Assembly: GCA_973895155.1 (NCBI GenBank)
Contig: OZ316892.1
Coordinates: 26,373,233-26,437,232 of the forward strand
Origin: Marsupella aquatica
Lineage: Eukaryota > Plantae > Marchantiophyta
Length of the DNA: 64,000 nucleotides
Direction of reading: 5' to 3'
In this document: one piece after another, positions 1-64,000 of the stretch
How positions within the stretch are numbered: the stretch's first letter is position 1
Layout: the number at the start of each line of letters is the position of its first letter
Position numbers and translations under genes: made by a program
Notes under the pieces: generated by a model
Database searches by the model: none
Seen by the model: the letters and a program-made list of their open reading frames with translations, nothing else
Told to the model about the DNA's origin: nothing

Positions 1-3000
1 CTGGAGTAAGAATTCCTGCCCTTTGCAAGTAAGGTAAACTGCTAGCCATGTTCCAAACTTGAACTCAATAAAATAAATACAATTTATTTGATCAGACATT
101 CATCTAATTTCAAATGGACTTGTCATGGATTGAATCCGGACTCTCGTAACTTGAGAATTTGGTAGCATGTAACGAAAAGGCCTGATTTTGACAAATGCTT
201 GTGATAACCATGCTGTCAATTAGCCAAGGGGTCCACAAACTAATTTGGCTTTATATGGTAAATTAATTATTTTCTCTCTATTAGAGTTTCCTAGATTTGT
301 TGTACTTCCCATAATTCCCTTCTCAAAAGAAGGGATGCATTATGGTAAATCAATGCCCTGTAAAATACAAAGAGAAAACCAAAATTTTATTGAGGCCACA
401 TATCACATGCCAAGGTATAGGTTTTGACCATGCCTACCTGTCTTAGCTTTTGCCTAAACCTTTATTTCTTCAAAATTGACCATTTTATTTTATAACTCAC
501 AAAAACTTTCAAATAAGTTGCTCCTACAAATATACAGGCCTGCAATTTTTTTAAAACCGGCCAATGTATAACATGCATTCCTTGTTCTTTCACAAATCTT
601 CAGAAATATTTCACAACACCCATTGAAATGAGTCTATACTTTGTTGCGGCTGGTTGTGACATTTATATGCGCGGGAAGAGCAAAACATGAAATTTTGGAA
701 CCAGATTCAAGTTTATTAACCAGCTTTTGTTTGTAAGTACTTTCAGGTGACCTTCGTTCCCTTGTGTGGTATTGACGGCCTGTGCACCCCCATTTCCAAA
801 AACAAACAAAAAAACAAAAAAAAAATTCAGTTGAAAGCCAACGATTAACAAAATAAACTTGGGAAGTTGATTCCGTTGGTTTACGATCATTGCACATAAA
901 AAAAAGCACTAGCGTACCGTTTACTACCTCGTGGCATGTGCCCACAAGTTGAGGCAAAATTTCTGTACCACAATGAATTCTATTGTTCTTTTATATGGTC
1001 AGGTACATTGTAGTACCTCGTGGCATGTGCCCACAAGTTTGGAAAAATTCTCCCTCAGTCATGCAATAAACTCTACTGTTCTTTCATGTCACCTGGTGTT
1101 GTAGCCAGATAGTAGATTGCTATATGCTGTGCAGTCACTTGGGAACTTGATTCCGTTCCTAGATTGCAAATTTTGGTAAGTACTCATTCTGTACGCGTGA
1201 AAGAGTGGAGCAACTGATTTTCTGTTTGCTCGCATGGTTGTGTACCGAATGATCGAAGGGCGGTGTGTATATAAAATCGGTATGAAATGAAAAGCTTAAA
1301 CTCTTCAAGAATTACTGTCCAATTTAATTGAGACCATTTCAATGCCTCTGAGTGAGCTCCATGTTTCTTGTTGGAGAGCAGTGGCGATGGACCCAAATGA
1401 GATAGGTGGAGCATTTCATTTTGGGTCCATATTTCATTTTGGATCCGACAAAATGAAGACGAAAGCCCAAAATGTCTTTAGCGTTAGAGCTACGTTTTCG
1501 TCGTCAGTACATGTACTGTAAGATTATAATTGGAGCACCATTATATTTTCTTGCCAATGGCTTATTAACATGGTTTCCAAGCGATTGAGCAATGATCATT
1601 TCAACGAGAGGTACGGTCGTACTACTATTGGACAAATGGATGGACAGCACGCTCTAACAAGAACATGGGAATTGTCTAACTATGGATAATTCACACATCT
1701 CGGGCGTCTTCAAGACTTCGATCTAAAGCAATCCCATTTCAACACCTCTCCGTGAGCTCTAATCCTCACATTCACTAACTGGACTCGTTGCATGATGAGT
1801 GTACCAGACTGGCTACCTATTATCGGGTGTTGATCTGGGTTTGGAGTTCGCGTGCACGATGAACACGAGTTCGTACTTCCAATTACTGCGCTAGAACAGT
1901 GCACCGCTTTCACGCCAGCCAATCTTGACGGGAGAGGCAGCAGCAGCTGTCCAAAATCAACGTAAGCAAACCCGCAGCTTATGCACGAGCTGGATCTCGT
2001 TGATTGCTTGGGCTCGACTGCCTTCGACTGTCTCACTTTGAAAATTGAAACGCCATAGCTGAAAGTCTGAAGCTCTGAACGCCTTTTCGAGCTAGATCGT
2101 CGTCAGATGTGCAGAGGAGCCTGAATGACGTGCGGTGAATGCATGAGCGAATTGAACAGAAAGTCCTGACGACATTATGAATGTTTTAACGCAGCATAAT
2201 AACAATTATTGCTACGATCTTGGGATTCCGTGTGTTCATGCCCTCTCTTACGTTTTAAGTGTGTTAAGGTCCTAGATTACCACCTGGGGCTAAAGCCCTC
2301 TCTTTTCCCAGAGCATTGTTGCCAACGTAAACATGATGTCCCTCTATTTTAAACGAGCCCTCAATGTCCATTTTGTGAATGCTAATGAAAATGATGACAA
2401 AAATCATGCTTATTATCATTTTGACATGCATAACACCCTTTCTTTCTTTCCATCTACATAAATTTTGGTGAGCCCCTAGAGTCATGGTCTAGCCTGATCA
2501 CCTGTTTCTTGAAGAAGAGTAAACAAAAAAAAGCTTGGCTGCAGAAAAAGATATTTCTCTGATTTAGCTGTTCATATTTGCCCCCATCCGTTTGTACCCT
2601 CACTTTCACTTATGCTTTCATTTGGAGTTAGGGTCTACAGGCTTCATTCTTGAGGGTAGGCCCAGGAAGTAGCTTTTATTTGCGCTTTATTAATTAGATA
2701 TCTATAGGATTGTAAAATATGACTATAATTTTTTTCAAGGTTTTACAAAATATAGTAAACTAGCTAAACTTTGGTGTTTGTTTTTCTTTATAACAAAATT
2801 GGGGAGGGAACCTTTATTCCAACTTCCCCTTATTGTACATCACTGTTTCAGTCTCCTAACTCCAATTTGTTTTGGTGACTATTTTAATTTTAATTTGGGC
2901 CTCCGATAGCTGGCTTCCTTGTACTGTTTTCTATGTGATAACTACTTGAACCCCCATATATATTCCATTTATTAATTTGAATGTAGAAATTGATTGAATC

Positions 3001-3309
3001 CCTTCAAGTTTATTTATTTCTGTGCCACCTTTCTCAGCATCTAATTGAAGGGAAAAGAAAATCTATCTTATTTGAACTAGTGACCTCAAGGTTACAACTG
3101 GACTCTTCTACCACTACATCACATAGATGTGTTCAACAAATGGCGTACCTAAATTACATTTAACATATAAGTCATTCTGACATTTCCATAACCAACAACC
3201 TCCTCTGGGCCCGCGCCTCCCTGTCCTGGGAGAGTTTGAAAAATTTCAATGCGCTTCAATTCCCATGCTTTTCATCATTGCAAGTTTTATAGTTATTTTA
3301 TATTTCCAT

Positions 3310-3537
3310 TATCTTATACAAAATTTGTATTTTAATAAATTTAGAAATGATAGTGTAACATAATTTTTATATATTTTTCAATAAGTTAAAATAGTGAAGC
3401 ACTAGAATGATGTAACTATCTTATACAAAATTTGTATTTTAATAAATTTAGAAATGATAGTGTAACATAATTTTAAAATATTTTTCAATAAGTTAAAATA
3501 GTGAAGCACTAGAATGAAGCACTAGAATGATGTAGCT
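3310..3537. repeat. AT-rich ~107-bp tandem duplication
   Basis: TATCTTATACAAAATTTGTATTTTAATAAATTTAGAAATG...GAAGCACTAGAATGATGTA occurs at ~3310 and again at ~3417; the second copy has an extra internal GAAGCACTAGAAT duplication. Confidence 0.85.
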
Positions 3538-5228
3538 ATATAGCTATATCAAGAGCCAAAGTTTTGAGATTTTAGAATTTTTTTACAACATAAGCACTCC
3601 AGGTTAGCATTTTCAAGCATTCTGTTGAGAGTACAAAGAGGTCGTTCCTAGGAAAATCTAGCTTGCCATGTAGGATCAGTAGTCATCATATACCTGAATA
3701 TATGGGGCCCCAAGTTCTTGTAGTGCCATCCAGTGTTGTGCAACTCCAATACGAAACATGACTTATTTCAAGGCAATGCTAAAAGATTATCCTCCTAGTG
3801 ATTCAAATTTTCAGTTTAAAAAAAAGGTATACACTGAAGAGTGTCTGCATCACAATTCTATTAAGGTTTGAGAAGTCCTCAAATACCTGAATTGCCCACA
3901 AGTACTCGTAAAGGCAACTGTGCAATTGTGTGTCCAGAAGTAGAATGGGCCTTCATTAGGTGGTCCAAATGAGTTTGTCCAGACCAGCTTAAATGCCTAT
4001 TCTTTGAATATTTATAGCATTGATGACAAAAATCATCATACATGATTCATGTCTTAGATAACAGGTGTCTATTGTGCTTCAGCGGTCACAGACCTTCACT
4101 ATGCTTTGTAGGGGAGAGGCTGTTGAATTTTGGGCATCTACTTGGATTTCCTAGCTTGACCCTCCTATGCAATTTACGCCTTAGCTTTACCAGGCTCTTC
4201 AGTTGCAGATAGGTAAGGTTTAGGTTTGTGTGTTTGTGGTTTTTCTTGTGCCACGCTCCTGCCCTAGTCTTTTTGGCTTATTGCTCTTTTCTTTGTTCTC
4301 CCTTGATTGGAGTTTTGCCTTCTGGGATCATGTCTCCCCGGTGAGGCCTTATGCATTTTGCCGGTTTGACATATATTTTGACATACATACGTCCTTTAAG
4401 GCCTTCTTTCTGAAAATTTTGGTGGGGCCCTAAAGTCACTTCTAGAGGTTCCCCCTAAACCCTAGGCCCCAACTGTAGTTTCTCTTCCCAATCTATTAAT
4501 AAGGTTAGTAGAATGGGCCTTCATGACATGGTCTAAATGAGCCATGAAGTAAATGATGGAAATCAAAATGATGTTTCAAGGCAAAAATGAGCCATGAAGT
4601 AATGTAAAGCCACCCTCAGTTTCTCGTGATCTCAATAAGTGTCATGATTGGGCCAAACAGAAAATGTTACTACAATGGGAAACCTTCACCAACCTCCATT
4701 GCGATGCATTTAAGGCGCAGCACCTATAATGTAGCTTACTCATAGAACACATCGAAAAAGCACTAAAGCATTCCGTGGAGAGGATCGAGAGAGGTATGAA
4801 AGCTCGATCTCAAACTCCCAAACGCTCTGCTGTATGAAACCTCGTGAAGCCTTCTTTCAATAACTTTGGAGCTCGATCAATAATACAATCCTACCATGCG
4901 GAATCTTGCGATACAGGAGTGAGAGCAAAAGTGTCACAACTGCAGAGATTGTGACTTTCGTGAAGCTCATTCACATCCCCGTATAGATAATGAGACTGCC
5001 TTTGCTCGGATTCGTTTTTCCACATGCACTTTGATTTTTTGACAGTCGTTTGACTTTCTTCGAATTGTGCAAAACTTTACGAATCGCAGAAGCATTTTGG
5101 GAATTTTATCACAGTACAATAGAATCATAGATCCAATCGATCAGCTGTACGCGAGTTGTGAGTTTCGTCGATCATCGAGCTCGTTCAGGTCTCCTCGTTG
5201 CTGGGGTTTAGTAATTTTACAGATTCGG

Positions 5229-5280
5229 TTCTCTTCTCTTCTCTTCTCTTCTCTTCTCTTCTCTTCTCTTCTCTTCTCTT
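5229..5280. repeat. (TTCTC)n pentanucleotide microsatellite
   Basis: About 10 units read directly; it explains the spurious EEKRR and LLFSS repeats in the ORF track. Confidence 0.95.
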
Positions 5281-8200
5281 CAAAAGTGCATAGTATGCGA
5301 AACGCCGAGCACTGAGTAAGAATTTCGGAGATTTCCACAGCGTCGAGTGTTGCGCAACTTCATGAACTTGTGAACATTAATCCACCGACTTGCAACTCGA
5401 GAGCTGTGATGGGGGATATTAAGTGCAAGCGCGTACTTCTTTGGCGTTAGAAAGTAATGTTGATCTCGCAACCCGTCTCGAAATTTAGCAACACAAAGAA
5501 CACTTTCATACAACCGAGCTTTTCCCTCGGCTTCAAGGTTTCAACCTTTTCACTCTAAAATCCATTTATACCGCACCCGGCGCCCCGGCCTCGAGGGAAC
5601 GAAAACAATGCCTTATGCTCCCTTTTAATTCGTTGTAATACACTCAGGGTTTATTCTGGGCACGAAACAAGATCAATATGTAGGGTTTCCAATGCCCACA
5701 ATCCCTTCCTGGTTGCGCATGAAGAACAAAACAAAAATGGTCTCCCTGACAAGTTCTCATGAGGATTATACAGTAGGATGATGGGAAAAATGTGGATAAT
5801 GATCCAAAGTACCTGGGAAGGTGTCTCTCATGCCTTGAGAATGGGGAGAAAATGGCGTGCACTGAACAATGTCAAGTTCTCAGGACACCAAACTCCTACG
5901 ATTACTTATTGCCACCTGCCTCGGTTGGCCCGTTTCGGGATCAGTGATTCTTTTTATCCAATTTTTTGTCTCCATCCGTGTGACCTTTCCAGCTAGTTCT
6001 GTCAGCTCTTAGATAGACGCATGGCTGATCGACCTCACATTTTAGTTAGACAGTCGATAGCTGTGAGGACTATCGAGCTAAAATTTAACCCTAAATCGTG
6101 CCTTTTCCCTGGGAAACCTCTTTGGCGTTCAATTCTTGCTTTCATTGGGTCTCAACAAACCCACTGATGCGATAGTTTCCTTTTGTTCTGCAGACCTTTT
6201 GGACAGTCTTTTTGCCAGCTCTAGCATTCCTCCTACTTGAAGCAATGAAAGCTCTGGGTGCATCCATGACCTTTCTCCCGTACATGGTTCTCAGTAGTGT
6301 TGCAGAAGATCTTTTCTGGCCATCGGTCGTGATCACATGGGCCTGAAAATGACCACCCCTAAGCTGCCCCCAAATTAAACGAGAAGGATCAGAAACAATT
6401 GATTGAAAGGGAGAGGACATAGAAGCCAGTGCAGGGGAGGGGAAATTGAAAGAGAAACAAATGTCGAGTGGAATGGAGCAGCGAACCATAGACAATCATA
6501 TGGTTCACTTCATTATCTCCCTATCCAGAGCACTGACCGACTATGGTAAGTAAGACCAATTTTCCACCTCCTCGAAATAACAGAGTTGGAGATGGGCAAA
6601 TGTTTCTAAAACGGTCACGTGGCTGGGGAACCGTGGGAAATAGCGAATGAAAGAAACCACGGAGAGGACTTTTTCAAGAAAGGCAAAGTAATCAAACCCC
6701 AAACCTCAGAATTTTCTTCTTGCCATCATTCAGCACTAGACAATATTTTACACAGCATCCTCCTCTCTGCTGCTTTCAATACAGTACTGCGTGTACACTC
6801 CTACGGGTTAAACTAAGGGAATCAATTGTCATATCATAAGACCCCAGTGAAGAAAAAAGTTTCCTGAGGGAATTTGAGTAGACACACTCAAGTCAAGATA
6901 GAATGGAATCCACATGATGGACTGCCAGGGAAAGAGGTCCGAGTCAAAACATGGGCCAAATGGTGGACAGGAAAGAAATTTCCATGCTGATGAAGGAGAC
7001 CCAAGTCAAGAAAGGGTCCTAGCGTGGACCAGAAATATGTCAATTTTTTCACTCAGGCTGGATACGAGACAGTATCTGTAGGGAATTGTACTTGAGCTTT
7101 TCGTTGGCAGACAGATGCAGTTAGTCTCAGCTTTTTTGGATGGGGGAGACCAGGAAAACTCTTCAATTTCTGACATAGATTTGCGGTAGCTGCGATCTGA
7201 TCTCGTGGAGGTGCATCATTTTTCATCTCTCCCCCCTTGTTGGGCGCTTTACAAAATTAGTACCTCCTGTAGCATCCTGCAGTCTGTTGTGTGGAGTGCT
7301 CCATACTCATTGGAAGTCATTCTGGAACACAGCCCAACTGTATTGATTGTGCATCATTAAGCATTCATTAATCTGGCAGTTGACTGATTATTATTCAGGG
7401 CTGTCCGGCTGTAGGCCTGTAGCAATGTAGACAGCAAGGCACAGTCATTTCTACATTAGTTCCCCGAATGCGTACAATACACGAGCTGAAGGACAATATA
7501 TATTATGCTCGTACGTAGGACGTTTCAGTCGGGTTTCCGTTCGAGGAGACACGGATTGATGAATTCCCCGGTCAAGGGAGGGAAGTTCAATCAAACCGAT
7601 GTACCCAAAGGATAATTGCACAATTATCTGGCGGAAATTACCGTGAGGTGTCTCCTCCCAGTTCCCAGTGAAATGCAAAGTGACACAGCAGATGAGAAGA
7701 CCGACAGGAGCTTTAATTGCGCTTCAGCACGTTTGAATGGGGCATGTACCAACCCCCCTCACCTACCCAAGTGCCCCGTCGTTTGCCGCAAGCTGGAAAC
7801 AGTGCTGAGTATCAGAGTAATTGCTAGCTGTACAATCATCACCATTCTCGAAAGAGACTGGTTTGCTTACTCCATATTGAGTTTCGGATCACAACCTTGG
7901 AGTGACTGGACGGGGACGGAGCCCTTTGTTTATGACACCTCGGAGCTGTACCTGCTGGACAGCTGCTGCTGCTTCTGCGGCTAAATCAGTCATTCAGTCG
8001 TGTCCTGTCAGCGTAGAGCTGTTGGATATTCATTTGTAAGCAGAGTCAACTTGTCCTTGAAAGAGAGCCTCTCCAATACATATGTAGCTCAGTAGCTCAT
8101 GTCTTTAGCTCTGAAACAAGTGTTAGTGTTTGAGTCTGCAAACCTCTGTGTGCCAGTCTCAGGCAGGCATGCTGGCTGCCACACGATCGACAGCTGCAGC

Positions 8201-8480
8201 TTCGCAATAACTTACCTGCACAATCGATAGAGGTGGGCATTGCATCCCTTGCAACCGTGAAGTATGTCCACCTATCCCAATCCGGCCGGAGGCCTTGTTG
8301 TGGTTTTGGAATACATGTGCTTGCGCTTGTTGAGAGCATGCGGATCAAACATATTCTGATTAGACACTGTAGTGGTCTATCTATCAGGGCTTGTCATTGA
8401 AACACTCTATTTGTTCGTTGGGGTATTTAAGTACATTGCTCGTCTAGGAGAGAAGAATTTCGAGTGGAGAGTCAACTCAA

Positions 8481-11400
8481 ATGGCTCCTCCTTCGCTGTC
8501 GACTATGTCGATGAGCATCGACCCCAAGGCCTCATCAAAACACTTCGTCAGCACCGCTGGGTTGCGTCCAACGGAGGATGGTGACTTACAGAAGAAGTCC
8601 TCTTCCTCGGTCATAGGTTCGGAAGTGAACACCGACACAGCAGCAGCTCTTCCAGGAGCTCAATCTGATGGTGGCCAGACCCAACAGGAAGGTACTACGA
8701 GACAAGGAGAAGACAAGAAACTACTGTCATGTGAGGACGTTTTGCGTCGTAAGAACGAGGGTGAGCCATTGATCGTAGTGGATGGGAATGTGTATGACGT
8801 GACCGAGTTTCTGGAGACTCATCCTGGAGGTGCCGAGGTACTTGCACGTACAAATTTAGACCTTGATGCGCTTTAAAGGGACAGCAGGAGGTTCAATCTG
8901 TCTTTCATGCAAAAGCTGTCCAGAGAGTGAACAATCTCCAAAATCAGTAAAATTTCTTGTACAGCCACTCCCATAGTTTCTGAAGTGCACTTACTACATC
9001 AATCTGTTGTTGGTGTTGTCGTGGGTTCTGCAGTTGATAATGGAGCATTTGAAATCGGTAGGAGTGAAAGACGCTGGGCCGCTGATGCGGGGAAAGATTG
9101 ATGCGGATGGGCACAGTCATAGCAAAGCTGCTTTTCGCATGTTAGAGCAATTCTTCGTCGGATCACTCAAGACAGCTTCTGGGTATGTGAAGAATGCTTG
9201 CAGGTCCTACTTTCCGATTGAGATGTTCAAAGTCATAGCTATTGTTGGAATGTCTTTCTCATAGAAATCTTGTACGCATTGTCTTGGGTTCTGCATCCCT
9301 GCTGTGATGTAGTTGCTATCTAAGTATATACGCTCGGTTCTTAAGCTGCGTCTGCGCTACCAGATGTGGTTTCTTGGACAGGACGTGTTGCCCAGACTTA
9401 GCCAAGTATATATGGACGATCCTCTTCATCGTTTACGTGGTTGTGTGATAATAATTGCAGTGCTGTCCTATCCGAAGCTCGTGAAGCAAAGAAGTACCGT
9501 TACACCGTAGATTTAACGAAGCCTATCGTTCCACAGGTTATTCCTGGCTGTTGCTTTCTGCGTGATATTGGCTTGTTCATGTACTAGGATGTTTGTCTTG
9601 TGGGCCACCTTAGTTTCTCAGCATCTACGTACAACTCTACGTGCCAAGCAAAGCAAAGATCAAGGGACCATGATGGCATCGGCTGATCCGGAGCTGAATT
9701 TGCTGATGTCAGGTTGGCTATCTCGGGCTGGACTATGACCAGTGGGTCCACGATCCAATCATCAGCAAGGAAAGTCCTCGGTTTTTCGAGAGTGATCTTC
9801 ATGAGGTGAGTTTGAACCTGAGAGCCCCGGAACAGACCACGGCTGCATTGAATTGGCGAGGTTTTCTTGAAATAGATGAGAATGTTGCACTGTAGTGGCT
9901 GTATACGAAATCTCCAGTTTTTTTGTGTATCAGATTAGGAAAATGTCACCCCGGTCTGAACCCGAGGTCACCAAGACTGGCTCGATCCCTAGATTTACGA
10001 GATGAAACGGCACCCGTATGATGTGACAATGAAGTAGCAATCAGTGCCTATCATCTGGAGGTTGTTGGCCCCACCGGGGGAGAAGGAACTCTTTCTTCCT
10101 CACTGGACTCATGACCCCGCTCATGACAGGAGAAGACATTGCACTTAGATATCATTGTATCCAGGAAATCGTCTGAATCAATCTCCAGAGATTACTGTGC
10201 GCCGCAACAATTTGGGGTCTCAATTTTCTTGAAAGCGAGATGGGAATTTCGGAAACCTCAGTTGGGAATTGAAACGTGATGCCTGCATTCTTTTCTAGCT
10301 CGTAGATCGAAGCTTGTAGGGCAATCCGCACCTTGTCATTATGTTGTCCCATGTTGAGCCACATGGAGTTGGTGAAGTCTATTGTTCGAAATTTCCACGC
10401 ACGTATCGCGTGCCAAAACCTCGCCCCCGCAACTCAGGAAATGCTTGTAAAGCGGTCGATCGGTGCAGCGACCGCTTTACAAGCATTTCTTGTTTTTTGG
10501 TTTCGACATTTGGGACCATTTTTCTGTAACCAGCGTTCCGCAGCGATGGTCTCTATTATCCTCTACCGGCCTTGACGAGAACGCTCTGATTTCGGACGGA
10601 AATCATTGCGTGCATAGCGTCTTGAAAATATGTGAAGCCCGATGTAAATCGGACGGAAATCAGTGCGTGCATAGCGTCTTGAAAATATGTGAAGCCCGAT
10701 GTGAAGTACCCATTGTTTCCGTCAGGTGCTCCCGGTGACAATCTGGATTCCATAAATCACCGTCTTACAGTCTAGATTCTCACATTGATCTTGGCAATGA
10801 CTGTGTCGTGTTCGCGATCATCCCAAAGAGCGCTTCTACAGTAGTGATCGAGGCTGTAATTCTGTTGCCTAGAAGGCTGTGATGCAGCAAGTCGCTCTCT
10901 GCGCGGCTGAGCGGTGGAATTGGTACGAATTTGCAGTGGTCTTGGCCAACTCGAAGGCTTTGTTGTGCATATGCGTTGGATTCAGAGCTCGGGGTGCTTG
11001 TAGTTGTTGACAAAAGAGATGACAGTGGTAGAAAGTGTACAAGCCATGCAAAATGGTACGGTATGAGTGGAATCCTGGGTGAACCATACCGTGAAGAACC
11101 TTCAGCCATGTGCGCCATGCTCGTACGGTGGCCATTATGGATCAAACCCAGGATTCCATTCATACTCACCCCTTTCAGTTCGGGTATGGTCCTCTCAACG
11201 AGAGATTCCCAACTCAATACCCGGAGTTGCATTCATTCCGACTCATTTCGTTGGCTTCTTGAGAATTGACCTCTTGAGTAGTGAGCAAATCCTTCTAACC
11301 TATAGACAAGTGCTCAGCTGTCAAATAAGAGTTGAACTAAAGGTTTGGTTGCTCTTGTGTCGCCCATATATCATAAAGTCTGTTTGATTTGTGCAGCTTT

Positions 11401-12594
11401 TGACCAGAACGAAATGGTGGGTGATTCCGCTAGCTTGGGTACCTGTAGCGATGATAATGTTCTACGTGGCCTTGATGATTGAAAAGGTTCCACTCCATCT
11501 GCTGCCGGGACAATGTGTCGTCGGAGTTGCGATCTGGACATTGCTGGAGTATCTGTTGCACCGTTTTGTCTTCCACATGAAGACGTCCAGTTACTGGTGA
11601 CGCCCCACTCTTGCTTCCACCCAACGGATTGTTAGTTGTCGGAAAAAGAATTCTCTACTTGTGCTCAGAGCTAGAGATCGATGATTGCATCCTTCTGTCC
11701 TCGATCTGATGACGTCGAGTAGAGTACTCATGTACAGTTCCCTGACTGGCAGTGACCCGGGCAGTGAGACCTCTGTCTAGTACTTATGAACTGTTACCCG
11801 TACTGACTTTATTTTGCTTTGGTGTCCTATGTTCCGATCCATGATACCAGGACCAATACCTTCCACTACGTTCTCCACGGTTTCCACCACAAGCATCCCA
11901 TGGACGGTGCTCGTCTCGTCTTCCCTCCAGCATTTACCCTTGTGATTTGCATTGCGGTAAGTGATCTGACTCAGGCCACAGTAAATGTCTACAGCGCCAT
12001 TATTAAATTAAGACCATCTTCTGTCACATAAAGTAGAGATGCAACTACTCGATCAGACGTTATTCGGAACTTCAGACGGGTGAAGATAGTTGAAATGTGT
12101 TGAAATGTTGCAGATCTGGTTTATCACAGGGAACTGGATTGTACGCTACCCCAGTAAATTGTGTGTCTACGCAGCGGGTCTTCTGGCTTACGTGGTCTAT
12201 GACCTCACGCACTACTTCCTCCATTTCGGCACTGCTTTCAACGATGAAACTCGTAAAATGAAGGTCAGTATTGTGGGCACGATTTTAGGCCTTGTTGGAT
12301 TCGTGAATTGTTTTGTGGTGACCTCAATCAAGTTGACCTCATTTATTGCCCAATTGAGAACTGTCTTCTCCAATCTTTGGGACTTTGAATTGATGCTGTA
12401 CGTAGAAACTCATGAAGTCGGATAGATGAGGTATAGGTATTGCTCAGGTTAACTCACAGATTGTTGTGGTACTGCATCAGAGATACCATTTGAACCATCA
12501 TTTCAAGGATCAGAATAATGGGTATGGAATCACCACTACCCTGTGGGATTCACTATTCAGGACTCAGCCTGACGCAAAAATGTCCGTTGATTAG
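8481..12594 (+). CDS. FAH: Sphingolipid fatty-acid 2-hydroxylase (FAH/FA2H/Scs7 family) with N-terminal cytochrome b5 domain, 8 exons
   Basis: GT-AG exons with consistent phases: 8481-8837, 9034-9182, 9461-9536, 9713-9805, 11397-11596, 11851-11956, 12114-12263, 12481-12594 (TAG). Cyt b5 motifs: VYDVTEFLETHPGG and GHSHSKAA. FAH motifs: VDLTKPIVPQVGYLG, WVHDPI, LTRTKWW. His boxes: EYLLHRFVFH, LHGFHHKHPMD, YDLTHYFLH, RYHLNHHFK. C-terminal GITTTLWD. Confidence 0.93.
10592..10702. repeat. 57-bp tandem duplication in FAH intron 4
   Basis: TCGGACGGAAATCA(T/G)TGCGTGCATAGCGTCTTGAAAATATGTGAAGCCCGATGT at 10592 and 10649. Confidence 0.9.
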
Positions 12595-14649
12595 AGACTC
12601 AGTCAAAAGGGAATATATGAACTTGCAGACAGTGAGACAGTCCGTCTGCGATCAGGTTGCGTCATATTCGTTATACCAGACTGTGAGTATCACGAGCTGC
12701 CTGGTTCGGGGCTAGCATTGCCCTGAACCAGGCAATCGGAGGGACAGTTCGAGTTCAAGCGTTCGCCAACGACGCACCAGTTGACAAATTGTCAGAATGA
12801 TGGTCGATCAATCCACCGACTTGGCGCGTGTTCAGATTGTGCATATTGTTCGATATAGAGAAAGACCATGTACGTACTAACAATGTAGCGTATCAAAATC
12901 ACACATCAATTCTTTCCTCGTCAAGCTGGTATCGACATGTACAGAAGACTGGTTACCGAGTTCATTAGGCATAGTAGTTCTCTCACTCTCAATTCTTAAA
13001 CGAGAGATTGAGATAAACTGGCAGCTCGGTTATTGATTATAGCTATTAGCGATTATTATAGAAAAGGATTGGAATTAGTCAATGGGATCGAAGGATTTGT
13101 GGATATTCAACAGCGATTTTCGATCCATCCACTGCTGATAAGCCTGTCCTGAATTTACCTTCACAAATAAATTAGGTTTGCATCATGTGTGTATCAACTT
13201 GAGTTGACTGCTGTAGCAGTCTTAAGAAATTTACGCCTAGCTTGGATCGTAAGCGTCGTTTGCTGATCATGTATCAAACTGATGAGCCGATTGTTCTTAG
13301 ACTGCAATAAATGATGACTGTTGCCTTTTCTTGTTGAATTTTGTCCACTGAATTTTCTTGTCTTGTTGTCCTTGTTCACTCTTGGCATCGTTGTCTGTTT
13401 ACCTTAGAAACTCAAAGAAGATCCACCCACCATAAACTGACGGTCATGCACCACTGGAAAATAACGCATGAGAAATGGTATCCCAGGTGCCCAACTGCTC
13501 ACCAGCCTTCAAAGCCTCCAGTCATGAATGGTGTCCATTCCAGCTCCCAGATGGTGTCCAAGAGGTACAGTAGAGAGATTTTATGCTTGTGGTAATAATG
13601 TTACCCCAAAGGCGCAAACCTTGAGATAATTTGACCTTTGATTTGACATAAACAATTTACCTGGGAAGACCGTTTTTATTTAAGCTAGCCATGAAAAACT
13701 GAGAAAGCGAGTTACAAACTTTAAGGCTCTCCACTCTTGGTTACAGCCAGAGGGAACCAGGCTGAATGTAAATTCTTCTTAATATTTCGTGCGTGATACT
13801 GAAGAATGGTGACTAGCCTGAAAGCCCATTCTTTGAATGTTAATAGGAATGATGACTCATCCTTCTTTTTCATCTGCAATTTTGGTGTTCACTCTAGAAA
13901 CCTGAGTTTATGTTCACAGTTGATTAGTAAGATAGAGAAGTGTGTCTGGATATGAAAGAATTATGAAACTTCTCCTCTGGTTTTCCTGGAAATAGTAAAG
14001 TAAAGACATTTCTTTGCCATCAAGTGTAACAATGCAATTCAAGAGTACAGTAGCACAATCCGAGGTTGGTTCCATAAGTGGGGGAAGAAGAGTAGGTCAG
14101 TGCCCCAAGAAGCCAGAAATCTTGGAAGGGATCAGAGAAAAACATTAATTACAGTTGTTTGGGGCCTTGCCTGTAATCACACATCATACATTACCACATT
14201 TTTGTTATGTACACATCATATATTATCACATTTTTGTTATACTTTTTTGTCGGCTTTTAAATTAGGGACCCTTGGCTTGTTTTTTCTTGGGGCCCTTTCC
14301 TCATTTTTCCTCCTCTTCATTGGGTTGCTTTGCCTTTGGGATCCTATCTCCAGGGTTGGTGTTTTTGCCCTTGGGCACCTTGATATAATATACAGCCATG
14401 AGTATCTTTAACAATTACTACTCACCAATTCTGCACATGATTGTGATTGGCTCACAACGGTTGTAATGAATGCTCCACAATTATTGTGTATTTATTTAAA
14501 TATAGTGTAGGCATAGGGGTATGAGGGGGAGTGCCCCTCCCTCGTGGGCATGGAACCTTGCTCTCAATCAACGATGAAGTTCCCTCAGGAGTTGTCTTAC
14601 ATGTAGACAGCCCTTTGTCTGTCTGCCATCAACTTAACAGATAGATGAC

Positions 14650-14804
14650 ATCAGGTGATATACTGAAATTTCTATGCCTTAACCCCCTCCTGAGGCAGGC
14701 TATCAGGTGATATACTGAAATTTCTATGCCTTAACCCCCTCCTGAGGCAGGCTATCAGGTGATATACTGAAATTTCTATGCCTTAACCCCCTCCTGAGGC
14801 AGGC
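14650..14804. repeat. 52-bp tandem repeat, 3 copies
   Basis: ATCAGGTGATATACTGAAATTTCTATGCCTTAACCCCCTCCTGAGGCAGGC(T) at 14650, 14702 and 14754, with no spacers. Confidence 0.95.
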
Positions 14805-14834
14805 CTGGCGCATTATTGGGGAGATCCAAGGGCA

Positions 14835-15160
14835 TGTGGGGAGAAATCAGATCAGGAAAAACACTTCAAACATACACGTGCTCAATAGTTACGTGGTTCG
14901 CCTCAAGGTTGGCTACGTCCACGGGAAGACCAAGCTTTATTAACGGTTATGTGTCTACTCAAGCATCACCATAGCTCCCATCTCTTCAAGCTCTCATCTC
15001 TTGCTATATCACTGTGTTCTCTCTTGAGAACTATCTTGTATGGTCTCACACCACATACAAGTTGAAGAGATAAGGACCAATCTCTTCAACTAAGGTTAAC
15101 ACTCTAACCCTAGTTAACATACTAACCATAGTTCAACCCAAGACTGAGTTAACCTCTACA
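14835..15160 (-). repeat. Copia 3' LTR
   Basis: TGTGGGGAGAAATC...AACCTCTACA on +; near-identical to 24627-24952; abuts the PPT. Confidence 0.95.
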
Positions 15161-15176
15161 AACTCCCCCTTGACTC
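15161..15176 (-). other. Copia polypurine tract
   Basis: Minus-strand GAGTCAAGGGGGAGTT immediately precedes the 3' LTR. Confidence 0.85.
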
Positions 15177-15354
15177 ACGTCTTGGGAGGGTTCATAACAT
15201 TGTCTTTTCCTTACAAGTTCCTCCGCGGGAAGTTCAAGACAGTAGGGCCAAAAGACCCTCCCCCTAATGCAAGGGTTAACTAGAACTAAGCCGTAGCCGA
15301 TAAGCCATCGGATGGAGTACTCATATAGAGACATTTTCTTGGTTAACTCTATAT

Positions 15355-15983
15355 TTACAATATTTGTAAATAATTACAATGCCTTGAAAAACTATTGGAG
15401 TCTAATACTTTGGTAAAAGCATCCGTTGGATTAAGCTTTCCATCAATCTTGACAAGCTCAAATTCATCATCCGATAATGCCTGTCGGATGAAATGATAGC
15501 GGACATCAATGTGCTTTACCCTGTCATCCATCACCTGATTCTTGGCAGTGTAAATTGCACTTTGACTGTCACAATGAAGATATGCACACTCTTGTGATAA
15601 ACCCATCTCCGTGACAAGATTTTTCAACCAAATGGTCTCTGATGCTGCTTCTGCTGCTGCTACATACTCGGCATCCATAGTAGACTTTGCAACACACTTT
15701 TGGAGAGTAGACTTCCAACTAATGCATCCACCAGCAAGTGTAAATACATATCCAGTTGTCGATCTCCTCTTATCCAGATCACCTGCGTAGTCTGCATCCA
15801 CATAACCTTGAAGCACTTTCATATTGTTTGAACTTGCATCAAACAATAAACCCTTCTTAGTGGAACCTCTGATGTAGCGCAAAATCCATTTCACTGCTTC
15901 CCAATGAACTTTTCCTGGATTTGCCATGTATCTGCTTACCTTGCTAACGGCATAAGCTATGTCTGGTTGGGTGCATACCATGA
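15355..15983 (-). pseudogene. Copia pol C-terminus (end of RT plus RNase H), cut off by the nested insertion
   Basis: MVCTQPDIAYAVS, GYVDADYAGDLDKRRSTTGY, HCDSQSAI, KHIDVRYHFIR, NPTDAFTK. Confidence 0.93.
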
Positions 15984-17147
15984 GATACTGTCACTTGCCT
16001 ATCCAATGATTAATACGTGCAAACCATACTTTTCCTGCTTAAACCGTTGGTATCGTATTACGGGGTCGTGGAGGGACGCTATTTGGAGGATTTCCACACC
16101 TAAGGATGAGTATGTTTGATTCCACTCCCGGAAGTGTACTTTTTGATCAAGTCTACCGACTGGTCTCTCCGTTTTTTATCAAGTCCAAGGGACTGGTCCT
16201 ACCATCTACAACTCATGCCCACCGGGTGAGTGTTGTCACCACCCCCCTCCTCTCTTGGGCAAGCATACCAACATTTACAATAAGATTTGAACACTAGTGA
16301 CAAGGGCAAATGTTTCCACAACGACACCGACCACACGCACTAGGGGAGGAAAACAAACAACACAAGCAACAACAAGTGACCCACAAAATATTGGAACCTC
16401 AAGCCAAATCCATATCTCTTGGTGTTTCCCGTAACACATGCAAGGACAACCCGGCCTCCTGCCGTCTGCCCAACTCCTGCCTCCCGGGGACAAGTGCTAC
16501 GTTCTCCACCTCACTACTCTGGCTTGAACTTCTCCTAATCGGTGCGCTACTCACAAAAGCTACTCCAAAGCATCCAAGTACTACGCTGAGTTCCCCCCCT
16601 CACTACTCAGGGGCTCTCCCCCTAAATACCAAAAAAAACCACACCAAAGCACCCCTCATGGGGTCACAACGATGGCGGCTACCCTAGCAGCGCCGCTAAA
16701 ACCCTGCACTAAGAAATCCCTAAACTAAAAGGCATGCGGCACACACATGCTGCTAAAACCCTAAACCCTAAACAAGGGGCCGACGGTGCCTTCGACGACG
16801 CCCCAACTGTACTCCGTGAACCCTGAAATTGCAAGGCACCCCACAATGGCTGAAACTAGGTGCCCTATCAACTGTACTTTTGAGCTCACCCTTGGATAGC
16901 CCTTCTCCTCCTGATCCCGAATCACTCAGCCACACTCGCAACGGACATCGGACGCCTGAGTTATGGTCGTTTCCGTATTGCGAAAACACAATTTCGCCGG
17001 GCCATAACTTGCTCATCCTGGCTCCGTTTGAGGAGCGCCGCCTCTTGTTGGAATCAGCTCCGCGAGCTCTTTCCAACAAGCCCGTGAGTGACCCCTCACA
17101 AAAAAGTTGGAAATCCAAAGGCCGTACAACCACATCCGTACGACTAT

Positions 17148-18889
17148 CTACTCCTCCTCTTCTTCACTCTCGGTGCCCTGGCTTGTGCCCCGTGAGTGGG
17201 CCTCCTCTTCATCACTCACGGGAGTGAGTGCCACCTCACTTTTCTTCTTCTTTACCGGGGTACTCTTCGTGCTGCCGCTCCCTTGCTTCCTCAAAGTGGC
17301 CAAGGCCTGCCACGCCTTGATGTACCCCTCACCAATGGTGTCCTTCCATAGGGTAGCCTCTTCTCCGGACCGCAACTCCAATGGTAGAACTTGCCCTGTG
17401 GCCATGGGAGTCCCGGGGGTGACAGACCTGGGTGGCATCCCCGTACTGACCTGAGCCTCCCGTAACGATTTCCGTACCTCCCGGAGCTTCTTCTCCAAGC
17501 CCTTGCTCTTCTCCTGACTCTTCTTGGCTCCATCCAACAAGGGCCCATACTTCCCACTAACCTCCTTCACCACCATCTCAATAGCCTGGGAGATCAAATC
17601 CGGGGAAAGTGTGGAGCTAGGTGTGTCGGGGCTCTTCCATTTCCCCAGACTCAAGGCCTCACTCCTCTTTGCTCGTGTCTCAAAGGCGGCCACCTGACTC
17701 CGTAGTGCTCCCACCTGGTTTCTCCACTCCACCACTTCTCCAGAATTCTACTTCTCTTTGGCCAATGCTTGTCTCAATGCTCCCACCTCTTCTGCTTCCT
17801 TGGCCTTGGTGGACAAGGCTCCCTTCAAGTTGGAGATCTCTACGTGAGCTGCTTGGAGAAGCTTAACCTTCTCATGAATGGTCCCCTCCTTGGCCTTGAT
17901 CACCTCCTTCAGAGACAGGGTACTCTGCTCTAACGTCTCTACTCTGGCTGAGGCATGCTTGAGAGAATCTCTCAATGCGTGGATTAGCTTGAGTCCCTCA
18001 TGGACTCCCTCTCTGAAATCCCGTAGCTCTGCTAGGTAAACATCCAGAATGTTGTAGACCAGGGGATTTTTTGGATCTCCTACGAGTGATTCAAGCCACT
18101 CCAACGTGTAGTCCTCATCCTGGTTTCTTCTCCTCTATCTTCACCCCCACCAGCCGACGATGATTCCTCCGTGAGCTTCCCTATAACGGTAGTGGCAATA
18201 CTCCGGATCTCCGTGGTGAGAGATGATCCCGTGTCTTCCTGTCCCGGGGAACCAATCAACCCTTCTGCCCTGGCCAATACAAATGACCCCATCAAATGTA
18301 CAGCCCCACCTGGTTTCACACTCCCGGGATCAGCGGCCAACAGCTTCTTCAACCCGTAGTACCACCATCCGTACACATGGGCTGGGTGGTTCTTGATGTC
18401 CATAGCTACCACGAAATGCTCTTCATTCACCACCCCGGATTGCACGTTGCCAAGGACCCGTTGATGAACCTTGGCCAGGAATCCCTTATACTCAACATCC
18501 TTGACAGCGGAAAGAGGGATGGCAGTGGTGGAGGTGGGATTAATCACCCAAGTGGCCACCATCTTCAACGTGAGTTCTCCCCTAATGTGCCGAGGTGTGA
18601 ATGAGAATTTCTGATTCCCCAGAAACAGCAGCCTAGCCAACTCCACATGGGGCACTACACGTTTGAGACATTCAAAGTAGATTCCCTCCGTTCGTAACTC
18701 CATCCCGGCCTCAATGTCCCAGCTCTTCCCCGGAGGGATGGTAATCTCCACCTTCATGAATTCTGTAACCCCGGTGGCTTGGAAAATATTCCGACAATCC
18801 TCCATCACTTTGGCGGAGGTCTTGGGATAAATTCAACGAAAAATCCTCCTACCCACCGGTGTGGAACCTGTTGCCAATCCCGTGCTCAT
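17148..18889 (-). pseudogene. Disrupted ~580-codon ORF of unknown function inside the 4-kb insert (globular N-part, coiled coil, acidic tail)
   Basis: ATG at 18889 (MSTGLATG...), in-frame TGA near 18835, ORF 18808-18080, frameshift near 18100, ORF 18104-17748, in-frame TAG, then ORF 17735-17148 ending ESEEEEE. Confidence 0.65.
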
Positions 18890-19394
18890 CGTAGCTTCTC
18901 TCTCTTCTCTCTCCCTTGCAATCAAAGTCTCCACGTAGTCACGGTAAGCAGCCTTGTATCTCCGAATGCGTGCCACACTAAACTCTGGTTGATCTAGCAT
19001 TCATGCATCCTGAAATCAAATTCTCAATCACCAAATCCCGCCACCCGTAGCAATGTCAATTCCCTGGCCCGAAACAGCCCCCGTAGCCCGATTAATTTAT
19101 TTCTCTCAATCCCCTCCGTCGTCACTCCATGTTGCTGTCGTTAATGCCCTGACAGTCCCCGCAATCCCCCATGAGTGAGCCTTGAGAAGAATTGGAGAGA
19201 AAGCTCAAATAATTGTAACATAAGGAGAAAGCTTTCGGCAATAAGGGAGAGAAACTCGAGTTTGCTTTCGGCAAGAGAAGGGTCGTGTGAAAAGGAGAAA
19301 AGAGGGGAGAGAAAAAAACAACAAAAACCCCCCCGGGAGCAGCTTTTCGCCTTGCGCCCTGGAGCCCTCCTTTGTCCCGACTCACGGGAGTCCC

Positions 19395-19715
19395 CCTTCC
19401 TCGCAGCTCGCGCCTCGCAGCTCGTGGCTCGCGGCCCGCAGCTCGCGGCTCGCAGCTCGTGGCTCACTCGCGGATGCTTCCCCTTCCTCGCACGACAGCT
19501 CGCAGCTCGCGGCTCACTCGTGGACGCTTCCCCTTCCTCGCACGGCAGCTCGCGGACCTCCTTAGGAGGGATTTATTTTAAAACCCCCCCATACTCCTCA
19601 CTCGCGGCAGCTCGCAGCAGCTCCCGCCCTCTGCAGGGCTCGCAGCTCGCGGCTCACTCGCGGACGCTTCCCCTTCCTCGCACGGCAGCTCGCGGCTCGC
19701 GCCTCGCAGCTCGCA
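19395..19715. repeat. GC-rich degenerate 7-bp (GC[A/G]GCTC) tandem array with a larger ~40-bp repeated unit
   Basis: Many GCAGCTC/GCGGCTC units. GCTCACTCG(C/T)GGA(C/T)GCTTCCCCTTCCTCGCACG occurs 3 times (~19462, ~19512, ~19652). Confidence 0.85.
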
Positions 19716-20058
19716 GAAGGATTTAATGGGGGTTTAATTAAACCCCCCATACTCCTCCAGTCCTGCCTGAGTGTTGCTTTAGAAGGGGTGTTACCAAAAA
19801 ATTAAAAATGCTTATTTCCCGGACTTCCTTACCTTCCCGGAAAGTCACAATTTTAAACCCCCCCAGGTTTTTGCCCCATAATTAACCCGGGTCTAGACAA
19901 AACTGTTGGGGTCTCCGACTATCCCGAGATGCTTTAAAAAACTTTACAGATTTAAAGAACATTAAAAAAAAACTTGCGTCTATGGGCTTATTTATTTACA
20001 GGTGTCTTGCTGGTGACACTAATGGTGATTTACCGTGGCGGGACCCCATCACAGATAC

Positions 20059-23000
20059 ATTAAACTACCCACAGCACTTTCGTAAGGAACTTTGGACATC
20101 AAACTTTTTTCTGTCGCATTTGATGGACAAAATGCTGCAGAAATATTGAAATGCCTTGCCAAAGGAACACTTGAGCCTTAGCATCTGCCATGTTGAATTT
20201 TGAGAGTACCTTCTCTGCATATCTTTTCTGCGTCAGCCAAAGTTTGGCTTTGTTAACATCCCTGACAATCTCCATGCCTAGGATCCTCTTGGTTGTGCCC
20301 AAATCCTTCATCTTAAACTCAAAACTGAGTTGGGCCTTAAGCTTATCAACTTCGCCCCTATTCTGTGCTGCAATGAGCATGTCATCCACATAAAGTACAA
20401 GGATGACAAGCTTAAAACCTGTGTTGTTCACACGCCTGATGTAAACACATGGATCGTACACGCTTCGCACAAATCCAAGCGATTTCAAAAATTCATCAAA
20501 ACGCTTGTTCCACTGCCTTGGGCTCTACTTTAATCCATACAAGGATTTTAGCAACCTGCATACCAAATTTTCCTTGCCCTTTTGCACAAAACCCTCTGGT
20601 TGTCTCATGTAAATCACCTCATCCAACAATCCATATAAGAATGCCGTGACAACATCCATTTGATCTAAAACCAGATCAAATAAAACTACAAGAGCATATA
20701 GCAAACGTATTATTGAATACTTTGCTACGGGTGAAAAAACCTCATTGTAGTCTATACCTTTCTGTTGAGTAAAACCCTTGGCTACCAACCGAGCCTTAAA
20801 TATCTTCTCAGCATCCTCCGTGGGTCCATCTTTCTTCCTATACACCCACTTGCTGTCAACAGCTTGCTTGTCACTAGGTAGACTTGTGAGTTCCCAAGTC
20901 TTGTTATCATGAAGTGATTTCATTTCCATGCGCATCGCCGCCTGCCACTATTGCTTCTCCATAGAAGCTAGGACCTCTCGAAATGAGGATGGATCTCCAT
21001 CTTCTGTCACCAATGCATCAATAGATTCTTCATCCAAATCCACTTGATCAGAAGGAAGCCAAGTTCCATACCTTTCCCGGGCTTGACGTTTGCGAGTTCC
21101 TCTTCGCACTGAAGACTCTGGCTGATCTGATTATAGTGTGCTTTGCCTTATAGTGGTGTCAACATATTCATTATCTGACACATCCTTTCCCCTTATATCC
21201 TCTAGAGGAGGAGATTGCTCTTTGTTAGTAGTAGGGAATTGATCTATCTCCCCCTCCTTCAATGATTTTTCTTCATTGAAGGATACATCCCGACTAACAA
21301 GTAACTTGCAATCAACTGGATCCCACAATCGATAACCTTTAACTTCACGCTGATAACCAAGAAAAATGCATTTCTGGGCTCTAGGATCTAGCTTAGTCCT
21401 ATTATTGCTAGGAACATGTGCATATGCTTCACAGCCAAAAACCCTAAGCGTTGAATAATCAGCAGGTCGATTGTGCCATAGCTCAAAGGGGGTTTTGTAA
21501 GTAATTGCCCGACTAGGAGAGAGATTTACTAGAGAAGCAGCTATGTTGACAGCTTCCACCCAGAAGATTTGTGGCAATTTAGAGTGGCTTAACATGCTCC
21601 TTGCTCGCTCCAACAATGTGTAGTTGAGTCACTCAACAACACCATTTTGCTCAGGAGTGTACACAATTGTGAGATGAGGAGTAATTCCCTTATTTGCACA
21701 ATACGTGTTGAACTCGCCAGAGGTGTATTCACCACTATCTGATCGTAGATATCTCACATTCTTTGCAGTCTGTGTCTCAACTTGAGCTACCCATTGTTTG
21801 AAGATGGAAAGCACTTCAAACTTATGGGCAATGAAATAAATCCAAACAAACCTTGAGTAATCATCGATAAACGATACATAGTATTGTTTGCCTGAATGTG
21901 AGGAAACCGGAGCAGGACCCCACACATCGGAATGAATATACTCAAGTACAACTTTAGAATGATGAATGGCAGTCGGAAATGGAGTTCTTGTTTTCTTGCC
22001 GACAATGCAATGATCACAAAAACTCAACTTGCATGCTTGCAATCCTGGTAGGAGATATCGCTTGTGTAGGATTTCCAAACTTTTTTCACTCATGTGACCA
22101 AGCCGAGCATGCCATAAATTGATTTTCTCCTCCTGAGATGTGACCAAATTGACTTCGGCAAGAAGTGTGGTGCCTTCCAAGACATAGATGTTTCTTTTCC
22201 TCTTGCCAATAAGAACTTCAGTTGATCCATGCGTGACTGTTAACATCCCATCAATTGCACTCCATTGATAACCCTTCGCATCCAAGTAGCCAAGAGAAAT
22301 CAAATTCTTACACATTTCTGGAATGTGTCTGACATTTGATAGAGTACAGTACTTGCCACCGGGTAGTTGAATCTTTACGGATCTAATCCCTAAAACTTTG
22401 CAAGAATGATTATTTCCCATCAAAACAGATCCGTTGATAGGAGTGTAGGATGAGAAAAGTTCACGCATATAGCACATGTGATACGAGCAAGCGGAATCCA
22501 AGATCCATTGACAATCCTCAACTTGGGAAGTGGTACACAATGCAAATCCTTCACTATCCTCTTCTCGAACAACTACTTGGGCTGAAGAACCGGCAACTTC
22601 CTTGAATGTGTCTTTGACTCGACAATCCTTCTTCATGTGGCCCACTTTGTCACACTTCCAATACTTTATCTCACGAGTAGACTTGGATGGTGATTTGGAT
22701 CGAGATCTAGATCTGGATCTAAACCTCCTCCTACCAAAAAATCGGTCGTGGAACCTTCCTCGCTCCATGGAGAGTGGGTTAAACCTTTTGTTTTCATGAG
22801 ATAGCTCCCTTGATTTGCCTCTTTCTACCAACAGTGCTGTTGATGATGAGGTTGAGATAGGATGAGCTGAAGAAACTAGCTTAGACTGCATGTCATCGGT
22901 CAACAGGGCACTCACCACATCATTGTAGGATATAGTTGTCTTATCACGGAATAAAAGAACTCGAGACAAAGATTGGTATGAAGGTGGTAGTGAGCTCAAG

Positions 23001-23455
23001 AGTTGTAAGGCTTTCTTTTCTTCGCTCAAATGCTCCCCCAAATTCTCTAGGTCAACCACAAGATCATTGAACTGATCGATATGATCTTGAATCTTGACTC
23101 CATCAGCCATTTTGAATTGCATGAGCTTCAGGCTTGCATACATTCGGTTTGACATCTCCTTCTTGTAGTACTTGTTGCGCAATGCTTGAAACAAGTCCGT
23201 CACCGTTTGTGTTGTTTTTTCCTCGAACTGCTTATTCACATTGTTTTTCAGGTACATGCCAACAATACTTACCGCTTGATCCTGGAGATCATGCCAATCA
23301 TCATCTTCCATCTCCTTGGGTTGAGATCTTAGTACCTTGCCTAGGCCCATCGCCCTAAGTGCATCCCTCACGTTACGTTCCCACATTGTATAGTCCATCC
23401 GACCATCAAATTTTTCCACCTCAAACCTTTGACATCCAATCCTAGTAGTCGCCAT
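20059..23455 (-). pseudogene. Copia gag-protease-integrase-RT polyprotein with stops and a frameshift
   Basis: Gag VEKFDG and degenerate zinc knuckle; protease WILDSACSYHM; GAG-pre-integrase LWHARLGH; integrase HSDVWGP, RSDSGEY, PEQNG; RT FKARLVAKG, LYVDDML. In-frame stops at 21629, 21131, 20948 and 20525; frameshift near 20165. Confidence 0.95.
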
Positions 23456-24612
23456 CGCTGGAATGCCAAATGTAGTGTGGAGTCACCTTCCGACAAGAAA
23501 TAAACGTCGAATGCTCAGATGTGGGGTGTGAAAATAAGGCCAAAAATGAAAGTTGGTGAATTTTGAAATTGATCACTCCTATGTGTAGCCCACAAGGTAA
23601 CGCTCCGAATTCTGAAAACGGTTTGTCAAATGGACTCTCGAGTGCCGAGAATTTTTACTCCGACCGGAGGGGGGTAAAAGATGAAATAATTACCCCTCGA
23701 GGGAATCTCTTATGTCAAAGATTCCACTAGTATACTTTTTCAGAATTGAACGCACCAATACTTGCCTAGCTTCCCCAAGTACGCCTCTCCAAAAGTTGAA
23801 GTTGATCCAATTTTATTTGCCGCTCGGAATCTTTGACTTTCGGTAAAAATTTAAGCCTCTGGAAAAGAATCTTTTCGGGAAATTCCGTCCGCCCTTGTAC
23901 AGCCCCTATGGGGACTTCACAGGGGGCACTTCCCCCTGCCCGAGCCCTGTCGAGCCCTTGAAAGGCCTCCTCGAACTTTTCGACCTCCTCGCGCGCCCGC
24001 GCAAGTCGTGACTACTCGCGGCAGAAAATACCCCTCGGCGGATTCACTCAAATTCCCGTCTCAATTTTTGACAAAATCCAATTCTGATTTCAGATTCAGA
24101 AACTAGACTTCGAGGGCATCAAGATCGATATAAAGAACTTGCAAAACGGTGGAGTAATGAGGGAGAAACAGTTCGGTGAAAGTGACTGATATTAAGTTAT
24201 CCACCATAGCCAAAATTTCGAGCTCAAAAAACGAGAATTGAAATTAAGATTGCTTCTCAACCGTTTGACGGAATTCAACGATGTTGATATCGAAACGTCT
24301 AGAAAGACAAGACGCTCAAGCGTATCTCAGTTTCAAGTCCCGATAGAACAATCAAAAAGACTGATCTGAGAAATTGACCTTATCTCTTGCCCGATAACGT
24401 AAATTGAAAACCGTCACTTACAATTGTTTCCATTTCTGACCTCAGGCCTTCATTGCTTCACTGAAATGAGCCCCTGGTTGTGTGCTCCACACTTGTGAGA
24501 AGATTGAGTCCGATCTGCTTTCAATAGCTCCGCTTCGAAGAGGAAATCATCCGCTGTTCACTTTGCTTGAAGCAAGTTCTATGGAGTTCCTAATCAATTG
24601 AAAAATACCTGA

Positions 24613-24624
24613 GCTCTGATACCA
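24613..24624 (-). other. Copia primer-binding site (tRNA-iMet)
   Basis: Minus-strand TGGTATCAGAGC, 2 nt after the 5' LTR. Confidence 0.95.
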
Positions 24625-24626
24625 AT

Positions 24627-24952
24627 TGTGGGGAGAAATCAGATCAGGAAAAACACTCCAAACATACACGTGCTCAATAGTTACGTGGTTCGTCTCAAGG
24701 TTGGCTACGTCCACGGGAAGACCAAGCTTTATTAACGGTTATGTGTCTACTCAAGCATCACCATAGCTCCCATCTCTTCAAGCTCTCATCTCTTGCTATA
24801 TCACTGTGTTCTCTCTTGAGAACTATCTTGTATGTTCTCACACCACATACAAGTTGAAGAGATAAGGACCAATCTCTTCAACTAGGGTTAACACTCTAAC
24901 CCTAGTTAACATACTAACCATAGTTCAACCCAAGACTGAGTTAACCTCTACA
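24627..24952 (-). repeat. Copia 5' LTR
   Basis: 326-bp TG..CA repeat matching 14835-15160; followed on the minus strand by the PBS. Confidence 0.95.
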
Positions 24953-26115
24953 AGGCAAAGGTTGGAAAGGTTCTGGCCCTTGCAGTCCCAACCTTTCAGA
25001 AACAAACCTCTTAAAAAGAACATTCAGATCAAGGAGTGTGCATGCACCACTAACGCAAGGACCTTTGCCAGAAAGCAAAACACAGACACTTCATTTTCAC
25101 ATGATTGTTAATTAACAATTGCATTCTAAACCTGTGTATAATGTCATTGTCGACAGAACAAAGTGAAATAATACTAGTGAGATTCAAACCTGGATTTGAG
25201 AGTAAAAGTGATCCAAGATAATATGGCCGTCATGACCAAATATACAAGAAAAATGTAATCAAGCAATAATACATACAGAGAGGCTTGGAGCGCTTGGTCA
25301 TGGACCTTGGTACTGGGAGGTGCTTTGGTTAGGGAGTTCTTCCATGTCCCCCGTTTTCACTCCCTAACTCAACCTTGCAAAGGTGTGCAGTGCATCAAAA
25401 GTGTTAGCAGTACACTCCCATTGCCTCACCCTCTTTGGAAATAATGGGGTACTGCAACCATAGGGTGTGAATGGAAAATGAGGCTTAGGGTATACTTATA
25501 GTATTTAAATAAACACTTTTTGCAAGTTATGGCTATGTAATTTTTAGAGCATTTATTTTATAAAGGCTTGGCACACCTTGCTTTGAGGAGGGAATTATGC
25601 AATGGTCAATCTAGGCATTTGTAACTCAAACGGAAAAGTTGAACCATATTAAGCAAAATGGCCTAAAATACTGGTATTTTGAGTCCTTATTTCTTTACAC
25701 ACTAAATAATCCATTATCTTAACTTCAGTGAATTTATTTTTTCTTGTTTCTTTCCAAAATTCACTCTCAAGATTTTAAGGATGTAGTAAAAGTCCTGTTT
25801 ATAGAGCATTGTTGGATATAGTGCCTCCAAAAATGAAAGCTTCAACTCAAGTTAGGAGAGGCTATTGTTTCCCATAATGCTCTGATAATAGGACCTTAAT
25901 ACACTTTAAGGCCTAGGAGATTTTTATTCTTACTATTTTAGTAAAACTAAAGAAGAATCTTCGATTCCTAACTAGGTGATCCAAACCTTAACTGGGCATT
26001 TATCTCCAAGAATGCCCCTGAAAATACAAAGAAAAAACCACGAAGAGCATTAAGTAAGTTAAAACATCTTGGGAAAATGTCTTCTCCAACTTGGGCTAAG
26101 CTTTGGTTTTTGGTA

Positions 26116-26467
26116 TAGTAGGGAGTCTCAAAGCTGGCAATTGGATGTACCTTAACTCCCTAGTTTTAGGTTATGGACACAAAAAGTTATGTACTACACA
26201 GTTCATAGTCCATAACTTTTTCCCATAAAGATTGGTCTTATGCCATAACCATCAGTCATTCTAAAAAAAATGAAGAAGAAAACAAAAAGAAACTTTACAC
26301 AGTCTTGTGGAAAAGTGCCTTGTGAGAAGTTTGACCTACTCTTTAAGGAAAAGACAAAAAGAAACTTTTACACATTTATGAAAAAGTCTCTCGTGAAAAA
26401 GTTATGACCTATTCTTTATGACGGAATGCCACCATCCATAGTTTCCAAGCTTTGAGAGACCCTATTA
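26116..26467. mobile_element. Decayed MITE, probably Tc1/mariner-like
   Basis: Imperfect ~30-bp terminal inverted repeats (TAGTAGGGAGTCTCAAAGCTGG / CCAAGCTTTGAGAGACCCTATTA), flanked by TA on both sides. Confidence 0.55.
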
Positions 26468-29369
26468 TATCACACAATGTCCTCTATTCAGGACGTTATC
26501 CATAGACGTGTAGGTTTCCTTGTCTACTCGAGTAGTGAGTTGGTGGATTACTTAGACTTGCTTCCAGATGCTCATGGGGTTCTCGTGTGCCATGCAGTCG
26601 GTCTACCTGTCTCCTAATTCCATGGCCCCACTGGTGTGAAATGAGAGAGTTTGCAGGGGGCACTCGTGATCAAAGAGCTTCCCCCCTATAATTATCTGAC
26701 CAGATCTACTGACACTCGTGCATGCCAATGGAGCAGCTGACGACTGTGTCAGTTTGGAGATCAGAATCGAGGACAGCGCCCAACAGAAGTAATTGCCCTT
26801 ATCAGTGATCACCCAACGCAATGGATCCCATCCAAACTTGAGTGAAAATGTCTGTGATTGTGAGATATTATCTGAAGAGCACACATAGCAAAGACAAGCA
26901 GAGTCCCATAGATATTGTTTTGCAACCAACCCAGTGCGGTAATGTCGTTCTGCAAAAGGAATATTTTTCCAATCCTCATGTGCAAGAATGTAGACATGCA
27001 AGACGGATACCAGGGATCGACAACTGACAGCGAGGGTGGGTTGTGGAATATGTTGGGCTAACGTCAGTGAGCAGGACGGTCTGGGAATATCACAAGCGTT
27101 ATTGATTGAATGTGGATTACGCGTCGTTTCCCTGCTTGCTCGTTCGAGGCCGATCCGAGGCAAGTCATTGGAGATGAACGAAAACATAAAAGTTGTTTCA
27201 GAGATAACAGTAGGGAAATGAGAGGCAAGAGAGCAGAGGGCCCAGGCAAAGAAAAGATGAATTAGAGAGATGAGAGAGACAGATTGAACACAATTTATTC
27301 TGAATGGAAGTAGGGGACAACAGAGCCTATCTGGAAGAAAAAGGGACAATTGAAAGAGTGCAGATTGAAAAGCCTCGGAGAATAAATTGGACCTATAATT
27401 AAAAAAACAGAGGAAAGGGACTCCCTTAATAGAAACCAGAGGAAATTGAGCTTACATCGAAAACAGGGCACAAGTACCTTTTCTTAGTTTGTTTTTAGTT
27501 TTTTCCTTATTTTTATATCAAAGAACCAAACCATAAAGTTGCAGCCCAGGGCCTGTACAACGTCGAATGGCATGATAGCTGGTCCGACCAATCCTTCCCA
27601 TTGATTTTCTCCCAGAATTTTCTTGAGTCCTCTCTTTTTGCTGATGATACAATCCTATATAAGTCCAGAACCTTTGCTAGAATCTTAAGCTGTAGACAGA
27701 AGTTACAATCCAACACAACTTAATGAGACTTGCAACAAACTAGAGTTGTCATTACGAGGAGTGCAGTCACAAGATTGGGATGGTGTGATACGTTGCAGCG
27801 GGATACTTTCATGTTTGATCAGCCTTATCCTTTCCAAAAGCTTCTTGGTAGCACTCGAGGGGACAAGAGCTCCCAAACCCCCTAGTCAGGAAAGCATGGT
27901 GCACTAAACTAATCACAAATGTGGACCCAGCAAGCCCCATGCTGCGGATGCAGATGGCAATACAATACACAAAGCCTCTGACTGGAAGTAAGTATAGAGC
28001 ATGAGCAAACTGTGCGTGTACACGTAGAGTGAGGCATCAACTACGGTAGTGTGTCACGGACAACGGGCCATGCAGAAAGTGCCCAGAGGTTTTGCGTACG
28101 AGTCAAAGTTTCCAGACAGTGTACTTCAGGGAGTTCAACAGTTATTTCCCAACGCCGAGAAATTCCAAAAAAGTCGTTCCCATGAGGAATGGAGAGGGAG
28201 TATGGTTTTGAAGGGAAGCAGGCCAAATCCTAAACAAAAAATCGTCAGATTGCATAGTAGACAGGTTACAAACTGTCTTGCTTCGCCATTTGAGGCCGAA
28301 GTTTTACGTGACGGCATCAGTTCTTGATTGTAATTGTTTTTCGCACGGTTGAGTATGTCCTACAGAAAAGTTGTCTTCCGAAATAAAAATGATTGGTACG
28401 AGAACACTGCCTCACCTCTACTGTCACTACCTCACTTTGATTACTGTAACTAAGACTCGTGAGAAACTGGAAACACCATCTTTAGTAAATATCGTGCTAA
28501 AATTCTTGTACTTGGCTTATTAATTAAAATTGTTGTGGGAGACAGTAAACTCTACCTTGTTAGAACAGGTCATGATGAATCAGTCCTACGTTTTTCATTA
28601 GTGTTTCCGTCCAAGAATGGGCATATTTTGTACCCATCCCGGCGGATGGCTGTCGATCATTTGTTCGAAGCATGGAAGCCCATAACTAATGATCGTCCTT
28701 CGGCCCTATGTCATAAGCAGGTATACAAAAGCACTCAGAGAGACACCTTGGCCTATGGAAGCAAATAGCTTGGACTGTCCACATGGCCTAAATACCTCGT
28801 AGAAAAATGAAACACGCTCTCCTTAGGATCCATAATTCCTTCCTTGGAGTCTCCTCACCATACTTCATGCCTAAACCCTGGACTTCAAGCCAATTACCAC
28901 ACTGAACGAGCACGGAATTGAAAACTCGGTTTTGGCTGTCAGAAAGTCGAGGCGAAGATAGTGAAAGAGATTTAAGGGTTAAGTGCAATACACAGTGCAA
29001 GGGTAAAGTGACGTGTTTTCTCGTTCTTTAAAACTGCATCTCCTTTTACGAAGAAAGGGGCTCAGAGACTAGCCGAAATAGAAAAGTGCAACCGCTGAGA
29101 GGAAGTCAGATGTTGTCAACCAGTCAGATTCTCAACTTGAATTATCCAGCCGACCAACAGAATTACAATTGAAGTCCAATGGACGGACAACTTGTTGGAC
29201 AACTATACACGCATAGCCCCGCTGCTGAAACTCTCAGTAAGGGTGCTCGATCGCTAATTGCCTAATTTACACACATCGATCCACCCTTCACACAAAACTT
29301 GGAACCCCAGCTAAACTTCCGAGGCGGCCACATAAATTTCATTTTACAATTTTGCAGTGAGCCGGAATC

Positions 29370-30896
29370 TTACACACTCTCCTTGCCCGAAGGGGTAGAT
29401 GCAGTCGTTGGGGGAGGTGGAGGGGCGGATGTAGGGGTAGGTGGGGTCTCAGTGGCTGACTCCGTTGTGGCTTCGTTAGCGCCAGCTTTCACTTCTGATT
29501 CGAACTCTTTGGCAGCCTGCAAGAAGCCAAACCAATTTCATTATCAGCTGATTAACAAGTCTACATAAATTCAACCTTCGGTAATAAGTACAGTAGATCG
29601 CCTGGCTGGGGAACTTCGACACTCCTCTTCCCTACGTTGTCAAGATGATGAGTTTCAAACTCAGTACAAAGTCAACATCCAAAACCCAAACAATCATAAT
29701 TCGGTTCTGGACGACCGAGTCCGACCAAATTCTTTATCTGAAACATGTCAAGTCTGGTACATTTCGTCGGCCTTTCCCCCGATTCAGCCTTTATGATCAA
29801 TTCAGGGGTTTAAGAATCATTATATACAACAGGGTTTAGTTGGGAGGGTGTCTCTGTGTATCCCAGATCGTGCTGCTTCGTCTAGGAAGAATGCAGCTTG
29901 TGTCCCTTCCCCTTGCAGAAGAATTGACGTACTGAAATTGAAGGAAGATCATTTCAGGTCAACTAGCCAAAAAGGAGTGCTGCCATAAGAGGCTTGACTT
30001 TGAAATTCCATTCATGCATTCCATGATCTCTCGAAAACCCCCAACCCCTGGGATCACAATACGAAAATTGATCCAGGAGAGTTAATTCCGAATTTTCACC
30101 TGTTGGAAGCTTTTCAGTGTCTTTCCGAGGCTCTTTCCTATCTCTGGCAGCTTCTTTGGACCGAACAGGATGGCAGCAACACCAGCAATGACAGCCAGCT
30201 CCGGCACACCTAAGCCGAAAAGCCCTCGCACCACGAGGCCTTCACCCTTTGCTGGGCTCCTCTGAGACCCAATTGCTTGCCCCTTAACGAGTGATCTCTC
30301 GAGATTGAACACTACACTGGAGCTCGACGCATGAACGCCTGCGCATCCCCAGAATTCACTTCTCCGCGTTGTTTCTCCACCATAGCTGCTGTGTGTGCTA
30401 CAGCAGGCAGCTGAACGAGAGGAGGAAGTCCGAGCAGAAATTAAAGATTGCAATGGAATTCAGAAGGAAAGCCTGCGCAAACCACCATTGCTGCAACAAT
30501 TCTGCGCACTAGATGTAATCAAGCTTGGCCATAACACCGTGCACACCCATTCCATCCACCCTTGCAGGTAGGTCATCGCAATTCAAAAACCTACCGATCA
30601 GATAATGGAGCAAATATGCCGTGCGATAAGTTTCCAGTCTACGATTGAAACTCACGAAAAGGGAGCGATTCATTGGCAAACTAGGGCTTGCAAATTCCTC
30701 AAATTCCCAGGAAATGGAGAGAGACGAGCCCACATTGCAGGGAACACACGGGGGTGGGAGAAAACCTACGGAATCGGACTTGAGAAGCTGAGGAAGCGAC
30801 ATTCGAAGCTCGCAGCACTGAACCGTCAAAACCCACTGAATCAAATTTCCTCTGCCCTCGAAATCCGGCTCCCACCGAAGCGCTTAAGGCTTCCAT
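29370..30896 (-). CDS. TATA: Chloroplast Sec-independent translocase TatA (Tha4)
   Basis: [42 protein letters not shown] ends at 30100 (GT donor) and splices to exon 29516-29370 ([10 protein letters not shown]...GKESV*). The 5' transit-peptide exon and the start at 30896 (MEALSASVG) are tentative. Confidence 0.9.
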
Positions 30897-31665
30897 AATT
30901 CCCCCCCCTCCAAACTCCCCTCCAAGAGCAGGCAGGGTCGAAAGGCTTCCCGGGGATTGTAGTGTCTCTCGATCAGCTCGTTCTTGAGCAGCAGCACCAG
31001 TTATCACTGAATCTTAAAAGCTGAAGCGTCACTGGAGACTGAGATGTGAAGAACCCAGTACAAAATTGCAATGTTTGATGCAAATGAGAGAGCTGGGACA
31101 GCGATGGAGGAGCGATGGAGGACTGCTGCTGCTGCTGCAACGTCTGGGATTTGAGCTCCGCATTTCCCGGTGACTCGCAGAGGTTCTGGATTACGGTGGC
31201 TTTACAAGAACTTGGGTACGCGGTTCCGTTTTTTCTATGTGTGAGATGCAATCGTAGCCATTCATATGTGGGAACAGGCGACACTGCACTTTACATAAAT
31301 TTGGGGGGGACTTGGGGGCACAGTAAAACAAAACCATTACCTACCCGTCATATGTCGGTATGTCACTTTTTGGGGGTTGGGTAAGTGGATATCCAAATAT
31401 GACATATACCTTCCATACCACACTACTTATTTTCTTTAAATCAACTAGCCGGATTACCTCTTTACTTGATTACCTGGTTCCTTGAACCTAAAGACATATG
31501 AAGAAAAAAGTCTTGCACAATAATATTTCTATGCTATTTGGTTAATACTCATTTGAAGTGTTTTTTTTAGATTCATGATCACTTTTGTCTGGGGTTACTG
31601 TTTAGAGGCTTCACTCTAGATCCTAGGCCCTTAAGAATAGACTTAGTTGGTGCAAGTGCCCACCA

Positions 31666-31841
31666 TGTCGTGACATATAGTATCGTAGCCATAGTGTATC
31701 GAAAACATACAAGTCACCGGCAAGGCATATGTGCAAGCTGCTAGCAACCAACATGCATAGAAAAAATCCAATCACATTCACAAGTGCCAAGAAAAAGCAA
31801 ATGAAGTGGTATGTACGTAGTGGAGGTGTAAACCTCTGTAT
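31666..31841 (-). repeat. Repeat A, terminal copy (176 bp)
   Basis: Matches 32202-32377 with 2 substitutions; forms the ...CACGACA 3' end of the element. Confidence 0.95.
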
Positions 31842-32199
31842 ATAAAAGGCGTGATAGAAACAAGTGTACTGAAATCGAATCGAAAACCGGCGGGATGCCA
31901 AGATCGGCCGGGAGCATCTAACGAATCACTGTGTGAATCCCGTGTACGGAACCGACGAGCACTGTCTGAGCTCTGTCAACAGCGATTCAAGAAGAACTGA
32001 AAACCCACAAAGAAAGACATGCCCTAAGCCAGCAAAGTCCTGGCGTCACACTAACAAGCACATTTGCTTCAAGAACGGCCCAGACTTGCTACAAGAACAT
32101 GTCACTAACTCAGGTAGTACACTAGCCTTAACTACATACCTAGCGGGCAGGCGAGGGACATGCCGATATGCATAAGAGGCACTGTCCCTCGGCATGACA
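31842..32199 (-). repeat. Repeat B, internal copy (358 bp)
   Basis: Matches 41076-41428 with about 3 substitutions and one 5-bp indel. Confidence 0.95.
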
Positions 32200-32201
32200 G
32201 C

Positions 32202-32377
32202 TGTCGTGACATATAGTATCGTAGCCATAGTGTATCGAAAACATACAAGTCACCGGCAAGGTATATGTGCAAGCTGCTAGCAACCAACATGCATAGAAAA
32301 AGTCCAATCACATTCACAAGTGCCAAGAAAAAGCAAATGAAGTGGTATGTACGTAGTGGAGGTGTAAACCTCTGTAT
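32202..32377 (-). repeat. Repeat A, internal copy (176 bp)
   Basis: Directly follows the G11 tract on the minus strand; separated from B by the dinucleotide GC (32200-32201). Confidence 0.95.
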
Positions 32378-32388
32378 CCCCCCCCCCC
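32378..32388 (-). other. Polypurine tract (G11)
   Basis: C11 on +, about 30 nt after the pol stop codon and abutting repeat A. Confidence 0.75.
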
Positions 32389-32420
32389 AGACCACAGCCA
32401 AAAGGAGGGCTGAAGAAAAT

Positions 32421-35400
32421 TTAGGTAGCACGTGGAGCACAAGAAGGGCAAAACCATAACCCTTCTGGCACCTGGGTAAGTTCAGGCCGAAGGCAAAAAA
32501 GATGGTACCCTCCATTGCAATTGTCACACAGCAGCATCTGGTCAGCATCATCAATTCGCAAACACACCTTGCAAGGGTAGTCCACAGGTGGAATCCAAGT
32601 AGAAGTCACAATGGTGGGATCTAGGTTAGGCAGATGACAAGGGGCGCAATTCTTGGCATTGTCAGCAATTGTGCGCCCATCTGCCCCTTGTAACTCTAGC
32701 ACTCCAGACGGTCGAATAGCTTTAACCCTGAGAATAGTACGACTGGTAGAGGTGTCCAGGGTATCGTTAGCTTGCCGCTGCAAGTTTACAAAATCTCCCA
32801 CATCAAACTTCCTGACCTTGGGCTGAAAAGTGCCCCCTCGTGTGTGTGCATAACGCAGTGTGTCCCTGTGCTGTGCAATGGCCAAATTCTCCATGGCCAT
32901 GGGCATAACCCTCCTGAATAGGGCAGCCCTCTCAGAGATCACATCAGACCAAGTCACAGTTGAATCCAAGTCCACCACCTGAAGCATGTGAGCAGCAATA
33001 GCAGAAGGTGGAACTGGGTGACGACCAAACAACAAGAAGTAGGGAGAAAAGTTAGACAGTGATGCATGTCTGGACATCCTATACCCCATGGCAATGTAGG
33101 GTAAGGCCAGGTCCCAATCCTCCTTGTTTTTGGTGAGGCAGATCTTCCGGAGGCCCTTCTTGCATGTCTGAACCATGCGCTCTGCCAAGCCATCTGCCTG
33201 TGGGTGATCTCGTGATGTCCGGCGATGATCAATAAGGGCCTGATCAAGCAGCTCCTGGAACTCTCCTCTAAACTCTGAGCCCTGGTCAGTGAGACATTCT
33301 GCACAAGCTCCAAAGCGGCTGAGAACTTGTTGTAGGAATGCCTGGCTGGTGCTACGGGAGGTCTTATCCGGCAATGCCACAAGTTCTATCCACTTGGAGA
33401 AATGCTCTATCATGATCATGATGTAGAGATTACCCCGAGATGTGAGGGGTAATTCTCCAGCCAGATCACATGACCAACGATAAAACATGCCCTGAATAGG
33501 GAGTGGGTGAAGTGTGGGTTGCCGAGACGTGAAAGAAGTCCTTACCCTATCACACTGCTCACACCGAGCAATAACATCTTGAACCTGGCCATGCATGCCT
33601 CTCCAATGATAATGAGGGACCAAGAGGCTGTAAGTCCTCTTAACGCCAAAATGACCAAGCTCAGAATGTACCTTACGAATAAGGCCAACCCTCTCATGAA
33701 TGGGTGGAACCACCACTTCCCTATCTGGCAAGCAGCGCACGAGATGATCTCCCTTCCACAAGTAGCGCTTGGACCTTTGTTGAATTCGGTCTCTCTGGGT
33801 TGCAGTAACATGTATGGGGTACTCCCCATGCTGCAAAAATCTCAGAGTGTCGTTGTCCTCCCATATGTCCACCACAGGTTGGTCAACAATGTAGCATGGC
33901 AGCAAAGCAAGATAGGTAGATGCATGAAATGTAGGCAGGATGGAAACCTGGTCAAAATCCTGCCGTGCATCTGAGGGATCATCAGAGGCAATCAAAGGGC
34001 TGCGGGACATAGTGTCAGCATTTTGATGTGTCACACCAGGCCTATGAATTACCTCAAAATCATACTCCTGGAGTATGAGCGCCCAACGAGCAAGCTTGCC
34101 AGTAAGCTTGTCGTTGGTCATCAACCACTTCAAGGGCTGGTGGTCGGTGTAGAGAACAAACCTGGTCCCATAGAGGTAGGGCCTGTAATGTATGACAGCC
34201 CACACAACAGCAAGGCATTCACCCTCATAAGAAGAATAATGACTCTCTGCCTGATTGTTGCTCCTGGATGCATAGGCAATGACGTACTCCTTACCTTCCT
34301 CATCATGCTGGCCCAGAATGGCACCAATCCCAAGGGCACTCCAATCTGTGTGTAGCACAAAGACCTTGCTGAAATCAGGTCTTCTCAGCACCGGGTATTC
34401 TGAGAGCTTCTCCTTCAAAGTGGCAAATGCTGCCTCAGCATCTGTACTCCATGTCCAAGTCACATTCTTTTTCAACAAAACATACAATGGGTGTGCAATG
34501 GTACTGAAATCTTTGATGTAGATCCGGTAGTAATTGCACAACCCAATAAAACTCCTCAAAGTGTGAACATCGGTAGGAGTGGGCATTTCCAAGATGGATA
34601 CCACCTTGGCCCAGTGAGCCATGGTTCCATTTGGAAGAATGCGATGCCCAAGATATACAACTGATCTAACAGCAAATTCACACTTCTTGGGGTGTATCTT
34701 TAGGTTCACCTTCTTAAGCCTCATGAATAGCTCCTCAAGGTCAAGTAGATGTTGGTCAAATCCTTTGCTGTGGACCAACACATCATCAATGTAGCATTTC
34801 AGAAACTCAGCACCTTGAAGAACCTGGTCCATGACTCTTTGAAAGAATATGGGCGCATTCTTCAAGCCAAATGGCATCACCAACCACTCCCATAGTTGGT
34901 TACTACCATGGAAAGTTGTTTTCTTGCGGTCCTTTGCAAGCAGCAAAATCTGGTTAAAGCCTTGCCTTAGATCCACAAGACTGAAGATGTCTGAGTCTCC
35001 AATGCTGTCAAATAGCTCCTCTGGCCGTGGCATGGGGTACCTGTCCTGGGGTGTGACCAGGTTCAGTGGCCTGTAGTCCCCACATATGCGCTTCTCTGTC
35101 CACAATCCACTGGAATCCTTCTTTGCTGGCATCACTGTAGCTGCTGCAAAATCTGATGTAGAGGGCTGAATAAGACCAGCTTCATAGAGCTCTTGGCATC
35201 TCTCATCCACCAACTACCACTCATGCTTACTCAAACGGTGTCTCCGCCTGAAGATAGGTGTTTCATCAGCCAACTCAATGGAGAACTGCATAGTCTTGCA
35301 CTTACCCAAGTCCTTCATAGAGAAAGCAAACACATTCTCATGCTTGAGGAGCAAATTCAGCAGCTGGTCCTTCTGTCTTTTACTCAGGTGGTTGCCCATG

Positions 35401-35486
35401 ATGAATGTGTAGTTGGCAACACTAGGAATAGGACCTGATGTACTCGTGCTGGAAGAGCCAGAAGTGCCAGCCTCTCCACTGTCCAA
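32421..35486 (-). CDS. Gypsy-type RT, RNase H, DDE integrase and PHD finger (930-aa open stretch; one stop at 35214 upstream)
   Basis: RT: RICGDYRPLN, MPFGLKNAP, YIDDVL. RNase H: HTDWS, YEGECLAVVW, TDHQPL. Integrase: HHCC motif HSELGH...CEQC, core CDLAG / TDQGSEF / ERMV. C-terminal PHD: CKVC...LLCDNCNGGYHLFC...WFCPSC. Confidence 0.95.
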
Positions 35487-35714
35487 TTAGCTGCTAGCAT
35501 GCTGCTGATAAGGTGATGAGGCCTCTCCAAGGCCTGCTGTATCTGTTGCTCTGGTCTGATCCACACCATGAAACTCAGAAATAATGTCAGCCACATTACA
35601 AGGGACCTCCTCCCCCCCAACACTGGGACTGAAGTGGTGAGTGTTGGACAAAGGTAAGTGCACCTGGTCTGGATGCCATGTAGCAGCACCATGGAGTGGT
35701 AGAACTGGAACTCC

Positions 35715-37100
35715 TTATGCTGGAGGAATGGACATCTGAAAAAGGATGCAAGTGACCAGAAGCCAAGTGAGAGCATTAAGATCCATTACCCTGCCAAGTA
35801 AAGCATTCCTGGCCAGCCTGGTGGTTTTGGTGTGGCCCGTAGTACCGGGTTGGAAGCCCATAGCCCGTTCTCTCTCCTCGGGACTAGGTTCATCCCATGT
35901 ACTGGTAGAATGTCGATAAACCAGGCCAGGACCATCACCCTGAAAAGCATGTGCACCTGGAAATGATACAAATGTAGGCCAAGCAGCACGGGGCTCTCCA
36001 ATGGTATTGGCTGGATACCAAGGTGCTGGCTCTTGCCGGGTAACTGGTTGGCAAGAACTGTCAGGATCCAAAATCTGGTCCACTGTGAGGTTAGTGTCCC
36101 TGGATGTGTGGTGAAGAGCTAACTCCAGCAAGGAATGTGGTGCAAGGTTAGTCCAAAAGTTACGAAGACGATGTGCATAAGAGCCACAGTGCACTGCATC
36201 AATGAGAAGGGGTGGCCCCAAGTAGTGCTGGACCACACTGAAATCCTCTTTGACCTGTGGACGCTGGTCAAACTAAGATGGAGTATTCTCAATGATGTAA
36301 CCAACAGCAGGATAAAGGGATTGAGCCCAGGTGAGAATCTGAACCAATGCTGTGAAAAGGCCAGAACGAGAATCATGCAGTCCAGCACCGTGACCAGCAA
36401 CTGAAAACCCTTGGCATTCCCAACCAGCTATGATCAAATCAAGGGAGCCAAGAAGGGTTAAGTGCCGGTGCTGGACAAGCTGGATATCTGGAGGAAAGAA
36501 AGAAAATGCAGACTTCCATGCACTGTGTGGAAACTGCTGGGGAAATCGCTCTGAAAATTCCAGCAGACGGGATTCAGCCACTTGCCTTGCACCTGGATCA
36601 ATATCCACATAGATGTACAGCTTCACCACCATGCCAGACTGTAGGAGAGCTTCCAGGCCTGTAGAAATGCCACCAAAAAGCTCAAGCAATGTAAGGTCAT
36701 CTGAAGGAGGAGTCCATGTAACTGGTGCGCTCAAGATTGGGGCTATTGGTTGGCCATGGTGCTGCCCAAGATCCTCAAATTTGCGCAATGCAGCCACCAA
36801 AGGTCCATGGGCTGCTTGGAGCCGTTGTACCACCTCTAGTCGATGATCCACGTTGCTGGAAAGTGCTGCTATATGTGCAGCAGCATGTGCAGTAGCCACC
36901 TCATCATCATCCTCCTCAATCCAATCCTGCAATGGGTGGTTGACATAGGTAGTTGTGTGCACTGCTTTCAACACACAGTGGTGAGCCATAGGTGTATGGG
37001 CACCATGCAAATCAAGTGGAATGTAGCCCAAGTGTGAGCCATTCGTATGCCAATCAACTCTGTAGTATGCATGCTCATGCCAGTTGTCAATGGTAAAACC
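35715..37100 (-). pseudogene. C5 cytosine DNA methyltransferase domain (DNMT3-like, non-permuted) in the pol frame
   Basis: Motif I LELFGGISTG, II YVDID, IV IAGWECQGFS, VI IENT, VIII AHRLRNFWTNL, IX ERERAMGF, X RNALLGR. Same frame as RT. In-frame stops at 36273, 35715, 35487 and 35214. Confidence 0.9.
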
Positions 37101-38284
37101 TGTGGGAACAAAGCCTCCTGGCCAATGAGCACATCATACGTAGTGACATTGGTAACCAAACATCTGACTGGGAAATGCAATTCCTGATCTGTACCTCCAT
37201 TAAAAGTGAGAGTGAGTAAAGTGGAACTCTCACCCAGCACATCCTCCACAGTGCCACTAGCAGTCCGAATGTGCCACTTGGATTGCTGTAAATGATCAGT
37301 CAACAATCCCATCTTCTTGGCAAACTGAATGCCCAATATCACTGGTTGAGCACCTGTGTCTAGCATGACCACTTGAGGAGTGTGACCTTCCAACTTGACC
37401 ACTGAATTCCTATTGTCAACAATGGCAATGGTGGTGGAAACTGAAGTCCTATCACTAGGTACCACTCTCGGCAAATGATGAGGTACCTTGTGAAGGGAGT
37501 TAGTGTCCACGGTCTTTCCACTCAACAACATAGCCAGGAAAGATGGAGCAGCATGACCAGAATCAAGTGTAGCTCTGGTCACACAATCAGCAGCAATTGG
37601 TACTGGGGCAGCCAAACCAGTGGAAACATGTAAAGGAGAAGAAGAAGGTCCAGTATGTACATGAGATTGGACCTCCAAAATCGGTGTCACAGGGGCTGAT
37701 GAAGAATGCAGTGAACCCTCTAGCGCCCTGAGGACAGCTCTAGCATCCAGCTGTAAATCATGGCAACTGAAAAGTGGAGTTGTAAGAATCCTTTGTGCCA
37801 TACCGGAGGTGAAATGCTCAAGTAGCTCAGGAGAAACAACTCCCTGTGAAATGTCAGCAGCACCTGGTGGTGGAATGGATGTAGCTACAGCTCCCTCCCC
37901 CCTCGCCAACAAGGTGCGCTCTTCAGCAAGTGTGAGTGGCTGAAAAGATTGGGGCAAGACAGCCCAAGCTCCCCTGGCTCTAGTCATAGGACCGGCAGCA
38001 AGACCATCAGCCTGTACAATGCGGCGTGTGGGAGCAATACGGGAGGCAGAATGAATCTGAAAATTCTGCTGTAAGGCCAGGCTGGGGAGCAGAGGACAGC
38101 ACACACTCACCCATATGAGCATCAAATGGCAAGCCATAGAAAGAGCGGGGTAGAGGTGCTGAACTGTCAGTGGTGCCTGGGCTAGGAATGGGTTGCACAT
38201 GACCAGCCGGTTGAGAAGGACCAGCAGAGGCAGTTGACTTGCCTTTGATGTTGACAAGTTGGGCATGTAGGGACTCACCCTCAT
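36968..38284 (-). CDS. Aspartic protease region of the Gypsy-like element
   Basis: VMLDTGAQPVILG, IRTASG, YDVLIG. An apparent 1-bp deletion near 37103 disconnects it from the continuation GFTIDNWHEHAYYRVDW in the DNMT/pol frame. Confidence 0.85.
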   Translation of the reverse strand: MRVSPYMPNLSTSKASQLPLLVLLNRLVMCNPFLAQAPLTVQHLYPALSMACHLMLIWVSVCCPLLPSLALQQNFQIHSASRIAPTRRIVQADGLAAGPMTRARGAWAVLPQSFQPLTLAEERTLLARGEGAVATSIPPPGAADISQGVVSPELLEHFTSGMAQRILTTPLFSCHDLQLDARAVLRALEGSLHSSSAPVTPILEVQSHVHTGPSSSPLHVSTGLAAPVPIAADCVTRATLDSGHAAPSFLAMLLSGKTVDTNSLHKVPHHLPRVVPSDRTSVSTTIAIVDNRNSVVKLEGHTPQVVMLDTGAQPVILGIQFAKKMGLLTDHLQQSKWHIRTASGTVEDVLGESSTLLTLTFNGGTDQELHFPVRCLVTNVTTYDVLIGQEALFPQVLPLTTGMSMHTTELIGIRMAHTWATFHLICMVPIHLWLTTVC

Positions 38285-39752
38285 GAGTCAGAGACTGGAG
38301 TTGAGTGGCCTGTGTGTTGTGAGCCTCCTTCTGAGCTGGTGGCTTTTGTTGCTGCTTGGGCAATTTGTTGGCACTGGTTGCTTTGCCACTGGAAGGAGGA
38401 GCAACTGATGCAATAGGAGCCCTCCTAGCTGGTGGGGGAGTGGAAACAGGAGCAGAATGAGTGGCCTGTTGTCGTAGCTGCTTCCTCTCTGGGAATTTGG
38501 CAAAACAAACTGCCTCCAAGTGGCCCACTTTCCCGCAAAAATCACAAGATAGGTCCTTAGCAACAATATCACATTCATTAGCCTTGTGATTAGGATTGCC
38601 ACAGTAGTTGCAAGATGGCAGCATGAAAGCAGCATGTGCTGGTTTGGTCTTGGAAGCATACTGTGGCACACGGGAAGGGGTGGCCATTGTAGGAGCAGCA
38701 GCCTGGTACCTAGATCGCGGTGGACGCGCAATACTGGCCTCATAATGTGCATGGGCCAACTCAAGTTTCTCAGCAGTGTCGTAGACATTGAGCAATGTGT
38801 AGCTGTCTCCAAACTCTGAGAATACTTGCTGCAACACTTGTGAATGGAGAGCTGGTGTGCCCTCCAATGCACGAAGATAGCGATGAGCAGCTTCCAGGTC
38901 AGTGATGCTCTGGGTGTCCTCCTTCAGCTTAAGAAGCCGGCGATACATCATCTTCAAGGTTTCATCGTGCTGCCTCACAAAGGTCGCCAACTGCATGATT
39001 TTGTCAGCACTCTTGATTGGGAATTCCAATTCAAGAACCTGGAAAAACTCAGCCACTGGATCAGCAAAGGCAGGGGAATCAATGGTGGGAGAAATGCCTG
39101 ATGTAGCCTGTGCCAAGATAGTGGGAGTAATTGGTGTAGTGGTAGGAACTAGAGTAGGAGGGGAAGTGGCAGGAGCAGCAGCATGGGCTGCAATGGCATT
39201 CTGTAATGCCAATTGTGAGGCAGCCGCAATTGCACTGGCATAGGCAGGGTTAGGCAATTGTGTGACAGTAAGCAGCCGTTGAGAGTGCTGCTCATACACA
39301 TCCAAAGCCTCATGATGCACATACCTGGCTAGCTGCTTAAATGCAAAAGCATTTGTGAAATTGCTGCCATACTTCAACTCCAATTCGTAAACGACAGTGT
39401 AGAAAGTGGATTTGAACTCATGCAAAGAAACAGTGCCTGGCCGCCTGCTGAAGCGTTCAATGCGGCCAGATGAGTGGCTGGCGTCCATGCTGTATGTCGG
39501 TGAAGCAGGGACAACCACGGATGCAGAAGGGGTAAATGGCAATGAAGTGATAGCAGGCTTGGGAGTAGTGGTGAAGCGACCGCCAAATGGAGCAGAAGGA
39601 TTGCGTGGTGTGGGTGCTACTGCTGTCTGTGGACGTCGTCGAAATTGCCGAGACTCCAATGAAATTGGCACCAATGGTCGTGGATCACTCCGTAAATGGT
39701 ACCTGGGTGTCGGTGGTGATGTGCTGCTACCTCCTGGCTCGTCAACTAACAT
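38007..39752 (-). CDS. Gag-like protein with two CCHC zinc knuckles
   Basis: 581-aa ORF with CNYCGNPNHKANEC and CDFCGKVGHLEAVC (CX2CX4HX4C); lies upstream of the protease. Confidence 0.88.
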   Translation of the reverse strand: MLVDEPGGSSTSPPTPRYHLRSDPRPLVPISLESRQFRRRPQTAVAPTPRNPSAPFGGRFTTTPKPAITSLPFTPSASVVVPASPTYSMDASHSSGRIERFSRRPGTVSLHEFKSTFYTVVYELELKYGSNFTNAFAFKQLARYVHHEALDVYEQHSQRLLTVTQLPNPAYASAIAAASQLALQNAIAAHAAAPATSPPTLVPTTTPITPTILAQATSGISPTIDSPAFADPVAEFFQVLELEFPIKSADKIMQLATFVRQHDETLKMMYRRLLKLKEDTQSITDLEAAHRYLRALEGTPALHSQVLQQVFSEFGDSYTLLNVYDTAEKLELAHAHYEASIARPPRSRYQAAAPTMATPSRVPQYASKTKPAHAAFMLPSCNYCGNPNHKANECDIVAKDLSCDFCGKVGHLEAVCFAKFPERKQLRQQATHSAPVSTPPPARRAPIASVAPPSSGKATSANKLPKQQQKPPAQKEAHNTQATQLQSLTHEGESLHAQLVNIKGKSTASAGPSQPAGHVQPIPSPGTTDSSAPLPRSFYGLPFDAHMGECVLSSAPQPGLTAEFSDSFCLPYCSHTPHCTG

Positions 39753-41063
39753 GCTGCATGCTCACCTGGGTGCCAATGGGAAAGAAACTGACAAGAAAAA
39801 GAAATGGCAGCCCCAAGGCTAGGAAATAAATGGTGTGAGCAGAAATGTGTCGAATGTGCAAACACACAGAAAAACCGTTGGCAAAGAAAAGACCCTTCAA
39901 AACTCCAAGTGTACTGGTGTTGTGCTTGCGGGATTGACTGTCTGATGAACATGCCGGGCCCTCAGCTTTATGCAGATGACACGTGGCGGCAGCAAAGAAA
40001 TCCAGAAAAATGGGCCCTTAAAAACGTAAACCTGGGCCCCCCTTAAGTGTATACATCTCGGCCCGATGTGGAACCGGAAAAAGAAACGGCAAGGGAGGGA
40101 GCGATTAGGGCCCAAATTAAGCCACGGGCTCAACGCCCTATGCGGATCACGAAGCGAAGGGTGAGGCAAGGCGAAAAGTAAAGAAACGGCCCCCTTAATG
40201 ATGGCTCGAGCCCTGCATAGGGCTTTGCGCCACCTCCTGGCTCCTCATGTGCTCCCGAAGAGAAGGGAGCGACTAACTCCCCTTCCCCTGCTTTAATTGC
40301 TTATTAGGGCCTCGTGCCCTCTCCTGGCACTCTCGCTCCCCCTCCTCTCCTGCTTTAATGAATGCTTCTGTGCCTGGCAGAGTGGCAGAAGGACTCCAGG
40401 GAAAGGAGTCGAATGTAACCCCCCCACTTTAATCCTCCATAGGGCCTCGTGCCCTCTCTCTCTCAGCTCTCGCTTGTACTCGCTCCCTCTCCCCTATTAA
40501 GTGTTGGCAACCGGGGGAAAGGAAATAAAACGGCGAGGGGGAAAGAAAGAAAACGAGTCCTAATCGAGTGGAGGGCACGATGCCCTATGCGCGTACCGGC
40601 GAGCAAAAGGAAAAGAAAACGGTAAGGGAAGGCTGTCGCCCCCGATGTGTATACACATAGGGAGAAGGGCGCAGTACAAACACAGCCGCGAGGCGGCAAT
40701 AAACCTGGCGTGCGACCCTTTACGGGGCTCCGAGCAAGAGTAAAGGCATCGACCTGCCACCCGTGGCTTGTAGCCGGCCGGAAGGTAGCATGGCGCAGGG
40801 AGGCGCTGAAGCAGCAGTTGGCAGCGGCCGGAAATGGAAAACCTGAAATCGAAGCGCGAAGGAAAAAAGTGAGGGGGGGGGGGCCTGTTTGACTTAAGTG
40901 TATATACTTAAGTGTATACACAAAAGCCATAACTTCCACCCCATCGCTCAATGTTTTTCCATAGAAATTGCACCGGCATCAGCGGAAAAGCGTCAACTGT
41001 CTCGAGCAATTGAGAAGCACAGCGTCTCCGATCTTCTTCCCTTCACCGCTAACCCGGCGACAA

Positions 41064-41077
41064 AGTTCTTCTTGAAT
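41064..41077 (-). other. Putative self-priming primer-binding site
   Basis: Perfect 14-bp reverse complement of 41214-41227, at the inner edge of the 5' repeat B; no TGG tRNA-type PBS there. Confidence 0.75.
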
Positions 41078-41428
41078 AAAAGGCGTGATAGAAACAAGTG
41101 TACTGAAATCGAAAACCGGCGGGATGCCAAGATCGGCCGGGAGCATCTAACGAATGACTGTGTGAATCCCGTGTACGGAACCGGCGAGCACTGTCTGAGC
41201 TCTGTCAACAGCGATTCAAGAAGAACTGAAAACCCACAAAGAAAGACATGCCCTAAGCCAGCAAAGTCCTGGCGTCACACTAACAAGCACATTTGCTTCA
41301 AGAACGGCCCAGACTTGCTACAAGAACATGTCACTAACTCAGGTAGTACACTAGCCTTAACTACATACCTAGCGGGCAGGCGAGGGACATGCCGATATGC
41401 ATAAGAGGCACTGTCCCTCAGCATGACA
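41076..41428 (-). repeat. Repeat B, 5' terminal copy (353 bp)
   Basis: Begins TGTCATG on the minus strand; homology to the internal copy stops exactly where A would begin. Confidence 0.95.
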
Positions 41429-42664
41429 ACCATATGTTATCACATTTTTTATGTGTGATTACAGTAAAGTCTTTCTTTGCCCATGTGTGTATGCTTTTTT
41501 GTTAAGAACCTAGACCTCATCTTTAGAAGGTCTAAAAGAATGAGGCAAATGGCTGCTTGATTTCAGGGAGTTGCATTTATTGCTTCCAGACCTGACACAT
41601 TTTGGTAAGAAGGCCCCGGTCTAGACTTGCCCGACAAATAGAGCCTTCAGAGGCCGTCAAAAGGCAAGTCGGTACCCAGACCATCCCAGTCTCCAGATCC
41701 TGGTCTCGATGTCATCTTCCCAGCCTGGCCCGGCCATGACCTCCCAGCCCGAGTTCCTCTCTCTCTCCCCCTCCCCCGGGCCCCATCCCCTGGTCTTGCC
41801 CCCATTTTGACTCCCCCGGTCCCAGCCCCAGCCCCTTCCCCCGGTCCCCCCCTTTATGTATGGTACTCCCGGCCCAGGCCCGGCCCAGGCCCGGCCCACC
41901 CCCGCCTGACCCGGACCCGGACCTGGCCTCCCTCCCCTCACCCGGCCCGGCCCTGGACGGGGCAGGCCGGGTCCGGGGCCAGGTGAGGGGAGGGGCCGGG
42001 CCGGGTGCCAGGCAGGGCCAGGTCCGGGAGGGGAAAACAGGCAGGGTCCGTACGAGGCCGGGTCTTCGCCAGGACGAGTTCGAGCCGGGCCGGGGAATAA
42101 GTGCGGATATCCATCAAATAGAGGCTTTTTAGTTTGGCAAATGCAGAGTTTACATACCGGGCAACTCGGCAAGTTGCCCTCACTAAGGCCCCCTGGGCAT
42201 TGAATTATAGTAATAATGTTATCTTGATCGTGAGATAGATATAAAGGGGTCATTGTGCACCGTTTCCACGCCCAATACGTCCCTCTCTTGACATCCAATT
42301 ACCAGGCCAACTCACTGACTTCCCGTTGTGTCAAAGTGCCTGGCCATTTAGCATATGTTAGTCAACATTTCAACATCACTTACCATCAACAATCGTGTGC
42401 AACACACAAGCATCGGACACTCTAAAAATAATAATTTGCAATTAAAATCTGCTAGGCATGACCTACATCATAATTTCTCTGCAATAGAAAATTTTGATAT
42501 GTAGACCATGCTTGTGAGTATGGGTGCACATGGGAGTTTGGGCAAGGGTAACCCTTCATGTGCATATGCCACTGGTATTTGAGGTAGTTTACTTTCAAGA
42601 GCCAAACAAAGCAAAATCTTAATAACAAATTGAGATGAGAAGGTTCAGATGTAGGCTTCGAGAG

Positions 42665-42940
42665 TGAAGCCTAGATCAGTTGGCCAGGGGATTAGCCTGG
42701 AATAGAGAGGTCCCAGGTTCAATCCGCTCTCCACATCAAGGGTTGCGGAGGGTGAGGGTGATATGTGTGTGTGTGGGGCCGGGGGGGGGGGGGTAGCCGG
42801 CTTTGGTCTCTGGTCCAACTCTCTCTCCCTCCAGGTATGACCCCCCTTGTGGGCTTCCTTACAGAGGTGCATGCTCTAGAGTTGATTGTTTATCCTCTGA
42901 TGTCTGGCTGGGTCAACTTTTGATTTCAAAACACACAAAT
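42665..42940 (+). mobile_element. tRNA-derived SINE, copy 1
   Basis: Pol III box A-like TAGATCAGTTGG (~42672) and box B GGTTCAATCC (~42716). Body homologous to 57456-57768 (minus). A-rich end. Boundaries approximate. Confidence 0.75.
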
Positions 42941-43280
42941 AGAATGAAGTCTCTAGACCGTGACACTAATAAGACCCGACCACAATTTATGTGGATGGAA
43001 AGAAGGAGGGTATTTTATATAAGATGAAATGATGATCATGCCCCATTTGTCATCATCTCTATTACCATTTGAAAGAATGGGCATTCAGGATCGTGAAATA
43101 AAAACAAGAAAAGGTCAAGATAGTGGTTGTTGGACGTTTTTCAATGTTTTCAAATCATTATCCTCATTGACCATAACTGGTATGACTTTTTCGTCGAGTA
43201 ATCCAGGAGCTAGAGTCGTTGCCCCATGGCCCATGAATCTTCTCAGTACACCTTTTCCTCTCTCCACTAAGTACAGGAGG

Positions 43281-43334
43281 ACTATACTATACTATACTAT
43301 ACTATACTATACTATACTATACTATACTATACTA
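43281..43334. repeat. (ACTAT)n microsatellite
   Basis: About 10 perfect units. Confidence 0.95.
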
Positions 43335-43929
43335 GCGTTTTTTGCATTGCATTGGAATGGAGAGAAAATCCATCCATCCTACAGTCCATGCTTATCATGG
43401 AATTATGCAATTCTGTAGGGTAGCTCAAGGGGGTGGGGGTTGGGGGATGGGCTTGGTTATCCCATAGTAGGAGGGATAGAGGTAACTTTAAATCAGGGTC
43501 TCCTAGACAGTTAGTAGGGTAGCCAAGAGGGGAAATTGCCCAGGGGATCCAGCCGGGTGACCCAATACCAGAAGGGCAAGAGGATTAAACCAGGTTTGCA
43601 AAATCGGCAACCAGAGACCAAACAGAAAGTTACCTAGAACTCCCAACATTCCACCACGCACGCCAGGGTAGTGTTAAAGGGTTGTTTGCTTTTTCTATGG
43701 TGGCCGTGGCCAATGTCACAATGTATGAAGGAGTAAATGCTAAAAATTATCTTCTAAAATTTATTAGGTCAGTTTCTGGCAATTAGATCTCCCTAGATTT
43801 AAGGAGTTATCCCACTTAATCTGGCCAATGGGGTCTGTGGCTAATCCAAGACCAAAAGTCCAGAAAAACTTTAGTCAAATGTGGCTAAAGACTATTCAGT
43901 GACTTATCCCACATAATCTGGCTAATGGG

Positions 43930-44096
43930 GAGACATTTACTTGATGGACCCCCAAAATGCAAAGTGTTTCTTGATAGACCCATGAGTGATCCAGACCTTT
44001 GATAGATCTCAATCCATGTACCCAAAAGCTCATATGGTCTCATGGGGTCTATGAAGTAAGACATTTCAATTTAGGGGTCCATCAAGTATATGTCTG
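43930..44096. mobile_element. Fold-back MITE (Mutator-like) inside the second unit of a ~97-bp tandem duplication
   Basis: TIR AGACATTTACTTGATGGACCCC / GGGGTCCATCAAGTATATGTCT; inner IR ATAGACCCCATGAG / CTCATGGGGTCTAT; flanking direct repeat GGCTAATGGG (9-10 bp). Confidence 0.75.
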
Positions 44097-45142
44097 GGCT
44101 AATGGGTCTGTGGCTAATCCAAGACCAAAAGTCCAGAAAACTCTAGCCAAATGTGGCTAAGACTATTCAGTGGTGGTGGGATTTGGCCAATTTATGGGCA
44201 TGGGAAGAGTGAAATTGAATTTGGGACCTATTGGTTCCAGACCCATCCCCTGGCCAGCTGACATCAGCCAGCTGGTTACTGTAGTACTACTACTGTTTTG
44301 AGTTGCTTCCCAGCACTCGGGTCTCTCCGTCACTCGCAGCTCACAGACATACACAAACTCCACAGTCCTCATTCGGCACCCAGAAAAGCAGAGAGTTGCT
44401 GGAGAACGATCACCAACCCGACCGCACATTTTGAGTGCAAGCCATTTGAGTTCAGTCGAGTTGAGTTGACTGAGCTCCACAGTCTTCAACTTGCTGATTG
44501 AGGAGGGGAAATTAGTGGAACGAGATTGAGTAAGTTGGTGAGAATGATGAAGGTTGTCAGTTTCTTCCTCTGATGGGAATGTGAGACTCGGATGAGAGTG
44601 ACGGAGGTTGTCAGGTTTCGTTGCATTGACCCTTCTGTGGGGTGGGCGAGGAGGACGGTGAGAACAAAGAGTGTGTTGATGCGGAAGGCCTGGCCCAACA
44701 ACAGCGTGGATTTGCACCAGATGGGTTGTGTTTGAGGCGATGGCGAAACTTTGAAACGCGCATTTGTCTTCGGTGCAGAGGGTGTCCTTGTTCGCTTCAT
44801 TTCGCAGAGTTTTTCTTCACTTGTGCAGGAATCAGCGGAGAGGGACGGACGGACGGATCGAAGAAACGTTGCCCTGGGAATGTGGGCTTGGAAGTGAATG
44901 GAGATCCTGCTGCAAGTTTACGATCTGGTTTACCCTACAGGTTGACAAGATGGGCGTCTTGCATTGAGCTGTTCCGAGTTTCTCATCAATGTGAAAAGAA
45001 AACAGGGCTTATGGAGCGTTTGAGGAGGATATTGGCGTTTGAGCAGATCGGAGGCTTGTAAAATATTGGTTTGTACAGGGATTTGAGGGATTTGGTCAGC
45101 TGAAGGGAACCCCACTTCTTCAACCTGCCTCCTGCCGATGAG

Positions 45143-46378
45143 ATGTCGTCTCTAGCCACTCTAATCAGCAGGGAGCTGGAGGGCTCGAGGTTGGAGGAGC
45201 AGCCCATGCTGCGCTTCGGTCAGGCTGGGCAGTCGAAGAAGGGAGAGGATTTCTATCTAGTCAAGACACGTTGTCAGAGGACTCCTACTGAAAACACTTC
45301 CTCGACCTTCAGCGTGTTTGCAATATTTGACGGCCACAATGGACGGGCGGCCGCTATATATTCGAAGGATAACGTTCTCAAGAATGTTCTCAGCGCAATA
45401 TCTCCTGGATTGAGTAGACAGGAGTGGTCAGCAGCGTTACCTCGAGCTTTGGTTGCTGGATTCGTGAAGACTGATAAAGAGTTTCAGAGTGAAGAGCAAT
45501 CGTCCGGGACAACCGTCACGTTTGTGGTTGTGGACGGATGGACTGTTACTGTGGCTTCCGTTGGGGATTCTCGTTGTATAATTGAATCTCAGGGCGTCAT
45601 TTCTTTGCTTACAGTGGATCACAGACTCGAGGTAAATGAGGAGGAGAGACATCGAATTAAATCGAGTGGCGGTGAGGTGGGTAGACTTAGTACTGTTGGG
45701 GGTGCTGAGATTGGCCCGCTGAGGTGTTGGCCTGGTGGGCTTTGCTTGTCACGATCTATTGGTGATTTGGACGTCGGGGAGTTCATTGTCCCAATACCAT
45801 TTGTCAAGCAGATCAAGCTACCATCTGCAGGAGGCAGGATTGTGATAGCATCTGATGGTGTTTGGGATGCTTTGAGTTCTGAGAAGGTGGCTAGAAGCTG
45901 TAGAGGGTTGTCTGCTGAGCTGGCAGCCAATCAGGTTGTGAAGGAATCATTGCGCTGTCGAGGATTGAGGGATGATACCACCTGTGTGGTGGTGGACATT
46001 CTTCCCCCTGTGAATGCAGTGAGTTTTGCAAAAAGGAAACCACAAAAAGGCTTTCTTGCATCAGTGCTCAGAACTCAATCTGGCAGGTTTTCTGGAAGAT
46101 CTGCAAACAGAATGATGGAAAGTGGCAAAGTGGAGGAAATTTTTGAAGAAGGTTCTGCTGCACTCTCTGAAAGGCTGGGACCTGGGAATTCGGTGCAGGG
46201 GCTGGAACAGTTAGTGTGCGCTGTTTGCCAGGCAGCCATCACACCAAGTGAAGGGATCTCAGTTCATGCTGGAACGTTTTTCTCCACTTGGGAGGGTCCT
46301 ATCTTGTGTGTAGACTGTAAGCGAAAGCAGGATGCCATGGAAGGTAAATCCGCAGTCTCGAGGATGAGTGGAGCGTAA
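45143..46378 (+). CDS. Protein phosphatase 2C (PPM family), 411 aa, single exon
   Basis: KKGEDF, AIFDGHNG, SGTT, VGDSR, TVDHR, LCLSRSIGD, IASDGVWD, GLRDDTT; C-terminal CAVCQ...CVDC pair. Confidence 0.96.
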   Translation: MSSLATLISRELEGSRLEEQPMLRFGQAGQSKKGEDFYLVKTRCQRTPTENTSSTFSVFAIFDGHNGRAAAIYSKDNVLKNVLSAISPGLSRQEWSAALPRALVAGFVKTDKEFQSEEQSSGTTVTFVVVDGWTVTVASVGDSRCIIESQGVISLLTVDHRLEVNEEERHRIKSSGGEVGRLSTVGGAEIGPLRCWPGGLCLSRSIGDLDVGEFIVPIPFVKQIKLPSAGGRIVIASDGVWDALSSEKVARSCRGLSAELAANQVVKESLRCRGLRDDTTCVVVDILPPVNAVSFAKRKPQKGFLASVLRTQSGRFSGRSANRMMESGKVEEIFEEGSAALSERLGPGNSVQGLEQLVCAVCQAAITPSEGISVHAGTFFSTWEGPILCVDCKRKQDAMEGKSAVSRMSGA

Positions 46379-48939
46379 AATCGACAGCTTGTACCTGCTC
46401 ATATCATCGCTGCAAAGCCAGACTCAAAAATCATATCGCGGTAGAGAATCAAGTGCCGAAATTGATTTCTCTGCAGTTGGGGGAATTTGGAATTTTAGCA
46501 AAGGAGGGTTTCTATGTATGGTCGCAAAACCGAGTCTGTCGCATTTGGGAGTAAGCACGCAATGAGTTCTCTCTCCTTTGTCCTCGCAACCAATCTTAGA
46601 GCTGATACTTCGAGTGGCTGCTTGAGAAGCTGATACTCACGTTGTCAATAGAGCTGGTCTAAGGGTGAGTTGATAGAAAATTAAATTCATTCAGGCTTCA
46701 ATAAGACCTCATCTTCGCTTCTTTGCCTTATTAGAAAGGAAGGGCCAAACTTGGGGGTGCAAACTAGGTAGCCAAGCTACAAGAAATGCTTGGATGCAGT
46801 TTGACTCGTTTTGTTTTGCTAAACTCTAGGTAGCGCCCAGGAAATATGAACCTTTAGGCAAACCTCATGGAGACTTGTGAGTGCAATTAGTTTGAATTGT
46901 CATCGACCAAACCTGTGTTGGATTGGTGAGCACTGGCCACCTAAACATTGCTTCGTCCAGAGGTATCATTTCTGATAACAGCTGTGCTCTATTGATGCAA
47001 TTATGCACGACATGAGACGATGAGAATAGGTGCTGTTAGTGTCGTTCAGTGGGCTCTGTCAAATTTATAAAATAGTGAGATTCTCTTGTGTTCAAATCAA
47101 CAGCAGCCTTGTAAAGTTTGGGTCAAATCGGTCTCAACAATCCCAGCTGTGAGACTTTCCATCAATTCCTGTTACGTTAGGTCAGATATAGTCTCTTCGG
47201 TTGCTGAATGTCTTCACAACCCCTCAGGTATTCAATCAGCAGTGGTCACATTCAATCTAACAGTTGGAGATCTTTTACAAGGCCTTGCTGGGTTTGGTTT
47301 CGTTCTTTCTGGGTTGAAATGTCTTATGAAACTCACTACTGATGCTTTGCAAGGTAGAGATGACTTCCCAAAGACGAAGGCATCTCAATGCTCTAGCAAC
47401 TCTCAAGCAAACATTACAAATTTGTTTGCCAATTCTAATCGTAACACAGTGCTCCGAGAACTAAAAGATGAAGCGACGCCGATTGTATAGTCCCCTAGAC
47501 AACAGTAATGACATTGTTCACTCTGGTGGAATACTGTAGATCGTAACTGAATACAGGAATCAGTCCGGTTCGCGTTCAGAGCCATGGAAGACCCCTGCTT
47601 GTCATCACACATCAAAATGTGGCTGCATTCATTGATTGAAAGAAAATTCATTGATTGAAAGAAAAAAACTAAGGTTATCACGGTATGCACGGGTGTGGGA
47701 CATCGTATATGTCATATTTTGCCATGGAAGACCTTGAAAGCAAATAGGTTTGCTAGAGGCACCAGGGAGAATCGACGTACGGCATTAATTGCCCAAGGGG
47801 ACCTAATCTAATCATTGGAGCAGATATGGACACTTCACATTAAACTGGAATAACCGGTAACATCCAGGGAAAAAGAGGAACTTTATGCAACTGTACGGGT
47901 GGGAAACAGTTAACCAGTCTTCCCTCTGCTTCCTTGTAACTCTCGTCTTTAGTAAACGCCATCGTTGTATTTTAGATGAACTCAGTGGCGATATGGCCAG
48001 GACTTGGTTCACAATTTGTCATCAATTTAGGCAGGGCGCTAAAGAATTACTGGACGAGGGAGTTGAGACGTGAGTGCTTAAGGAGCCAACACGGCCACTG
48101 AAGTCTACTGTCTAAGTAATTCATCAGTTTGGCGAAGCAAGAACAATTTGACAGCAAACTTCCCTGGAAAAGAGACGATGTGTGTTACTTCCATGACCAT
48201 AATGAGTTCCAAAAAGGTGAATCTCTCCACCAAAATTGGAAGTCGTACTCTCAAGAAGTAAAGATGATCTCTGGTGCAAATGTACAGATAGACTGTCTCC
48301 AAGACAGCCCCGTCTGCTCTAAAAATTCAGGTAGATTTTGCCATTAAGGTAAACAGGCAACTTACAAATCTAATCCACTGATCGTCGAACAGTAACATAA
48401 AATTGTTCGGGATTAAATGTATGCTTTCCCTAGACTGAAATGCTCATTTGTCTCACGACATGCAACATTAAGTAATCCTCCTTAACCTGCCGCCAAGAAC
48501 GCAGAAGTTTGTCCGCAATCCAATAGAGACTTCACGAAGAAAAGTCACTTCCTGAACCATGTCGGTTGATCTCTTGAAACTGCAACTAAATTCACAGCAG
48601 GGAGGCTAGACATCTGAAAGCCCAGCTCCCGCAAAAAAGAAACGAACCCTGACGCTTGTCCTCACCCCGACGACCACTACAAGATTGTTGTGAGCGATCT
48701 GGGCCTACAATGTGTACGCTACGGCACCATCGGAGCCGAGCCGAGGGGTTGGGCCCTATTTGCCCACAAGAATCTTCCCTGAGAATGCAGACACCATTTT
48801 CAACTACAATGAAAGGCAAACACTGGCATTTCAACTAATCGTCTATACTGAAACGGATGTTCAAAAAGCTCGGGAATCCAAGCCAGATTCTTCACAAGGG
48901 TCATAAGAGGACCTCTGCATCTATCTCTTCCGATACAAG

Positions 48940-50871
48940 TCAAACATTCGCGACCCGATGTAGCATATCCGCCTCTCTTAAGATCTCCGAGCTCAATTCG
49001 CACAGCTTCTTATACTCAAATTTGGTAAGAGACGGGGAATGCTTTACTCTCTCCCACACCTCACGCCCAATGGCCGAGAAGTCCTCTAGCGTGGGAGCAT
49101 CCTCTGGTGCGGGAGAGGGAGGCCGAGGCGCCAATAATTCGGCAGGGGAATTGGGAGGGCATCTAGTATCCACATTGAACTTCACTGCTTTCTTCCTGCC
49201 ACCGCTACCACAGCGCGCGACTCTCTCCGGGGCTCCTCCTGTACCATGAGCTTTACCTGTGCTGCCACAACGCTGAATTACTTTCTCCGAGGTTCCAGCA
49301 CTATGTGTTTTGCCCCTGCTGCCCCAACGCTGAAGTCTCTGAATTATCTCCGGGGCTCCAGCACCATGGGCTCTACCTATGCTGCCCCAACGCTGGAGTA
49401 TGTGAATTATCTCCGGCGCTCCCGCACCAGGAGCTTTGCCAATGCTGCCACAACGCTGAAATCTCTCCAAGGTTCCTCCACCGTAAGTTTTACCTCCGCT
49501 GCCACAACGCTGAAATCTCTCCAGGGCTCCTCCACCGTAAGTTTTACCTCCGCTGCCACAACGCTGTACTCTCTCCAGGGCTCCTCCACCATTAGCTTTA
49601 CCAACGCTGCCACACCGCTGAACTCTTTCCGGGGTTCCTGCACCATGAGCTTTAACTGAGCTGGATTTCCTCCTCTGTCTCCTCCTCGCCTTGGCCCTGG
49701 CTTGAATTGAATTGAGCACAGAAACCCATCGTTCATTGGTTCCTCGTTCATTGGTTCCCCGTTCGTCGTTGTCAGATACCCAAAAACTAAAATTGGAAGA
49801 AGTCTTATTGCTGTTGAACTTATTTATGGTCTTGTCTATGGCCTCCTCTATGTTCTGATTTTGCTGTACCCACAAGTTTTCAGCCTTCCTGGGCTTCTTA
49901 GGTTCCTCCCACTGACTCGTGGTGAACTTGTCCGTAGTCTCAGATGTGGCCTCCTCGTGTGTATTATGACGTACCCACAAGTTTTCAGTTTTGCTGGGGT
50001 TCTTAGGCTCCTCCCACTGACTGGTGGTAAACTTGTCGGTAATCTCAGCTACGACCTCTTCTTGTTGGTTCTGCTCTTCCCTCAGGTTCTCAATCTGTCT
50101 GGGCTTAGGCTCCTCCCACTTATTGTGTGTGAAAATGTTGAAGGTCTCAGTTATGCCCTCCTCAGCTGGAATTTGCTGCACCCACAAGTTTGCAGGCTCG
50201 CTGGGCTTCTTCGGCTCTTCCCACTCATCTGAGTCACCAGCACTAACACTCTTAGCCAAATCTTCATCCACATCTCCACCCTGCTCTCTTCGTGCTGCGG
50301 ACGAGTTGAACACATTGCGTCCTCCTTCTGTGTCGTGGTAGCCACTGCTGCTCGTACTCACCATCGAGATGTCGTTCTCTTCGAGAAATACAAAAGCATC
50401 TCGAGCTGCTGCTTTGGCAGCTGACTCGGCGTAAGACTTGGCCACTGCCTCCATGGCATGGACGTCGAATCCCTTCAGCAAAGGAGATGCGAGGTAGGAG
50501 GCAAAAGAGTAGTCCCCTGTGCATAATTGGTTCACATGATGGACTCTGTTCCTTGCATTCGCTCCTCCTAGGAACATGTCCAATGTGGTGACGCAGTTGG
50601 AGACCATCGCGGTGTTGTTATTATCCCTGGACCTGGACCTGGACCTGTTGCCTCGCTTGCAGAAGAGAGACCCCAGGGCACCCAAATCCCCCACATCAGC
50701 TGAAATCCGGGGAGGGGTAGGAAATTCGAAGCTGTAGCGACCGCTCGGATTATGACTCTCGCCCTGTGAGCTCACACATTCAGGCGTACAAAACCCTTCT
50801 TCGTCGTCGTCGGTAACGTATTGGTCATGGTGGTGGTGGTGACCATGACCAACAGACAAGCACAGCCCCAT
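48940..50871 (-). CDS. Unknown 643-aa protein with putative N-terminal lipid anchor and two internal repeat arrays
   Basis: Long ATG-initiated ORF starting MGLCLS followed by a His tract; 4 x WEEPK..NL repeats and 8 x (Q/A)R(C/W)GS repeats that keep the reading frame. Confidence 0.75.
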   Translation of the reverse strand: MGLCLSVGHGHHHHHDQYVTDDDEEGFCTPECVSSQGESHNPSGRYSFEFPTPPRISADVGDLGALGSLFCKRGNRSRSRSRDNNNTAMVSNCVTTLDMFLGGANARNRVHHVNQLCTGDYSFASYLASPLLKGFDVHAMEAVAKSYAESAAKAAARDAFVFLEENDISMVSTSSSGYHDTEGGRNVFNSSAARREQGGDVDEDLAKSVSAGDSDEWEEPKKPSEPANLWVQQIPAEEGITETFNIFTHNKWEEPKPRQIENLREEQNQQEEVVAEITDKFTTSQWEEPKNPSKTENLWVRHNTHEEATSETTDKFTTSQWEEPKKPRKAENLWVQQNQNIEEAIDKTINKFNSNKTSSNFSFWVSDNDERGTNERGTNERWVSVLNSIQARAKARRRQRRKSSSVKAHGAGTPERVQRCGSVGKANGGGALERVQRCGSGGKTYGGGALERFQRCGSGGKTYGGGTLERFQRCGSIGKAPGAGAPEIIHILQRWGSIGRAHGAGAPEIIQRLQRWGSRGKTHSAGTSEKVIQRCGSTGKAHGTGGAPERVARCGSGGRKKAVKFNVDTRCPPNSPAELLAPRPPSPAPEDAPTLEDFSAIGREVWERVKHSPSLTKFEYKKLCELSSEILREADMLHRVANV

Positions 50872-53800
50872 GCTTGTTGGAGCGTCACCAACCCACCTTC
50901 TGCTTGCTTTCGCCTTCTGTTGCTGCTATCGGTGGCAGTGCCCCCCAATTCCACTTCACTTCGTCCTTCTGCATTGGCCTGAAAAGCCACCTTTTTCACA
51001 CCACGCCCCTTCTACATTTGTATCAATTGACACTTCTACAACTCACCTCGCAATTTGAGTGCACATCGGAAAACTGTTGTGTGGCTGAGCAGAATCTGTG
51101 GGTTCTTTCATTCGACTTGGTCGACTCCAGAGGACTACGTTGGACACTATCTTATGAAAACAGTGTATCGACCAGATCTGGTATTCCAGATAATGCTCTG
51201 CTGCAACATCCAAGGCGAGACGGAGAGCTCGGTCACTGTGCGGAGCAGTGCACACATTTTGACTGTGAAGTATCTGATGAACAATCCAATCTTCATCAAT
51301 AATTTGGAGGCAGGATAGAGCACATTTGGTTACAGCATTTGATCATCCATCCACTCTAGTACCTTTCGAACTGAAATCTGTGTCATGCCATCGCCTCGAA
51401 CTTCCCAACAAAGAAAAATTGAAGCAAAACAACAATTGTGCATCACTTTGAAATTGAGCTGGCCAGAATGACGTAATAATTTGTTCGTTCTATTTGAGTC
51501 CCGTCGCTTGAAGCCGCCACCACGGTCTGCACAATGAGGTTCCCCGCATCCACTCGATGCACAGAAGAGAAGAGTGACCGTTGAGGAACAAGGGACTACT
51601 ACTGGATCGTTGCAAAATACCTCTTCGTCGTCAATGACTCTCAGCTCCTCGCCTCCTCCATTATTAGCTCGTCACTCGAAGCCCACCGCCCCAGATGTTG
51701 CCCATCGTGCTGCTTGCTTCCATGCCCACCGCCACATCTCCACAATCACAATCGCCCCGAGACTTGACTGCCCGACGAAAGGATTGGTGCTCAACAAGAA
51801 TCGCGAAGGAGGAAAGCACAGAGGAGGAGGAAGAACAGCATCAAAAGAAACCGAGGAACAACCAGCACGGGCAGCAGAGTCGCTACAACAGAGCAGGAAG
51901 AACCGCAAACGGAAATAACAGAAGGGTCGATTGATCGAGAGCCTCGAGAGGAAGAGTGAAGAGTCCCTGAACCTCTCAGGAGAAGGTGGAGGGGGGAGTA
52001 GGTGAGCTCATGAGGTGGGAGGTGAGGTGGGGGTGGGGAAGGAATTGCGGTCGACAGATTCGCAATGATTACAGACTACACGTAACCCGACTGGCGATAA
52101 AGACTCAACGCAGCAGCGATAAATTAGCGGGAGCCAAAAATTTTTAAAACAGGGGACACCAATTGCAACAGTAAAGTCCGACTAAAAACAGGGGATCTCC
52201 CTTCCAACAGTGAACTCGTAGTGCGATTCCTCTGTTTTTTGTGGAGACACAGGTGAAACCGGAATGCAGACTATGAGGCTACGAGGGGGGCGACCGACCC
52301 CTCCAAAACTGCGACCCGGGTTTCATGAACCCTCACCTTCACGGCTTCACCGCTGGATTGTCTCCTAGAATCCTGGAAACACTCTCGGCCGTCCGTTTTG
52401 GTGGGGGTACGGTATCCTCCCTTCCCCGGCTGGGATGGGAATGCCATTTACTGCGCAGCCGGTTTCTCTCAATACTGACTGGCAATAGCCCGCACTAAGA
52501 TACTCAGACTGCTATAACAGGTCATCGCCGGTTCACTGATGTTGCAGACACGACGTTTCATGTTTGTGTTTTGGACGAGATCGGCGATGTCCTGTTTGCG
52601 ACGTTCTGGAGGGTGACGTTGACGTATCGTGTAGAGGAATATGGGCTATAGCCGGTAGCGAGGAGCCGACCGTCCCCGAGTAATTGAAGACGTGGAGATT
52701 GCTGAACGTTGATTGTTGGCTCGCGTATCTTCAGGAGTCGATTGCGGGTCGGTAAAATTTCTGAGCGTTAGAGCAATCAATCGGCCGAACGGGATGTGCT
52801 ATTTTTACTCACGAGCGAGCGTCGCGGAATCGCGGATGGTAGTCTCATAATGATTGAGGAGGAGCTGACGCAGTGACGCCTTCGCCTCATCACTCATCAA
52901 AGTCTGACGCCGCTGCCAACTGGAATTCACCGCCGAGCATCATTATTTGACCTATCAAGTTTGTCATCCATCTATGCGAGTGATTGGGAAGCGCCTTCTT
53001 TCTTTTTGGCCTTGAATGATTTCATTAAGTCATAGCATAGAGCGGGGCACCCGAAAAGGTGGAGTTGGGAATTCCTTCTTGCTTCATGGTGGAAACAGCG
53101 TCTTAGTCTGTACTGGTTCGAAAATCCTCACTATCTTTTGAAGAACGCTTCCATCTTCTGTTGAAGCCGAGATAGTCAGATAGGAATTGAATTCAATTGA
53201 AAGTACTCGCTTCAGTACTTTGCGGCTATCCAAAAACTGCCTTGATTCCTCTCTTCCACCCAGAAAAGTCCAGACGTTCAGAAATTCCCCTTGTTTTAGC
53301 GATGGAGCGGACTAAACTAAGCCCTACAAAACTACCCAAAAATGGCATAGCTGACTGCGAATTAATTTTACGTGTCCAATTGTTGCACGTCTGGACTGGA
53401 CGATACGGACAGACTCGCGCACATGTAGCCTGTCAGATCAATTAGATTGTAATTTCTATCCGCCCGCGCGGCAGCCCTTGTCAGAACGAGGAAGGTCAGA
53501 TCATTGTTAGCTCATTTGTTGTTGTGGCTCTGTGGGGGGCATTAGGAGTTTAGGACCCTAATGCGGTCTCCTCGGGGCCCGCGTTCTGCAGTCCCTCTAC
53601 TACTACTCTCTAGCGTTGGGGCCCTCCTGTTTGGGTGGACGCAGAATATCTTCACTTTATCAGCCGCAAAGACAATATCGTAGGTGCACATAGGGCATCT
53701 GGAGTTGTAGCCCATCAGACAAGCACTCAGTGTCCTGTAGAACTTGAACGAAGTCTCAGACAAAACGACAAGGACAAAATAATGCAGGGGAGGGACAAGA

Positions 53801-56638
53801 TTACAAGAAGGGATGTCGAGTGAACATTGGGAAACTCAACAATTCGACATCACAGTGCCCGGATATCAACTGGTTCAATTGGGTTTTTCGAGGCATACAA
53901 ACACATGGAGGAAGGTAATCCAATAGAAATCATGGACTACCCTCAAACGAAATCCGTCTGAGCATGGTGAGCTGGTAGACGAGGACGCGATCAGGCAATA
54001 AAGAGCCAAGATGTTGGTTGTCACTGTCCCAGATCAGGAAGGAAGTCTGTTTCGAATATGTGGGTTTTTCAGTCGGCCAGACGAAGTGCAGCCGTTTGTT
54101 CTCGAGTTCCAGGTGTAAATCTGAACGCAATTGTACAAATTTGTACAGCAATTGTCTGCGGGAAGCGGCCTGGGCAACCTCGTCGAAACACAATCCCATC
54201 TCGATGATTCCCATTTGCGACTTGAACAGAATGGCCCCGTGCCTTCCTGCTAGCAATCAGAACTAGAAAGCAGGAAGCTCCTTGTTGTGCAGCGTCTTTA
54301 CTGCACGAAGTTAACACGCCTGTCATTGTGTTCAAAACACCCGAAGAGACGAAGAGTTGTCTCGTTCTGCAGAAGTGAAGAGTTTGAAACCAGTTGATTC
54401 CGTTTCTTGGACAGGCCCTACTCTCTATGCTGTCGCAATTTGTTTGGAGTTTCAAAACTGTTTGATCTGTTTGATCAGTTTGTTGTCATTGTCAATTAAT
54501 GTTTGTACCATCTACAGAGTCAGCTGAGTCGAGTACTGATCCTTATATTGCAAATGAAACGGCAACATTGCATCTAATTTACAAGATAGCCAGGCGAAGC
54601 ATTGTAATGAGAATTCACATCGTTTTGCCATACAGCCTTCCTTTTCACTTGAATTTGGCTCTTAGTATTGTGTATGACCTGACAGATTACTCAGTTTCCA
54701 CAACGTAGTGATTGAAGACCCTTTTTCTGTTCTTCCCTAAATAGAAGGTCTAGTGCACCTTGCTGCTACTGTTCGACCGCCTTCTAACTCCTTTCAATTG
54801 TACACTCGGTGGCGTCTTCCTTTTTCACTTATGTTGACTTAATTGTCTGCAAATTTATTGAGAATGTCTGCTCTCTGGGTAGGCAAGCACCTGCATATGT
54901 CTGTTGGCAAGGAGCTGAGGGCATCAGTGCTCCCAGAAGCCAAGAAGTCCAGAATGAAATGTTCTGTTTGAGAGCAATGCCATCTAAGCATAACGGCCCT
55001 TGAGATGGAGAACATGTGGCTCAATCCCACATCACTTTTGAGTCTCCACAAAGAACACCTTCATTCGATTCAATCTCTCTATATCTTGTACATTCGACTG
55101 TCATGCTTGGGAGTTCGGACATACTTATGCAGAAAATGGAGAACACTGAATGTAGTGCAGGCTCCATGGAGAAGAACTGAAAGTTATCCTGAAATCTTTT
55201 GAACGAGAATTCTCTTTCTCTTTAAACGAAAACCAATTCACAACATGGGGTGATTGCACCCAACAATTGAGCGCCCAGTCTCCATAGACGACAATGCTTA
55301 TGTATGTACAGAAGATTAGCACAGCAAAGGGATCAGATCGCCCACAACAGCCTTCCTTGTAAATGCAGATATGTACTACTCCGAACTAAATTAAAAGCAA
55401 CGCAAATGACAGACTACTGATCTTCGGCTGTCGATGGTCAACAGCTGAGCCAGATTCGTTGCAATTGTTGAGCCTAATGAACACTTCTTGCTATTCTCGA
55501 GCTTCATTGGGTCTCCATAAACAACTTTTTTTGATTTACTGATTAATTTTGTATCTTTTTGTAACCGAAGGCAACAACAGGTTTTGATGCCATGCAGAGA
55601 GTACAGATAAAAAAAATCGAGACGATCTTAGAGTTTTTCAGACATTTTGCAATAGGATAAACACGCAATTTGCAATTTTAATCATGGCAGTGTGATGAAA
55701 AATGCGATCAAATGACACTCATCGTCGTCTGTACCTAAAATACAAAGCAATTTTTTCAATGGAACGGTAATGAGGGCTGCGCAAATGAGAGCAGGGTAAG
55801 AACCACGATGAATGTATTCGACGATACAACAACACAGCCCTTGAAATTCTCGAAAAGCCTCATCAGTTTATAAAGAATCCGACCGTTCGCAAAACCAAAT
55901 TCATAACAAGGGAAGTTTTCTGAATAAGACTTCAGGATCACAAACCCATATAATCCTTGAGGTTCTCCTCACTGACCACTTCGGTATGTTTTGATTCAAC
56001 GTCAGCATTGGAGCCGAGCAGTGCAATGGGTGGGCGTTTTCGTGTCTTCCTTTCTAAAGGGAATACTGTGTTGCACTGCAGACAAGGAAGACAGTTGCAA
56101 CGCTCTAGAATCCAATCCAGATTTTCACAAGACGAGAGTCGTCCGACTACATGGCCACATGTGGCAACCCACGAGGCTAGTAGACTGACATGAAGCTTTT
56201 GATCAGCAAACAACATTCTCACGTGCAACAATCATAGTGAAGATTCATCATATCTCGAATTCTGTGTGTGCCCATGCCAATTCCAGGATGCCGTGCCGTG
56301 AACCTGGAAACAAAGAAAAAGCACTTTACTCGAAAGGTCCATCACACCTTTTGAGAAAAGGTTTCTCTAGTGGCAGAACTCCACACCGGGAAGAAAACAC
56401 TTCGCATGAGCATCTCATCAGCATGACAGACTAGATAATTATGCACGAACCGTAAGAGTGAGAGGCAGCAATGAAATCTGGGATGTCAGCAAAATTGCCT
56501 GCCTACACAGCCTTAGACTACGTAGCACTATCCAGCTTGCGCCCCTACTCTTTGCAGATACTTACTGGCAGGAGTTTTGGGTGCTTGAGGAAATTGCAAG
56601 GAAGTGGAAGCAAGTCAACAAGAATGACTAGATGCTGA

Positions 56639-56846
56639 CGTTTGCCACGAGACTCTTTCCCATGACTTCCGGTGTCCCAGAGAAACATTCTGGTCTCTGG
56701 AGTAACCTTCTTGGGACATTCATTCATTGCTCCCTACTCAATTCGTTTGCCACGAGACTCTTTCCCTTAACTTCGAGTGTCCCAGAGAAACCTTCTGGAA
56801 CAGTTATTCTTCTTGGGAAATTCATTCCTTGCTCCCTATTGAATTT
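56639..56846. repeat. Diverged ~105-bp tandem duplication
   Basis: CGTTTGCCACGAGACTCTTTCCC...GTGTCCCAGAGAAAC...TTGCTCCCTA at 56639 and 56744. Confidence 0.85.
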
Positions 56847-57455
56847 TGTTTTGGCCTCTGAAACACCATTTGAAATTCATTCAAAAAGCCTTCACAAGCC
56901 AGCTTACAACAAGGGGGCCAGCACCCAGAAGGGCCAAAGGTCAAAGTGCCCAGACAACCGGGAGGCCCGGCGCCTGGAGAAGAAGAAAGACCAGGGACAG
57001 GCAGCTAAGCTGCAATTTAACTACCGCAACTGCACACTCCGTAAGACCGGCCAGTGAGCAGGGACTGGTGGAGTACTCAATAGTGGATCCGTGACAGAAG
57101 TGCGATTCTATTGGTTTGATTTGGTTTATTGCTCCCTATTTGATCCTACAATTCAATGCTGAAAGTGATTGTCATTGTTCTACCCATTGGTAGACACCGT
57201 GAAGAGATGAGAGTGTACGTTGTCACACTTTGGAATGCTACCTATGCTCCATGTATTCACACAAATGCAAAGTTTGCTCAACATTAGTCATCCGAGCACT
57301 CTCATTGTGGCAAGTGAGGTTGTGAGGTTGTGAATTCATATGTCAACCAGGTTGACATAAGCTTCATTTGTCAACCAGGTTGTGCAGAAAACCCCATGCG
57401 AAAGTGGGATTCACCCTTCACCAAAGCACTTTGCACACAAAGGACTTGACACTTT

Positions 57456-57768
57456 TTTTTGCCTTGGAACCAAAAGCTGACCCATCCAACAAAGTATATC
57501 TGTTCAACTCTGGAGCACACGCTTATGTAGGGTAGCCCACAAGGGGGGTCATATCCCAGACCAGGAGGGAGAGAGGGTTGGTCCAGAGCCCAAAGCAGAC
57601 CAGCCAGGGCTGAGGAGAAATCAGTACTCCCACCACTATACCCCACCACTACACCCCACCCACACAGTCACACACTCACCCTCCACAACCCTTGCATGTG
57701 GAGGGGGCTTTAACTTGGGACCTCTTGGTTCTAGGCTCATCCCCTGGCCAACTGACCACAGCCAGTTG
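57456..57768 (-). mobile_element. tRNA-derived SINE, copy 2, with A tail and long TSD
   Basis: Homologous to 42665-42940. A8 tail (T run 57453-57460). ~20-23-bp TSD GCACACAAAGGA(C/A)TTGACACTTT at 57433 and 57769. Confidence 0.85.
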
Positions 57769-59290
57769 GCACACAAAGGAATTGACACTTTGGAAAATTG
57801 AAGGAGGTCACTTTGTTAATACCAAAGTGGAAACGGGCAGGTGGACAACATCTAAGAGTGTGATCGAAGGGGTAGTAATACGTCTCAAATCTTGACACCC
57901 ATGCTCAGAGGCCTCAATACATAGAGGCCCCCATCACCTATGACGTTTTTAAGCACTGCACCCCCTAAAATGTAAGATTTTTATAAATTTTTTAAAACCT
58001 CTAAAGTTGGAATATTGGATTTAAATGATCCTAAAGTTATTCCACAAAATTTTCTCTAAGTCTTCCTTTAAAACCAATAAAACTACTCTATTCTTTGTCA
58101 CACGTGATGTGCCAATCTATGAAAGTGAAACCTTCAAGCACCCATGGAGTCTTCCAGAGTTGTTGATCATTGTTTGAGGTTATATCCCTGGTTACTACTA
58201 AAAACAGGTAGGGCATCTTCAAAGGTCCCCTGTTTTCCGTGGGAACTGTCAGCAGACTGCCAGTGTAACCCAAGGTGCTAACCATTCCCCCTAATCACCA
58301 CAACCACATAGTTAGCCTAGTACTCACATTTAAGCTTCAAGCTCAGGTGTGTTGTGCAAGGGGATCTCAGCAAGCTCATTGCAAGCTTGCATGTGTCCCT
58401 TTAATTTGGAAGATTGATGGATAAATCTATCCATTTGTATTTAGAAGCTTGAGGATAAATTTGTTGCATCATTTTGGGCTTGTTGAAAATCCCGCTGAAA
58501 ATCTGGTATCCACGGGTTAAAATGCATAGAATTGCACATCTGAAAAAGTCTTAGAGGTTTGTCAAGTGGAAACTTGAATGGAACATAATTGCTACTAGGG
58601 AGGTTAATGACTAAGTGCATATTTTGCTATACCATTGATGCAAAGTCCTAGCCAAATTCTAATACACCTACTTTATGAAGAAGATATTGTGGGAATATTT
58701 TTTAGTTCCACTTTCAATGATTTATTTTAGTTTATAAAAGGTATTTAATGGGAGTATTCTTAATATATTACATGAGTGCACAATACATGAGTAAATAAAT
58801 ATAGTGCAATAACTATGTTTTGAGAGAAATCCAATAATACAACATGATTATGCCTGTTCCATAGCCAACGAGCTAGTGCTCCTCCTCTCACCCTCACATC
58901 TCTCTCCTGGAGAGTGAACCTTCAAGTATGAGCACAAGTTTGTGTTCCCCTTGGGTATACCCCCTCCGATGCATGGTCTATGAGTACCTGGAACTCAAAC
59001 GCCTAGCTCGTACTATGAAAGTAAATAGATAATACTAGAGACACAACCTAACACATGTGAAGAAAACATCCATGTTTCAAAAAGGTCCACTTTTGGTTGC
59101 GTCTACCTTTGCCCCCGTCTAAACCCACTAGAAAATAGCAAGTCCCATTGTAGGTAGTTCACTCCAGATACCAGCAATTCACCAAGCCCTAAAACACAAA
59201 ACCCTACTGAATAAATAATTCATTGTTTTCACAAGAAAACATCAGGCAATTGTAGGTTGCATCTTGTGGTAGGCTTGCATTGCTTTGTAC

Positions 59291-59875
59291 TATGCTATTG
59301 CCTTGTGCGAGATGGTAGGCTGAAATAGTGAACCCCACAATCAGGCACCACACAAGAACTGCACATGAAATTGTGAACTTCACAGTAAGTCACCACAAGG
59401 CGCTCAGCCCTTTTAATTGCACATCAAAATATATGCCATCGCTATTGGGGATAATCCCTATCCCATGACACCATGCACATGTGAACACCATACAAAGTAG
59501 TCGACACAACGAGTACGTGATTCACCTCATGACCGAGGCTACGTCCACGGGGAAGCAAAAGACCTTTACTTCTCTCTTGCTGCAGTCCAACTATGAACTG
59601 AAGATCCACCAGAGACTGGCACCAGTCTTGACTATATACACAACAGCACTACCGCTAACCTTAGCTAAGTTCTAACCTGAATTAGACTAACTGCGGTTAG
59701 CTATACTTAGAGTCACACGACTAAGAACAATACCTAACAATCGCCTTGTGTGACATGGTAGGCTGAAATAGTGAACTCCACAATCAGGCACCACATAAGA
59801 ACTCCTCATGCAATTGTGAACTTCACAGGAAGGCAACACAAGCCATTCAACCCTTACAATTGCACATCAAAATAT
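59291..59875. repeat. ~140-bp tandem duplication interrupted by a solo LTR
   Basis: GCCTTGTG..ATGGTAGGCTGAAATAGTGAAC.CCACAATCAGGCACCACA...TTGCACATCAAAATAT at ~59300 and ~59743. Confidence 0.8.
59443..59739 (-). mobile_element. Copia-type solo LTR (297 bp)
   Basis: 5-bp TSD ATCGC (59438-59442, 59740-59744). Ends TATTGG (decayed TGTTGG)...CTAACA. Shares TACGTG.TTC.CCTCA...GGCTACGTCCACGGG with the Copia LTRs at 14835 and 24627. Confidence 0.75.
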
Positions 59876-61663
59876 GACAATAGTCGCCTACAATGTCAAT
59901 CCTTACCATGATAACCCCATTTATTCTCTGTATATAGCATGTTCATCCTGGAACATGTCTTTTTTTTTGTCTTCAAGTGATATGTAATTCACATGCACAT
60001 AAAATCACATTATGACCAAGAAAGTACAAAGGTACTAAAGAGTTGAGTTGTGCACATACACTACAGATTATCATTTGCTTCTAGGTAATTACATAAATTC
60101 AACTCAATTAAAGCCATAAATTTTGCAAAGTAAACCATGAGGGGACGTTAATACACCAGATGTTCACATTGATCAAATTCATTTCTTACACTCTCATGAG
60201 AAGAAAGAGAATTCACTAAGGAGTGATTGAAAAGGAAAGATTAAACCTTGATGAGGGGAGCCAAATACATTCAAAATACTCTAAATTCACTAAAATTCAG
60301 AGGGGTCCTAAAGTTAATTCAAAATCAAATTAATACAAATGATTTACAGGCACATTAAAATCAAATACTTGACACAAAATATGAATGAGACAAAATCTGA
60401 AAGGTGGATTCACCATATAGCAGCCTCGAAATTCTTTGTACATCACTTATTCATTCTACAACCGTCCAATTACAGGAGTGCGCAAGGCACCACACAAGAA
60501 CTTGAGTAATTTAATATGAGGGTGCAAACTGTGACAAGATGAACATGAAAAAAGTTGGAGTCCATCAGGACAACTTTTCCACAAGGGTGTCGATCAAGCA
60601 ATAGTTTTCTTAAAGCGACTGAAGTACGTCCACTCTGACCCTGGCTGATGTTTGACCCTAGCTGATGTTGTACAGCTTCAGAACAGGTTGCGATCCGAAG
60701 AAAGCATAGATCTGGAGGGCTCGTTGGGCTGTTGGGGTATGGCCCGAGCTGAAAACCTCCTGTAATCGACCGTAGAAAGCTTCTATGTCGTGCCGATATT
60801 TGTGTCATGAGGAAGCTAAGATCCGACTCCCTCCGTGAACCATTCAGTTGTGAGTGATGTAATCTTCCGGTCCAATTCGGCAAGGTTTCGACTGGAAAGC
60901 TGTACTGATTGAACCAAATTGTTCTTAAAGTCGAGTGAAAGCCCATATTCAATACTTGGAAAACCAATAGCATACGATTGAGTTGAAAATCCACTCATTC
61001 CCAAACTGTGCGCGCAGGCGAATTCGGTTCCGATCGTTCCTCCCTTGTAGAGTACTAAGTTGAGTTGCCATGCGAGATTCCTTTGCACACTCTTTTCAAG
61101 GGCCTGGGGAGTCGACAGCCCTCTGAGGGGAAGATTTCGAACTCACTCTGCCGAGCTGGATTGGGCTGGCTTGATCTGGCTGCAATGATGATTTCCAGCA
61201 TATCTCTTCAATGGACCAGGCATCGTAGCCTACCAGGTTGCCGGAAGTGCCGGAAGCTTCAAATCTGGATTGTTGCGAGTGTTCCGCCAAACCGCGACAC
61301 ATGCTCATGAATTGAAATTGAATCTGGTCCTGTATCCCTGCGGGAATAACAGACTTTTCCAGAATTGCAGTCTGAAGGTCTGATTGGAACCAAGGAAAGA
61401 ACATTCTTGGTGCAGGTAAGCTCTGCTTGAAGAATTGAGGGGAGAGTTCGTTGTTTGAAGCATAGAGCTCATTCTTTTCACGGAGCCATCAGGACATGGG
61501 GATGTATAGTCGTCCCCAGTCAATTTTTAGCAACAGAATATCATTGCTCCTGCTATCCCACTTGTTGATAAATGTTGTTTTCAGCTTTGAATCCAGGTTT
61601 GCATTCGCCATTTGCTGGGACACATTTTGTTAGTCCGCTCATGATTGCTTGCAAGTGACAACC

Positions 61664-64000
61664 ATGGGTGAAGCTTCACCCAAATCAATCTTTGACCTGT
61701 GGTACAAGCTTCAAGCAGTGTTTTGCTCTGCTGCAAGTTGCCCACTGGTTCTACCCAACCTTCTTGAGGTATCTAAGAAACCAGCCGTTCAAATCAATCG
61801 TCTGATCACCCTTGTCATGCATACTGAAAGACCTTCGTAGATGCTATGTTTCATTTGTGTAATTTTAATTGTTCAGTAGAAATGTGAGAGATCTGTCGTC
61901 CATACAATTCCAATCAACTGTCATCGCATGCCCTACAGCTCCATGAAATGGTGTACGAAGTCTACAGGCCCCCTTTGAAAGAGAAGCCAGAAATTGAAAT
62001 TGTTCTTTTCCATGGTCTTAAGTTGAAAGATTGTGAAGAGGCACACATCACTACGTGGATGTCGGGCGACAACTCTGAGATGTGGCCAAGGACATGGTTG
62101 GCGGAAACATTCCCCAAAGCTCGCATCATAACAATTTGCTATGATTCTGCTGCAAAAAAGACGAACGGGGTTGAACAGCTAGACATGTTCTTGACGAGGG
62201 AAAATCTGTTGTCTGCACTTACAAGTGATTCTGTAAGGGTAGGCGAAGCTCAGTGTCCAATAGTGCTGGTGGGCCATTGTCTCGGAGGTCTTCTACTCAA
62301 GGAACTATGTTTGCACGCCAACCAGGTGTTGAGTGAAAAAAGGGGAGGAATACCAGGAATGCAACGCATCCATGATTTTTTTGGGAACTTGAGAGGCATG
62401 TTCTTTTATGGAACACCTCATCTTGGATCGCTTCTTGGTGATGAACTCCATGACTGTTTCGATGGTTCACTTCTAGCTGAAATAGAGGTCCTCAATGCCT
62501 GGAGCGCAAGGAAGAATGCAAGCTTTAGTGACTTGAAGGCCCGCTACAAATGGATTAGTTATGGAATGGGCGAGTCACACAAAAGCTTCGTGGTACTTCC
62601 AACACCATAGCTTTGTCCTATTGGGTGCTCATGCCTGGCTCTTGATAGTTTTTTGGCTTTGTTGAATGTTTCAGTTTGTCATTTGATTTATTTTTTCTGA
62701 CCAGGAAGTTGCACAAGCTTGCCTAAGTTTAAGCTGATAGTGTTGGTTAATGGGGTCGAAATGTCTGCAAAAGACATTTTCTCGATTCGATATTTATAGA
62801 AGTCTAGTTTGAAGTACTTTGATTTCCATTTTATGTTGATTACCTAGCCTTCATCACTTGTACTCTTTGCTAAAGAAATTACTTGTCATGTAGGATTGCC
62901 TCGGAAAATATATCCAGGTTGTCCCTGAAGCATCGAGTAGGGTAGACATGGATGCCTATTATTCTGTTCAAGCAAATCATTTTAACTTATGCAAGCCAGC
63001 GAAGAAGCAAGATAGTGCCTTCTCATTTCTCGTCGATTTCCTCCGCAAGGTATCCATCCTATTTTTAGTCCTACACGAAATAATGTACCGTTGGTGTGTT
63101 GGTCAGGCCTGGCAAGTGTGGCAGCGTGCAATAGAACAGGAAAATTCAAATTTCTAGGTTGGAAAATGTCTATTGCAAACTCCTTAGTAGTAGCAGTAGT
63201 AGTACCGTAGATGTATGGTTTGAGATATAAAGACTCTCAGAGCATTGTGGCGAAGACTCCTGCTGATACATAATTCAGCTCAGGGGAATTTGCGGAGTTC
63301 TCAGCCTTATGGATTGAAAAATTCCATATCCAGACACTACGTGTTCCAACATCATATTTCTAGACAAACATTGAGTTTTACAGTCTTTCTATCTGCTCTG
63401 CTTCTAACATTCAAATCATGCGAAACTCTAGATTCATGGAGAGCATATACTTCGATCAGGGGTCGAGGCTGATCGTATGAGCGGCCGAGGGTATGTTGTT
63501 GACCATCATGGTCGTGCAGACGAAGTCGAAAGCATGTTGCTGAAGCCCAATGCTTATACCGCTTTCATTGTTGGGCTGCCTGGCATCGGGAAGACCACAT
63601 TAGCACAGCAGGTCTTCCACGACATCTCTCATTCTTTTGCAATCAGATGCTTCATAGATCTGGACAATTTCAAAGAACCTTCGAAGTGCCGCAAGGAGGT
63701 TTTGAAGAAGATTGAGAGCGCATTAAAACAACAAGGCAAAGAATGGAGTTATGACTACTTGACTGTGCCTCGTTATTTGAAGGGCAAGAAAGCGTTGATC
63801 GTTCTTGACAATGTACAGTCACAGGTCCAGCTAGATGCTTTGAGTAGAGAAATCTGGCTGGAGGGGAGCAACAGTAGGCTAGTTGTGACCACAACCAATT
63901 CTGACCTTGGCTCCCAGTCAAACACTTACAAGGTCAATTTCTTGGGCGACCAAGAATCGCGAGAATTGTTTTGTCATTATGCATTTCAAAACAGGGCCAG
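61664..64000 (+). CDS. Alpha/beta-hydrolase-NB-ARC NLR immune receptor (HNL type), truncated by the window end
   Basis: Exons 61664-61768 (tentative), 61939-62592, 62894-63049 and 63432->64000. Hydrolase motifs IVLFHGL, WPRTWL..FPKARI, VGHCLGG, FYGTPHLGS, NHFNLCKP. NB-ARC: P-loop GLPGIGKTT, kinase-2 LIVLDNV, RNBS-B SRLVVTT, RNBS-C ESRELFCHYAF. Confidence 0.9.

Follow-up and report, generated by a model that had tools for sequence, protein, structure and literature searches.

A broken Ty3/Gypsy-type element with split direct repeats in Marsupella aquatica may integrate by cutting a palindrome inside its own repeat

The accepted view is that LTR elements and retroviruses integrate as linear DNA, through its two ends, and that their circles are dead ends. 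Whether circles might serve as precursors has nevertheless been debated since early avian-virus reports, as an excerpt of PMC1180852 recounts. The window analysed here, a stretch of 64,000 nucleotides from the liverwort Marsupella aquatica (contig OZ316892.1), contains an element whose long repeats are split between its two ends. On the minus strand the order is TSD-B-gag-PR-DNMT-RT-RH-INT-PHD-G11-A-GC-B-A-TSD; self-BLAST and base-level checks bear out this layout, the TG...CA outer ends and the 4-bp target site duplication (TSD), all of which an earlier note on this DNA had described. The two A copies, 176 bp each, have 2 differences (98.9% identity), and the B copies of 358 and 353 bp are distinguished by 3 substitutions and one 5-bp indel. 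The element thus lacks two complete terminal LTRs, with B only at the 5′ end and A-GC-B-A at the 3′ end, and its polypurine tract (PPT) lies 712 bp from the right end rather than directly inside a terminal 3′ LTR. The features are collected in Table 1.

Table 1. Positions of the element's features in the window.
Feature	Position	Strand	Remark
TSD, 5′ copy (TGGT)	41429..41432	-	base-level check
Repeat B, 5′ copy, 353 bp	41076..41428	-	TG start is the left integration end
Predicted self-primer, 12 nt inside 5′ B	41216..41227	-	pairs with the site after B, 14-bp helix
Primer-binding site (PBS), predicted self-priming type	41064..41075	-	pairs with the 12-mer in B
gag-like ORF, CCHC zinc knuckle	38007..39761	-	weak Pfam match, E 0.0055
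Aspartic protease ORF	36968..38287	-	cut short near 37100 by a frame change
C5 DNA methyltransferase region	35715..37133	-	broken by stops; PF00145; tblastn with Klebsormidium P0049, P0064
RT-RNase H-integrase-PHD finger	32421..35213	-	RT start removed by an upstream stop
G11 polypurine tract	32378..32388	-	abuts A
Repeat A, inner copy (A1), 176 bp	32202..32377	-	
GC spacer between inner A and 3′ B	32200-32201		
Palindrome GACAGCTGTC	32196..32205		A end, GC spacer, B start; sole copy in the window
Repeat B, 3′ copy, 358 bp	31842..32199	-	carries a self-primer copy at 31987-31998
B/A joint	31841..31842		meeting point of two primer-defined DNA ends; blunt in the window copy
Repeat A, outer copy (A2), 176 bp	31666..31841	-	CA end is the right integration end
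TSD, 3′ copy (TGGT)	31662..31665	-	base-level check

The coding regions are those of a Ty3/Gypsy element. Pfam matches follow the order zinc knuckle, aspartic protease, C5 DNA methylase, RT, RNase H, integrase H2C2 and core, and PHD finger, so that the PR-RT-RH-INT order typical of Ty3/Gypsy is present; the best solved-structure match of pol is Ty3 Gag-Pol (E 7e-89, residues 5-736), and the ends likewise fall within the Ty3/Gypsy pattern of TG...CA with a TSD of 4-6 bp. The integrase is of the DD35E type, with H2C2 present and catalytic residues D582, D642 and E677 as counted by hand from the translation. A tyrosine recombinase gave no match in the 21 scanned window ORFs of at least 100 aa, in line with what had been claimed from the sequence, nor in 5 long ORFs of relatives. 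No chromodomain was matched after the integrase, where the PHD finger stands instead, nor in the same ORFs of relatives. The window copy is broken: the best frame of 35210-37133 contains 4 stops, and the reading frame changes near 37100.

One might suspect that a one-off rearrangement or a misassembly has altered an ordinary Gypsy element with two LTRs, as the two single-copy contigs at the outer junctions overlap the element by 25 and 27 bases, short of the 31-base rule. However, other samples supply 22 distinct insertions with this layout, and L148, a relative of 54% protein identity, has it as well; A lies upstream in none of the 20 insertions whose two ends are both visible, and a similar layout has already been mentioned in print for Klebsormidium (see below). 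Such an origin is refuted at the level of the family, and for this locus we consider it extremely improbable. The related insertions number 48 distinct ones, 22 ending in A-NN-B-A (the full form, seen at both ends in 10) and 26 ending in A alone (B...A). The layout is therefore a family trait accompanied by different 4-bp TSDs, and the one-LTR product B...A is common, both as anticipated. Where both ends are visible, a 4-bp TSD with at most 1 mismatch flanks 17 of 20 insertions (exactly in 10), a count including L020, whose end was corrected by hand; the exceptions are L010, L047 and L057. The mirror form B-A-GC-B...A, the alternative permutation that the earlier note had proposed to look for, was found in 0 of these 20 insertions against 10 of the full form (p = 0.002). 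Two loci that read A-GC-B-PBS, L147 (a circular contig) and L149, were taken as collapsed assemblies rather than as evidence of a circle or of the mirror form. Among viral contigs, a single-protein query gave no match and an alignment query gave 66 loci, the best four of which, when self-compared, showed neither palindrome nor split repeat; among genome contigs there were 22 loci, comprising 6 retrotransposon contigs that were examined and 16 weak bacterial transposase-like matches that were set aside.

Short contigs place the same termini in many insertions. Many differing flanks meet the element exactly at the start of 5′ B and at position 31666, the end of A, in three runs each, and the loose ends of the host's own family show differing flanks at precisely these two points. 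The B/A joint is bridged by short contigs of runs X1 and X2 and the A-GC-B joint is also seen, although contigs of this length cannot separate the full form from the mirror form. Judging from contig depth, the hosts carry the family in abundance: in run X3 the depth is ~1,200-1,700 for element contigs versus ~20 for flanks, a rough figure and not a copy number.

Where reverse transcription begins and ends can be read from the primer site and the PPT. The site after 5′ B lacks an initial TGG; it is predicted to be a Tf1-like self-primer site and not one for a tRNA 3′ end, given that it pairs with a 12-mer inside B to a degree matched by 1 of 50,000 shuffles. The primer/PBS helices measure 14, 15, 13 and 12 bp in four sub-lineages and differ in sequence among them, the pairing being retained with other letters in L013/L024, L147 and L149, and two compensating pair changes separate the window from L013/L024. 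In loose ends of four runs the PBS is retained while the sequence beyond it differs. A G-run immediately precedes A in the 22 full-form relatives and L148. Together the PPT and the primer site support A-GC-B as the reverse-transcribed repeat. The boundaries proposed in the earlier note thus hold up, and its primer-binding site is better described as a predicted self-primer site than as a tRNA site. The 5′ B is predicted to carry the transcription start and the R region, and the start and end of transcription of the element are likewise predictions.

Within A-GC-B, the end of A, the spacer and the start of B form the palindrome GACAGCTGTC, which is the predicted integrase cut site, left uncut in the inner repeat of the window copy. 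The 10-mer is identical in L035, L147, L148 and L149, is common to relatives down to 48% protein identity, and recurs in sequences drawn from three deep branches of a single clade. In older relatives the 2-nt spacer is GC in 5 of 22, AC in 12 and something else in 4, with one unread; we read this variation as putative methyl-C decay of CAGCTG. L150-L152 have no palindrome; the sequences of L150 and L151 stop roughly 400-500 bases past pol. Matches of the palindrome in L173 and L174 lie in unrelated DNA and were discarded.

The B/A joint behaves differently from the primed boundaries. With the joints of relatives classed by eye, it is non-blunt in 13 of 22, compared with 1 of 22 for the boundary between G-run and A and 0 of 10 for that between B and PBS (Fisher p 0.0002 and 0.0016). 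The joint therefore looks end-joined, as had been claimed, and the primed boundaries look precise. It is blunt in the window copy and the other 9 relatives, and both types occur in both A subtypes. The host's own family contigs show no small indel at the joint; one contig has a 58-bp deletion across it. The outer A is closer to the inner A of its own element (distance 0.095) than to those of other elements (0.125; permutation p < 1e-4, 19 pairs, leaving out L066, which has no usable inner A). No difference between A1 and A2 is fixed in the 19 pairs, and a nearest-neighbour search picked an element's own inner A for 7 of 21 outer A copies, in a set that held the mis-cut L020 and L049. Gene conversion could be another source of the likeness of A1 and A2. 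In 8 of 10 cases the 5′ B has the 3′ B of the same element as its nearest neighbour. On the tree, B...A copies are interspersed with full forms (16 changes, against a mean of 16 after shuffling), which is weak evidence, the tree being star-like; by branch lengths, with the long branches L007 and L042 excluded, the B...A form is not older than the full form (p 0.59).

These joints bear on a reading suggested by the topology, which is X-ORF-Y-X-Y or, in other terms, A1-ORFs-B1-A2-B2, the same as in PAT, TOC1, Ngaro and VIPER according to excerpts of PMC4157794 and PMC6681497. As in PAT or Ngaro, the RNA would span the split repeats, the repeats would anneal and the B/A joint would be copied from the parent, after which integrase, or a recombinase in trans, would act on the restored A-GC-B joint. 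Such templating would give a single orientation without any bias, and the blunt joints agree with it. However, the G-run and the self-primer mark ordinary LTR-type boundaries at the start of A and the end of B, the mixture of joint types in both A subtypes is not easily given by a copied joint, no tyrosine recombinase was matched in the 21 scanned window ORFs, and the TG/CA ends and 4-bp TSD are in keeping with a DDE enzyme. Recombinase elements are not known to leave a TSD. We regard templating as quite unlikely.

What we propose instead, and hold to be somewhat favoured, is that this broken Ty3/Gypsy-type copy stems from an element that integrates by cutting the CA^GC-TG palindrome in an end-joined circular DNA copy. 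The RNA would start in the middle of 5′ B and end in 3′ B, and its first ~12 nt would fold onto the site after B to prime the minus strand as in Tf1. Ordinary reverse transcription would then yield a linear [A-GC-B]-internal-[A-GC-B], whose free ends would carry no attachment site and would be joined as B/A, either by host end-joining or by an end-to-end jump of RT on a shared AT. Integrase would cut both strands of the palindrome after CA to make two ready ends with 5′-GC overhangs, and insert them with a 4-bp stagger, the GC being lost. Use of the upstream site only would give the full form. This form alone has B at both ends of its RNA, and is therefore likely the sole form able to copy again; the dead B-internal-A form might come from one-repeat circles or from loss of B between two A copies. 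A symmetric 2-LTR circle, with its two equivalent cut sites, would yield the mirror form as often as the full form; given that no mirror form was seen, the cut would have to be biased. The idea in the earlier note of a 2-LTR circle opened inside the LTR thus gains from the end-joined look of the B/A joint and loses from the count of 0 mirror forms against 10.

A free circle need not be involved, because cutting first and joining after strand transfer would give the same product. In that order of events, integrase would cut the upstream palindrome of linear DNA and insert both new ends, and the chromosome break left between the free B and A ends would be repaired by the host, end-joining giving the full form and annealing of the two A copies giving B-internal-A. 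The same imprecise B/A joint and equal ages of both forms are predicted. Moreover, the Arabidopsis elements studied in PMC7197481 yielded few two-LTR circles among their products, as far as an excerpt tells, so a circle-dependent cycle may be inefficient. On the other hand, cutting first requires a chromosome break for each insertion and leaves the missing mirror form unexplained too. The sequence data do not separate the two orders; we think cutting first unlikely, if less so than templating.

The cut required of the circle has precedents. In excerpts of PMC1180852 and PMC1905944, foamy-virus integrase acts on the palindromic joint between two LTRs, cutting each strand after CA so that 5′-AT overhangs remain, and HIV-1 integrase tetramers cut such a joint likewise with a 2-nt 5′ overhang. 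The retroviral palindrome is formed there by the joining of DNA ends, as a side route, whereas in the window family the repeat itself carries it, end joining takes place at another point (B/A) and the route appears obligatory.

The closest known relative is KnitGypsy-Dnmt3 of Klebsormidium nitens (de Mendoza et al. 2018, PMC5890265), which likewise combines Gypsy Pol with a C5 methyltransferase. According to the legend of its Fig. 4c, its repeats have a DIRS-like arrangement, so that the layout, judged against the legend's description only, is shared with the window element and had been mentioned in print; the excerpt available is silent on termini, TSD, primer, palindrome, a second form and a mechanism. 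The Klebsormidium DNMT-Pol protein P0049 is 39% identical to the window element over about 1,400 aa, and both fall in one RT-RH clade (100/99; tree built without DIRS reference sequences), which includes liverwort, Closterium and Tetraselmis proteins and is thus wider than the K. nitens lineage event envisaged in that excerpt. The name KnitGypsy occurred in one paper only in the literature searched, where no mechanism for the layout was found, most subscription papers and Repbase Reports being outside the search. New here are the predicted self-primer with covarying pairing, the conserved palindrome, and the imprecise B/A joint set against precise primed boundaries. Troyka (Kojima 2025, PMC12440569), which had been considered as a prior description, is an LTR element with a Gypsy-like domain order but is not the relative, having CG...CG ends, 3-bp TSDs and two ordinary LTRs and having been found in animals only. 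Among recombinase elements, PAT carries a methyltransferase too, for adenine rather than the cytosine of the window element; PAT, TOC1, Ngaro and VIPER, as excerpted, have a tyrosine recombinase, in contrast to the DDE integrase, protease, PPT, TG/CA ends and 4-bp TSD here. Tf1, Tj1 and Tcn1 (excerpts of PMC4600332 and PMC6317226) have a primer site complementary to the 5′ repeat and not to a tRNA, as pairing and covariation predict here, but carry two full LTRs and a chromodomain where the window element has split repeats and a PHD finger; 'PHD' and 'methyltransferase' have 0 occurrences in the portion of the main text of PMC6317226 available.

The window family separates priming boundaries from integration ends, and hence offers a natural system for assaying palindrome cutting by a DDE integrase on a 20-30 bp substrate. 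Split direct repeats, as this family also shows, are not a marker of tyrosine-recombinase elements. Search tools based on paired LTRs likely set wrong bounds on the full form and, since the B...A form has no terminal repeat at all, likely miss it. We see about even chances for the broader proposal that an ancient green-lineage clade with DDE integrases, from chlorophytes to bryophytes, has shifted its attachment sites to a palindrome within the repeat and transposes only via end-joined circles opened at one chosen site. If true, this would be an obligatory natural version of the abandoned retroviral model of the 2-LTR circle as precursor, and a third cycle of LTR elements beside linear-end integration and recombinase-mediated circle insertion.

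On the minus strand, the element at 31666–41428 reads TGGT, repeat B, internal region, G11, repeat A, GC, B, A and TGGT. Self-comparison and a base-level check reproduced exactly the coordinates and layout given in the earlier note. Its outer ends are TG and CA. Between the two A copies there are 2 differences in 176 sites; the two B copies have 3 differing sites and one 5-bp indel. The Pfam domains follow in the order zinc knuckle (weak), protease, C5 methyltransferase, reverse transcriptase (RT), RNase H, integrase and PHD finger, with Ty3 Gag-Pol as the best solved-structure relative. The integrase triad has DD35E spacing, as counted from the translation, and no tyrosine recombinase was found among 21 ORFs scanned, in keeping with the DDE integrase without recombinase read earlier. 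The family differs from Gypsy elements by the two-LTR criterion and from PAT/Ngaro elements by the recombinase criterion. Stops and a frame change interrupt the window copy. Among named proteins, the closest (82–85%) belongs to the liverwort Calypogeia fissa, which makes a bryophyte host likely. Coverage of the 5′ untranslated region (39724–41127) is far thinner than elsewhere in the element in each of the four runs; this region is likely variable among copies.

Repeats of the element and other frames in the window
Feature	Coordinates	Strand	Basis
Repeat B, 5′ copy	41428-41076	-	self-comparison
Repeat A, inner	32377-32202	-	self-comparison
Repeat B, 3′ copy	32199-31842	-	self-comparison
Repeat A, outer	31841-31666	-	self-comparison
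Long open frame with PP2C domain	45104-46375		
661-aa frame without Pfam match, across tandem repeats of 54-63 bp and 105 bp	48943-50925	-	
NB-ARC frame at window end	63432-63998		

Elsewhere in the window, a Copia-type element (14835–24953, minus strand) has ordinary 327-bp LTRs (98.8%), flanks one mismatch off a 5-bp target-site duplication (TSD), and what we take from its motif to be a tRNA-Met-type primer site. Its interior ORFs lie at 17148–19726, with no Pfam match for 18083–18832, and may mark a nested insertion. A short repeat, tRNA-derived to judge by eye, is present in two copies of opposite orientation (68%) at 42676–42929 and 57464–57755, with a further piece at 44215–44275; it is possibly a SINE.

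Out of 642 related stretches in the metagenome scan, the 80 best (63–80% protein identity) were analysed; 59 of these had a callable 3′ end and represent 48 distinct insertions, the other 21 being too short or partial. All were drawn from a small number of samples and do not amount to independent lineages. Among these best 80, 22 of the 48 insertions end in A-NN-B-A (Form I; three copies, L020, L049 and L066, are damaged) and 26 in A alone (Form II), the one-LTR product B…A that the earlier note had suggested seeking. Both ends are visible in 20 insertions, ten of each form. The 5′ end is B alone in all 20, as also in L015, L043 and L080, and a 4-bp TSD within one mismatch is present in 17, exact in 10 (one end corrected by hand). 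In short contigs of the host's own family, the A end meets unlike flanks at the exact position in 7, 13 and 13 contigs (runs X1, X2 and X3), and the B start meets many unlike flanks in two runs (5 and 11 contigs); contigs of X1 and X2 span the B|A joint and also contain the A-GC-B junction. The split-repeat layout is a family trait, as the proposed search for different insertions with 4-bp TSDs and the same layout had anticipated. At the level of the family, the 22 Form I insertions rule out a misassembly or a one-off rearrangement. Two damaged copies carry an 85-bp tandem duplication where 5′ B starts (L056:3674–4061), and a short inverted piece within the inner A with B truncated (L063:8630–9051).

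In an RT-RNase H tree of 35 rows, with five other Gypsy proteins outside, a clade of 30 (support 100/99) unites the window element, distant contigs and proteins of Calypogeia, Klebsormidium, Closterium and Tetraselmis. The clade is real, old and abundant. Its distant members are stray eukaryotic-looking contigs inside bacterial bins, one of which (L148, 54%) reads G7-A-GC-B-A-flank; these retrotransposon contigs (L147–L152), found within bacterial metagenome-assembled genomes, are likely algal or plant DNA binned in with bacteria. In another member (L152:3061–9516) the C5 methyltransferase follows RNase H and precedes integrase, instead of lying between protease and RT; this domain has either been relocated or been acquired twice. 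Outside the clade, the Gypsy-type polyprotein P0118 carries a PHD finger and the Dam-type methyltransferase family PF05869.

Sequence marks predict both boundaries of reverse transcription. A G-run lies directly 5′ of A, and A begins exactly at its end in 21 of the 22 Form I copies. The sequence after 5′ B has no TGG start; reverse-complemented, it equals a 12-mer at B position 202, a match that arises in 1/50,000 shuffles, and the pairing extends to a 14-bp helix within the minimum-energy fold. The pairing is kept in the metagenome family (15 bp, two compensating changes) and, with other sequences, in L147 and L149 (13 and 12 bp); the primer site is constant in four runs while the sequence beyond differs. 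The predicted primer site matches self-priming described for Tf1 and Tj1 (PMC4600332) and, as a prediction in plants, for Tcn1 and TAR (PMC6317226). Given its location, the predicted self-primer would put the RNA start in mid-B and make A-GC-B the reverse-transcribed repeat, the unit that the earlier note had drawn from the polypurine tract and primer site.

Within A-GC-B, the start of B (TG) and the end of A (CA) meet as GACA-GC-TGTC, a 10-bp palindrome with a single copy in the window; the A/B joints of L035, L147, L148 and L149, members that represent three deep branches, carry it as well. The spacer in the older metagenome copies is GC in 5/22 and AC in 12/22; non-GC spacers may have arisen via methyl-C decay. 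We lean towards a cycle in which LTR-type reverse transcription would yield a DNA copy bounded by A-GC-B repeats, its ends would be joined into a circle with a B|A joint, and the integrase would open this circle at the upstream palindrome. Such cutting has precedent, because foamy-virus integrase cuts a palindromic LTR-LTR joint after CA on both strands, leaving 2-nt 5′ overhangs (PMC1180852), and a tetramer of HIV-1 integrase acts in the same way (PMC1905944).

The B|A joint, classed by eye, is blunt in the window copy and in 9 of 22 Form I copies; the other 13 show loss of a shared AT, a base added or lost, a substituted G, or a deletion of up to ~150 bp. Both kinds are present in both A subtypes, and irregularity is rare elsewhere (G|A 1/22; B|PBS 0/10). 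The outer A is nearer to its element's own inner copy (0.095) than to those of other elements (0.125; p < 1e-4, 19 pairs), with no fixed outer-inner difference in the 19 pairs, and 5′ B tracks its own 3′ B in 8/10. This likeness, together with the variety of joints, indicates that each cycle renews both repeats and that the B|A joint looks newly made. As a counterpoint, no small indel at B|A is listed among contigs of the host's own family, only one 58-bp deletion. Non-homologous joining forms two-LTR circles (PMC7197481), with a product resembling the joint seen here. An identical product would result if the DNA were cut first and the host joined B to A after strand transfer, an order of events that we consider unlikely.

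A two-repeat circle carries two identical palindromes, and a downstream cut predicts the mirror form, B-A-GC-B-internal-A. This permutation, offered as an alternative in the earlier note, was found in 0/20 insertions with both ends visible, vs 10 of Form I (p = 0.002), and is possible for at most about a quarter of the A-only copies. The simple two-repeat circle would account for the layout but not for unequal use of its two sites, and the missing mirror form argues that the integrase cut is biased to the upstream palindrome. Templating of the B|A joint in the manner of PAT/Ngaro would account for the single orientation, but leaves the LTR-type priming marks and the mixed joints unexplained, and is less likely still than a cut made first. 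The upstream bias is plausibly selected, because B stands at both RNA ends only in Form I. Form II copies are interspersed with those of Form I on a star-like tree and are no older, a pattern that suits a by-product arising at insertion more than slow later loss; Form II might come from a one-repeat circle or from annealing of A copies at insertion.

Literature searches found no account of this cycle. De Mendoza et al. (2018) give KnitGypsy-Dnmt3 a DIRS-like repeat arrangement with Gypsy domains (Fig. 4c legend, PMC5890265), as in the window family; no mechanism was found in section 9 or by term search in the supplement, and no other paper with the name was found. Troyka was rejected as a relative for its different ends, TSD and hosts (PMC12440569). 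The layout and family were briefly noted before; the replication cycle is apparently undescribed. The family would be LTR-element-like up to the DNA copy and circle-integrating-element-like afterwards.

Follow-up and report, generated by a model that had tools for sequence, protein, structure and literature searches.

The window, that is, the entire stretch of 64 000 nucleotides of Marsupella aquatica contig OZ316892.1 that was analyzed, contains a 9.76-kb Ty3/Gypsy retrotransposon at positions 41428-31666 on the minus strand, with the domain order gag-PR-DNMT-RT-RH-INT-PHD (Table 1). The element has the gag-PR-RT-RH-INT succession and the DDE integrase by which Ty3/Gypsy elements are recognized, with Ty3 Gag-Pol as the top PDB match (E 6e-89), as well as TG...CA ends and a short target site duplication (TSD); instead of the two co-linear, identical terminal LTRs of this group, however, it has an A-internal-B-A-B arrangement. 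A Pfam search of the element detected neither DAM nor a chromodomain, including between the integrase and the PHD finger, where a diverged chromodomain could be missed by Pfam. A tyrosine recombinase was not found in the element either; an rve plus H2C2 integrase and a TSD are present instead.

Table 1. Features of the element, in the order of its own reading direction
Feature	Position in window	Strand	Basis or remark
TSD right copy, ACCA, 4 bp	41429..41432	+	sequence
Repeat A1, 354 bp, 5' end of element, starts TGTCA	41075..41428	-	repeat comparison
Predicted self-primer and transcript 5' end inside A1	41214..41227	-	14-nt perfect complement of primer-binding site; start inferred
Predicted primer-binding site, A1/internal border	41064..41077	-	not tRNA-like by eye
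gag with CCHC zinc knuckle	38007..39761	-	frameshift near 38040
Aspartic protease (LDTGA)	37103..37459	-	out of frame in window copy; frameshift near 37110
DNMT3-like C5 cytosine methyltransferase domain, pol frame	35751..36698	-	motifs, PF00145, PDB sequence matches, AlphaFold fold
Motif I LFGGISTG	36680-36657	-	translation
Motif II YVDID	36611-36597	-	translation
Motif III DIQLV	36488-36474	-	translation
Motif IV DLIIAGWECQGFS	36440-36402	-	translation
Predicted catalytic Cys in motif IV	36416-36414	-	translation
Motif VI IIENT	36296-36282	-	translation
Motif VIII AHRLRNFWTNL	36176-36144	-	translation
Motif IX ERERAMGF	35876-35853	-	translation
Motif X RNALLGRVM	35810-35784	-	translation
Reverse transcriptase	34560..35300	-	YIDD at 34793; stop at 35216
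RNase H	34050..34448	-	domain match
DDE integrase with H2C2 zinc finger	32961..33719	-	acidic triad motifs at 33470, 33293, 33188
C-terminal PHD finger	32430..32600	-	closest to WSTF, CHD4, KDM5-PHD1, ATXR5, BAZ2B fingers
G-run (polypurine tract) directly before B1	32378..32388	-	sequence
Repeat B1, ~176 bp, ends CACGACA	32201..32377	-	repeat comparison
B1/A2 junction: CA, 2-nt spacer GC, TG; imperfect palindrome; predicted internal attachment site	32192..32207	-	cleavage inferred
Repeat A2	31842..32198	-	repeat comparison
A2/B2 joint, predicted join of two cDNA ends	31842/31841	-	repeat comparison
Repeat B2, 3' end of element, ends CA	31666..31841	-	repeat comparison
TSD left copy, ACCA, 4 bp	31662..31665	+	sequence

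The copy in the window is dead. The sequence-only reading of this DNA had reported nonsense codons, and there are four of these, one inside the methyltransferase domain (36275-36273) and three past it (35717, 35489 and 35216), in addition to two frameshifts that flank the protease region. In four public runs, the entire contig depth at the position of the in-domain stop shows another letter, so that this break is private to the window copy. Comparison of the paired repeats over ~530 bp shows 5 substitutions and one 5-bp indel (~99% alike), and the 4-bp TSD is intact, indicating a recent insertion, in line with the recent mobility that had been surmised. In contigs of runs X1-X4, numerous different flanks adjoin the beginning of repeat A, and in X1 and X2, the contig depth summed over the element exceeds that of the flank by a factor of hundreds, a ratio that is not a copy number but suggests that the family is high-copy. 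The 1.3-kb leader (window 39800-41070) is rich in CpG (o/e 0.78) and is shared among the copies to a much lesser extent than the coding region.

The methyltransferase domain is in the same frame as the RT, between the protease, which is frame-shifted in this copy, and the RT, just where it had been placed, and its motifs I, II, III, IV, VI, VIII, IX and X follow each other in the canonical order. The features of C5-methyltransferases, namely, the SAM-binding FxG, the Cys, the motif VI Glu and the motif VIII Arg, are all in place; the PC dipeptide of motif IV is absent, with EC instead. The PF00145 profile, the search with which had been recommended, recognizes the domain above the cut-off (E 2e-7, 31 bits, cut-off 22), and the PDB sequence matches are DNMT3A, 3B and 3C, in all cases except the last few, ahead of M.HhaI. 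The alignment with DNMT3A from the PDB search contains the very DNMT3A motifs VIII-X to which those of the element had been likened. The AlphaFold model of the domain, for which a 22-row alignment served as the input and X was placed at the one internal stop, has a pLDDT of 93; its top Foldseek matches are DNMT3A/3B (TM 0.72), and structural comparison with these proteins gives Z 28.1 and rmsd 2.6 with 270 residues aligned, compared with Z 24 for bacterial enzymes including M.HhaI. Judging by the nearest sequences and the modeled fold, the domain is DNMT3-like, with unpermuted motifs; the domain tree discussed below covers element domains only. The host DNMT3 (animal DNMT3A/B and moss DNMT3) and DRM have the catalytic fold and motifs VIII-X in common with the window domain, which differs from DNMT3A (~26% identity) in being devoid of PWWP and ADD, and from DRM in that its motifs are not permuted. 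Three features had been overlooked in the sequence-only reading: motif VI is ENT, a PHD finger ends the integrase, and the terminal repeats are split.

Relatives of the element are broadly represented in the green lineage. With the DNMT as the bait, a search for proteins of similar length yielded 158 proteins out of 3496 candidates, the named matches being from the liverwort Calypogeia fissa (78%) and the peat mosses Sphagnum compactum and S. magellanicum, as befits the land-plant lineage that had been inferred. A metagenome scan confirmed 578 of the 606 pattern matches, and the 80 loci that were kept show the order PR-DNMT-RT-RH-INT-PHD wherever the contig reaches (PR in 71, RT in 60, INT in 36 and PHD in 31); these loci are denoted moss-type because, by eye, their proteins resemble the Sphagnum-named ones. 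Searches for longer proteins (17 of 4998 and 104 of 7983) mostly recovered a different arrangement, RT-RH-DNMT-INT-PHD, with the DNMT located after RNase H in ~100 green-algal relatives, among which the named members come from Tetradesmus, Chromochloris, Haematococcus, Hariotina and Cymbomonas. A PHD finger follows the integrase in at least 81 long relatives; two relatives with the DNMT before the RT, P0217 and P0201, have no PHD detectable with Pfam, and P0201 might be cut short. In a quick unrooted tree of 110 element domains, the window, Calypogeia and moss-type copies group together with 100% support, nested within a 13-row clade (99%) that consists of all DNMT-before-RT elements and two long branches; an RT tree built with FastTree from 106 rows has the same general outline. 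This placement points to a bryophyte as the probable host of the window copy. The wide algal spread suggests a single, old acquisition of the domain rather than an oddity of Klebsormidium.

Several members of this assemblage are unusual in other respects. One 3794-aa LINE-like frame (P0235) combines an AP endonuclease, RT, a PCIF1-like methyltransferase, DNMT and RNase H; its DNMT belongs to the same family (34% identity) and forms a long branch near the DNMT-before-RT clade, so that the DNMT module appears to be passed from one class of elements to another. In an algal sub-lineage (P0240, P0241 and P0244, one named Tetrabaena socialis), which forms one clade with 100% support, long intact RT-RH-INT-PHD frames coexist with a decayed or undetectable DNMT, from which it follows that the domain is dispensable in that clade. 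Viral contigs contained only distant phage-type methyltransferases (10 loci), and nothing was found when such contigs were searched for the lineage with the decayed DNMT.

The conservation of the domain can be quantified. The omega values, obtained with a one-ratio codon model and three sequences per domain, are 0.065 for DNMT, 0.071 for RT, 0.085 for RH, 0.078 for INT, 0.158 for PR, 0.177 for gag and 0.361 for the linker, and although these are rough because synonymous sites are near saturation (pS 0.76), the DNMT is about as constrained as the RT and lies well below gag, protease and the linker. Copies intact from gag to RT, such as had been called for alongside this kind of estimate, exist as well: P0149 (Calypogeia fissa, CAM6101866.1) is a predicted protein, possibly with hidden introns, that encompasses gag-PR-DNMT-RT, and P0143 is likewise unbroken over these domains in one protein. 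The domain is neither missing nor neutral in other copies, being retained in the 80 metagenome loci and subject to purifying selection. The set of long relatives consists of 103 proteins (three cluster duplicates dropped) that were gathered with the DNMT as the bait, which favors copies retaining the domain. Of these, 96 align over motif IV, and the Cys is present in 94; the preceding residue is Glu in 58 of the 96 and Pro in another 30, whereas the motif VI Glu is found in 96 of 98 and the motif VIII Arg in 95 of 99. The sequence-only reading had noted the Cys within WECQ in place of PC and, given the prevalence of Glu before the Cys, WECQ is the family norm rather than a sign of decay.

Intact copies are fairly likely to encode a catalytically active enzyme, and a preference for CG might be expected by analogy with DNMT3. 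In the accessible text of de Mendoza et al. 2018 (PMC5890265), the DNMT3 domains of Symbiodinium retrotransposons are described as performing de novo CG methylation in yeast, and KnitGypsy-Dnmt3 of the alga Klebsormidium nitens as yielding no methylation in a test in which DNMT3B failed too. If the methyltransferase is carried along with the RT within Gag-Pol, its nearest substrate would be the freshly made double-stranded cDNA or a circle. The cDNA self-methylation idea was already put forward in the same paper, so far as its accessible part goes, and we would give the element's own cDNA slightly less than an even chance of being the target. The reading that we favor combines these elements, namely, a young, broken Gypsy copy, probably of bryophyte origin, from a family in which the DNMT3-like domain lies in a single Gag-Pol frame and is under purifying selection, with intact copies likely being active and likely methylating their own cDNA prior to integration, in the cycle outlined below; as a package, it appears to be evenly poised between right and wrong.

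The domain could, instead, be a conserved DNA-binding or structural module that, for example, holds or shields the attachment site or the cDNA ends, with little or no methyltransferase activity. Such a role would be compatible with the changes of PC to EC and of ENV to ENT or ENA across the family, with the occurrence of the domain at two different places in Pol, and with the lack of methylation by the algal counterpart in the yeast test described above. It is, nevertheless, unlikely, considering that the three residues Cys, Glu and Arg, along with the FGG motif that binds SAM, are retained over the whole green lineage, that decaying domains decay throughout (P0240 and P0241), and that PC forms are scattered among the EC forms on the tree.

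Another possibility is that an active enzyme works once inside the nucleus, on chromatin at or near the insertion site and not on free cDNA, guided by the PHD finger of the integrase, such that the DNMT3 domain is paired with an H3 reader, similarly to the ADD-catalytic pair in animals. The frequent presence of PHD after the integrase, the nearest solved relatives of this finger (Table 1), which we take to be readers of unmodified H3 tails, and the contrast between the CpG-rich predicted promoter repeat A1 (o/e 0.79) and the depleted coding part are all in agreement with this possibility. The PHD finger, however, sits on the integrase and is probably separated from the DNMT by the protease, and P0217 and P0201 have the DNMT without a Pfam PHD, which makes chromatin an improbable target.

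The depletion of CpG itself was considered as a footprint of self-methylation and rejected as non-specific. At synonymous sites, CpG is strongly depleted, the C3pG1 o/e of the coding region being 0.15-0.22, compared with 0.53 for Copia and 0.61-0.67 for host ORFs in the window, but in the moss-type loci, the contrast is reversed, with 0.40 for the element versus 0.19 for host PPR, 0.20 for MYB and 0.30 for a DNMT-less Gypsy, so that no weight was given to this feature. The Copia element, which served as a control only, is a young Ty1/Copia (window 14835-24953) with 327-bp LTRs that carry 4 differences, a near-matching 5-bp TSD and a broken coding region.

The ends of the element, with the layout A1-internal-B1-A2-B2 that is shared by the moss-type loci and is not an LTR pair, are informative with regard to replication. 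A 14-base stretch at the A1 end is perfectly complementary to positions 41227-41214 inside A1, a match reached by 0 of 5000 shuffles; this complementarity recurs in the moss-type copies, with two changes relative to the window that are compensatory, even though repeat A cannot otherwise be aligned, and 15-nt perfect self-primer pairing is found in 7 of the 24 5' ends examined. There is no tRNA gene in the 64-kb window. Self-priming is known for Tcn1 and Tf1/Sushi, as described in the accessible part of PMC6317226. Given that A1 ends with the self-primer site and B1 is preceded by the G-run, the reverse-transcribed LTR is expected to be B-GC-A. In moss-type copies (L002:5559-5730), a TATA-like box is located 32 nt before the predicted self-primer; none is seen in window A1.

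The two internal borders of the repeats behave differently. Among the 14 distinct copies (18 loci, with four pairs merged over shared flanks), the B1/A2 spacer is 2 nt in all 14, and the A2/B2 joint is exact in half of them (7) and altered in the other 7. Deletions anchored at this joint occur at L018:14698-14727, L051:4695-4771 and L068:14413-14429; in the first of these loci, no more than ~29 nt of B2 are left but the TSD is exact, and this sets a limit on the right attachment end. The element ends and the TSD coincide exactly with the CA/TG positions of the B1/A2 junction type. In eight full loci, the TSD is exact in four, differs by one transition in three and has no match in one, and in copies of the form A-internal-B, it is exact in three of the four with defined ends. 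The simplest reading, and a probable one, is that the cDNA ends are joined and the integrase then makes a staggered cut in the internal palindrome. Transcription would start inside A1, and the 5' end of the RNA would prime its own reverse transcription, in a Tf1-like manner; plus-strand synthesis from the G-run would then give a cDNA with B-GC-A at both ends, and these ends, having no TG/CA, would be joined by host end-joining. The integrase would nick both strands of the internal B/A palindrome after CA, leaving ordinary processed ends that overhang by 2 nt; once inserted, the element would have the A-internal-B-A-B form, flanked by a 4-bp TSD. A precedent is the integrase of foamy viruses, which cleaves the palindrome at which two LTRs meet, according to the accessible text of PMC1180852. 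The A-internal-B copies fit one-LTR circles and B1 x B2 recombination equally well. The circle model also predicts a second, mirror product, A-B-A-internal-B, which was found in 0 of the 35 loci with a 5' A, an absence that is without explanation in this model.

That absence would be accounted for by a PAT/Ngaro-type DIRS route, in which the transcript from A1 to B2 is copied straight into a circle with no end-joining, and the A-B-A-B layout is indeed the same as in SymbioDIRS-Dnmt3; the DNMT question would be unchanged. This route, however, appears quite doubtful because the self-primer site and the G-run define an ordinary LTR, B-GC-A, because the A2/B2 joint is ragged in half of the copies while B1/A2 is exact, and because elements of the DIRS/PAT/Ngaro type have a tyrosine recombinase and no DDE integrase, whereas in the window element, a DDE integrase and a 4-bp TSD are present and no tyrosine recombinase was found. 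Finally, the notion that a host DNMT3 fragment was captured once, in the window copy, and is decaying neutrally, or that the assembly is chimeric, which the stops and frameshifts of this copy might bring to mind, is refuted by the same position of the domain in the 80 metagenome loci and in named genomes, by the low omega and by the other letter that contigs of other copies show at the in-domain stop, and has a negligible probability.

In light of these observations, the preferred reading, an end-joined Gypsy element with a DNMT3-like enzyme, can be compared with known systems. KnitGypsy-Dnmt3, as described in the accessible text of PMC5890265, has Gypsy domains, an intronless DNMT3-type domain that is unpermuted and in frame with Pol, repeats of the DIRS-like A-coding-B-A-B form and a Ka/Ks <0.2, all of which are found in the window element, with its omega of 0.065. 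The window element differs in its land-plant host, the apparently high copy number and the PHD finger, a term with 0 mentions in that text, where we also found no description of the priming, polypurine tract, attachment site and TSD that are worked out here. By published description, which is the basis of this comparison given that no Klebsormidium sequence was among the search matches, the window family fits as land-plant members of the KnitGypsy-Dnmt3 kind, previously described in one green alga. SymbioDIRS-Dnmt3 of Symbiodinium, the only members with demonstrated CG activity according to the same text, also has a DNMT3-type domain in Pol and A-B-A-B repeats but, unlike the window element, a tyrosine recombinase and a DIRS RT, and is considered there to result from a separate capture. 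EpiLTRs and DAM-LTRs (bioRxiv 10.64898/2026.05.21.726589) are also Gypsy-like elements with DNA methyltransferases; as far as the accessible part of this preprint goes, their DNMT is sister to DNMT4 and comes with DAM and a chromodomain, in contrast to the DNMT3-like domain and PHD in the window, and 'streptophyte Gypsy-DNMT3' is named there as known. Tf1/Sushi and the plant Tcn1 chromoviruses share predicted self-priming and the Gypsy domain order with the window element and differ in having a chromodomain and ordinary LTR pairs (PMC6317226, accessible text). The accessible parts of PMC12344493 and of the 2026 adenine-methyltransferase preprint cite KnitGypsy-Dnmt3 as the streptophyte case and do not mention a bryophyte or chlorophyte Gypsy-DNMT3; those of PMC11244446 and PMC8557442 contain nothing specific, and a search of the openly accessible literature returned no paper on DNMT3-bearing Gypsy elements in bryophytes or chlorophytes.

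The new findings, then, are the selection estimate, EC as the family norm, the worked-out model of priming and integration, the wide green-algal spread, the second position of the domain and its natural loss. If the enzyme is active, a high-copy land-plant retrotransposon would bring along its own de novo DNA methyltransferase, the source of the very mark that hosts use for silencing, and cultivable liverworts and mosses make the question on the function of retrotransposon DNMTs that was posed in 2018 testable. The repeat anatomy provides a concrete model of an element with a DDE integrase in which an internal attachment site is part of the regular route. A more sweeping scenario, which is speculative and, as a whole, rather unlikely, is that the family represents the land-plant branch of an ancient green-plant Gypsy clade (prasinophytes, chlorophyceans and streptophytes) that would combine a DNMT3-type enzyme, a PHD reader and a self-primed, end-joined, palindrome-cut route, and would pre-methylate its extrachromosomal DNA so that copies arrive marked; Klebsormidium would be one twig of this clade, and the domain would have moved within Pol and come to be shared with a LINE.

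The window includes several other features. A 661-codon open frame on the minus strand (48940-50925) contains 54/63-nt and 105-nt tandem repeats and is without a clear Pfam family. Three related short repeats (42676-42725, 44214-44275 and 57706-57769) with A-box/B-box-like words are possibly a tRNA-derived SINE, and a PP2C phosphatase is encoded by a single long open frame on the plus strand (45104-46378).

Follow-up and report, generated by a model that had tools for sequence, protein, structure and literature searches.

The element at 31666-41428 on the minus strand of the window, by which we mean the whole stretch of 64,000 nucleotides analyzed here, is probably a self-primed Ty3/gypsy retrotransposon in which the ends made by reverse transcription are joined and an internal palindrome is cut by the integrase for insertion, a reading based on sequence comparison to which we assign a probability of about 0.7. 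Self-priming by the element's own RNA is likely and well supported, with the start of transcription predicted at 41227. In a green-lineage clade comprising liverworts, mosses, Klebsormidium, Closterium and chlorophytes, we lean towards the view that self-priming, fusion of the cDNA ends and palindrome cutting constitute the only entry into the genome.

Coding content and clade membership

With gag, protease, C5-methyltransferase, reverse transcriptase (RT), RNase H, integrase and a PHD finger, the host element is of the Ty3/gypsy type; in the window copy, stops and frame changes interrupt the coding sequence. Its coding features are as follows.

38007 to 39761, minus strand: gag-like ORF of 584 aa, with a weak zinc-knuckle match below the Pfam cut-off
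36968 to 38287, minus strand: ORF with an aspartyl protease domain match
35715 to 37133, minus strand: C5 cytosine methyltransferase region (PF00145), with an in-frame stop in the window copy
32421 to 35213, minus strand: domain matches to RT, RNase H, an H2C2 zinc finger, a D,D(35)E-type integrase core and a C-terminal PHD finger

The domain order PR-RT-RH-IN is present, as in Ty3/gypsy. A PHD finger was found at the integrase C-terminus instead of a chromodomain, for which there was no match, and no tyrosine recombinase was matched in the 17 ORFs of the element. The methyltransferase lies inside Pol; its first piece matched P0078 at 66% and Klebsormidium P0057 at 41%, and it aligns with the latter through the catalytic Cys motif. 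This motif (window 36273-36740, minus strand; P0078, P0096) reads WECQG in the window and in the Closterium protein and WPCQG in Klebsormidium.

Among named proteins, those of the liverwort Calypogeia fissa were nearest, at 82% across half of the query; Klebsormidium, Closterium, Haematococcus and Riccia came next. A quick tree built from RT-RNase H (52 rows, SH-aLRT support, no bootstrap) placed the window within a 37-row clade (SH-aLRT 99) together with those liverwort and algal proteins, the Klebsormidium rows being database proteins and not the sequences of de Mendoza et al. On these protein comparisons, the element is a member of the KnitGypsy-Dnmt3 (streptophyte Gypsy-DNMT3) clade.

KnitGypsy-Dnmt3 of Klebsormidium nitens was presented with DIRS-like repeats and Gypsy domains in a figure legend (Fig. 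4c; de Mendoza et al. 2018, PMC5890265). The two share the Gypsy domain set, a Dnmt3-like methyltransferase inside Pol and DIRS-like repeats, and the Klebsormidium proteins stand in the same tree clade (99); they differ in that the window copy resides in a bryophyte-type host and not in a charophyte. In the accessible parts of PMC5890265, neither a mechanism nor a primer, tract, integrase site or target duplication is given, and the term 'PHD' is absent from its main text. Within the open-access literature searched, the name 'KnitGypsy' appeared in no other paper, and no account of the clade's priming or of a displaced integrase site was found.

Pairing of the predicted transcript start with a site next to the repeat

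The features at the 5' end of the element are listed below; those of the primer and its site are predictions.

41429 to 41432, minus strand: left 4-bp target-site duplication, TGGT on the element strand
41076 to 41428, minus strand: repeat A1, 353 nt, starting with the integrase-type TGTCATG, holding the predicted promoter and start, and ending TTTTAT without CA
41214 to 41227, minus strand: predicted self-primer, the first 12-14 nt of the transcript, with the A at 41227 as the predicted +1
41064 to 41077, minus strand: predicted primer-binding site, consisting of 12 nt outside A1 (41064-41075) and A1's last 2 nt
41076 to 41215, minus strand: predicted template of a 140-nt minus strong-stop cDNA, as deduced from the two arms

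An earlier note on this DNA had proposed that a perfect 14-nt pairing replaces the tRNA primer. The pairing is exact, since 41214-41227 (ATTCAAGAAGAACT) is the reverse complement of 41064-41077 at 14/14 positions, and it stops at 14 nt with no extension inward or outward. Read on the minus strand, the upstream arm AGTTCTTCTTGAAT begins at 41227, 202 nt into the 353-nt A1 (41428-41076), at the sequence TTTTC-A-GTT whose A is 41227, as had been described. Its partner begins 2 nt before the end of A1 and runs through the next 12 nt, the usual place of a tRNA site; the downstream arm does straddle the inner boundary of the 5' repeat, with 2 nt (41076-41077) inside and 12 nt outside. The absence of a TGG-type primer-binding site was likewise borne out, TCA standing directly after the repeat, in contrast to the neighbouring Ty1/copia element of the same window, which has an ordinary TGGTATCAGAGC primer site. 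When the upstream part of the repeat was shuffled with its dinucleotides kept, a pairing of at least 14 nt was reached in 1 of 20,000 shuffles, words starting up to 5 nt from the boundary, that is, an 11-position window, being allowed.

What the earlier note called the 5' repeat is one half of a split repeat (A-internal-B-A-B), and the arm has a second copy at 31985-31998, within the 3' copy of the repeat (A2). The placement of the U5 end at 41076 holds for the end of reverse transcription, and other copies branch at this boundary into the primer site or into repeat B, but it fails for the integrase end, because the sequence there is TTTTAT and not CA; the element is thus Tf1-like in priming and not in end usage.

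Conservation of the pairing in related families

The Tf1-like reading gains support from three sides: the pairing is kept in three other families, the sibling family has a TATAWA box, and the helix is predicted by folding. Compensatory changes, which the earlier note had expected among related families, were found as two substitutions, a matched 2-nt deletion and a wholly different 13-mer. In the sibling family (65-80% protein identity), AGTTTTTCTAGAAT pairs with ATTCTAGAAAAACT, and at the two positions that differ from the window both partners are changed. An alignment of the arms with 14 rows had 93.4% of its 196 cells paired, compared with 42-59% when the partners were slid. Formal covariation in this alignment is weak, as both changes are carried by a single row, that of the window: the two double-changed pairs were reached by 65/500 shuffles and the score by 13/500. 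The distant families provide what appears to be the stronger evidence. In L060 (46% identity), both arms are 2 nt shorter and the A2 arm matches the primer site at 12/12 positions, its own A1 arm having decayed to 10/14. In L155 (54% identity), from the other sub-branch of the tree, an unrelated 13-mer pairs 13/13 with the sequence after A. The two contigs L155 and L156 sit in a bin titled uncultured cyanobacterium, which likely reflects bin contamination.

A TATAWA motif was located exactly 32 nt before the first A of the arm in 37 of 40 sibling-family arms, A1 and A2 copies included, when 150 nt were scanned without a distance limit; no TATA box stands at -32 in the repeat of the window copy. 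In predicted folds of the 5' RNA, the helix had a probability of 0.98 at three of four lengths and 0.53 at the fourth in the window copy, and 0.90-0.99 in L018 and L036. Old copies break it, the pairing probability being 0-0.5 in the mutated L030 and the site being deleted in L046. The minimum-energy fold of 198 nt lacks the helix (z 0.19 vs shuffles), which is present in the centroid only. Tf1 has a U5-leader stem; a conserved stem of this kind, sought in three relatives, was not found, and it is predicted in the window only.

Within the window's family, no arm substitution was seen among the 40 rows listed of 66, and the positions just beside the arm vary. Contigs of three public runs that leave the end of A share the same 12-nt site and then continue with differing sequence. 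A de novo inverted-repeat scan of 62 loci, in which a perfect 10-mer was needed, recovered the true signal in six and unrelated matches elsewhere, and missed L060 and L155. The leader (39768-41063, 1.3 kb) is covered by related contigs far less than the coding part and therefore seems to differ strongly between subfamilies.

It is conceivable that the arms serve packaging, dimerisation or strand transfer and that priming is left to a host tRNA fragment or another RNA, half-tRNA primers being known from plant Ty1/copia lineages (PMC6317226). We consider this very improbable. The site changes in step with the internal arm across four families, which a conserved host tRNA would not allow, and in the sibling family the arm begins at the +1 predicted from the TATA motif. 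Moreover, TGG is missing, Rfam returned 0 matches on 40700-41500, and in the accessible text of PMC6317226 half-tRNA primers are found in Ty1/copia only. With ARAGORN, neither the window nor any of 47 loci yielded a tRNA gene.

Split repeats and the position of the integrase-type ends

Downstream of the coding region, the following features were identified.

32378 to 32388, minus strand: polypurine tract with 11 G, directly before B1
32202 to 32377, minus strand: repeat B1, 176 nt, starting ATACAG (no TG) and ending CACGACA
32193 to 32208, no strand assigned: internal integrase-site palindrome CACGACA-GC-TGTCATG, with a perfect 10-nt core GACAGCTGTC and a 2-nt spacer at 32200-32201
31842 to 32199, minus strand: repeat A2, 358 nt, with the second copy of the primer arm
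31836 to 31847, minus strand: A2/B2 joint TTTTAT/ATACAG, where the end defined by the primer site is fused to the end defined by the tract
31666 to 31841, minus strand: repeat B2, 176 nt, ending with the integrase-type CACGACA
31662 to 31665, minus strand: right 4-bp target-site duplication TGGT

The repeats are thus ordered A-internal-B-A-B. A is followed by the primer site and B is preceded by the polypurine tract; a G-run before the start of B is also the rule in relatives. A1 and A2 differ by three substitutions and one 5-nt gap, and B1 and B2 by two substitutions. The outer ends TGTCATG and CACGACA are flanked by the 4-bp duplication TGGT, and the palindrome between B1 and A2 is a copy of both outer ends, set head to head with GC between them. 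In the window's family, unrelated flanks start at the TG of A (12 contigs, run X1) and at the CA of B (17, 9 and 13 contigs). In relatives, the GC spacer of the palindrome decays to AC, GT or AT, as expected for methylated cytosines on both strands.

Since A2 and B2 jointly read TG...CA like a normal LTR, and since short-read assemblies collapse these repeats (L155), one might suppose an ordinary LTR element (LTR = A+B) whose 5' copy lost B, the split layout having arisen by rearrangement at a later time or as an artefact of the assembly. This is already contradicted, and we give it almost no credence: the tract stands before B1 instead of A2, nothing separates A from the primer site in 22/22 5' ends, and the layout recurs at about 20 independent loci, is found in both sub-branches of the clade and has been published for Klebsormidium. 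Furthermore, contigs of run X3, which may be the window's own source, match both outer insertion junctions with 0 differences.

Relatives were collected by a metagenome scan, from which 80 of 570 confirmed loci were kept, and by a genome scan, which gave two. Their layout was read by self-comparison of 67 loci, by reading of the joints and by pattern scans of all 80. Scans of viral contigs gave at first none and then 74 distant loci, which were uninformative on the ends. Contig depths summed over the element do not represent a copy number. In the sibling family, all 22 distinct 5' ends had the form flank-A-primer site, with B before A in none. At the 3' end, 20 distinct loci carried B-A-B and 22 a single B, forms of the type A-internal-B being about as many as full forms; two carried B-A without a second B, and one was not classified. 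L156 (54% identity) has B-A-B with the same core palindrome, and L060 has A...B-A plus a shortened B2.

The 4-bp duplication agrees at three or four of the four letters in 9/15 complete copies, compared with about 8% by chance, and at no more than two letters in the other 6/15; these 15 pairs leave out L041 and L060, and L002, L016, L020 and L029 were dropped as repeats of other loci.

Proposed joining of the cDNA ends and cutting of the internal palindrome

In the proposed route, reverse transcription would start in the manner of Tf1, from the first ~12 nt of the element RNA annealed to the site that follows repeat A. Reverse transcription would then yield a linear DNA of the form B-GC-A-internal-B-GC-A; as the primer site and the tract set the ends of the reverse transcript, this product would end in ATACAG and TTTTAT, neither of which is an integrase end. 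The cDNA ends would be joined without a template, either by host end-joining or by an end-to-end jump of the RT, before or just after strand transfer. Integrase would cut at the palindrome where the first B meets A and produce 2-nt overhangs, and the opened molecule would insert as A-internal-B-GC-A-B. The integrated form, in which A2 and B2 are fused and GC is missing from the outer edges, is as expected if integrase cuts after CA on both strands.

The joints of the relatives bear on the joining step. The A/B joint is exact in 10/19 relatives and altered by 1-3 nt in 9/19, including a gained G, which matches the tract, or a gained T, which matches the primer site (the 19 leave out L038, with an internal deletion of A2, as well as L017, L025 and L039). 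The spacer at the B/A joint measures 2 nt in 21/21 distinct joints, some of which were located by a pattern that assumes 2 nt, and the A/primer-site joints are plain in 22/22, 20 of which were chosen by a fuzzy pattern. Altered A/B joints set against plain joints gave a Fisher p of about 0.001, with counts entered by hand and some joints found by patterns that favour the plain form. Altered A/B joints could also be inherited instead of newly made. In the window's family, no indel is listed at the A/B joint, and one contig has one extra base there.

Two loci present the joint differently. The copy in L017 (13280-13300) ends at the end of A2 plus one G and continues into unrelated DNA without B2, a single case that would be expected if the cDNA ends were joined after integration with faulty repair. 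In L155, the start of B and the A-end/primer site (6941-6957 and 7413-7427) share the 7-mer CACTTGA, which could possibly help in joining two cDNA ends; the window's family shares only AT.

A different origin of B2 has to be weighed, in which self-priming is real and B2 and the A/B joint are templated in the manner proposed for Ngaro/PAT. The RNA would run through to B2, and the internal B/A junction would act as a splint that rebuilds the circle junction, which integrase then opens. Such templating fits the A-coding-B-A-B layout found in DIRS-type elements (PMC5890265, legends of Fig. 1e and 4c) and the 10/19 exact joints, and it accounts for the single orientation (mirror forms, 0/22). We nevertheless regard it as unlikely, given that a primer site after A1 and a tract before B1 would cause ordinary strand transfers to leave B2 uncopied, and that 9/19 A/B joints are altered, some with bases matching the tract or the primer site, at a constant length of the B/A spacer.

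Orientation counts against the joining route itself. A finished circle with two equal palindromes would be predicted to give the mirror form A-B-A-internal-B in half of the insertions, and this form was observed in 0 of 22 5' ends. Symmetric cutting of a finished 2-LTR circle is not supported on this count. Two explanations offer themselves: cutting may be confined to one of the junctions while synthesis goes on, or the mirror product may collapse into A-internal-B. The 22 single-B loci are allowed by the joining model, yet they are not predicted by it; single-repeat circles, later recombination or assembly collapse could also be their sources.

Comparison with known priming and insertion systems

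Self-priming per se is already known (Tf1/sushi, Tcn1, TAR), and the present signal adds one lineage. In Tf1, the first 11 bases pair with the site and RNase H cuts between bases 11 and 12 (PMC7175516), and self-priming in plants has been predicted for Tcn1 and TAR (PMC6317226). Like Tf1/Tf2 of S. pombe, the Tf1/sushi group and Tcn1, the element has Ty3/gypsy enzymes and a predicted first 11-14 nt that are complementary to a site past U5. Unlike Tf1/sushi, it carries a PHD finger and not a chromodomain, a methyltransferase, split repeats and a 4-bp duplication; its U5 and U3 ends are without CA and TG, and no two identical TG...CA LTRs lie beside the primer site and the tract. It also differs from tRNA-primed Ty3/gypsy elements in that the site begins with TCA and has no TGG-type match.

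The layout A-coding-B-A-B, with an internal B/A junction that copies the joined outer ends, is shared with Ngaro/PAT and SymbioDIRS-Dnmt3. Its enzymes set it apart from Ngaro/PAT, which use a tyrosine recombinase: the element encodes a protease and a D,D(35)E-type integrase. It also has a polypurine tract, and its outer edges bear TG/CA and a 4-bp duplication. Two further candidates were discarded: Troyka, which by the accessible part of PMC12440569 is unrelated, and Phygy, which does not fit because the duplications do not have the form NCGN (PMC6317226).

As regards the cutting step, tetramers of HIV-1 integrase can cleave the palindrome at the 2-LTR junction (PMC1905944; PMC4372172), cleavage of retroviral 2-LTR circle junctions by integrase is also described in PMC1180852, and in abutted-end circles of the IS3 family a DDE enzyme opens the end-to-end junction (PMC3219604). 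The proposed route would resemble both in its substrate, a palindromic junction of two ends in double-stranded DNA, and in the DDE type of the enzyme that opens it. In retroviruses, junction cutting is a side route and the palindrome is formed from the cDNA ends, whereas the palindrome of the element is fixed, inherited and internal, at a distance of 176 nt from the tract, and the route would have left its mark in all full copies.

The self-priming signal fixes the end of reverse transcription, which differs from the site where integrase acts. Insertion by joined cDNA ends and an internal cut is usually considered a dead end. Joined-end circles as integration precursors are an old question of retrovirology, reportedly raised by a circle-junction model of 1984. 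If the proposed route is true, the clade would be a natural system with an obligatory joined-end route and countable marks in every copy. It would also explain the split layout that one figure legend of 2018 noted without a mechanism, and would link integrase elements to the split-repeat design of Ngaro/PAT. In the genomes of bryophytes and algae, LTR finders that seek two TG...CA repeats will overlook these elements, which occur in high copy number, or set their boundaries wrongly.

Other features of the window

The Ty1/copia element lies at 14835-24953 (minus strand), with 327-nt LTRs that are 98.8% alike and several stops, and three near-identical 52-nt tandem copies adjoin its LTR at 14650-14805. 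Its RT gene is interrupted by a 4.07-kb insertion (15989-20053, minus strand) that starts with TG, ends with CA and has a 5-bp duplication, GTATC, as judged by eye. In this insertion, no terminal repeat pair was found; it holds a GC-rich repeat block (19402-19712) and ORFs of 250 and 199 aa without Pfam matches, and is perhaps a large solo LTR.

A dispersed, SINE-like repeat occurs at 42676-42929, 44214-44275 and 57464-57769, its copies being 68-84% alike and having a stretch that resembles a tRNA B-box (GGTTCAATCC); ARAGORN called no tRNA on this repeat. Three open frames lacking Pfam matches, with lengths of 282, 240 and 217 aa, lie at 26603-27451 (minus strand), 61888-62610 (plus strand) and 44163-44816 (minus strand), respectively. 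A further open frame of 661 aa (48940-50925, minus strand), likewise without a Pfam match, is composed of tandem units of 54/63 nt and about 105 nt, and an uninterrupted frame of 424 aa at 45104-46378 (plus strand) contains a PP2C phosphatase domain.
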